Part shown: piece after piece, positions 1 to 32,000 of the stretch
Layout of the letters: the number at the start of each line of letters is the position of its first letter
How positions within the stretch are numbered: position 1 is the first letter of the stretch
NCBI GenBank assembly: GCA_964385695.1
Contig: CAYLQA010000023.1
Span: 24,026-56,025, forward strand
Reading direction: 5' to 3'
DNA length: 32,000 nt
Source of the DNA: an uncultured Desulfobulbia bacterium
GTDB lineage: Bacteria > Desulfobacterota > Desulfobulbia > Desulfobulbales > Desulfurivibrionaceae
Program-made: the position numbers and the translations under genes
The notes under the pieces: generated by a model
What the model was told of the DNA's origin: nothing
Databases searched by the model: none
Seen by the model: only the letters and a program-made list of their open reading frames with translations

Positions 1-330
1 TGCGGCAAGTGTCATGATCGCCTCGAGGAGATCCTGCGCGAGACCCACCATGCGGTCAAGCAGGAGGTCATCCCTGATATGCGGCCAAGGTTGACTAACA
101 TCCAGAAGATCAAGATGGTCGAGGATGTTTTGGAGCGTGAGATTCGCCCGACCCTGAAAAAAGACGGCGGCGACATTGAACTGGTGGATGTGGATGGCGA
201 CTTTGTTACAGTTTCCCTGCGCGGTGCCTGCGTCTCTTGTAAAAAATCCCAAACAACCTTGAAAGAGTATGTTGAAAAGAAGCTGCGTGAGCAGGTTCTT
301 GACAGCCTGATCGTTGAGGAGGCCAAATAA
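1..330 (+). CDS. nifU: NifU-type Fe-S cluster scaffold protein, C-terminal part (5' end outside window)
   Basis: Frame 1 is open from base 1 (CGKCHDRLEEILRETHHAV...) and runs into the tracked 79..330 ORF. It encodes a C-terminal NifU/Nfu-like domain with a GACVSC CxxC pair. The TAA at 328-330 overlaps the nifS ATG (TAATG). Confidence 0.8.
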   Translation, partial: CGKCHDRLEEILRETHHAVKQEVIPDMRPRLTNIQKIKMVEDVLEREIRPTLKKDGGDIELVDVDGDFVTVSLRGACVSCKKSQTTLKEYVEKKLREQVLDSLIVEEAK

Positions 331-1547
331 TGGATAAGGTCATCTATATGGACAACAATGCCACCACCCGGGTTGCACCTGAGGTTGTGGAGGAGATGTT
401 GCCTTATTTTTCCGATCTGTACGGCAACCCATCGAGCATGCATCGTTTTGGCGGACAAGTCGGCGCTGCTGTGACCGAAGCCCGGCAGAAAATCGCTGAC
501 CTTATAGGTGCCATGCCGGAAGAGATCATTTTTACAAGTTGCGGGACAGAGAGTGATTCCACCGCAATTTTATCCGCCCTGCAGACCTTTCCGGAAAAAC
601 GTCACATTATTACCACCAGGGTTGAGCATCCTGCCGTAAAAAATCTTTGTGAAAATATTGATTCACTTACCGGACATAAACATAAAGTCACCCAATTGCC
701 TGTCAATGCGGACGGCACTCTTGATCTGAAAATGTATGAAGAGGCCCTGAGTGAGGACACCGCAATCGTAAGTGTGATGTGGGCAAACAATGAAACCGGT
801 GTTTTGTTTCCCATTCAGGAAATGGCTGAGATTGCTCAAGAAAAAGGAGTACTTTTTCATACCGATGCAGTGCAGGCCGTGGGGAAAATTCCCATCGACC
901 TGTCACAAGTACCTATTGATTTCCTTTCTCTTTCCGGCCATAAATTACATGCGCCAAAGGGAATAGGTGTTTTGTATGTCCGAAAAGGGACACCTTTTGC
1001 ACCCTTTATGATAGGCGGGCACCAAGAGCATGGTCGTCGCGGCGGAACTGAAAATGTTGCTGCGATAATCGGTCTTGGCAAGGCCTGCGAGTTGGCGGCG
1101 CAACATTTAGATGAAGAGAATGATCGGGTTAAGGCATTACGAGATAAACTTGAAGACGGACTGCTAAAAGCAATCCCCAGCTCCATACTCAATGGTCACA
1201 AGACCTTACGCCTGCCCAATACGACGAATATCAGCTTTGAATATGTAGAAGGCGAATCCATCCTTTTGCATCTTGACCGCTTCGGCATCTGTGCCTCATC
1301 CGGTTCGGCCTGTACCTCAGGGTCTCTCGAACCTTCGCATGTTATGAGAGCTATGGGTGTACCGTTTACCGCGGCGCACGGCTCTATTCGTTTAAGTCTC
1401 AGTATCTATAACACTGAGGAAGAGATTGATTACGTTTTAGAAAAGCTTCCTCCTGTCATTGCCCAGCTTCGTGAGATGTCGCCTTTTTGGCAAAGCGAGC
1501 ACAGCGGCAAGAAAGGTGGTAGCCAGTGTAAATGTAGCTGTTCTTAA
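330..1547 (+). CDS. nifS: Cysteine desulfurase NifS (PLP-dependent, class V aminotransferase fold)
   Basis: IYMDNNATT N-terminus, PLP-lysine motif SLSGHKLHAPKG and catalytic Cys loop SSGSACTSG. It is translationally coupled to nifU. Confidence 0.9.
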   Translation: MDKVIYMDNNATTRVAPEVVEEMLPYFSDLYGNPSSMHRFGGQVGAAVTEARQKIADLIGAMPEEIIFTSCGTESDSTAILSALQTFPEKRHIITTRVEHPAVKNLCENIDSLTGHKHKVTQLPVNADGTLDLKMYEEALSEDTAIVSVMWANNETGVLFPIQEMAEIAQEKGVLFHTDAVQAVGKIPIDLSQVPIDFLSLSGHKLHAPKGIGVLYVRKGTPFAPFMIGGHQEHGRRGGTENVAAIIGLGKACELAAQHLDEENDRVKALRDKLEDGLLKAIPSSILNGHKTLRLPNTTNISFEYVEGESILLHLDRFGICASSGSACTSGSLEPSHVMRAMGVPFTAAHGSIRLSLSIYNTEEEIDYVLEKLPPVIAQLREMSPFWQSEHSGKKGGSQCKCSCS

Positions 1548-1571
1548 CTCAGGAGATAGGGGACTATTTGC

Positions 1572-2528
1572 ATGAAGGTAATTCCTGCATCATTTGAGAT
1601 TTTAGAAGATCTTGACCGTCAATCCATGGCCGTACGTATCGAGGCATGTGGAAGGCTTTGTTATAAGAGTGAGGACAAGATCACCGAAGACTCTGCTGAT
1701 CCTTTTATTCGTGGCATCGTAAAACATGGCCATAATTCGGTCATGGAAATGGCTGCTATCAGCCTCAAGGTTGAGGTGGACACAGAGTCGCATATAACGC
1801 AGTTTTTAAGTGTTATCCCCAAATATGTGCAGTTTGACCGGCTGGAGAAAAAGGAACTGCTTATCTCCGCCACGGTTCGTGCCTTTCGAGAATTGTACCG
1901 TGATCATGGCAGCGGTAAGCTGATCAAGGCAATTGCCACTTATTTGGGAGAGCGTTATCCGCTCTTTTTTTATGACTTGGTGCCAAAGCGTGGCTGGGTT
2001 CCACAGTCAGGTGTGATTGTGGAGCAGTTGAGCCAGGAAGAGATAGACGATTTGTCTGCTGATCTTCTTGCTAAACATCGCCACATTGCCGTACGCCTGA
2101 TCACGAATCGGGCGGTTACCCATGAGCTAGTAAGGCATCGGCCATGTTCTTATTTGCAGGAGAGTCAACGGTACTGTCGTTACTCTGAAGACAAGTTCGG
2201 AAGCGAGGTCACCTTTATAAAGCCGATGTTTTATAAAGAAGGCAGTGAGGAATATGGCTTGTGGGAGCAGGCCATGGTTGAGACGGAAAAACTCTACCTC
2301 AAGCTGCTAGAGACCTCGACAGCCCAGGCGGCCCGGACAGTTCTGCCAAACTCTTGCAAGACGGAGATTATTGTTTTTGCCAACCTTTTGGAGTGGCTGC
2401 ATATCTTCCGCTTGCGCACACCGCGCAATGCAGAGCCTTCCATGCGCGAGGTGATGATTCCGCTGTTGGATGCGATGAAGGTGAAGTTCCCGAGTGTGTT
2501 TGAACCTCTGCCCACACCGGAGTTGTAA
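1572..2528 (+). CDS. thyX: FAD-dependent thymidylate synthase ThyX-like protein (long form, 318 aa)
   Basis: Exact ThyX signature RHRPCSYLQESQRY (RHRxxSxxxxSxRY), plus an upstream GHNSVMEM element resembling the ThyX GHxSxxEH region. It starts 24 nt after nifS. Confidence 0.75.
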   Translation: MKVIPASFEILEDLDRQSMAVRIEACGRLCYKSEDKITEDSADPFIRGIVKHGHNSVMEMAAISLKVEVDTESHITQFLSVIPKYVQFDRLEKKELLISATVRAFRELYRDHGSGKLIKAIATYLGERYPLFFYDLVPKRGWVPQSGVIVEQLSQEEIDDLSADLLAKHRHIAVRLITNRAVTHELVRHRPCSYLQESQRYCRYSEDKFGSEVTFIKPMFYKEGSEEYGLWEQAMVETEKLYLKLLETSTAQAARTVLPNSCKTEIIVFANLLEWLHIFRLRTPRNAEPSMREVMIPLLDAMKVKFPSVFEPLPTPEL

Positions 2529-2540
2529 TACATAGCGTTC

Positions 2541-2572
2541 AAGAAGGACCTCTCAGTCCTTTTTATTTTTTT
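2541..2572 (+). terminator. Putative Rho-independent terminator after thyX
   Basis: AAGGAC-CTCTCA-GTCCTT stem-loop (2544-2561) running straight into TTTTATTTTTTT, 13 nt after the thyX stop. Confidence 0.55.
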
Positions 2573-2640
2573 CTATACATTTGGGGAAATGTATAACGGT
2601 CCTTTTAGGACCCAAAGAATTTTATTTAAGGAGGAAGTAG

Positions 2641-4404
2641 ATGGCTTTAGATCCGACAAAACATGCAGATTGGGAGATTGCGGAGGAAGCAGAGAGCCGC
2701 ATGAAGACTGTTTACGAGCTCGGTGAGCAGCTCGGTCTGGAAAAAGAAGAATTGCTGCCTTACGGCCATTACATCGGCAAGCTTGATTATCGTAAGATTA
2801 TGAACAGGCTTGGCGACAAGCCTGACGGTAAGTACATCGATGTTACCGCTATCAGCCCGACTCCCCTTGGTGAGGGTAAGTCAACCTGTGCCATGGGTCT
2901 TGTTCAGGGTCTTGGTAAGCGCAACAAGTCGGTTGTCGGTGCCATCCGCCAGCCTTCCGGCGGCCCGACCATGAACATCAAAGGTTCCGCTGCCGGTGGT
3001 GGTCTTGCCCAGTGTATTCCTTTGACCCCGTTCTCATTGGGACTTACCGGTGACATCAACGCTATCATGAACGCCCACAACCTGGCCATGGTCGCTGTCA
3101 CCTCCCGTATGCAGCATGAGTCCAACTACTCTGACGAGGTACTGACCCGTCGTGGCCTCAAGCGTCTTGATATCCATCCCAAGAAGGTAGAGATGGGTTG
3201 GATTATCGACTACTGTGCCCAATCTCTTAGAAATATCACCATCGGCCTCGGCGGCAAGATGGACGGCATGACCATGCAGAGTAAGTTTGCCATTGCGGTA
3301 AGCTCCGAGGTTATGGCCATTCTCTCTATTGCCAACGACCTTGAGGATATGCGCCGCAGAATGGGTAAGATTGTTGTCGGTTACGATCGCAACGACAAAC
3401 CCATTACTACCGAGGACCTGGACGTTGCTGGCGCCATGACCGCCTGGATGGTTGAGGCCCTGAATCCCAACCTGATGCAGACTCTTGAGGGTCAGCCTGT
3501 TGTTGTTCATGCCGGTCCTTTTGCCAACATCGCTATTGGTCAATCTTCTGTTATCGCTGACCGCGTTGCCTTGAAGGTTGCCGATTACAACGTTACCGAG
3601 TCCGGCTTTGGTGCTGACATCGGTTTTGAGAAATTCTGGAACCTGAAGTGCCGCTTCTCCGGCAATAAGCCCAACTGTGCAGTTGTTGTTGCCACTATCC
3701 GTGCTCTTAAATGCCACGGTGGCGCACCGATTCCTGTACCTGGTAAGCCCATGCCTGACGAGTACGGCAAAGAGAACGTCGGTTGGGTTGAAGAAGGTTG
3801 TAAAAACCTTATCCACCACATTGAGACCGTTAAGAAGGCTGGTATCAATCCTGTTGTCTGTATCAATGCTTTTTACACCGATACTGACAATGAGATTAAG
3901 GCTGTACGCCGCATCTGTGAGGCAGCCGGTGCCCGCGTTGCCTTGTCCCGTCATTGGGAGCACGGCGGAGAGGGAGCCCTTGAGTTTGCCGACGCTGTTG
4001 TGGATGCCTGTGAAGAGCCCAACGACTTCAAGTTCCTCTATGACCTTGAGGCGCCGCTCAGTGAGCGCATCGACAAGATCGCCAAAGAGGTTTACGGCGC
4101 TGACGGTGTCAGCTACTCTGCTGAGGCTAAGACCAAGCTTGATCGTATGGAGAATGATCCTGAGCTCAAGGAAATGGGTACCTGTATGGTTAAGACCCAT
4201 CTTTCCCTTTCCCACGATCCGACCAAGAAGGGTGTTCCCACCGGTTGGACCCTGCCGATTCGCGACATCCTTACCTATAAAGGTGCAGGCTTTGTCGTGC
4301 CGGTTGCCGGTGCCATCAGTCTGATGCCTGGTACTGCATCCGATCCAGCATACCGCCGGATTGATGTAGATGTTGAGACCGGTCGAGTGAAAGGCGTATT
4401 TTAA
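2641..4404 (+). CDS. fhs: Formate--tetrahydrofolate ligase (formyl-THF synthetase)
   Basis: 587 aa with the Fhs P-loop region [11 protein letters not shown] and family-typical sequence throughout. A strong RBS (AAGGAGG) sits 6 nt upstream of the ATG. Confidence 0.95.
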
Positions 4405-4429
4405 GCCTTATTTGCTACTGTGTTTTACG

Positions 4430-4462
4430 GGCTGTCGGAGTAATTTCCGGCAGCCTTTTTTT
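4430..4462 (+). terminator. Rho-independent terminator after fhs
   Basis: 10-bp stem GGCTGTCGGA / TCCGGCAGCC (one G-U pair) with loop GTAATT, followed by TTTTTTT (4456-4462). Confidence 0.7.
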
Positions 4463-4589
4463 ATGCTTTTTTTGTAAGGAAAAATGGCCTGAACCTTGAA
4501 AAAAGAGTTTGTATAAAATAATCCTGTGATACTATAAATGACGATAATAACTACTCATTCAGCAAGTTACGTTTTTCTCGATAGCGATT

Positions 4590-6803
4590 ATGGCCAAGGC
4601 AGATAAAAAATCCACATTGCGCGGAACAGTCAAAGATCAGTCCGGTGCCGGCAAGATCAAAATTGGCGAGTTGTTGCGTAAAGAGGCCCAGATCAGCAGT
4701 ACCCAGTTTGACGAGGCCGTTGCCATCCAAAAGAAGAAGGGCGGCCGCCTCAGTTCCATTCTTTTAAAGCTTGGGCATATTGATGATACGACTGTCCTCA
4801 ACTTTCTCAGCCGACTCCATAACTACCAGACCGTTGAGATAAAGCGAGAGCCGCCCAAGCCTGAGGCTCTTGAACTTCTTCCCTTTGATGTTGCTAAAAA
4901 GTATCTTGCCTTCCCGCTTCGGATGATCGGCAAAAATCTGCAGATCACCATGGCTGAGCCCACTGACACGGCTGCGGTAGAGAACCTGCAAGCAGAGATC
5001 AAGACCCCCCTGACTGTCTGTGTCTCCTCGGAAAAGGACATTGTTGATGCTTATAAAGAGCATTACAAGATCAGTGATGAGGATTATCAATCCTTTTTTG
5101 AAGATGCAGGCAAGGAAGAGCCGGAAGAAGAGATGCCCGTTACCCAGGTCGACGACTTTGGTGCCCTTGCATCGGAAGCAGCCGAGGGCATGGAGCTTGA
5201 GACCATTGGTGAGGAAGCCGGGACAGATCAGTATTCTGCTACCGATGCGCCTATTATCAAACTGGTGAACGGAATCCTTATCAAGGCTGTCAATGACGGC
5301 GTAAGTGATATTCATATCGAACCCTATGAAAAGTCTCTCCAGGTTCGTTATCGTATGGATGGTTCGCTTTATAAGTCGATGAACCTTCCCCTTGGTATTA
5401 AAAATGCCCTGAACTCCCGTGTAAAGATTATGGCGCAACTTGATATTACCGAGCGCCGTGTTCCGCAGGATGGTCGTATCCGCATTAAGATGGGGCGGAA
5501 TAGGGCGGTTGATTTTCGTGTTTCCTCTCTGCCCACACTTTTTGGTGAGAGTATTGTTCTGCGTATTCTCGATAAGGGCAGTTTGAATGTCGATTTGACC
5601 AAACTCGGTTTTGAAACCACCACCTTTGAGACCTTAAAGCGTTGTATCTATCGCCCCCAGGGGCTTTTGCTCGTTACCGGCCCAACGGGTAGCGGTAAAA
5701 CCGTAACCTTGTACTCAGTTCTTAACTCACTCAACAGTGAAGACACCAAGATCCTCACCGCAGAGGACCCGGTAGAGTTTAACTTCAAGGGGATTAACCA
5801 GGTTAACGTCCACACCGAGGTGGGCATGACCTTTGCCGCCGCGTTGAAGGCATTTTTACGCCAAGATCCCGACATTATCATGGTTGGTGAGATTCGTGAT
5901 ATGGAAACCGCTGAGATTGCAATCAAGGCGGCGATGACCGGTCATTTGGTTTTTAGTACTCTGCACACCAATGATTGTCCCGCCACTATCGGTCGTTTGG
6001 TCGACATTGGCATCCCTCCATTTATGGTTGCCTCTTCCGTTACCATGGTCTTGTCCCAGCGTCTTGGTCGTCGCCTCTGTGGTGAATGCAAGCAAGAGAT
6101 GGAACGTCCTCCCAAAGAAGAAATGTTGGGCATGGGGTTTACCGAAGAGGAGCTGGGGCAAGATTTCACGATTTACGGGCCAAAGGGCTGTTCAACGTGC
6201 AACGGTGTCGGCTACAAGGGCAGGGTGGGGCTCTTTGAGTTGATGGAGGTGACTGACGAGGTTGCCAAGGCCATCAATGCTGAGGTTCCCGAGGATCAAT
6301 TGCGTAAAATTGCGGCGCAAGAAGGCATGGTCCCCTTGCGTCGCGCTGGTATTCACAAGGTTATAGAGGGTGTTACCAGCATCGAAGAGGTGCTGCGTCG
6401 GACTGTTGTTACCGAGGAAAGTCTCCCTGCCTACCTTGTGCACCCTGATATTGAAGAATATGACGACGGAGATTACATTATTCGTCAGAATAATAAGGAT
6501 ATCGATTTCTTTAAGTTGGTGAACGGAGCGGTCAGCGTTGTTAAAGACGGCAAGAAGATTGCCGAGATTACCGAGCCCGGTGAATATTTCGGTGAGATGA
6601 GTGCGATTTCCGGGGAGCCGCGCTCTGCCTCGATTCTTTCAAAGGGCCGCTCTAAAATTAAACGCTTTCCCGGCGATAAACTCATGGAGGTTATTGAAAA
6701 ATACCCTGATGTTGCCAGACACCTTTTTAAAACCGTTGTTGTCCGTTTGAACCAGGCAAACAATATCATTGTCAAACTTGCAAACGATCGAACAAAAAAG
6801 TAG
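4590..6803 (+). CDS. PilB/GspE-family type II/IV secretion ATPase with N-terminal T2SSE_N/MshEN-like domain and C-terminal cyclic-nucleotide-binding (CAP_ED) domain
   Basis: Walker A GPTGSGKT, Asp box EDPVE, Walker B DIIMVGEIRD and His box TGHLVFSTLHTND. There is also a tetra-Cys Zn motif (CGECK...CSTCNGVGYKGR). The last ~125 aa carry a cNMP phosphate-binding cassette, GEYFGEMSAISGEPRSASILS. Confidence 0.85.
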   Translation: MAKADKKSTLRGTVKDQSGAGKIKIGELLRKEAQISSTQFDEAVAIQKKKGGRLSSILLKLGHIDDTTVLNFLSRLHNYQTVEIKREPPKPEALELLPFDVAKKYLAFPLRMIGKNLQITMAEPTDTAAVENLQAEIKTPLTVCVSSEKDIVDAYKEHYKISDEDYQSFFEDAGKEEPEEEMPVTQVDDFGALASEAAEGMELETIGEEAGTDQYSATDAPIIKLVNGILIKAVNDGVSDIHIEPYEKSLQVRYRMDGSLYKSMNLPLGIKNALNSRVKIMAQLDITERRVPQDGRIRIKMGRNRAVDFRVSSLPTLFGESIVLRILDKGSLNVDLTKLGFETTTFETLKRCIYRPQGLLLVTGPTGSGKTVTLYSVLNSLNSEDTKILTAEDPVEFNFKGINQVNVHTEVGMTFAAALKAFLRQDPDIIMVGEIRDMETAEIAIKAAMTGHLVFSTLHTNDCPATIGRLVDIGIPPFMVASSVTMVLSQRLGRRLCGECKQEMERPPKEEMLGMGFTEEELGQDFTIYGPKGCSTCNGVGYKGRVGLFELMEVTDEVAKAINAEVPEDQLRKIAAQEGMVPLRRAGIHKVIEGVTSIEEVLRRTVVTEESLPAYLVHPDIEEYDDGDYIIRQNNKDIDFFKLVNGAVSVVKDGKKIAEITEPGEYFGEMSAISGEPRSASILSKGRSKIKRFPGDKLMEVIEKYPDVARHLFKTVVVRLNQANNIIVKLANDRTKK

Positions 6804-7109
6804 GCGTTTGTCAGGATAGTTTTTGACCAATATTTTTTTCACATTTCTCCCTGGTGACATTTTTTTCTCTACCACTCTCTAAGTCCAAAAAAATCCCATT
6901 TACCGCCTGTAACCGGTACATATACCTATTGAAATAACCAATGTAATTGAGTATTTTGAGCATCCTTAGTCCTGAAATTTCGCTCAATAGGCCCCCTGGT
7001 TTTTTAGCGATTTTTAGCTGCCAAAATAAATGGTCAGAGTGGATACTTTTGTCTTTATTTGTATGTAAGAAATTAATAGATCACTATAACTTTTGGATAT
7101 AAGGAGTAA

Positions 7110-8003
7110 ATGATAATGAGTGCCAAGATTATTAGCGGTACCGAGGTCGCCAAGGAGATTCGTGAGGAACTGAAGGTTGAAGTTGCCGAACTGACTGAGA
7201 AGCATAATGTTGTTCCTGGTTTGGTAACCATCCTTGTCGGAGAGGATCCTGCCTCTCAATCTTATGTAAGTGCTAAGAATAAAACCGCTAAGGCGCTTGG
7301 TATTTACTCTGAGCAGGTGACCCTGCCTGCCGACACCAGCGAAGAAGATCTGTTGGCTACCGTTGAGAAGTATAACAACGACGACAAGATCAACGGTATT
7401 CTGGTTCAGCTCCCCCTGCCTAAGCATATCAATGACAACAAGGTTCTGTATGCCATTAACCCAGATAAGGACGTTGACGGGTTTCACCCCGTAAACGTCG
7501 GCAAAATGGTTCTTGGTGAGCAATGTTACCTGCCTTGCACCCCCCATGGAATTCTTGAGCTTTTAAAGCGCAGTGGCACCGAGACCAGCGGAGCAGAGGT
7601 TGTTATTATCGGCCGCAGTAACATCGTTGGTAAGCCCATTGCCAACCTCATGCTGCAGAAGCGTGATGCCGGAAACGCTACAATTACCCTTTGTCACACC
7701 CGTACGAAAGATATGGCTGCACACTGCAAGCGCGCTGATATCATCATTGCTGCCGTTGGTGTGCCCAACATGGTTACCGCGGACATGGTAAAAGATGGTG
7801 CTGTTATCATCGATGTCGGTGTGAATCGTATTGGTAAAACCGATTCCGGAAAAGCCATCCTTGCCGGTGATGTTGATTTTGATGCGGTGAAGGAAAAGGC
7901 TGGTGCCATTACCCCTGTGCCAGGCGGTGTTGGCCCCATGACCATTACCATGTTAATGAAAAATACTGTCCAGGCTGCCAAGCAGGCTGCAGGATTAGCG
8001 TAA
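7110..8003 (+). CDS. folD: Bifunctional methylene-THF dehydrogenase / methenyl-THF cyclohydrolase
   Basis: Family-typical LVQLPLP, DVDGFHP, GRSNIVGKP and PVPGGVGPMT motifs. The AGGAG at 7102-7106 favours the second ATG at 7116 as the true start (MSAKII...). Confidence 0.93.
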   Translation: MIMSAKIISGTEVAKEIREELKVEVAELTEKHNVVPGLVTILVGEDPASQSYVSAKNKTAKALGIYSEQVTLPADTSEEDLLATVEKYNNDDKINGILVQLPLPKHINDNKVLYAINPDKDVDGFHPVNVGKMVLGEQCYLPCTPHGILELLKRSGTETSGAEVVIIGRSNIVGKPIANLMLQKRDAGNATITLCHTRTKDMAAHCKRADIIIAAVGVPNMVTADMVKDGAVIIDVGVNRIGKTDSGKAILAGDVDFDAVKEKAGAITPVPGGVGPMTITMLMKNTVQAAKQAAGLA

Positions 8004-8071
8004 AGAGATTTCAGAAAGCATTGTCTTTCTGTCAATGAGTGAATCCCCTAAATATTTATTGAGGACTCAAG

Positions 8072-10063
8072 ATGGCGATCACAAGAAACGGATGTGAAGG
8101 TTGCACAGAGATCACCTGCACTTCCACTAAAGAAGTTCTTTCCAAATCTGAAGTTGCCAAAGATGTCACCACTGCCTATGACAGGGTGCAGGCTCGCGGC
8201 ATGTCAGCCTGTCTCTTCGGTTCCGGCGGTACTTGTTGCCGCAACTGCAATATGGGACCTTGCCAGATCATCGACGGTGTTGATGACATGGTCGGTATCT
8301 GCGGTGCAACGGCAGATACGGTTGTGGCCAGAAACTTTGCCCGTATTGTTGCTGCCGGTTCTGCAGCCCATACGGATCACGCCCGTGAGATGGTAAAGGG
8401 TTTTATTGATACCGCTAAGGGTAACGGCCCACACGAGATCAAGGATGTGGATAAGCTCATGAGTCTTGCCGAGCTTTTCGAGGTTGAAACCGAAGGTCGT
8501 GAGGTAAACGACATTGCCCTTGAGATCGGAGAGAAGGCACTTGCCGAGTTCGGTAAACAGGATGATACTCCTGTGACCATGACCAAGCGCGCCGTTGAAA
8601 AACGCCAGAAGCTTTGGAAGGAATTGGATATCGCCCCCCGTGGAATTGATCGCGAGGTTGTCGAGATGATGCACCGCACCCATATGGGTGTTGACCAGGA
8701 TTACAAGAACATCATGCTTCAGGCCTCACGTTGTGCTTTGGGGGACGGCTGGGGTTCTTCCATGCTTTCCACCGAGTTGACCGACATTATGTTCGGCACT
8801 CCGGTACCCCGACGTGCAATTGTTGATCTTGGTGTTTTAAAAGACGACCAGGTTAACGTTACTGTCCATGGCCATGAACCGCTCCTTGCTGAGTCTCTTT
8901 GTATTGCCGCGCAGGATCCTGAAATGCTTGCTCTTGCCAAAAAGGCTGGAGCCAAGGGAATCAACCTTGCCGGTGTGTGTTGTACCGGTAATGAGATTCT
9001 GATGCGTCGCGGTATTCCTGTTGCTGCTGGCTTTGTCCAGCAGGAAATTGCACTTGCAACCGGCGCAGTCGAGGCCATGGTTGTAGATGTTCAGTGTGTC
9101 ATGCAGTCATTGACTGACGTTGTCAAGAATATGCATACCGACATCATTACCACCAATTACCGCGCCAAGATGCCTGGTGGCGTACACATTCAGTTTGAAG
9201 AGCATGCGGCTCTGGAGTCTGCTAAGAGCATTCTGTCTCATGCCATCAAAAATTATAAGAAGCGCGGCAAGGCTTACATTCCGAAAAAAGAGAAACTCGA
9301 TGTAGTCGTCGGTTTCAGCCATGAGACCATCAACTACATGCTTGGTGGTCGGTTCCGCGCCAGTTATCGTCCTTTGAACGATAACATTATCAATGGTCGT
9401 ATTCGTGGTGTTGCCGCAATCGTTGGTTGTGACAACTTTAAGCTCTCTGACGAAGCGCATGAGATCATTGCCCGTGAGCTGATCAAAAACAACGTACTTG
9501 TAGTCGCAACCGGTTGTGCAGCAACAAGCCTTGGTAAGGCAGGGCTTGTTAACCCTGAGGCAGCTAAGTACTGCGGCGAGAGTTTGGCAGAGGTCTGTGA
9601 GACTGTTGGTATGCCTCCGGTCCTTCACATGGGGTCCTGTGTTGACAACAGCCGTATCCTGATTGCTTTGACTCAGATGGTCAAGCAGGGTGGTCTTGGT
9701 GAAGATATTTCAGACCTGCCGGCAATCGGTACTGCCCCCTTGTGGATGAGTGAAAAGGCTGTGGCGATTGGCCAATATTTTGTAGCCAGTGGCGCACAGG
9801 TTGTTTTCCAGAGCCTGCCGGTTACCGGTTCCAAGGAATTCAATGAGTACCTTTGTGAAGGACTCATGGGACCCCTTGGCGCACACTGGAATGTTGAAGA
9901 GGATCCGCTTAAGATTGCCCAGCTGATGATCAGCAAGATCGACCAGAAACGTGACGCTTTAGGTATCAACAAGAAGCAGGATCGCGTTCTTTTCGACATG
10001 GAAATGCGTCGTGACATGGGCGGTGATGGCCTTAAAGACGTCGGCTGCCACGGACCTGCATAA
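8072..10063 (+). CDS. acsA: Anaerobic Ni-Fe-S carbon-monoxide dehydrogenase catalytic subunit (CODH; AcsA/CooS)
   Basis: 663 aa with N-terminal Cys clusters (CLFGSGGTCCRNCNMGPCQI) typical of CooS/AcsA B/D-cluster ligands, and family sequence throughout. A GAGGA RBS precedes the start, and the gene sits next to acsB/C/D. Confidence 0.93.
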   Translation: MAITRNGCEGCTEITCTSTKEVLSKSEVAKDVTTAYDRVQARGMSACLFGSGGTCCRNCNMGPCQIIDGVDDMVGICGATADTVVARNFARIVAAGSAAHTDHAREMVKGFIDTAKGNGPHEIKDVDKLMSLAELFEVETEGREVNDIALEIGEKALAEFGKQDDTPVTMTKRAVEKRQKLWKELDIAPRGIDREVVEMMHRTHMGVDQDYKNIMLQASRCALGDGWGSSMLSTELTDIMFGTPVPRRAIVDLGVLKDDQVNVTVHGHEPLLAESLCIAAQDPEMLALAKKAGAKGINLAGVCCTGNEILMRRGIPVAAGFVQQEIALATGAVEAMVVDVQCVMQSLTDVVKNMHTDIITTNYRAKMPGGVHIQFEEHAALESAKSILSHAIKNYKKRGKAYIPKKEKLDVVVGFSHETINYMLGGRFRASYRPLNDNIINGRIRGVAAIVGCDNFKLSDEAHEIIARELIKNNVLVVATGCAATSLGKAGLVNPEAAKYCGESLAEVCETVGMPPVLHMGSCVDNSRILIALTQMVKQGGLGEDISDLPAIGTAPLWMSEKAVAIGQYFVASGAQVVFQSLPVTGSKEFNEYLCEGLMGPLGAHWNVEEDPLKIAQLMISKIDQKRDALGINKKQDRVLFDMEMRRDMGGDGLKDVGCHGPA

Positions 10064-10118
10064 GCTGCGAGTAACTGGTTTTTTCTAAGAAAGATTTGAG
10101 GATAAGGAATATTAACCG

Positions 10119-12761
10119 ATGAAATCGGGAAGCCGTTTAGAACGGGTATTAGAATCTGGAGAGTTTGCGGTCACGGGCGAACTCGGTCCACCTAAGAACA
10201 GCAATGCTGAGGTGGTTCGGGAAAAGGCTCGCATCCTGAAAGGCAATGTCGATGCAGTCAATATCACCGACTGTCAAACCGCTATTGTCAGGATGTCCAG
10301 CATCAGCGCTGGTCTCATTACCCAATCCGAAGGTGTCGAGCCGGTTATTCAGATGACCTGCCGCGACCGGAACAGGATCGGAATGCAGAGTGATATCCTG
10401 GGCGCCACTGCCCTGGGATTAAAAAACCTTTTATGCCTGACTGGCGATCATCAAAAATTCGGTAATCATCCAGGCTCTAAGGGAGTCTTTGATATGGATT
10501 CCATCCAGCTCATGGGCATGATGAAGACCTTACGTGATGAGAAGAAATTTCAATGCGGTGAGGTCATTAAAAGTGATGAGCCGAAGCTGTTTTTAGGTTG
10601 TGCCGCTAATCCTTTTGCCGGCCCCTCCGAACAGTTCAGAGCTCAACGCCTGGCCAAGAAGGTTGCAAATGGTGCTGACTTTGTTCAGACCCAGATCATA
10701 TATAATGTTGAGCGCTTTGCAAAATTCATGGAAGCTGTGCGCGATATCGGACTGCATGAGAAAGTTCATATTCTCGCTGGTGTTACACCTCCTCGCTCCG
10801 TTGGCATGGCTCGGTACATGAAAAATTTTGTTCCGGGTATGGATGTGACGGATGATGTCATCAAACGTCTTCAAGGCGCCAAAGACAAAGAAGACGAAGG
10901 TATTAACATCTGCGTTGATATTATCAATCAGGTGCGTGAGATAGAAGGTGTTGCCGGTGCCCATGTTATGGCAATTGAATGGGAGACTGCCGTTCCTGAA
11001 ATCGTCAGTCGCGCTGGCCTTGCCGAGCGTCCTGTCTTTGACGATGATGCAGTGAGTGCACCTGTTGCCGACGAAAGCATTGAGGTTCGTACCTCAGAGA
11101 CGAGTGAAGAAGAAAAAGATAGCGTTCTGGCCGCCGCTAAGGAAGAAGCAGCGAAGATTGTTGCCGCCGCTCAAGAAGAAGCTGCAAAGCTTCGGGCACA
11201 ATCAACTGCTGGAGAGTCCATAGCGCCTGACCAGGCAAGTCTTGAAATAGATGAAGCAGGAGAAGATGAAATGAACGAAAGAGAACGTCAAATGGCGCTT
11301 GCGTCTGTCCAGCAAGGACTTGATGCGCTCAGGAAGGCCTTTGGTCTGTCGGATGATCAGTTTGATGCACTGGCTAAATTTGCCGGCGCTGAGGCTATTC
11401 TCACACGCGAGCCACAGGCAGCGTCGGCTCCTGCAAGTCAAGGAGCACCGGCAGCCACACCTGCTGCTCCGGTAGTTGATACCAGTGCAGAGGATGCCAA
11501 AAAGGCTGCCGAGGCCAAGGCTGCTGAAGACGCCAAGAAAGCGCAGGAGGCCAAGAAAGCTGCTGAAGCACAGGCTGCTGAAGATGCCAAGAAGGCTGAA
11601 GAAGCTAAAAAAGTCGCAGAAGCGAAGGCCGCTGAAGAGGCTAAGAAGGCTGCCGAGGCCAAGGCTGCTGAAGAGTCTAAAAAAGCTGCCGAAGCGAAAG
11701 CAGCTGAAGAGACCAAAAAGGCAGAACCTGCTCCGGCAAAGGCAGCTCTTGCTGCCACCGGTGGAATTGAAGCTGCTGAACTTGCCTCAGAATCTACTCC
11801 TTTGGCAGATCGAGCAAGCAAGGTTCCTGCTGACTCATATACGGAAAAGTATACCGGCACAATTCGAGAGAGCGCATTGGGTAATGGCGACAGTGCCATT
11901 ACAGTTGGTGGTGCCAACACCATGCCGTTCCAACTCTTTGAAGGCGATATGCCACGCAAGCCCATGATCGCCATGGATATCGTTGACGTTAAGCCCGAAG
12001 AGTGGCCCGAGACCTTAACCCGTCATTTTGAGGGTGCCATGGACAGCCCTGTTGATTGGGCTAAAAAATGCGTCAATGATTTTAATGCAGACGCACTTTG
12101 TATCTCCTTGGTTTCCACTGACCCCAATGGTCAGAATCGCTCCTCAGCCGATGCGGCTAAGGATGCATCGGAAGTTATTAACGCCGTTGACGTTCCTATT
12201 ATTGTTTGGGGTTGTGGCAATGGCGAAAAAGATACAGACACACTGCGCGAATTGACAGCTATCGTTGGCGACAAGAAGGTCTGCCTGGCCCCGTTGTCCG
12301 ATGCAAACTATCGCTCAATCGGCGCTACTGCCATGGCTTTTCAGCACCCGGTTGTTGCTGCATCACCCATTGATGTTAACTTGGCCAAGCAGCTGAATAT
12401 CCTACTTGAAAACCTTGGTGTAAATCTCGAGAATGTCCTGATCGATCCATCCATCGGTGCTCTCGGTTACGGTATTGAGTACACCTACTCTGTTATGGAG
12501 CGTATTCGCTTAGCCGCTCTCACCCAGCAGGATGAGAAATTACAGGTGCCCTTTATCTGTAATCTCGGCCGCGAGGTCTGGAAGGCAAAAGAGTGTCGCC
12601 TGCCGAGTGATGACATGATCGGCGATCAGGAGACACGCGGTGTCCTCATGGAGGCCATTACCGCTTCTTGTATGCTCATGGCTGGTGGTGAGGTAATGAT
12701 CATGCGTCATCCGCGTGCCATTGCTCTGACCAAATCCTTAATTAACGGTTTGATGGGATAA
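10119..12761 (+). CDS. metF/acsD: Fusion protein: methylene-THF reductase (acetogen-type MetF, aa ~1-300) + long acidic/Ala-rich linker + corrinoid Fe-S protein small subunit (AcsD/CdhD, aa ~575-880)
   Basis: The N-terminus (FAVTGELGPPK...VDAVNITDCQTAIVRMSS...QMTCRDRNR...LTGDH...VHILAGV...GAHVMAI) matches small MetF of Wood-Ljungdahl organisms. The C-terminal ~305 aa (..PIIVWGCGNGEKD...IDPSIGALGYGIEYTYSVMERIR..) matches AcsD/CdhD. One uninterrupted 880-codon frame covers both. Confidence 0.85.
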   Translation: MKSGSRLERVLESGEFAVTGELGPPKNSNAEVVREKARILKGNVDAVNITDCQTAIVRMSSISAGLITQSEGVEPVIQMTCRDRNRIGMQSDILGATALGLKNLLCLTGDHQKFGNHPGSKGVFDMDSIQLMGMMKTLRDEKKFQCGEVIKSDEPKLFLGCAANPFAGPSEQFRAQRLAKKVANGADFVQTQIIYNVERFAKFMEAVRDIGLHEKVHILAGVTPPRSVGMARYMKNFVPGMDVTDDVIKRLQGAKDKEDEGINICVDIINQVREIEGVAGAHVMAIEWETAVPEIVSRAGLAERPVFDDDAVSAPVADESIEVRTSETSEEEKDSVLAAAKEEAAKIVAAAQEEAAKLRAQSTAGESIAPDQASLEIDEAGEDEMNERERQMALASVQQGLDALRKAFGLSDDQFDALAKFAGAEAILTREPQAASAPASQGAPAATPAAPVVDTSAEDAKKAAEAKAAEDAKKAQEAKKAAEAQAAEDAKKAEEAKKVAEAKAAEEAKKAAEAKAAEESKKAAEAKAAEETKKAEPAPAKAALAATGGIEAAELASESTPLADRASKVPADSYTEKYTGTIRESALGNGDSAITVGGANTMPFQLFEGDMPRKPMIAMDIVDVKPEEWPETLTRHFEGAMDSPVDWAKKCVNDFNADALCISLVSTDPNGQNRSSADAAKDASEVINAVDVPIIVWGCGNGEKDTDTLRELTAIVGDKKVCLAPLSDANYRSIGATAMAFQHPVVAASPIDVNLAKQLNILLENLGVNLENVLIDPSIGALGYGIEYTYSVMERIRLAALTQQDEKLQVPFICNLGREVWKAKECRLPSDDMIGDQETRGVLMEAITASCMLMAGGEVMIMRHPRAIALTKSLINGLMG
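11487..11720 (+). repeat. In-frame tandem 18-nt (6-aa) repeat, 13 units, encoding AEDAKK/AAEAKA/AEEAKK hexads inside the metF::acsD linker
   Basis: Read directly from the sequence: AEDAKK AAEAKA AEDAKK AQEAKK AAEAQA AEDAKK AEEAKK VAEAKA AEEAKK AAEAKA AEESKK AAEAKA AEETKK. This repeat generates the spurious ORFs 11438..11974(-) and 11476..11967(+). Confidence 0.9.
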
Positions 12762-12818
12762 TCAACCTCGAACTTTATAAATATTAAAATACCATTACGA
12801 GTTTAGAGGAGTTTACCA

Positions 12819-15023
12819 ATGTCTAAGATAATCTGTTCAGCCGCCATTCGCGGGGCACACAAGATAATCGATATGGCGGAGGAGCAGTTCGAGGAGGCCT
12901 TGAAGAAATATGGCCCCGAACAAGAGGTGTCCTTGCCCAACACCGCTTATTTTCTGCCTATTATATACAGTATGCTCGGCGCCAAGGTGCAAACCGTTGG
13001 TGACATGAAGGATATTTTCGCAGAGTGTCGCAAACTTTTGCCGGCTGAGGTCAGTGAGAACCTCTGGCTCCCATATCTCGCGCCGGCTCTTGATGCTGGT
13101 ATGGCTACCTTCTTTGCCGAGGAAATGTACGAAGCTATTCGCTATCTTAATTCTCCGGAATTCTATACCAAGACCGAAGATCCAACCGATGATAACCTCT
13201 GGCTTGGCGCTGCCGACGACGTTGTTTTTCGTAAGCGTGGTGTTGAGTTCGTAGACGGTTCAGCACCGGGATTTGCTGCTATCATGGGTACCCCGGATGA
13301 TTCTGAGATGGCCGCCAAGATAGCTCTTGAGCTGCAGGAGAAAAATCTCTACATCTTTATGCATGACCAGACCAACGGCAAGAACATGGCCGAACGTCTG
13401 GTGGAACAGGATGTTCAGGTCGGTTGGAACACCCGTCTGGTTCCCTTTGGTAAGAGCTATACCTCAGCAGTCTTTGCCATTGGTTTTGCCTGTCGTGTGG
13501 CCATGGCATTTGGTGGTATTAAGCCTGGCGATTATGCTGGTAACCTTTTGTACAATAAAGATCGGACCTTTGCTTTTGTTATGGCCTTTGGTGATGTTTC
13601 CGACGAGTGGTATGCAAATGCTGCCGGTGCCATCAACTGGGGCTTCCCAACCATATCCGACTATGATATTCCTGAGGTATTGCCGACCGGTATCTGCACC
13701 TACGAGCATGTTGTCAGCAAGGTTCCCCATGAGGAGATCGTACAGAAGGCTATCGAGGTTCGTGGACTTAAGGTCAACGTGACTAAGATCGATATCCCCA
13801 TGTCTTTTGGCCCGGCCTTTGAGGGTGAGCGTGTCCGTAAGGATGATCTCTTTATGGAGTGTGGTGGTGGTCGGACCTCAGGTGTTGAGGTTCTGGTCTC
13901 CAAAGACATGAGTGAGGTTGAAGATGGCCTGGTCACTATTGAAGGACCGGACATCAAGGATATCGAGCAGGGCCAGAACCTGCCAATCGGTATCTTGGTT
14001 GAGGTTGCTGGTCGTGAGATGCAATCTGACTTTGAGCCGATCCTTGAGCGCCAGTTTCATCACCTGATCAATTATATTCAGGGCATTATGCATATGGGCC
14101 AACGAAACATCATGTGGGTCCGTATCGGTAAGGCTGCTGTTGAAAAAGGATTTTCCTTTACCCATTTCGGTAAGGTCCTGCACGGCAAACTGCACCAGGA
14201 GTTCGGTGCCATTGTTGACAAAATTCAGGTCAAGATCTTCACTGAGTTGGACAAGGTAGAAGAGGTACAGGAACTGGCCCGTAAGACATATGCCGAGCGT
14301 GATGAGCGCCTTGGCTCCATGACCGACGAGACCGAGGAGATTTACTACTCCTGCTCGCTCTGTCAGTCCTTTGCCCCCAGCCATATCTGTGTCATTACCC
14401 CGGAGCGGATCGGCATGTGCGGCGCCTACAACTGGCTCGATGGTAAGGCATCATACAACATCAACCCCACCGGCCCCAACCAGCCCATTGAAAAGGGCGA
14501 GGTTATTGATGGTGAACTTGGTATCTTCAAGGGTATCAACGAGTTTGTCAATCAGGCTTCCCGCGGAGCGGTGGAGGAACTTGCCTGCTACTCCTTGATG
14601 AACAGCCCCATGACCGCCTGTGGTTGCTTTGAGGCCATTGCCGCCATGCTGCCGCAATGTAACGGTATCATGGTTGTCAACCGTGACTTCCTCGGCATGA
14701 CCCCATCGGGTATGAAGTTCACCACCCTTGCCGGTATGACCGGTGGTGGTGCACAGACTCCTGGCTTCATGGGTGTTTCCAAGCATTTCATGACCAGCCC
14801 CAAACTCTTTCTGGCCGAGGGCGGACTCAAGCGTGTGGCCTGGTTGCCTAAGGCGATGAAGGATGAGATTGCGGATAAGCTTAAGGAGCGCTGTGAAGAG
14901 ATCGGCATGCCTGAGCTGTTTGACATGATTGCTACAGAAGAGCAGGGCACCACTGAGGAGGAGATCCTTGAGTTCCTCAAAAAGGTAGGACATCCCTGCC
15001 TTGAAATGGAAACAGCTGTTTAG
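12819..15023 (+). CDS. acsB: CO-methylating acetyl-CoA synthase (A-cluster subunit, AcsB/CdhC)
   Basis: 734 aa with A-cluster Cys motifs CSLCQSFAPSHICVITPERIGMCGA and TACGCFE. A GAGGAG RBS precedes the start. Confidence 0.95.
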   Translation: MSKIICSAAIRGAHKIIDMAEEQFEEALKKYGPEQEVSLPNTAYFLPIIYSMLGAKVQTVGDMKDIFAECRKLLPAEVSENLWLPYLAPALDAGMATFFAEEMYEAIRYLNSPEFYTKTEDPTDDNLWLGAADDVVFRKRGVEFVDGSAPGFAAIMGTPDDSEMAAKIALELQEKNLYIFMHDQTNGKNMAERLVEQDVQVGWNTRLVPFGKSYTSAVFAIGFACRVAMAFGGIKPGDYAGNLLYNKDRTFAFVMAFGDVSDEWYANAAGAINWGFPTISDYDIPEVLPTGICTYEHVVSKVPHEEIVQKAIEVRGLKVNVTKIDIPMSFGPAFEGERVRKDDLFMECGGGRTSGVEVLVSKDMSEVEDGLVTIEGPDIKDIEQGQNLPIGILVEVAGREMQSDFEPILERQFHHLINYIQGIMHMGQRNIMWVRIGKAAVEKGFSFTHFGKVLHGKLHQEFGAIVDKIQVKIFTELDKVEEVQELARKTYAERDERLGSMTDETEEIYYSCSLCQSFAPSHICVITPERIGMCGAYNWLDGKASYNINPTGPNQPIEKGEVIDGELGIFKGINEFVNQASRGAVEELACYSLMNSPMTACGCFEAIAAMLPQCNGIMVVNRDFLGMTPSGMKFTTLAGMTGGGAQTPGFMGVSKHFMTSPKLFLAEGGLKRVAWLPKAMKDEIADKLKERCEEIGMPELFDMIATEEQGTTEEEILEFLKKVGHPCLEMETAV

Positions 15024-15099
15024 CCCTTGCTTTGGGCAACAACGAATACATTACGACTTTATTTAATTTGAGTTCTCTATATATGGGAGGAACAGACAG

Positions 15100-16455
15100 A
15101 TGGCTTTAACAGGTATTCAAATCCTCAAAATGCTTCCCAAGAAGAATTGCGGGGAGTGTGGCATTCCGACCTGTCTTGCCTTTGCCATGAAGGTAGCTGC
15201 CGGACAGACCGAGATTGGTGAGTGTCCGTATGTGAGCGATGAGGTCAAAGAGCAGATTGGTGAGGCCTCTGCACCTCCAATTCGCTCTGTGAAAATCGGT
15301 GCTGGTGATTCTGCCTTTACCACTGGTGGTGAGACCTGTCTCTACCGTCATGAAAAGCGCTTTGAAAACCCCACCGGTATCGCTGTCCTTGTTACCACCG
15401 ACATGGGCGACAGTGATGTCGACGGACGTATCAGCCGTTTTAAAGATCTTCGCTATGAGCGTGTCGGCGTTATGCTCAAGGCAGACCTCATTGCAATTAA
15501 AGATGCAAATGGCGACTCTGCTGCTTTTACCGCTCTGACCAAGAAGGTTCTTGACGGCGCAGAGGATGCCAACCTGATTCTCATGAGCGATAATGCCGAC
15601 AACCTCAAGGCTGCTGCCCAAGAGTGTGGTGATCGCAAGCCTTTGCTTTACGGTGCGACCCTTGATAATTCAGATGTTATGGCTGATGTTGCCAAAGAAC
15701 TTGACTGTCCGCTTTCTGTGAAAGGCAGCAATCTTGATGATGCTGTTGCCGTATCAGAAAAGCTTATGGATTCCGGCCTGAAAGACCTGATGATCGATAC
15801 CGGCGCCAGAACCATGAAGGCTGCCTTTGAGGACAATATCGTAGCTCGCCGTTCAGCCATCAAGTCAAAGTACAAGCCCCTTGGCTTTTCCTCCATTACC
15901 TTTCCTTGTGAGATCTCCGATGATCCGCTCATGGAAGCCATGGTCGCTTCGATCCTGATTGCGAAATATGCCGGTATTGTTGTCCTTTCCGACCTGCAGG
16001 GTGATGTACTCTTCCCGCTCTTGCTTGAGCGTCTGAACATCTTCACCGATCCACAGCGTCCCATGGTTGTTCAGGAGGATACTTACTCCATCAATGGTCC
16101 GGCAGAGGATGCACCTGTTCTTATCACCTGTAATTTCTCTCTCACCTACTTTATTGTTTCCGGTGAGATTGAGGGAAGCAAGGTGCCCAGCTGGCTGCTG
16201 ATCAAGGATACTGAGGGGCTTTCCGTGCTCACCGCCTGGGCTGCAGGCAAGTTTGGCGCGGACATGGTTGCCCAGTTTATCAATAAATCAGGCATTCTGG
16301 AAAAGGTGAAACATCGTGATTTGATTATCCCGGGGTACCTTGCCTCCATGAAGGGTGAGCTTGAAGAGGAGCTTCCCGATTGGAATATCACCATTGGTCC
16401 TCGCGAGGCTGGTCATCTTCCCGCCTTTTTGAAAGAATGGAAACCTTCAGCATAA
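15100..16455 (+). CDS. acsC: Corrinoid iron-sulfur protein large subunit (AcsC/CdhE)
   Basis: 451 aa with the N-terminal [4Fe-4S] motif KKNCGECGIPTCLAFAMKVA...CPY typical of the CFeSP large subunit. A GGGAGG RBS precedes the start. Confidence 0.93.
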   Translation: MALTGIQILKMLPKKNCGECGIPTCLAFAMKVAAGQTEIGECPYVSDEVKEQIGEASAPPIRSVKIGAGDSAFTTGGETCLYRHEKRFENPTGIAVLVTTDMGDSDVDGRISRFKDLRYERVGVMLKADLIAIKDANGDSAAFTALTKKVLDGAEDANLILMSDNADNLKAAAQECGDRKPLLYGATLDNSDVMADVAKELDCPLSVKGSNLDDAVAVSEKLMDSGLKDLMIDTGARTMKAAFEDNIVARRSAIKSKYKPLGFSSITFPCEISDDPLMEAMVASILIAKYAGIVVLSDLQGDVLFPLLLERLNIFTDPQRPMVVQEDTYSINGPAEDAPVLITCNFSLTYFIVSGEIEGSKVPSWLLIKDTEGLSVLTAWAAGKFGADMVAQFINKSGILEKVKHRDLIIPGYLASMKGELEEELPDWNITIGPREAGHLPAFLKEWKPSA

Positions 16456-16529
16456 AAGATAGTGATAAGTAATGAGGAAACATCGATACCTTTAATCTTG
16501 TTTCCTCTTGCTGAATTTTGAGTTGACGC

Positions 16530-19500
16530 ATGAATATTACAATAAACGGTAACGAAATTGTTGCTGAAGAAGGGATAACTATCCTTGAAGCGGCAAAACG
16601 TGCAGATATTGAAATCCCCACCCTCTGTCATGTGAAGCAGGGCACCTCGGACGTCCCTTGTGAGCTTTGTATTGTCGAGGTTGAAGGTGCAGATGAGCCT
16701 GTTCGTTCATGTAGTACTCCCATTGCCGAGTCAATGGTTGTTGTGACCGATTCCGAGCAGCTTGTTGCCCAGCGCAAAGAGCGCTTGAGCACGATAATGT
16801 CCAGTCACTTTGGCGATTGCAAGGCACCTTGTAATCTTACCTGTCCCGGTCAGATTAACGTTCAAGGTTATATTGCCCATGTTGCCAAAGGACAATATGA
16901 AGAGGCCTTGCGCCTTGTCATGGAACGGAATCCGTTTCCATTTTCCGTTGGTCGTGTTTGCCCGCGTTTTTGTGAGACCCGATGTCGTCGAATCCTTGTC
17001 GATGAGTCTGTTTCCATCAACCATCTCAAGCGGTTTGTTGCTGACTGGGCCATGGCCAACAAGGTCGACCTGAAGATCCCCAGGGAAAAACATACAGGCA
17101 AAAGAATTGCTGTTATTGGGGGTGGCCCATCCGGCCTTAGCGCTGCATATTTCCTTGCTCGCAAGGGCCACGATGTGACCGTTCTTGAGTCTTCACCCAA
17201 GCTTGGTGGAATGCTGCGCTACGGTCTGCCTGAATATAAAATCCCCAGCGATGTCCTTGATTATGAGATCAACATGATCTTGAGAATGGGCATCAATGTT
17301 CGCTTGAGTCAGAAATGGGGGGTTGATTTCACCCTGCAGGAACTGCGCGAGCAGGGATTTGATTCCATACTTATCTCCACTGGTACCCCTGTTGACGAAA
17401 GTCTTGATATCCCCGGTTGCGCATTACCCAAGGTAGTGAAGGCCGGTAAATTCCTGCGCGACGTCAATGAGGGCAAGGTCAAAGATTACGGCCGTTCAGC
17501 TGTTGTGTTCGGTGGCAACAACATTGCCATGGAAACCGCTCGTTCCTTGATTCGTAGTGGTGTTGACGAGGTAACCATCATCTATCCTCGGGCTCAGACC
17601 GAAATGCCTGCTAACCAGCGGACAATTCGCGAGGCAGAGCGCGATGGTGTGCAGTTCCTCTTGATGGCTTCTCCTGTTAATTTTGTTGATACAGACAACG
17701 GTATTAACGTTGAGTTGATCAGAATGAAACTCGGCGAGCCGGATAAAAAGGGTGTACGTCATCCTGAGGCAATTCCTGGTTCTAGTGTTAACATCCTCGT
17801 TGATACGGTTGTTGTCTCCCAGGGACTGAAGGCCTGTAAAGATAAATTTGAAGGCGGCGAACTTGAAGAAACCCTTGAGCTTACACCAAAGGGAAATCTC
17901 AAGGCCAATCCGAGAACCGCTCTGACCAATCACCCAGGGATTTTTGCTGCCGGTGATGTGACCAGTGGCCCGCGCTCTGTGATTCAGGCTGTGGTAGCTG
18001 CTCGTCGTGCAGCTGAGAATGTGCATTCCCAGGTAATGGGTGTACCAAAGCCACCGGCTGAAAGTCGTTTTAACTTTCACCGTGGACGCACCTTTGATGA
18101 TGTTGATCTTAAAAACTTTGAAGGCATCAACATCAAGCTGCGCGAAAAAATGCCTGGCCGTCCGCCTGAGATCAGCACTCAAGATTTTGACGAGTACAAA
18201 CTCGGCTTCAATGAAAAGATGGCCGTGAATGAGGCTAAGCGTTGTTTGTCCTGCGGTTGCTCGGCATTTGAGCGATGCGATCTCAAGAAAGAGGCTTTGG
18301 AACTCGGCCTTGATCCCAACCGCACTGGTATGGGGAAAACGCCTGATTACTCCAAAGATATATCCCATCCCACCATCATGGTGGATATGAATAAGTGTAT
18401 CTATTGTAAGCGTTGCGAGAATAGCTGCGATTACGATGCCCTGAGCATTTCAGCCGAAGGGACTGATGAGCAGGGTAGACCTCAAGGGCTTTCCTTTCAG
18501 TTCAAGGAAAACTGTGTTTCCTGTGGTGCCTGTGTGGATAACTGTTCAACCGGTGCGCTTAACAAAAAGGATGCCATGGTTCCAGTGGTAAGCGAGGAAA
18601 TGCGCGAGGTGCGCACGACTTGTCCTTACTGTGGTGCAGGCTGTCAGATGATTCTCCGGGTTAAGGGTAATACCTTGATGGAGGTTACCTCTGACCCTGA
18701 TTTGGCACCGAACTACGGCGCACTTTGTGTGAAAGGACGTTTTGCCCATAACTTTGTCCAGCATAAGGATCGCTTGACCCAGCCTTTGGTTCGGCGCAAC
18801 GGTCAACTGGTTGAGACCACTTGGGAAGATGCACTGAATGTAGTTGCTAAGCGTTTCTTCGATATCAAGTCCATGTACGGAGCTGACGCAATTTCCGGCT
18901 TCAGTTGTGCAAGGGCCACCAACGAAGAAAACTTTTTGATGCAAAAATTTATGCGGACAGCGATCGGAACGAATAATATCGATCACTGTGCTCGACTCTG
19001 ACACGCTCCCACGGTGGCCAGTTTGGCCCTCACCTTCGGCAGCGGCGCAATGACCAACTCCATCGGAGACGCGGTCAACAATAAAACAGATCTTTTCTTT
19101 ATGATTGGTTCCAACCCGGACACCTCTCATCCGACCATAGGTCTTCGCATCAACCAGGCTGTCAGTAAAGGCGCCAAGTTGGTAGTTGTAGACCCACGAA
19201 AGACCAATCTTGCTGAGCGGGCTGATCTTTGGTTGCGCATTAATCCCGGTACTGATGTTGCCTTGCTTAATGGCTTGATGAATATCATCCTTGAAGAAGA
19301 CCTCTGGGATAAGTCCTTTGTTGAGAATCGAACTGAGGATTTTGATGAACTTCAAAACCTCGTGAAAAAGTATACCCCTGAAAAGGTTGAACAGATTACC
19401 GGTATTGCCCAGGATGACCTGTATACCGCAGCGCGTATGTATGCTGCTGAGGGACGTCACGCCATCTACCACGGAATGGGCATTACTCATTACACCACAG

Positions 19501-20651
19501 GTACTGACCGTGTGAAGAGTATCGCCAACATGGCCATGCTTTGCGGCAAGGTTGGTGTTGAAGGTGGTGGTTGCAACCCGCTACGTGGCCAGAACAATGT
19601 CCAGGGTGCCTGTGATATGGGTGCTCTGTTCAACACCTTGCCTGGTTACGGTTCTCTTGATAACGACGAGCTGCTTGATAAATATGAGGATGTTTGGAAG
19701 GTCAAGCTGCCCAGGAGGCCAGGTAAGCCAGCCACTGAGGTTTGGGAGAATGTTATCAAGGGTGATATCCGTGCCCTTTACATCTTTGGTGAAGATCCGG
19801 CTGTTGCCGATGCTAATATTTCCCATGTGCAGGAAGCATTGGGAGAGGCTGACTTTGTTGTGGTTCAGGATCTCTTCCTCACCGATACGGCGAAGATGGC
19901 CGACGTTGTCTTACCTGCCGCATGTTTTGCGGAAAAAGACGGGACCTTCGCTTGTACAGAGCGTCGCGTGCAGCGTGTGCGTAAAGCGGTTGATCCCCCA
20001 GGACAGGCTCGACCTGATTGGCAGATCTTTACCGAACTTTCCAAGAAGATGGGCTACGAGATGGAGTACAACTCTGCCGAGGACATCTTTGAGGAGATTC
20101 GGAACCTGCTTCCTCAGTACAAAGGTATAACCTACGAGCGTATTGAAGAGGTCGGTTTGCAGTGGCCTGTGCCCAATGAGGATCATCCCGGCACCCCGGT
20201 TCTGCATACAGAGTCCTTTACTCGTGGGCGCGGCCTCTTCATTCCTGAAGAATATATTCCTCCGGTTGAGCTTGCTGATGAAGAATATCCCATGCTCTTT
20301 ACCACCGGCCGTGACCTTGCCCGTTATAACTTCTCCAGCATGACCGGCAAGACCACTGAAATTGATGAAATCAGCCCTGAGTGTTTTGCAGAGGTTAATC
20401 CTGTTGATGCTGAGCGTATGGGAATCAAAGACCTTGATTGGTTGCGTCTGAGTTCCCGCCGTGGCTCGATTGATATCCGTGCCAAGCTCACTGAACGCTC
20501 GCAAGAGGGTACAATTTTTACAACCTATAATCATCTTGAGACCCTGGTGAACCTTCTCACCTTGGATGCTTTGGATAGGTTATCCAGAACGCCTGAGTAC
20601 AAGCTTTGCGCGATCAAAGTTGAAGTATTAGGAGATGAGTTGCCGAACTAA
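16530..20651 (+). CDS. fdhA: Selenocysteine-containing formate dehydrogenase fusion (1373 aa): 2Fe-2S ferredoxin + GltD-like NAD(P)H/FAD oxidoreductase + 2x[4Fe-4S] + Mo/W-bis-PGD FdhA catalytic domain; UGA(Sec) at 18999-19001
   Basis: ORFs 16530..19001 and 19014..20651 share one frame, and reading through the TGA gives [30 protein letters not shown], the FdhA/FdhF active-site motif. GltD-like elements are CPGQINVQGYI, GRVCPRFCETRCRR, the Rossmann motif IAVIGGGPSGLSAAYFLARKG and a second dinucleotide site, VVFGGNNIAMETA. The MopB [4Fe-4S] motif is TCPYCGAGCQM...CVKG. Confidence 0.88.
19013..19034 (+). promoter_or_regulatory. Candidate bacterial SECIS hairpin for the FDH UGA
   Basis: GGU-GGCC-AGUUU-GGCC-(CUC bulge)-ACC, starting 12 nt after the UGA. 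The apical loop contains G-U. Confidence 0.5.
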
Positions 20652-20688
20652 CCTCGGCAATACAATATTTTTATAAGTGGAGTAATGT

Positions 20689-23600
20689 ATGGCTCAAGCA
20701 AAAGATAAACGGTCTGGTACCGTAATGGTTGTCGGCGGCGGTGTCGCCGGTGTCCAAGCGGCACTCGATCTGACCGATCTTGGCTACTACGTCTACCTGG
20801 TGGAAAAATCAGCTGCAGTCGGCGGTGCCATGGCCCAGCTCGATAAGACCTTTCCCACCAATGATTGTTCGCTTTGAATACTCGCACCTAAGTTGGTAGA
20901 GGCCGGTCGGTCTCCAAACATCGAGATTCTGAGCAACGCTGATTTGCTTGCTGTTGACGGCAAACCAGGAAATTTTACCGCAAAAATTCGTCAGCGTCCC
21001 CGTTACATCGATGCTGATAAATGTACTGCCTGTGGTGTCTGTACCAAGTACTGTCCTCGTCACCTTGTTGATGAGTACAACGAGGGATTGGCTGTAACCC
21101 GGCCTATCCATATCGACTATCCCCAGGCCGTACCTGCAACATACTTTATTGATCCGGAAGCATGCCTGTACCTCAAGCATGATACTTGCCAAATCTGTGT
21201 GTCTTCCTGTATGCAAAAGGCCATTGATTTTTCCCAGAAGCCTACAGAGATGGACCTGAACGTTGGTGCCGTTATCATGGCGCCTGGTTTCGGTCGAGTA
21301 TCAGATGAGACTCTGGCCAAATACAGCTACGGAAAGCATCCTGACGTTTTGACCAGTCTTGAGTTCGAGCGTCTGATGTGTGCTTCAGGTCCTTTTGAGG
21401 GTGAGATCCTGCGTCTTTCTGATCGCAAGCATCCCAAGAAGATCGCCATGATCCAGTGTGTCGGTTCCCGCGACCTTGGTTGTGACAATGGCTACTGCTC
21501 TTCTGTTTGCTGTATGTATGCGATCAAGGAGGCTTTGGTTACCAAGGAGCATGATCCTGAGTGCGATATCACCATCTATTATATGGACATGCGAACCCAG
21601 GGTAAGGACTTTGACAACGCACGCATCAAAGCCGAGGCCATGGGCATTAAGTTTGTCCGGGCCAAGGTTGCCGATGTTATGCCATGGGAGGAGAATCTTA
21701 AGCTGACCTACTCCCTGATGGACGGCACCCATCATTTTGATGCCTATGACATGGTCGTACTCTCTGTGGGCCTTGATGCTCCGTCCGATGCCAAAAATCT
21801 TTCCGAGATTGCCGGCATCGAACTCAACGACTACGATTTCTGTAAAACAGATACTTTTGCCCCGCTCTTGACCACCCGCCCCGGTGTGATGGTAGCCGGT
21901 GCCTTCCAGGGACCCAAGGATATTCCTGAGTCTGTGACCCAGTCCAGTGCTGCCGCTGGTATTGCGGCCGGTTTGATCAAGAAGGATCGCGGTAAGGGTA
22001 TTGTCCATAAGGCCTATCCTGATGAGCAGGAGATGCCCGAAGAGGTACGTATCGGTGTCTTTGTCTGCCACTGCGGTATCAACATCGCCTCTGTAGTCGA
22101 TGTGCCCCAGGTTGAGCAGTACACCGAGGGTATGGACGGTGTTGTTTATCATGCCCAGCAGTTGTATAGCTGCTCCCAGGATGCCCAGGAGATCCTTAAA
22201 GACAAGATCAAGGAACATGACCTCAACCGTGTGGTTATTGCTGCCTGTTCACCCAGAACCCATGAGCCGCTTTTTCAAGAGACCCTGAAGGATGCAGGAC
22301 TCAACCGTTGCTTGATTGAGATGGTTAATATTCGCGACCATTGCTCTTGGGTCCATGCCAATGAGCCTGAGGCAGCGACTGATAAATCAAAAGACCTAGT
22401 GCGCATGGGTATTGCCAAGGCGCGCCATATTCAGCCCCTGCCTGAGCAGACTGTGCCTGTAACAGATAAGGCATTGGTTCTTGGTGGTGGTGTTGCCGGA
22501 CTTACCTCGGCCTTGACCTTGGCTGAGCAGGGATTCCATACCACGGTTGTGGAAAAGGAAGACAAGCTTGGCGGCCACCTTCAGCACTTGAGCTACACCT
22601 TGCAGGGAGAGAATGTTGATACGGTCCTGAAATCTTTGTCCGACAAGGTGAAGAAGAGCAAGAAAATCGATATCCTGACCAAGAGCGAGCTTGCCGAAGT
22701 CAGCGGGTTTGTCGGCAACTTCTCTTCTATTGTTAAGACCAAGAAGGGCAAGAAGAACGTTGAAAACACCATCGACCATGGTGTGATTATTGTCGCCACC
22801 GGTGGCAGCGAGCATCGCCCTGAAAAGATCCTTGATAATAAGGTCAAGTTCTCTGATAAGGTTGTAACCCAGCGCGAGCTTGAAAAACGCCTGGCCGGAC
22901 GTGCAAAGAACCGCGCGCCCCAGACCACGGTCATGATCCAGTGTGCCGGGAGCCGCGGCGATGACTTGAACTACTGTAGCAAGGTCTGTTGTAGTCATGC
23001 GGTGAAGAATTCACTGAAGATAAAAGAGATTAATCCCGACTCTCAGGTAATTGTGCTCTATCGCGACATGCGCACCTATGGATTTGCCGAGGATGCCTAC
23101 CGTGAAGCGCGTGAGAAGGGTGTTATCTTTGTGCCTTACACCATGGATGAGAAACCCGTGATCAAAGGCAGCGGCAAGAATCTAAAAGTGACCTATAACG
23201 ATCCGATCTTGCGCGAAGATGTCACTATTGCCCCGGATCTTCTGACCATGAGTGTTGGAATCGTGCCAGAGGGCACAGAGGAGCTGAGCAAGCTTCTAAA
23301 GATTCCTGTCAATGCCGACAGTTTTTACCTTGAGGCCCATGTTAAGCTGCGCCCGGTCGAGCTTCCTGTTTCCGGTGTCTTTGTCTGCGGCTTAGCCCAC
23401 TCGCCAAAACCTGTAGATGAGATCGTTGTCCAGGCCCAGGCTGCGGCAGCGAAAGCTTCCATCCCATTGGTCAAAGGGTATGTCTCTGTTGAGCCCACTG
23501 TCAGCAACGTCGATAAAGATGCCTGTATCGGCTGCGGCATCTGTGAGGCACTCTGTCCCTACCAGGCAATCCGCATGGTCAAGGGTGATGATAAAAAACG

Positions 23601-23751
23601 TAAGGCCGAGACCATCACCGCCTCATGTAAAGGTTGTGGTATCTGTGCCTCACGCTGTCCGGTATTCGCCATCTCCATGGGGGGCTTTACCGATGAACAG
23701 ATTACTGCGCAAATTACCGCCTTTGGTGCAACCGAAGAGGAGTCAGCATAA
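20689..23751 (+). CDS. hdrA: Selenocysteine-containing HdrA-like flavoprotein, two tandem HdrA-type modules (1020 aa); UGA(Sec) at 20875-20877
   Basis: ORFs 20689..20877 and 20893..23751 share one frame. Read-through gives [15 protein letters not shown]...[31 protein letters not shown], where canonical HdrA has DCSMCILAPK. A second Rossmann ([19 protein letters not shown]) appears at aa ~597. The paralogous motifs [20 protein letters not shown] and [20 protein letters not shown] are both present. The C-terminus is a 2x[4Fe-4S] ferredoxin ([24 protein letters not shown]). Confidence 0.88.
20899..20914 (+). promoter_or_regulatory. Candidate bacterial SECIS hairpin for the hdrA UGA
   Basis: GAGGCC-GGUC-GGUCUC: a 6-bp stem (one G-U pair) with a GGUC tetraloop, starting 22 nt after the UGA. 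Confidence 0.5.
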
Positions 23752-24512
23752 TGAGTAAGGAAGAATTCAACCCCAAGATCCTGGGGTTCCTCTGTAACTG
23801 GTGCTGTTATGCAGCCGCGGATAGTGCGGGTGTCTCCCGTTATCAGTATCCGCCCAACCTGCGTACCATCAGAGTCATGTGTACCGGACGCCTTGATCCG
23901 GCCTTTGTTCTGCGCGGCTTTGCCGAGGGAGCGGATGCCATTTTTACAGGCGGCTGACAACTTGGCGAATGTCATTACCAGGTAGGTAATTACGATGCTA
24001 TGGGAGTAAGCGCGCTGGTGAAAAAGGTTCTGGCCGAGGTTGGGATCAAACCTGAGCGTTTTAATCTGCAATGGGCCTCTGCTGCCGAGGCGCCTCGTTT
24101 TGTCAAGCTCATCACCGATTTTACCCAGGAGATGAAAGAGCTTGGGCCGATTGGTCAGGCTGAAGGACTTGATCCAGAGGAGCTTAAAGCACGCCTGGCC
24201 ACGGCGGCAAATTTGGTCAGTGGGCGCAAGCTGCGTGTCGGGTTTGGTAACGCGACCAAGGCACTGCGCAAGGATAATGTCATGGACCAGGAGACCATCA
24301 CCTCGGTGATTGACTCCAAAATGGAAAAATCCATCAGCTCCGGTTTGGTAGAAGAAGGTCTGCTGACCGTTCTCGCTAAAGAGCCTCTTTCCATGACTGC
24401 CTTAGTGAAAGCGCTGAACAGCAAGAAGGATGTTGTTGAGAAGCTGCTCACCACCATGAGCAAGCAGGGCAAGGTGGAGCAGAAAAAGAAGAAGTGGTGT
24501 CTGGCTGGCTAG
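23751..24512 (+). CDS. mvhD: Selenocysteine-containing MvhD/FlpD-family [2Fe-2S] electron-transfer protein with ~115-aa C-terminal extension (253 aa); UGA(Sec) at 23955-23957
   Basis: ORFs 23751..23957 and 24000..24512 share one frame. Read-through gives KILGFLCNWCCYAAADSAG...GADAIFTGG-U-QLGECHYQVGNYDA, where canonical MvhD has GGCHxGDCHY. The ATG overlaps the hdrA TAA (TAATG). Confidence 0.85.
23974..23990 (+). promoter_or_regulatory. Candidate bacterial SECIS hairpin for the mvhD UGA
   Basis: AUUACC-AGGUA-GGUAAU: a perfect 6-bp stem with a loop containing GGU, starting 17 nt after the UGA. Confidence 0.5.
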
Positions 24513-24542
24513 ATAAACCAGCTTTACATTGAGATATATCTA

Positions 24543-24577
24543 GGGCCGTGGCAGTAATGCCGCGGCCCTTTTTTTTT
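24543..24577 (+). terminator. Rho-independent terminator closing the Wood-Ljungdahl/FDH/Hdr operon
   Basis: 10-bp GC-rich stem GGGCCGTGGC / GCCGCGGCCC (one G-U pair) with loop AGTAAT, then T9 (24569-24577). The T-run overlaps the stop codon of the convergent REC-PilZ gene. Confidence 0.8.
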
Positions 24578-25337
24578 ATCTGATTAACTCAGGAATCGGG
24601 ATTTCGAGGAGTTCGATGACTTCGCGCAGGAATTTAATCTGATCTTCACGGAGCATGGCAAACTGAAAGGCGTAGTAGGCCAGGTGTTGTTTGGTTCGTC
24701 TTGGATCCCATTCCACCCGGATAACCTGGCCCTGTATTGTTTTGGCCAGGTTGGTACTTTTGCTCATCAAAAACTGCAGCCTCAGATCTCCGCGATCATA
24801 AACGCTGAGGGTGCGGCTAAAGGACATCTGGGCTAAGAGCCCACCTGTGCCAATATTGACGATAGTGCCACTGGTCGATTGGTATGAGGGGTCAACAATG
24901 GTAACCTTGCTTTCAAAGGGTACGTCAAAACGTTCATCCGCCCTGTGGTCCTCGGTAAACAACATTTTGCGGATTTTAAGAGTGAAGTCTCGAGGACTGA
25001 ATGGTTTAGCGATAAAGTCCGTGGCGCCGAGATGAAGGGCCTTGAGCGCACTCTCTTGATCTTCCTTGTTAAAGATAATGAGGACAGGGAGATGTTGAAA
25101 ACGTTTGGATTCGCGGATCTTGAGAAGGAGTTCAAAGCCGCTGATGCCTTGGAGCTTACGGTTGCAAATAACCAGGTCCAGGCTGTATTTCCGAATGATA
25201 TCCCAGGCTTCAACCCCGCTGCTGACAACATGGACCTTTGAGCAGCCGAAACGGTTGCAGAACAAGACCTCCAGAGCCTCGCGTACCTTGTACGCGCCGT
25301 CAACAATGAGTACCTTGTAACCCTTTTTGGGTCGCAT
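24576..25337 (-). CDS. Receiver-like (degenerate REC) + PilZ domain protein
   Basis: The N-terminus has a CheY-like fold pattern (KVLIVDG...DLVICNRKLQGISGFELL...LPVLIIFN...FIAKPF). The C-terminus has the PilZ motifs RADER (RxxxR) and NIGTGG ((D/N)xSxxG-like). An AGGAG RBS sits upstream. Confidence 0.8.
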   Translation of the reverse strand: MRPKKGYKVLIVDGAYKVREALEVLFCNRFGCSKVHVVSSGVEAWDIIRKYSLDLVICNRKLQGISGFELLLKIRESKRFQHLPVLIIFNKEDQESALKALHLGATDFIAKPFSPRDFTLKIRKMLFTEDHRADERFDVPFESKVTIVDPSYQSTSGTIVNIGTGGLLAQMSFSRTLSVYDRGDLRLQFLMSKSTNLAKTIQGQVIRVEWDPRRTKQHLAYYAFQFAMLREDQIKFLREVIELLEIPIPELIR

Positions 25338-25395
25338 TCACTGCTCCTGTTTAGGGTAATAGGGCAAGGTGATGCTTGCTACATATTATAGTAAC

Positions 25396-26439
25396 CTACT
25401 CCTCTTCTTCTTGTACAGCAAGCTGGCCGCAGGCGGCTGAGATATCTGATCCGCGAGAATCACGGACCAAGGTGGTGAAGCCAGCCTGGCAGAGAATATC
25501 CTGGAATTTTTGAGTGGTTTCAAGGGAGGGGCTTTTGTAGAGATACACATCGTTTTCGTTGTAAGGTAACAGGTTGATCTTACAACGTATTTTATGCAGT
25601 TTTTTTACCAGCAATCTTGCGTGCCGCTCTGAATCATTGATACCCTTGATCATTATATACTCCATCATGATCTTGCGTCGTTTGGGCAGAGGAAACTCAC
25701 GGCAGGCTGCAAGAAGTTCGTCAACCGGGTAGGTGTCGTTGATGGGCATCAGCTTGCTTCTTGTCTCATCGTCCACCGCATGCAAAGAGATGGCAAGGTT
25801 TACCGGCACTGCCTCACCAAGCGCCTTGATTTTTGGAACCAGGCCGCAGGTGGAAACCGTGATCCTGCGGCTGGAAAAATCAAGCCCCCGTTGGTCCATG
25901 AGATTTTTAAGGGAGATGATCAGGTTGTCAAAGTTTGCCAGCGGCTCACCCATCCCCATAAAAACAAGGTTGTTAATCCTTTCGTACCCAAGGGCCTTGG
26001 CTTTTTCACCTATGGCCTGCACCTGGCCCACGATTTCCGAAGGACGCAAATTGCGGATAAAGCCCATGGTGCCGGTCAGACAAAAACGGCAGCCCATGGC
26101 ACAGCCAACCTGGGAGGAGACACAGAGGGTCAGGCGGTCATCTTCTGGAATGAGCACGCTCTCGATAACCTTGTCGTCATGAAGGCGAAAGCCGTATTTG
26201 ATGGTGCCGTCTCGGCTTACCTCTTCCAGCTCCGGCGTGATGTTACTGAAGTAGGATTTTTCTGCCAAAAGGGCGCGGACATCCTTGGCAATATCCGTCA
26301 TCTGTTCAAAGCTGGTGATGCCCGGTCGATACAGCCAGGCAAAAATCTGCCGCGCGCGAAAGGGCTTCAGCCCAAGGGATTGGACCCAATCTGTGAGCTC
26401 ATCAAGGCTCATATCCTTTAAATCTGGCAGGCTGCTCAT
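25396..26439 (-). CDS. rlmN: 23S rRNA/tRNA adenine-C2 methyltransferase RlmN (radical SAM)
   Basis: 347 aa with the motif CVSSQVGCAMGCRFCLTG (CxxxCxxC), MGMGEPL and a C-terminal SDISAACGQL. The start overlaps the upstream gene's stop (ATGA). Confidence 0.92.
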   Translation of the reverse strand: MSSLPDLKDMSLDELTDWVQSLGLKPFRARQIFAWLYRPGITSFEQMTDIAKDVRALLAEKSYFSNITPELEEVSRDGTIKYGFRLHDDKVIESVLIPEDDRLTLCVSSQVGCAMGCRFCLTGTMGFIRNLRPSEIVGQVQAIGEKAKALGYERINNLVFMGMGEPLANFDNLIISLKNLMDQRGLDFSSRRITVSTCGLVPKIKALGEAVPVNLAISLHAVDDETRSKLMPINDTYPVDELLAACREFPLPKRRKIMMEYIMIKGINDSERHARLLVKKLHKIRCKINLLPYNENDVYLYKSPSLETTQKFQDILCQAGFTTLVRDSRGSDISAACGQLAVQEEEE

Positions 26440-27308
26440 AATGCTCGTAAAAACTCCGGCTTCAGGCTTGTTTGGCCGCCAAGGGCAAGGTCAATGGCCT
26501 GCAATATGGTTTCTTTGTCTCTTGGAAGTCTTGCATTAATAGGCAGGTAATTAGAAGCATGGTTGGACTGAAACTGGCAACGTATTAACTCCAGGTGTTG
26601 CACCAGGACCTGTAACTCTGCAAGAAAACCCCTTTGGTCTGGCAAGGCAAAACGCCCCTCTTTTTCATCCTTATAAAGTGGGGTATTGCTGAGCAGCATC
26701 AGGGTAAGAACACCAATCTGTTTTGGTTGCATCTGAGAAAGGACCTTGCCTGTCTCTTTGGCATGCTCAAGGGAGTGATCCCTTCCTCCAATTCCAAGCA
26801 AGGCGGTAACAGAGAGAAAGAGGCCTGCATCATTGACCAACTGCGCCGCCTCGATCAGTTGCTTGCTGGTTGCCCCCTTGTCGATCTTCTCAAGGACAGG
26901 GTCAGAGCCGCTTTCCATACCCAGGTAGACCCGGCTCAACCCCATTTTTTTGAGGGCTGAAAGGTCGGCAACTGTTTTTTGCCGTATGCCTTTGGCGTTA
27001 CCATAGAGACTGATTCGATTCACCCAAGGCAATGCGGTCTTTATTTTTGTAAAGAGTTTGGTAAGGCGTGTTTGTGAAAGGCTTAAAACATCTCCATCGG
27101 CCAGAAAAACTCGCTTTTGCCGTTTACAGTGTTTTTGGGCAAATGCAAGATCCGAGTCAACGATCGCCTCATCTTTAATACGGAATTTTTCCGCCTTATA
27201 GGTCCCGCAAAAGGTGCACCTGTTATGTGAGCAGCCAACCGTGACCTGGAGGATAATGGAATCGGCCTCGCTGGGCGGGCGGATGATATGTTCGCCTTCG
27301 TAGTGCAT
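26436..27308 (-). CDS. Uncharacterised radical SAM protein
   Basis: IIRPPSEADSIILQVTVGCSHNRCTFCGTYK (CxxxCxxC cluster motif), with GMESG and other TIM-barrel radical SAM elements. I place the start at the ATG at 27308 (MHYEGEH...). The tracked GTG at 27350 lies inside an intergenic inverted repeat. Confidence 0.78.
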   Translation of the reverse strand: MHYEGEHIIRPPSEADSIILQVTVGCSHNRCTFCGTYKAEKFRIKDEAIVDSDLAFAQKHCKRQKRVFLADGDVLSLSQTRLTKLFTKIKTALPWVNRISLYGNAKGIRQKTVADLSALKKMGLSRVYLGMESGSDPVLEKIDKGATSKQLIEAAQLVNDAGLFLSVTALLGIGGRDHSLEHAKETGKVLSQMQPKQIGVLTLMLLSNTPLYKDEKEGRFALPDQRGFLAELQVLVQHLELIRCQFQSNHASNYLPINARLPRDKETILQAIDLALGGQTSLKPEFLRAL

Positions 27309-27314
27309 TGAATA

Positions 27315-27358
27315 GTAACGAGTGACGAGTGACGAGAAATAACTTGTCACTCGTCACT
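27315..27358. repeat. Heptamer array / 13-bp perfect inverted repeat between serC and the radical SAM gene
   Basis: Three direct heptamers, GTAACGA GTGACGA GTGACGA (27315-27335). AGTGACGAGTGAC (27321-27333) is the exact reverse complement of GTCACTCGTCACT (27346-27358), with a 12-nt spacer. Confidence 0.7.
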
Positions 27359-27368
27359 AGAAAAAAAA

Positions 27369-28451
27369 TCAGCCGTGATTTTTTTCAAATTCGGCCATGA
27401 AGTTGATCAGCTTGATCACGCCTTCCTTGGGGAATGCATTATAAATGGATGCGCGGCAACCGCCGATTGAGCGGTGCCCCTTTAGGCCGTCAAGACCAAT
27501 GGTTGTTGCCTCGGCAATGAACTGTTGCTCCAACTCCGGTGTTGGCAGGTTAAAGGTCACATTCATCAAAGAACGGCTGTCAAGCTTGGCATGGGGACGG
27601 TAAAAATCACTGCTGTCCAACATATTGTAAAGGATGCCGGCCTTTTCTTTGTTCATCTCTTCCATGGCTGCTACGCCACCCTGTTTCTTAAGCCACTTGA
27701 GGACCAGACCAACGGTGTAGATTGCAAAGCAAGGTGGTGTGTTGAACATGGAGTCTTTATCCGCATGGGTTTTGTAGCGGAACATGGTGGGCACGTTCTC
27801 GGGAGTGCGATCAAGAAGATCTTCACGGACAATAACAATGGTGGTACCAGCCGGACCCATGTTTTTTTGCGCTCCGGCAAAGATCAGGCCAAAACGGCTG
27901 ACATCGATCTTGCGGGAGAGGATATCAGAGGACATATCCGAGACCAGTATTTTGTCGGTCTGGGGCATGGACTGAAACTGGGTGCCGTAAATGGTGTTGT
28001 TTGAAACAAAATAAAGGTACTCGGAGGCATCATTGACTGAATAGTCGCCATCTTGAGGGACATGATTGAAGCTCTGCTCTTCGCTGGAGTAGGCCACATC
28101 AATATCACCAAAGAGTTTTGCTTCTTTGATGGCTTTTTTAGCCCAGGTGCCGGTGTTGAGGTAGGTAGCGGTTTTGCCGTTGCCCAAGAGGTTCATGGGG
28201 ACCATGGCAAACTGGCTGGAGGCGCCTCCCTGAAGGAAGAGAACCTTATAATTATCAGGAATAGCCATCAGCTCGCGCAGGTTACTCTCAGCCTCTTCGG
28301 CAACGGCCATGAATTCCTTTGAGCGGTGGCTTAACTCGATAAGGCCAATGCCTTTATCGTTGAAGTTCACAATATCCTGCGCAGCCTGGGTAAGAACCTC
28401 GTAGGGCAGGGTGCCGGGCCCCGGGCTGAAATTATAAATTCTCTCAGGCAT
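27369..28451 (-). CDS. serC: Phosphoserine aminotransferase
   Basis: 360 aa with N-terminus IYNFSPGPGTLPYEVL and family-typical sequence throughout. An AAGGAGAG RBS sits upstream. Confidence 0.93.
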   Translation of the reverse strand: MPERIYNFSPGPGTLPYEVLTQAAQDIVNFNDKGIGLIELSHRSKEFMAVAEEAESNLRELMAIPDNYKVLFLQGGASSQFAMVPMNLLGNGKTATYLNTGTWAKKAIKEAKLFGDIDVAYSSEEQSFNHVPQDGDYSVNDASEYLYFVSNNTIYGTQFQSMPQTDKILVSDMSSDILSRKIDVSRFGLIFAGAQKNMGPAGTTIVIVREDLLDRTPENVPTMFRYKTHADKDSMFNTPPCFAIYTVGLVLKWLKKQGGVAAMEEMNKEKAGILYNMLDSSDFYRPHAKLDSRSLMNVTFNLPTPELEQQFIAEATTIGLDGLKGHRSIGGCRASIYNAFPKEGVIKLINFMAEFEKNHG

Positions 28452-28671
28452 GTCTCTCTCCTTTTATGGTAATGTGTCGACTCACCGTGCAAAATGTGTC
28501 ATGGGATAAGATCTTCATTGCTGGTGAGCAATTTTTTAAAATAAAAAAGCGCCTCTTGTCGAAAGCGCTGAGAACCTGTTAATTTAACCCGTGTGAAAGA
28601 GATCGACAATAGATTTTTCTTGCCGATCTTTCGTATAAATCAAAGCCTTAGTTTGGTGGGTTACACCTGTT

Positions 28672-29643
28672 TTGTCAGATCCTTTGAATAAATCATCCTC
28701 AGATATAAGCCAACGTCCGCTCCTGGCCCTGGTTGGTCCTACTGCTATAGGCAAAACAGAGCTTTCCTTAGGGCTTGCCGAACGGTTTTCTTGCGAGATT
28801 ATCGGCATGGATTCCATGCAAATATACCGCTATATGAATATCGGCACAGCCAAACCGAGCAAAGAAGAGCGACAAAGGGTCCCCCACCACCTCATTGACT
28901 TTATAAACCCTGACCAGGAGTATCATGTTGCCCGTTTTGTAGAGGATGCCCAGGCTGCCTGCCGGATAATTATCCGGCATGGGAAAAGGCCTTTTCTTGT
29001 GGGCGGCACCGGACTGTATCTCAAGGGGTTGACCGAAGGACTCTTTGATGCGGCACCGGCTGACCAGCAGGTGCGAGAGGAGCTGAAAACGCGGCTTGAC
29101 TCAGAGGGGCGTGAGACTTTGTATGAACAGCTTCAGCGCTGTGACCCGCTTTCCGCCGAACGGATTCACCCCAACGACACCCAGCGTCTTTTGCGTGCCC
29201 TTGAGGTATTTGAAACAACCGGAGTTCCATGGTCTCTGCATATTCAAAAACAGGTTCGAGCCCCTGCTTTTGAGAGAATTTTCAAGATCGGCCTGACCTG
29301 TGAGCGTGAAAAACTCTATGAGCGCATTAATTTACGGGTCAATATGATGGTAGAAGAGGGCCTGTTGGATGAGGTGGAGAGTATTCTCGCCCTGGGCTAT
29401 GGGCCTAACCTTAAGTCCATGCAGTCTATCGGTTACAGGCATACGGTCAATTATCTCAATAAACAGTGGACCTGGGAGCAAACATTGGAGCTCTTGGCCA
29501 GAGATACCAGGCGTTACGCCAAGCGGCAGTATACCTGGTTTAACAATGATCCGGATATCCAATGGTTCGATGTAACGGATCAGGATGGTGTACTTGCTGC
29601 TGTGCAGAAATTTTACGATAAGGATGAAGAGGGGAGGGGATGA
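28672..29643 (+). CDS. miaA: tRNA dimethylallyltransferase (tRNA i6A37 synthase)
   Basis: P-loop LVGPTAIGKTELS, DSMQIYRYMNIGTAKP and HHLID motifs. The start codon is uncertain: TTG at 28672 or a nearby alternative, with no upstream in-frame ATG. Confidence 0.9.
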   Translation: MSDPLNKSSSDISQRPLLALVGPTAIGKTELSLGLAERFSCEIIGMDSMQIYRYMNIGTAKPSKEERQRVPHHLIDFINPDQEYHVARFVEDAQAACRIIIRHGKRPFLVGGTGLYLKGLTEGLFDAAPADQQVREELKTRLDSEGRETLYEQLQRCDPLSAERIHPNDTQRLLRALEVFETTGVPWSLHIQKQVRAPAFERIFKIGLTCEREKLYERINLRVNMMVEEGLLDEVESILALGYGPNLKSMQSIGYRHTVNYLNKQWTWEQTLELLARDTRRYAKRQYTWFNNDPDIQWFDVTDQDGVLAAVQKFYDKDEEGRG

Positions 29644-30200
29644 ACGTTCCAAATTTTTTAACAATTACCAGGATCCTGCTTATACCGCTGCTGGTTATCT
29701 TTTTATTGGAAGGGGAGATGCGTTATGCATTCTGGGTCTTTGTTGCAGCAGGTGTAACAGACGGCCTTGATGGATTTCTCGCCAGACTGCTCAAGCAGAA
29801 AACAGATTTCGGGGCCTTTATCGATCCCATTGCAGACAAGCTGCTGCTCATTACCTCTTATATTACCCTGGCCGTTCTTGAGACAATTCCCAAATGGCTG
29901 ACGGTTGTTGTGGTGAGCCGCGATATACTTATTGTGGGCGGAATTGGGGTTTTGATGTCTTATAACAGGCCATTTGATATCAAGCCCTCATTTGACAGCA
30001 AGATCACGACATTCATGCAGTTGGCCACCATCGCCTTTTTCCTGGGCAGAGATTATCTGCCTCCCACCGGTAATCTGGACATCATCCTGATAGCGTTAAC
30101 CACCTTTTTCACCATTCTTTCCGGCACCCGCTATATCATTATCGGGTTCAGAATCCTTGGCAATCCAGACACAGTCAAACGATCCGGTGATGATGGGTAG
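29640..30200 (+). CDS. pgsA: CDP-alcohol phosphatidyltransferase (phosphatidylglycerophosphate synthase-like)
   Basis: Signature DGLDGFLARLLKQKTDFGAFIDPIADK (DGxxAR...G...D...D) and multiple TM helices. It overlaps the miaA stop (ATGA). Confidence 0.85.
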   Translation: MNVPNFLTITRILLIPLLVIFLLEGEMRYAFWVFVAAGVTDGLDGFLARLLKQKTDFGAFIDPIADKLLLITSYITLAVLETIPKWLTVVVVSRDILIVGGIGVLMSYNRPFDIKPSFDSKITTFMQLATIAFFLGRDYLPPTGNLDIILIALTTFFTILSGTRYIIIGFRILGNPDTVKRSGDDG

Positions 30201-30254
30201 TATTTTTGTGAATTCATCTCGATACAATCAATAGCTAATGTTTAATGTGAGGTT

Positions 30255-32000
30255 TTGGTGGGTTTGGAAACCATGCAATGGCAGTTCCGAAGCAAAGATT
30301 TAGAAGAGCTGGAAGAGATTGCCCGCAAGCTTGGCCTGCCTCGTCCTATTGTTTCAATATTGCACAGTCGCGGACTGGTGTCTCCTGAGGCTATTCAGGA
30401 TTTTTTCTCTCCAACGCTTGCAAAACTCCCTTCTCCGTCCTTGATGAAAGGAATTGGGCAAAGTGTCTTGCTTATCATTCAAGCCATTGAACAGCAAAGA
30501 AAGATCATCATTTATGGTGATTACGATGTCGATGGCACCACTGGCACGGCAATTCTCGAGCTTTTTTTAAGAAAAATTGGGTTTGAGCATGTTTGCTCGG
30601 TGCAGCCACATAGATTGAATCATGGCTATGGACTGCATTTAGAGGCTTTATGCAATCAGGTTGACCGTGAAATTTTGGATGCAAAGCCGCTTTTGATCAC
30701 CGTGGACTGCGGGATTACCGAAAATGAAGTCATTGTGGAATTGAACAGTATGGGAATGGAGGTGATCATAACCGATCATCATCGCACTCAAGAAATGCTT
30801 CCGCCTGCAGCTGCCATAGTGAACCCGTTGCAACCAGGATGTGATTTTCCCTTTAAGGGGTTGGCCGGGGTTGGGGTTGCATTTTATCTCATTATCGGGC
30901 TCAGAAAGGAATTAATAGATCGAGGCATAATCAGCAAAGAGAAAGCACCAAATCTCAAGGAGTTCCTTGATCTTGTGGCCTTGGGTACAGTTGCTGATAT
31001 GGTACCCATGTTAGGTGTAAACCGTATCTTGGTCACAGCTGGCCTTGAGGTGATGAATTCAGGAAAACGTCCTGGCCTTAACAGCCTTATTGGCGTATCC
31101 GGCTGCAATATTGGCCATGTTACAGAAAAAGATCTCGGCTTTCGGCTGGGGCCAAGGGTTAATGCAGCCGGGAGAATGGGAAGCCCCAAGGCAGCGCTGG
31201 AGCTTTTTTTGTGCCAAGATCAGGCAGATGCAGAGAATTTTGCGCAAGAACTAGACAGTATCAACGAGAAAAGAAAGCTGCTTGGTGAAGAGATATTTAC
31301 CGAAGCCTGTATTCTTGCTGAAGAAAAGATCCAAAAAGGCGACAAAGGCCTTGTTGTGTCTGGGAGAGACTGGCACTTTGGCGTGTTAGGCATTGTGGCA
31401 AGCAGGCTGGCAAATAAATACAGTCGGCCGGTAATCCTGTTAAGTTCGGACGGAATAACAGCTAAAGGGTCCGGGCGCAGTGTGGACGGAATAAATTTAT
31501 TCACGATAGTCGATGATCATTGCCGTTCTTTGTTGAATACATTCGGCGGACATAGTGGGGCCATTGGCCTGTCGCTTGCTGAAGAAAAGGTGGCAACGCT
31601 TGATCGTACGCTCCAGGATGCCTTTGGCGATGCGTTTGGGTTTGGCGATATAGCGCCGAAATTCTGTATAGACTTGCGTGATGAAGACAGTAATGTTTTT
31701 ACCAAAAGGTTCCTTAGCATGTATGAGCGTCTTGCGCCATTTGGTGTTGGGAACCCCGAGCCGATCTTTTCAGCAAAAGGGGTTGTGCAACAGAGCCGTG
31801 TGGTTGGCTTAAATCATCTAAAGTTTTCTTTTAAGAGTAATGGATCGATTTATGAGGCCATTGGGTTTGGGATGAAAGAAAAACAAAAAGAGATAGAGTC
31901 CGAAGAGGTTGAGGTTGCCTTTCACCTGAGTAAGAATCATTTTCGGGGAAGAACGAGCTGGCAGCTCCAGGTTGAGGGCACAAGGCCCACAACCACCTGA
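30255..32000 (+). CDS. recJ: Single-stranded-DNA-specific exonuclease RecJ
   Basis: DHH family motifs IYGDYDVDGTTG, ITVDCG and ITDHH, plus a DHHA1 region (GGHSGAIG). The stop TGA is at 31998-32000. The start is ambiguous (TTG 30255, GTG 30258 or ATG 30273). Confidence 0.9.
   Translation: MVGLETMQWQFRSKDLEELEEIARKLGLPRPIVSILHSRGLVSPEAIQDFFSPTLAKLPSPSLMKGIGQSVLLIIQAIEQQRKIIIYGDYDVDGTTGTAILELFLRKIGFEHVCSVQPHRLNHGYGLHLEALCNQVDREILDAKPLLITVDCGITENEVIVELNSMGMEVIITDHHRTQEMLPPAAAIVNPLQPGCDFPFKGLAGVGVAFYLIIGLRKELIDRGIISKEKAPNLKEFLDLVALGTVADMVPMLGVNRILVTAGLEVMNSGKRPGLNSLIGVSGCNIGHVTEKDLGFRLGPRVNAAGRMGSPKAALELFLCQDQADAENFAQELDSINEKRKLLGEEIFTEACILAEEKIQKGDKGLVVSGRDWHFGVLGIVASRLANKYSRPVILLSSDGITAKGSGRSVDGINLFTIVDDHCRSLLNTFGGHSGAIGLSLAEEKVATLDRTLQDAFGDAFGFGDIAPKFCIDLRDEDSNVFTKRFLSMYERLAPFGVGNPEPIFSAKGVVQQSRVVGLNHLKFSFKSNGSIYEAIGFGMKEKQKEIESEEVEVAFHLSKNHFRGRTSWQLQVEGTRPTTT

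What the first reader, a model, noticed from the sequence alone, without database searches (positions are those of the whole stretch)
10119..12761. MetF (methylene-THF reductase) fused to AcsD (corrinoid Fe-S protein small subunit) in one 880-aa protein
Seen directly: a single uninterrupted frame encodes an acetogen-type MetF domain, a ~270-aa linker and a full AcsD/CdhD domain. The gene lies between the CODH and acsB/acsC.

Established: MetF makes CH3-THF. AcsE then moves the methyl group to the AcsC/AcsD corrinoid protein, which delivers it to AcsB.

Inference: the fusion tethers the last THF-dependent redox step to the methyl acceptor complex. That could channel CH3-THF or recruit MetF's electron donor (perhaps the downstream HdrA/MvhD/FDH module) to the ACS/CFeSP assembly. 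The classical MetF partners are not encoded nearby: no MetV, and no HdrBC.
Basis: partly seen in the sequence, partly recalled or inferred. Interest (0 to 1): 0.7.

Follow-up and report, generated by a model that had tools for sequence, protein, structure and literature searches.

The report
Known MetF–AcsD fusion, Desulfobulbales type
One 880-residue protein really does join the enzyme that makes methyl-tetrahydrofolate to a subunit of the corrinoid protein that accepts that methyl group, but this fusion was already named in 2016, is conserved across Desulfobulbales, and how it works has not been tested.

Summary
Window 10119-12761 (+) is one stop-free 880-codon gene. It encodes a complete MTHFR/MetF barrel (aa 1-305), a 268-aa Cys-free Ala/Glu/Lys-rich linker, and a complete AcsD domain (aa 574-880), and it lies between acsA and acsB-acsC.

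It is not an artefact. More than 120 database proteins share the architecture, and 62 of 66 species-level loci with both domains read through in one frame.

It is not new. The D. alkaliphilus genome paper (PMC5016858) lists an "mthfr/acsD ... fusion", citing Pierce 2008.

What this analysis adds:
- The MetF domain descends from MetV-dependent (acetogen-type) MetF.
- Two sister clades keep hdrA-mvhD-(HdrC-like)-(mvhD)-metV directly upstream of the fusion.
- In Desulfobulbales an HdrC-like/MvhD/MetV unit sits elsewhere in the genome, and AcsE probably does too.
- The linker holds a conserved 48-aa helical island and an (EAAAK)n-like helix.

The most likely reading is a read-through fusion that tethers a MetV/HdrA/MvhD-fed reductase to the corrinoid protein. 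Channelling of methyl-THF is not shown. Interest is modest.

The parts
10119..12761 (+). metF~acsD fusion gene, 880 aa plus stop
   Evidence: Single ORF. Both domains have E values near 1e-40. Conserved as one frame in 62 of 66 loci.
10119..11033 (+). MetF (MTHFR) catalytic barrel, aa 1-305, of the MetV-dependent lineage
   Evidence: PF02219 covers the full profile. The catalytic-motif residues E21, D110 and Q192 align to the human and Thermus MTHFR motifs and are invariant in 54 fusion proteins. The domain is 75-90% identical across complete fusion loci.
11034..11837 (+). Linker, aa 306-573: 268 aa with 82 Ala, 40 Glu, 28 Lys and no Cys
   Evidence: Composition. Length across homologues is 236-450 aa, median 275. 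Mostly low pLDDT in the AF2 model.
11106..11207 (+). Predicted helix within the linker, aa 330-363
   Evidence: AF2/DSSP helix H330-363, block pLDDT 66-81.
11259..11402 (+). Conserved helical island in the linker, aa 381-428 (GEDEMNERERQMALASVQQGLDALRKAFGLSDDQFDALAKFAGAEAIL)
   Evidence: Column identity is 0.74-0.76, against 0.31-0.54 in the flanking linker. Sixteen columns are invariant. The motif is conserved in clade B. There is no Pfam match. An HMM of the island hits only clade A and B fusion proteins.
11493..11723 (+). Imperfect AEAKK-type repeat, aa 459-535, predicted as one long helix
   Evidence: Tandem Repeats Finder reports periods of 18, 36, 54 and 72 nt at 11491-11725. AF2 predicts helix H474-521 at low pLDDT. 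AT skew peaks at 0.50 in this region.
11838..12758 (+). AcsD (CFeSP small subunit) barrel, aa 574-880
   Evidence: NF003376 scores above its cut-off. The domain aligns to essentially the whole of 2h9a_B, 4c1n_B and 4djd_D.
8072..10063 (+). acsA, the Ni-CODH catalytic subunit, directly upstream
   Evidence: TIGR01702 scores 605 bits against a cut-off of 478.
12819..15023 (+). acsB, acetyl-CoA synthase
   Evidence: NF040764 scores 1076 bits.
15100..16455 (+). acsC, CFeSP large subunit and the expected partner of the AcsD domain
   Evidence: NF003195 scores 588 bits against a cut-off of 306.
16530..20651 (+). GltD/NfnB-like NAD(P)H module fused to a formate dehydrogenase catalytic subunit, with an in-frame TGA (Sec) at 18999-19001
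   Evidence: Domain hits. The reading frame continues across the TGA.
20689..23751 (+). hdrA-like gene, 1020 aa, with an in-frame TGA (Sec) at 20875-20877; candidate electron-input flavoprotein
   Evidence: HdrA2/HdrA models at E 5e-260. Read-through shown. The homologue in L084 is called as 58 + 957 aa.
23751..24512 (+). mvhD-like gene, 253 aa, with an in-frame TGA (Sec) at 23955-23957
   Evidence: FlpD/VhuD hits. Read-through shown.
24542..24569 (+). Strong intrinsic-terminator-like hairpin that probably ends the folD-to-mvhD unit
   Evidence: 12-bp stem with 9 G-C pairs followed by a run of T; it is the strongest such site in 6500-25500.
7110..8003 (+). folD, which supplies the methylene-THF substrate of the MetF domain
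   Evidence: Pfam THF_DHG_CYH and THF_DHG_CYH_C.

Best explanation
The gene encodes one real, conserved bifunctional polypeptide. Its N-terminal half is the flavin-binding catalytic subunit of a MetV-dependent (acetogen-type) methylene-THF reductase. Its C-terminal half is the small subunit (AcsD) of the corrinoid iron-sulfur protein. A 236-450-residue helical and disordered Ala/Glu/Lys-rich tether joins them. The fusion most likely arose by read-through between adjacent metF and acsD genes in an ancestral operon of the form hdrA-mvhD-hdrC-like-mvhD-metV-metF-acsD-acsB-acsC-acsE. It has since been retained in three clades of sulfur-cycling Thermodesulfobacteriota. Proposed working model: the AcsD domain pairs with AcsC to form the corrinoid protein. 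The MetF domain still docks MetV, which in this lineage is encoded elsewhere together with an HdrC-like ferredoxin and an MvhD. MetF receives electrons through the selenocysteine-containing HdrA/MvhD pair encoded at the end of the same operon, with no HdrB involved. Methyl-THF is therefore made at fixed 1:1 stoichiometry with, and within roughly 10-20 nm of, the corrinoid acceptor. A separately encoded AcsE carries out the methyl transfer. What is shown here: the ORF, both domains, conservation of catalytic motifs, conservation of the fusion, and the synteny links to metV, hdrA and mvhD. What is inferred: the physical complex, the electron path, and any kinetic benefit of tethering.
For: The ORF and both domains are established. 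The architecture is conserved: more than 120 protein clusters, 62 of 66 loci in one frame, and a third clade at 50% identity. The MetF catalytic motifs are invariant, and the MetF domain is on average slightly more conserved than the AcsD domain. The closest unfused MetFs sit next to MetV and GltD/HdrA/MvhD-type flavoproteins. Clade B encodes hdrA-mvhD-metV-fusion-acsB-acsC-acsE. Locus L084 encodes hdrA(Sec)-mvhD-Fer4-FlpD-metV-fusion-acsB. The HdrC-like/MvhD/MetV unit is conserved elsewhere in Desulfobulbales genomes, including MAG DB1, which also has the fusion. AcsE-like hits exist in D. alkaliphilus and D. sulfexigens. The linker contains a conserved island. Most homologues have no Met near the AcsD boundary (102 of 126), so an internal start is unlikely. 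The cluster looks like a single operon, with one strong terminator after mvhD.
Against: There is no biochemical, proteomic or structural evidence that the protein stays full length or forms a supercomplex, and none was found in the literature. MetV, the HdrC-like protein and AcsE could not be checked in the window's own genome, because only 32 kb is available. A tether of 268 residues or more allows the domains to be far apart, so channelling of a freely diffusible folate is doubtful. Some genomes carry other MTHFR genes that could be the real partner of the displaced MetV unit: MetF~MetV proteins in L081 and L083, and two further MTHFR genes in D. hydrothermale. The AF2 model is of low confidence (pLDDT 62.6) and gives no information on contacts between the domains.
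Confidence: 0.6

Rival explanations
1. The fusion is a near-neutral frozen accident. Loss of the stop codon between adjacent metF and acsD genes produced a fusion whose halves work independently. The linker is only a tolerated spacer and may be clipped by proteases, and there is no channelling or recruitment function.
For: Linker length (236-450 aa) and sequence vary widely and are mostly low-complexity. Fusions between neighbouring Wood-Ljungdahl genes are common in other combinations: AcsB~AcsD, AcsD~AcsA, MetV~MetF and MetV~MetF~MetH. In sister clades metF lies exactly where read-through into acsD would occur.
Against: The fusion is retained without reversion across three clades down to 50% identity and in about 66 species-level genomes. 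The linker contains a 48-aa island that is as conserved as the catalytic domains, with 16 invariant columns. The linker has never been reduced to a short connector.
Confidence: 0.3
2. The MetF domain is no longer a working reductase. It serves as a structural or regulatory module, and another MTHFR paralogue in the genome makes the methyl-THF.
For: Other MTHFR genes exist in related genomes: MetF~MetV proteins of 511-542 aa in L081 and L083, and two further MTHFR loci listed for D. hydrothermale. No MetV is encoded in the window.
Against: The Pfam match is full length. The catalytic Glu, Asp and Gln motifs are invariant. The MetF half is 75-90% identical across complete fusion loci and is on average slightly more conserved than the AcsD half. 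MetV is conserved in the lineage.
Confidence: 0.05
3. The AcsD domain itself acts as the methyl-THF:corrinoid methyltransferase, as in the archaeal gamma-delta complex. On this view the fusion hands methyl-THF directly to AcsD and makes AcsE unnecessary, which would explain why acsE is absent from the cluster.
For: No acsE lies within 10 kb of the fusion in the window or in any main-clade locus. AcsD is a TIM barrel of the same broad kind as AcsE (established knowledge).
Against: D. alkaliphilus and Desulfocapsa sulfexigens both give AcsE BLAST hits (E 1.9e-50 and 3.6e-46, 89% coverage), against 6.7e-22 in the ACS-less Desulfobulbus propionicus. Clade B fusions keep acsE next to acsC. The AcsD domain is closest to bacterial CFeSP small subunits, which work with AcsE.
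Confidence: 0.04
4. The fusion is a sequencing or assembly artefact, such as a missed stop codon or frameshift in the repeat-rich region.
For: The linker contains imperfect tandem repeats. At least 10 MAG contigs end inside it, and 4 loci show frame changes.
Against: Independent assemblies, including the finished D. alkaliphilus genome (P0067, 893 aa), show the same uninterrupted frame. The linker island is conserved at the protein level.
Confidence: 0.01

Closest known systems
The 'mthfr/acsD' fusion of delta proteobacterium MLMS-1 and Desulfurivibrio alkaliphilus AHT2 (Melton et al. 2016, PMC5016858, citing Pierce et al. 2008)
   Same: The domain order is the same. The neighbourhood is the same: fhs, pulE-like ATPase, folD, acsA, fusion, acsB, acsC, FDH. 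The D. alkaliphilus protein P0067 is 893 aa and 77% identical over the best-aligned segment. Both belong to the same family-level lineage, Desulfurivibrionaceae.
   Different: Nothing essential differs; the window is another member from an uncultured relative. The published mention is only a figure label and abbreviation, with no analysis of partners, linker or function.
Moorella thermoacetica MetFV-HdrABC-MvhD methylene-THF reductase (type III MTHFR of acetogens; established knowledge, also discussed in PMC10553843)
   Same: The MetF lineage is MetV-dependent. It is genetically linked to hdrA and mvhD inside or next to the acs cluster.
   Different: No HdrB was found in the window or in the L084 operon. 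In place of HdrC there is an HdrC-like di-ferredoxin together with a second MvhD. HdrA and MvhD are selenoproteins. MetF is covalently joined to AcsD. In Desulfobulbales metV is displaced from the cluster.
Bacterial corrinoid iron-sulfur protein AcsC/AcsD (Carboxydothermus 2h9a, Moorella 4djd)
   Same: The AcsD domain aligns end to end with the solved small subunits (E 2e-80), and AcsC is encoded two genes downstream.
   Different: The solved AcsD proteins are free-standing polypeptides of about 310 aa. Here AcsD carries an N-terminal extension of about 570 aa made of MetF plus the tether.
Other intra-pathway fusions of Wood-Ljungdahl genes: AcsB~AcsD, AcsD~AcsA, MetV~MetF, MetV~MetF~MetH
   Same: Each is a covalent joining of operon neighbours. 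The AcsB~AcsD fusion examined (P0412) and the unfused AcsDs with N-terminal extensions carry long Pro/Ala/Glu-rich segments on the N-terminal side of AcsD.
   Different: The partners differ. The conserved island of the MetF~AcsD linker was not detected in them.
Engineered (EAAAK)n rigid helical linkers and natural Ala/Glu/Lys-rich single helices such as TolA domain II (comparison from memory)
   Same: The AEAKKAAEAKAAEE repeats at aa 459-535 have the same composition and are predicted as one continuous helix.
   Different: The prediction has low confidence (pLDDT below 50). Helicity and rigidity have not been tested, and the repeat number varies between homologues.

Membership tests
Methylenetetrahydrofolate reductase (Pfam PF02219) | Full-length match above the gathering score | tested here: met
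   132.1 bits against a cut-off of 24; profile positions 1-287 of 287 at aa 6-300.
Methylenetetrahydrofolate reductase (Pfam PF02219) | Catalytic Glu, folate-binding Asp and the TQ motif | tested here: met
   TGE21LGPP, CLTGD110 and GADFVQTQ192 align with the human and Thermus motifs. All three residues are invariant in 54 fusion proteins. The functional roles assigned to these residues come from the E. coli and human literature, recalled from memory.
Methylenetetrahydrofolate reductase (Pfam PF02219) | Bound flavin and methylene-THF reductase activity | not testable with these tools
   Requires purified protein.
MetVF-type (acetogen-type) MTHFR | Closest unfused relatives are MetFs paired with MetV | tested here: met
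   L077, L078 and L079 carry MetF at 61-66% identity, each directly downstream of a PF12225 MetV with E about 1e-34.
MetVF-type (acetogen-type) MTHFR | MetV encoded adjacent to MetF | tested here: not met
   The window has no MetV-like sequence (best tblastn E 0.2), and no main-clade locus has one within 10 kb. MetV is adjacent in clades B and C. In Desulfobulbales it is encoded elsewhere.
Type III MTHFR complex (MetFV-HdrABC-MvhD) | HdrA and MvhD genes linked to metF | tested here: met
   hdrA at 20689-23751 and mvhD at 23751-24512 lie in the same apparent operon. They are directly upstream of the fusion in clades B and C.
Type III MTHFR complex (MetFV-HdrABC-MvhD) | HdrB (CCG-domain subunit) and HdrC present | tested here: not met
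   No HdrB or CCG-domain protein was found in the window or in the L084 operon. There is only an HdrC-like di-ferredoxin, which scores below the curated cut-off: TIGR03290 76 bits against 160.
CFeSP small subunit AcsD/CdhD | Family model above its cut-off and full-length similarity to solved AcsD structures | tested here: met
   PF03599 scores 143 bits against 24.8. NF003376 scores 370 against 280. 2h9a_B residues 7-304 of 310 are aligned, E 2e-80. The stricter models NF040759 (310 against 430) and TIGR00381 (218 against 253) are not reached.
CFeSP small subunit AcsD/CdhD | Partner large subunit AcsC encoded alongside | tested here: met
   acsC at 15100-16455; NF003195 scores 588 bits. It is syntenic in 61 loci.
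CFeSP small subunit AcsD/CdhD | Forms a heterodimer with AcsC and supports corrinoid methylation | not testable with these tools
   Biochemical property.
Published mthfr/acsD fusion (MLMS-1 / D. alkaliphilus type) | Same domain order, same gene neighbourhood and high identity to the D. alkaliphilus protein | tested here: met
   P0067 (893 aa, both Pfam domains, 77% identical over the best segment). Neighbourhood of pulE, folD, acsA, fusion, acsB, acsC and FDH.

The most novel reading that the evidence does not exclude
The fusion may be the visible anchor of a Wood-Ljungdahl metabolon. In this reading an HdrB-less, selenocysteine-dependent HdrA-MvhD-(HdrC-like)-MvhD-MetV-MetF reductase is physically tethered to the corrinoid protein and hence to CODH/ACS. 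The conserved 48-residue island (aa 381-428) would be the docking site for one partner, such as MetV, HdrA or AcsE. The exergonic methylene-THF reduction could then be coupled by flavin-based electron bifurcation to supply low-potential electrons to the CODH in the same assembly.
Probability: 0.15. Interest if true: 0.65.

Novelty: already known. Interest (0 to 1): 0.33.

Why it matters
The electron donor and energetics of methylene-THF reduction are a long-standing uncertainty in the Wood-Ljungdahl pathway, especially outside acetogens. A natural covalent link between the reductase and the corrinoid methyl acceptor, together with conserved genetic links to MetV, HdrA and MvhD but not HdrB, offers a tractable system: D. 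alkaliphilus and Desulfocapsa are cultured. It could be used to ask whether the methyl branch is physically organised around CODH/ACS and what feeds MetF. There is also a practical point. The protein is usually annotated only as 'subunit delta', so pathway reconstructions can miss the MTHFR step or assign it to other genes. The repeat-rich linker also breaks MAG assemblies.

Tried and rejected
- **Artefact or frameshift:** rejected on the basis of 62 of 66 intact frames and the finished D. alkaliphilus genome.
- **AcsE replaced by the fusion:** acsE is absent from the cluster, but PMC12827605 Supplementary Table 6 shows AcsE hits in D. alkaliphilus and D. sulfexigens, and clade B keeps acsE. 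Rejected as unlikely.
- **MetV lost from the lineage:** rejected. A 222-aa MetV that is 77-100% identical within the family is widespread in Desulfobulbaceae and Desulfurivibrionaceae MAGs, in a conserved three-gene unit.
- **Linker derived from MetV or carrying Fe-S ligands:** rejected. It has no Cys and no similarity to MetV.
- **Internal start codon producing free AcsD:** 102 of 126 homologues, including the window, have no Met near the domain boundary.
- **Family assignment for the linker or island:** Pfam at E up to 10 returned only noise. The island HMM hit only clade A and B fusion proteins.
- **Rfam scan of the window:** nothing found.
- **Literature:** searches for functional work on the fusion, and for the D. 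alkaliphilus locus tags, found only the 2016 genome note. Pierce 2008 and Ragsdale & Pierce 2008 are not held.
- **AF2 of the full-length protein:** only a moderate model (pLDDT 62.6, pTM 0.41). It was not used for fold searches or for inferring contacts between the domains.
Full report
**1. Observation**

Window 10119-12761 (+) is a single 880-codon ORF with an ATG start. An AAGGA Shine-Dalgarno-like motif lies 10-14 nt upstream. The predicted mass is about 93.8 kDa.

Pfam places a complete MTHFR domain at aa 6-300, covering profile positions 1-287 of 287 (E 3e-38). It places a CdhD/AcsD domain at aa 586-862 (E 1e-41). NCBIfam's AcsD subfamily NF003376 is exceeded (370 bits against a cut-off of 280) over aa 574-879. 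Residues 575-874 align to residues 7-304 of the 310-residue solved CFeSP small subunit of Carboxydothermus (2h9a_B, E 2e-80), so the AcsD domain is complete.

The segment in between is 268 aa. It contains 82 Ala, 40 Glu, 28 Lys and no Cys. It also carries imperfect 18/36/54/72-nt repeats at 11491-11725.

| Coordinates | Gene |
|---|---|
| 2641-4404 | fhs |
| 4590-6803 | pilB/pulE-like ATPase |
| 7110-8003 | folD |
| 8072-10063 | acsA |
| 10119-12761 | fusion |
| 12819-15023 | acsB |
| 15100-16455 | acsC |
| 16530-24512 | FDH, HdrA and MvhD genes |

**2. Not an artefact**

A search of 5.8 billion proteins returned more than 120 clusters of 860-906 aa carrying both Pfam domains. They come mostly from Desulfurivibrionaceae, Desulfobulbaceae and Desulfocapsa, and include the finished genome of Desulfurivibrio alkaliphilus (P0067, 893 aa).

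A scan of one genome per species gave 79 loci. In 62 of the 66 loci that hold both domains, the domains lie in one stop-free frame of 861-1060 codons. Three of the four exceptions (L036, L038, L055) change frame inside the MetF barrel; only L018 changes frame between the two domains. At least ten short contigs simply end inside the repeat-rich linker.

**3. Already described**

[quoted passage not shown] It states that the cluster was defined earlier for delta proteobacterium MLMS-1 by Pierce et al. 2008 (PMC5016858). Pierce 2008 itself is not held.

Nine literature searches found no functional, proteomic or structural work on the fusion. The Dissulfurimicrobium genome paper assigns MTHFR only to genes outside the acs cluster. 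This suggests the fused MetF is easily masked by the usual 'subunit delta' annotation.

**4. What kind of MetF it is**

The domain is only distantly related to solved NAD(P)H-type MTHFRs (E about 1e-10). Even so, the catalytic motifs align: TGE21LGPP, CLTGD110 and GADFVQTQ192. These residues are invariant in 54 aligned fusion proteins.

Across complete fusion loci the MetF half is 75-90% identical. On average this is slightly higher than the AcsD half at 65-82%, which argues for a working enzyme.

The nearest unfused relatives (61-66% identical; L077-L079) each lie immediately downstream of a MetV gene (PF12225, E about 1e-34). They lie near large GltD/HdrA/MvhD-type flavoproteins.

**5. Comparative synteny reveals the partners**

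- **Clade A** (the window, about 55 Desulfobulbales loci) has the order folD-acsA-fusion-acsB-acsC-gltD::fdhA-hdrA(-mvhD). It has no metV and no acsE within 10 kb.
- **Clade B** (L042, L043, L046, L061, L071) has fusions spanning 1029-1060 codons stop to stop. Its MetV is 78% identical to that of Dissulfurirhabdus thermomarina. The order is fhs-folD-acsA-hdrA-mvhD-metV-fusion-acsB-acsC-acsE-fdh.
- **A third clade** at 50% identity (P0335, 845 aa; locus L084) has the order fhs-folD-acsA-hdrA (called as 58 + 957 aa, that is, split at a Sec codon)-mvhD-Fer4 protein-FlpD-metV-fusion-acsB.

In Desulfobulbales the unit formed by a Fer4_8/Fer4_17 protein, FlpD and MetV exists but is located elsewhere. 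All four contigs examined show it (L080-L083). One comes from a Desulfurivibrio sp. MAG. Another comes from Desulfobulbaceae bacterium DB1, which also has the fusion (P0080). This MetV family is 77-100% identical across many Desulfobulbaceae and Desulfurivibrionaceae MAGs.

The small Fer4 protein has an HdrC/QmoC-like N-terminal domain (E about 2e-21, below the curated cut-offs) and a second ferredoxin domain. No HdrB was seen anywhere.

AcsE is probably also encoded elsewhere. Published BLAST tables give AcsE hits of 1.9e-50 for D. alkaliphilus and 3.6e-46 for D. sulfexigens at 89% coverage, against 6.7e-22 in the ACS-less Desulfobulbus propionicus.

**6. The linker**

Linker length ranges from 236 to 450 aa, with a median of 275. 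Overall composition is 30% Ala, 14% Glu and 11% Lys.

The linker is not featureless. Residues 381-428 (GEDEMNERERQMALASVQQGLDALRKAFGLSDDQFDALAKFAGAEAIL) show 0.74-0.76 column identity, against 0.31-0.54 for the flanking linker. Sixteen columns are invariant. The core motif AL.S...GL.AL[KR]K..GL.D..[FY][DE]AL..F..AE..L is kept in clade B.

The island has no Pfam match.

An AF2 model from 54 homologues has only moderate confidence (pLDDT 62.6). It predicts two beta/alpha barrels, a helix at 330-363, the island as three short helices, and the AEAKK repeats as one long helix at 474-521. The last feature resembles the (EAAAK)n rigid spacers used in protein engineering; that comparison is from memory.

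Most homologues have no Met near the AcsD boundary (102 of 126), so an internal start giving free AcsD is unlikely.

**7. Mechanism**

Best reading, with confidence about 0.6 overall: about 0.9 for a real, conserved, bifunctional protein and about 0.5 for the partner and electron-path model. It is a read-through fusion of adjacent metF and acsD genes that keeps a MetV/HdrA/MvhD-fed reductase tethered at 1:1 stoichiometry to the corrinoid protein. A separate AcsE carries out the methyl transfer.

'No MetV' holds only locally. Channelling of methyl-THF is not shown and is doubtful, given a tether of 268 residues or more and a diffusible folate.

The main rival (about 0.3) is a near-neutral fusion. 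Other fusions of Wood-Ljungdahl operon neighbours are frequent, including AcsB~AcsD, AcsD~AcsA, MetV~MetF and MetV~MetF~MetH. The conserved island and the lack of any reversion across three clades argue for at least some function in the linker.

Three further rivals are weak: an inactive MetF domain, an AcsE-independent AcsD acting as methyltransferase, and an artefact. The evidence against each is given in the rival explanations.

**8. Operon context**

Gaps between genes from folD to mvhD are short and all genes are on the same strand. The only strong intrinsic terminator lies at 24542-24569, just after mvhD. Rfam finds nothing in the window.

Three genes of the downstream redox module need selenocysteine read-through:

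| Gene | Length | In-frame TGA |
|---|---|---|
| gltD-like::fdhA | 1373 aa | 18999 |
| hdrA | 1020 aa | 20875 |
| mvhD | 253 aa | 23955 |

**9. Verdict**

The finding is real and correctly described, but it is an already-named feature of Desulfurivibrionaceae and Desulfobulbales acs clusters. The window adds one more member from an uncultured relative; its best matches are 76-83% identical.

The value added here lies in four things: the three-clade picture, the displaced HdrC-like/MvhD/MetV unit, the HdrB-less module, and the conserved linker island. Together they turn a figure label into testable hypotheses. Interest is modest (0.33).

Noticed in passing
window 16530-20651 (+), TGA at 18999-19001: A GltD/NfnB-like NAD(P)H-binding flavoprotein module with 2Fe-2S and 4Fe-4S domains is fused in one frame to a formate dehydrogenase catalytic subunit. 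The frame is interrupted only by an in-frame TGA, presumably selenocysteine. The full product is 1373 aa.
   Followed up: partly
window 20689-23751 (+), TGA at 20875-20877: The HdrA-like gene really starts at 20689 and reads through a TGA (..TNDCSL-U-ILAPK..), giving 1020 aa. This is much longer than typical HdrA and has three HdrA2-like stretches. The homologue in L084 is called as 58 + 957 aa, which points to the same Sec site.
   Followed up: partly
window 23751-24512 (+), TGA at 23955-23957: The MvhD-like gene starts at 23751, overlapping the hdrA stop codon (TAATG), and reads through a TGA (FTGG-U-QLGECHY). Its C-terminal ~110 aa have no family match.
   Followed up: partly
window 4590-6803 (+): A PilB/PulE-type ATPase with an MshEN c-di-GMP-binding N-terminus and a C-terminal cyclic-nucleotide-binding domain sits between fhs and folD. 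It is syntenic in 22 related loci and appears as 'pulE' in the abbreviation list of the published D. alkaliphilus paper. Its role in a carbon-fixation operon is unexplained.
   Followed up: no
L080 7003-8669; L081, L082 and L083 at equivalent positions: A conserved three-gene unit occurs away from the acs cluster in Desulfobulbales: an HdrC-like di-ferredoxin (186-188 aa), MvhD/FlpD (140-178 aa) and MetV (222 aa). It is preceded by glutamine-amidotransferase-like and SIS/CBS genes.
   Followed up: yes
L081 2494-4122; L083 1-1052: A second MTHFR of 511-542 aa, with MetF fused to a C-terminal MetV domain, lies a few kb upstream of the HdrC-like/MvhD/MetV unit in two contigs. It could be an anabolic paralogue or an alternative partner of that unit.
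   Followed up: no
P0334 (clade B fusion), linker residues about 520-650: The extra ~170 aa of the clade B linker contain two TPR-like repeats (..AKGNVLLHKQDFSGALEVFEQALSIDPDDEQAK.. and ..AKGNVALQKGDPSAAREFFEKAFQLDPNDAKAK..), which suggests a protein-binding module inside the tether.
   Followed up: no
P0412, P0480, P0442, P0353, P0402, P0341, P0340: Other fusions involve the same domains: AcsB~AcsD (up to 1209 aa), AcsD~AcsA (1122 aa), MetV~MetF~MetH (1681 aa), MetV~MetF (546 aa), and MetF~response-regulator receiver (455 aa).
   Followed up: partly
P0338, P0415, P0473 N-termini; P0412 and P0335 linkers: Unfused or differently fused AcsDs carry N-terminal extensions with a different amphipathic helical motif (for example LKSELKTQIESELRNEISREIVGDIIGALKERL, or ILSDLKASLKNIKAGMESLEKGIERLEEE). 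This may be a distant counterpart of the island in the window's linker, but the island HMM did not detect it.
   Followed up: partly
loci L022, L024, L028, L029, L032, L044, L048, L053, L070, L073: MAG contigs repeatedly end inside the linker, so the repeat-rich region fragments short-read assemblies and can make the two halves look like separate truncated genes.
   Followed up: partly
window 11476-11967 (+, other frame) and 11438-11974 (-): Long ORFs of 163 and 178 aa overlap the linker in other frames. They are by-products of the GCN/GAR/AAR repeat composition, not genes.
   Followed up: yes
window 330-2528 (+): nifS (a cysteine desulfurase) and an unusually long thyX (318 aa, with two Thy1 stretches) lie upstream of fhs. 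They are syntenic in 8 and 20 related loci respectively.
   Followed up: no
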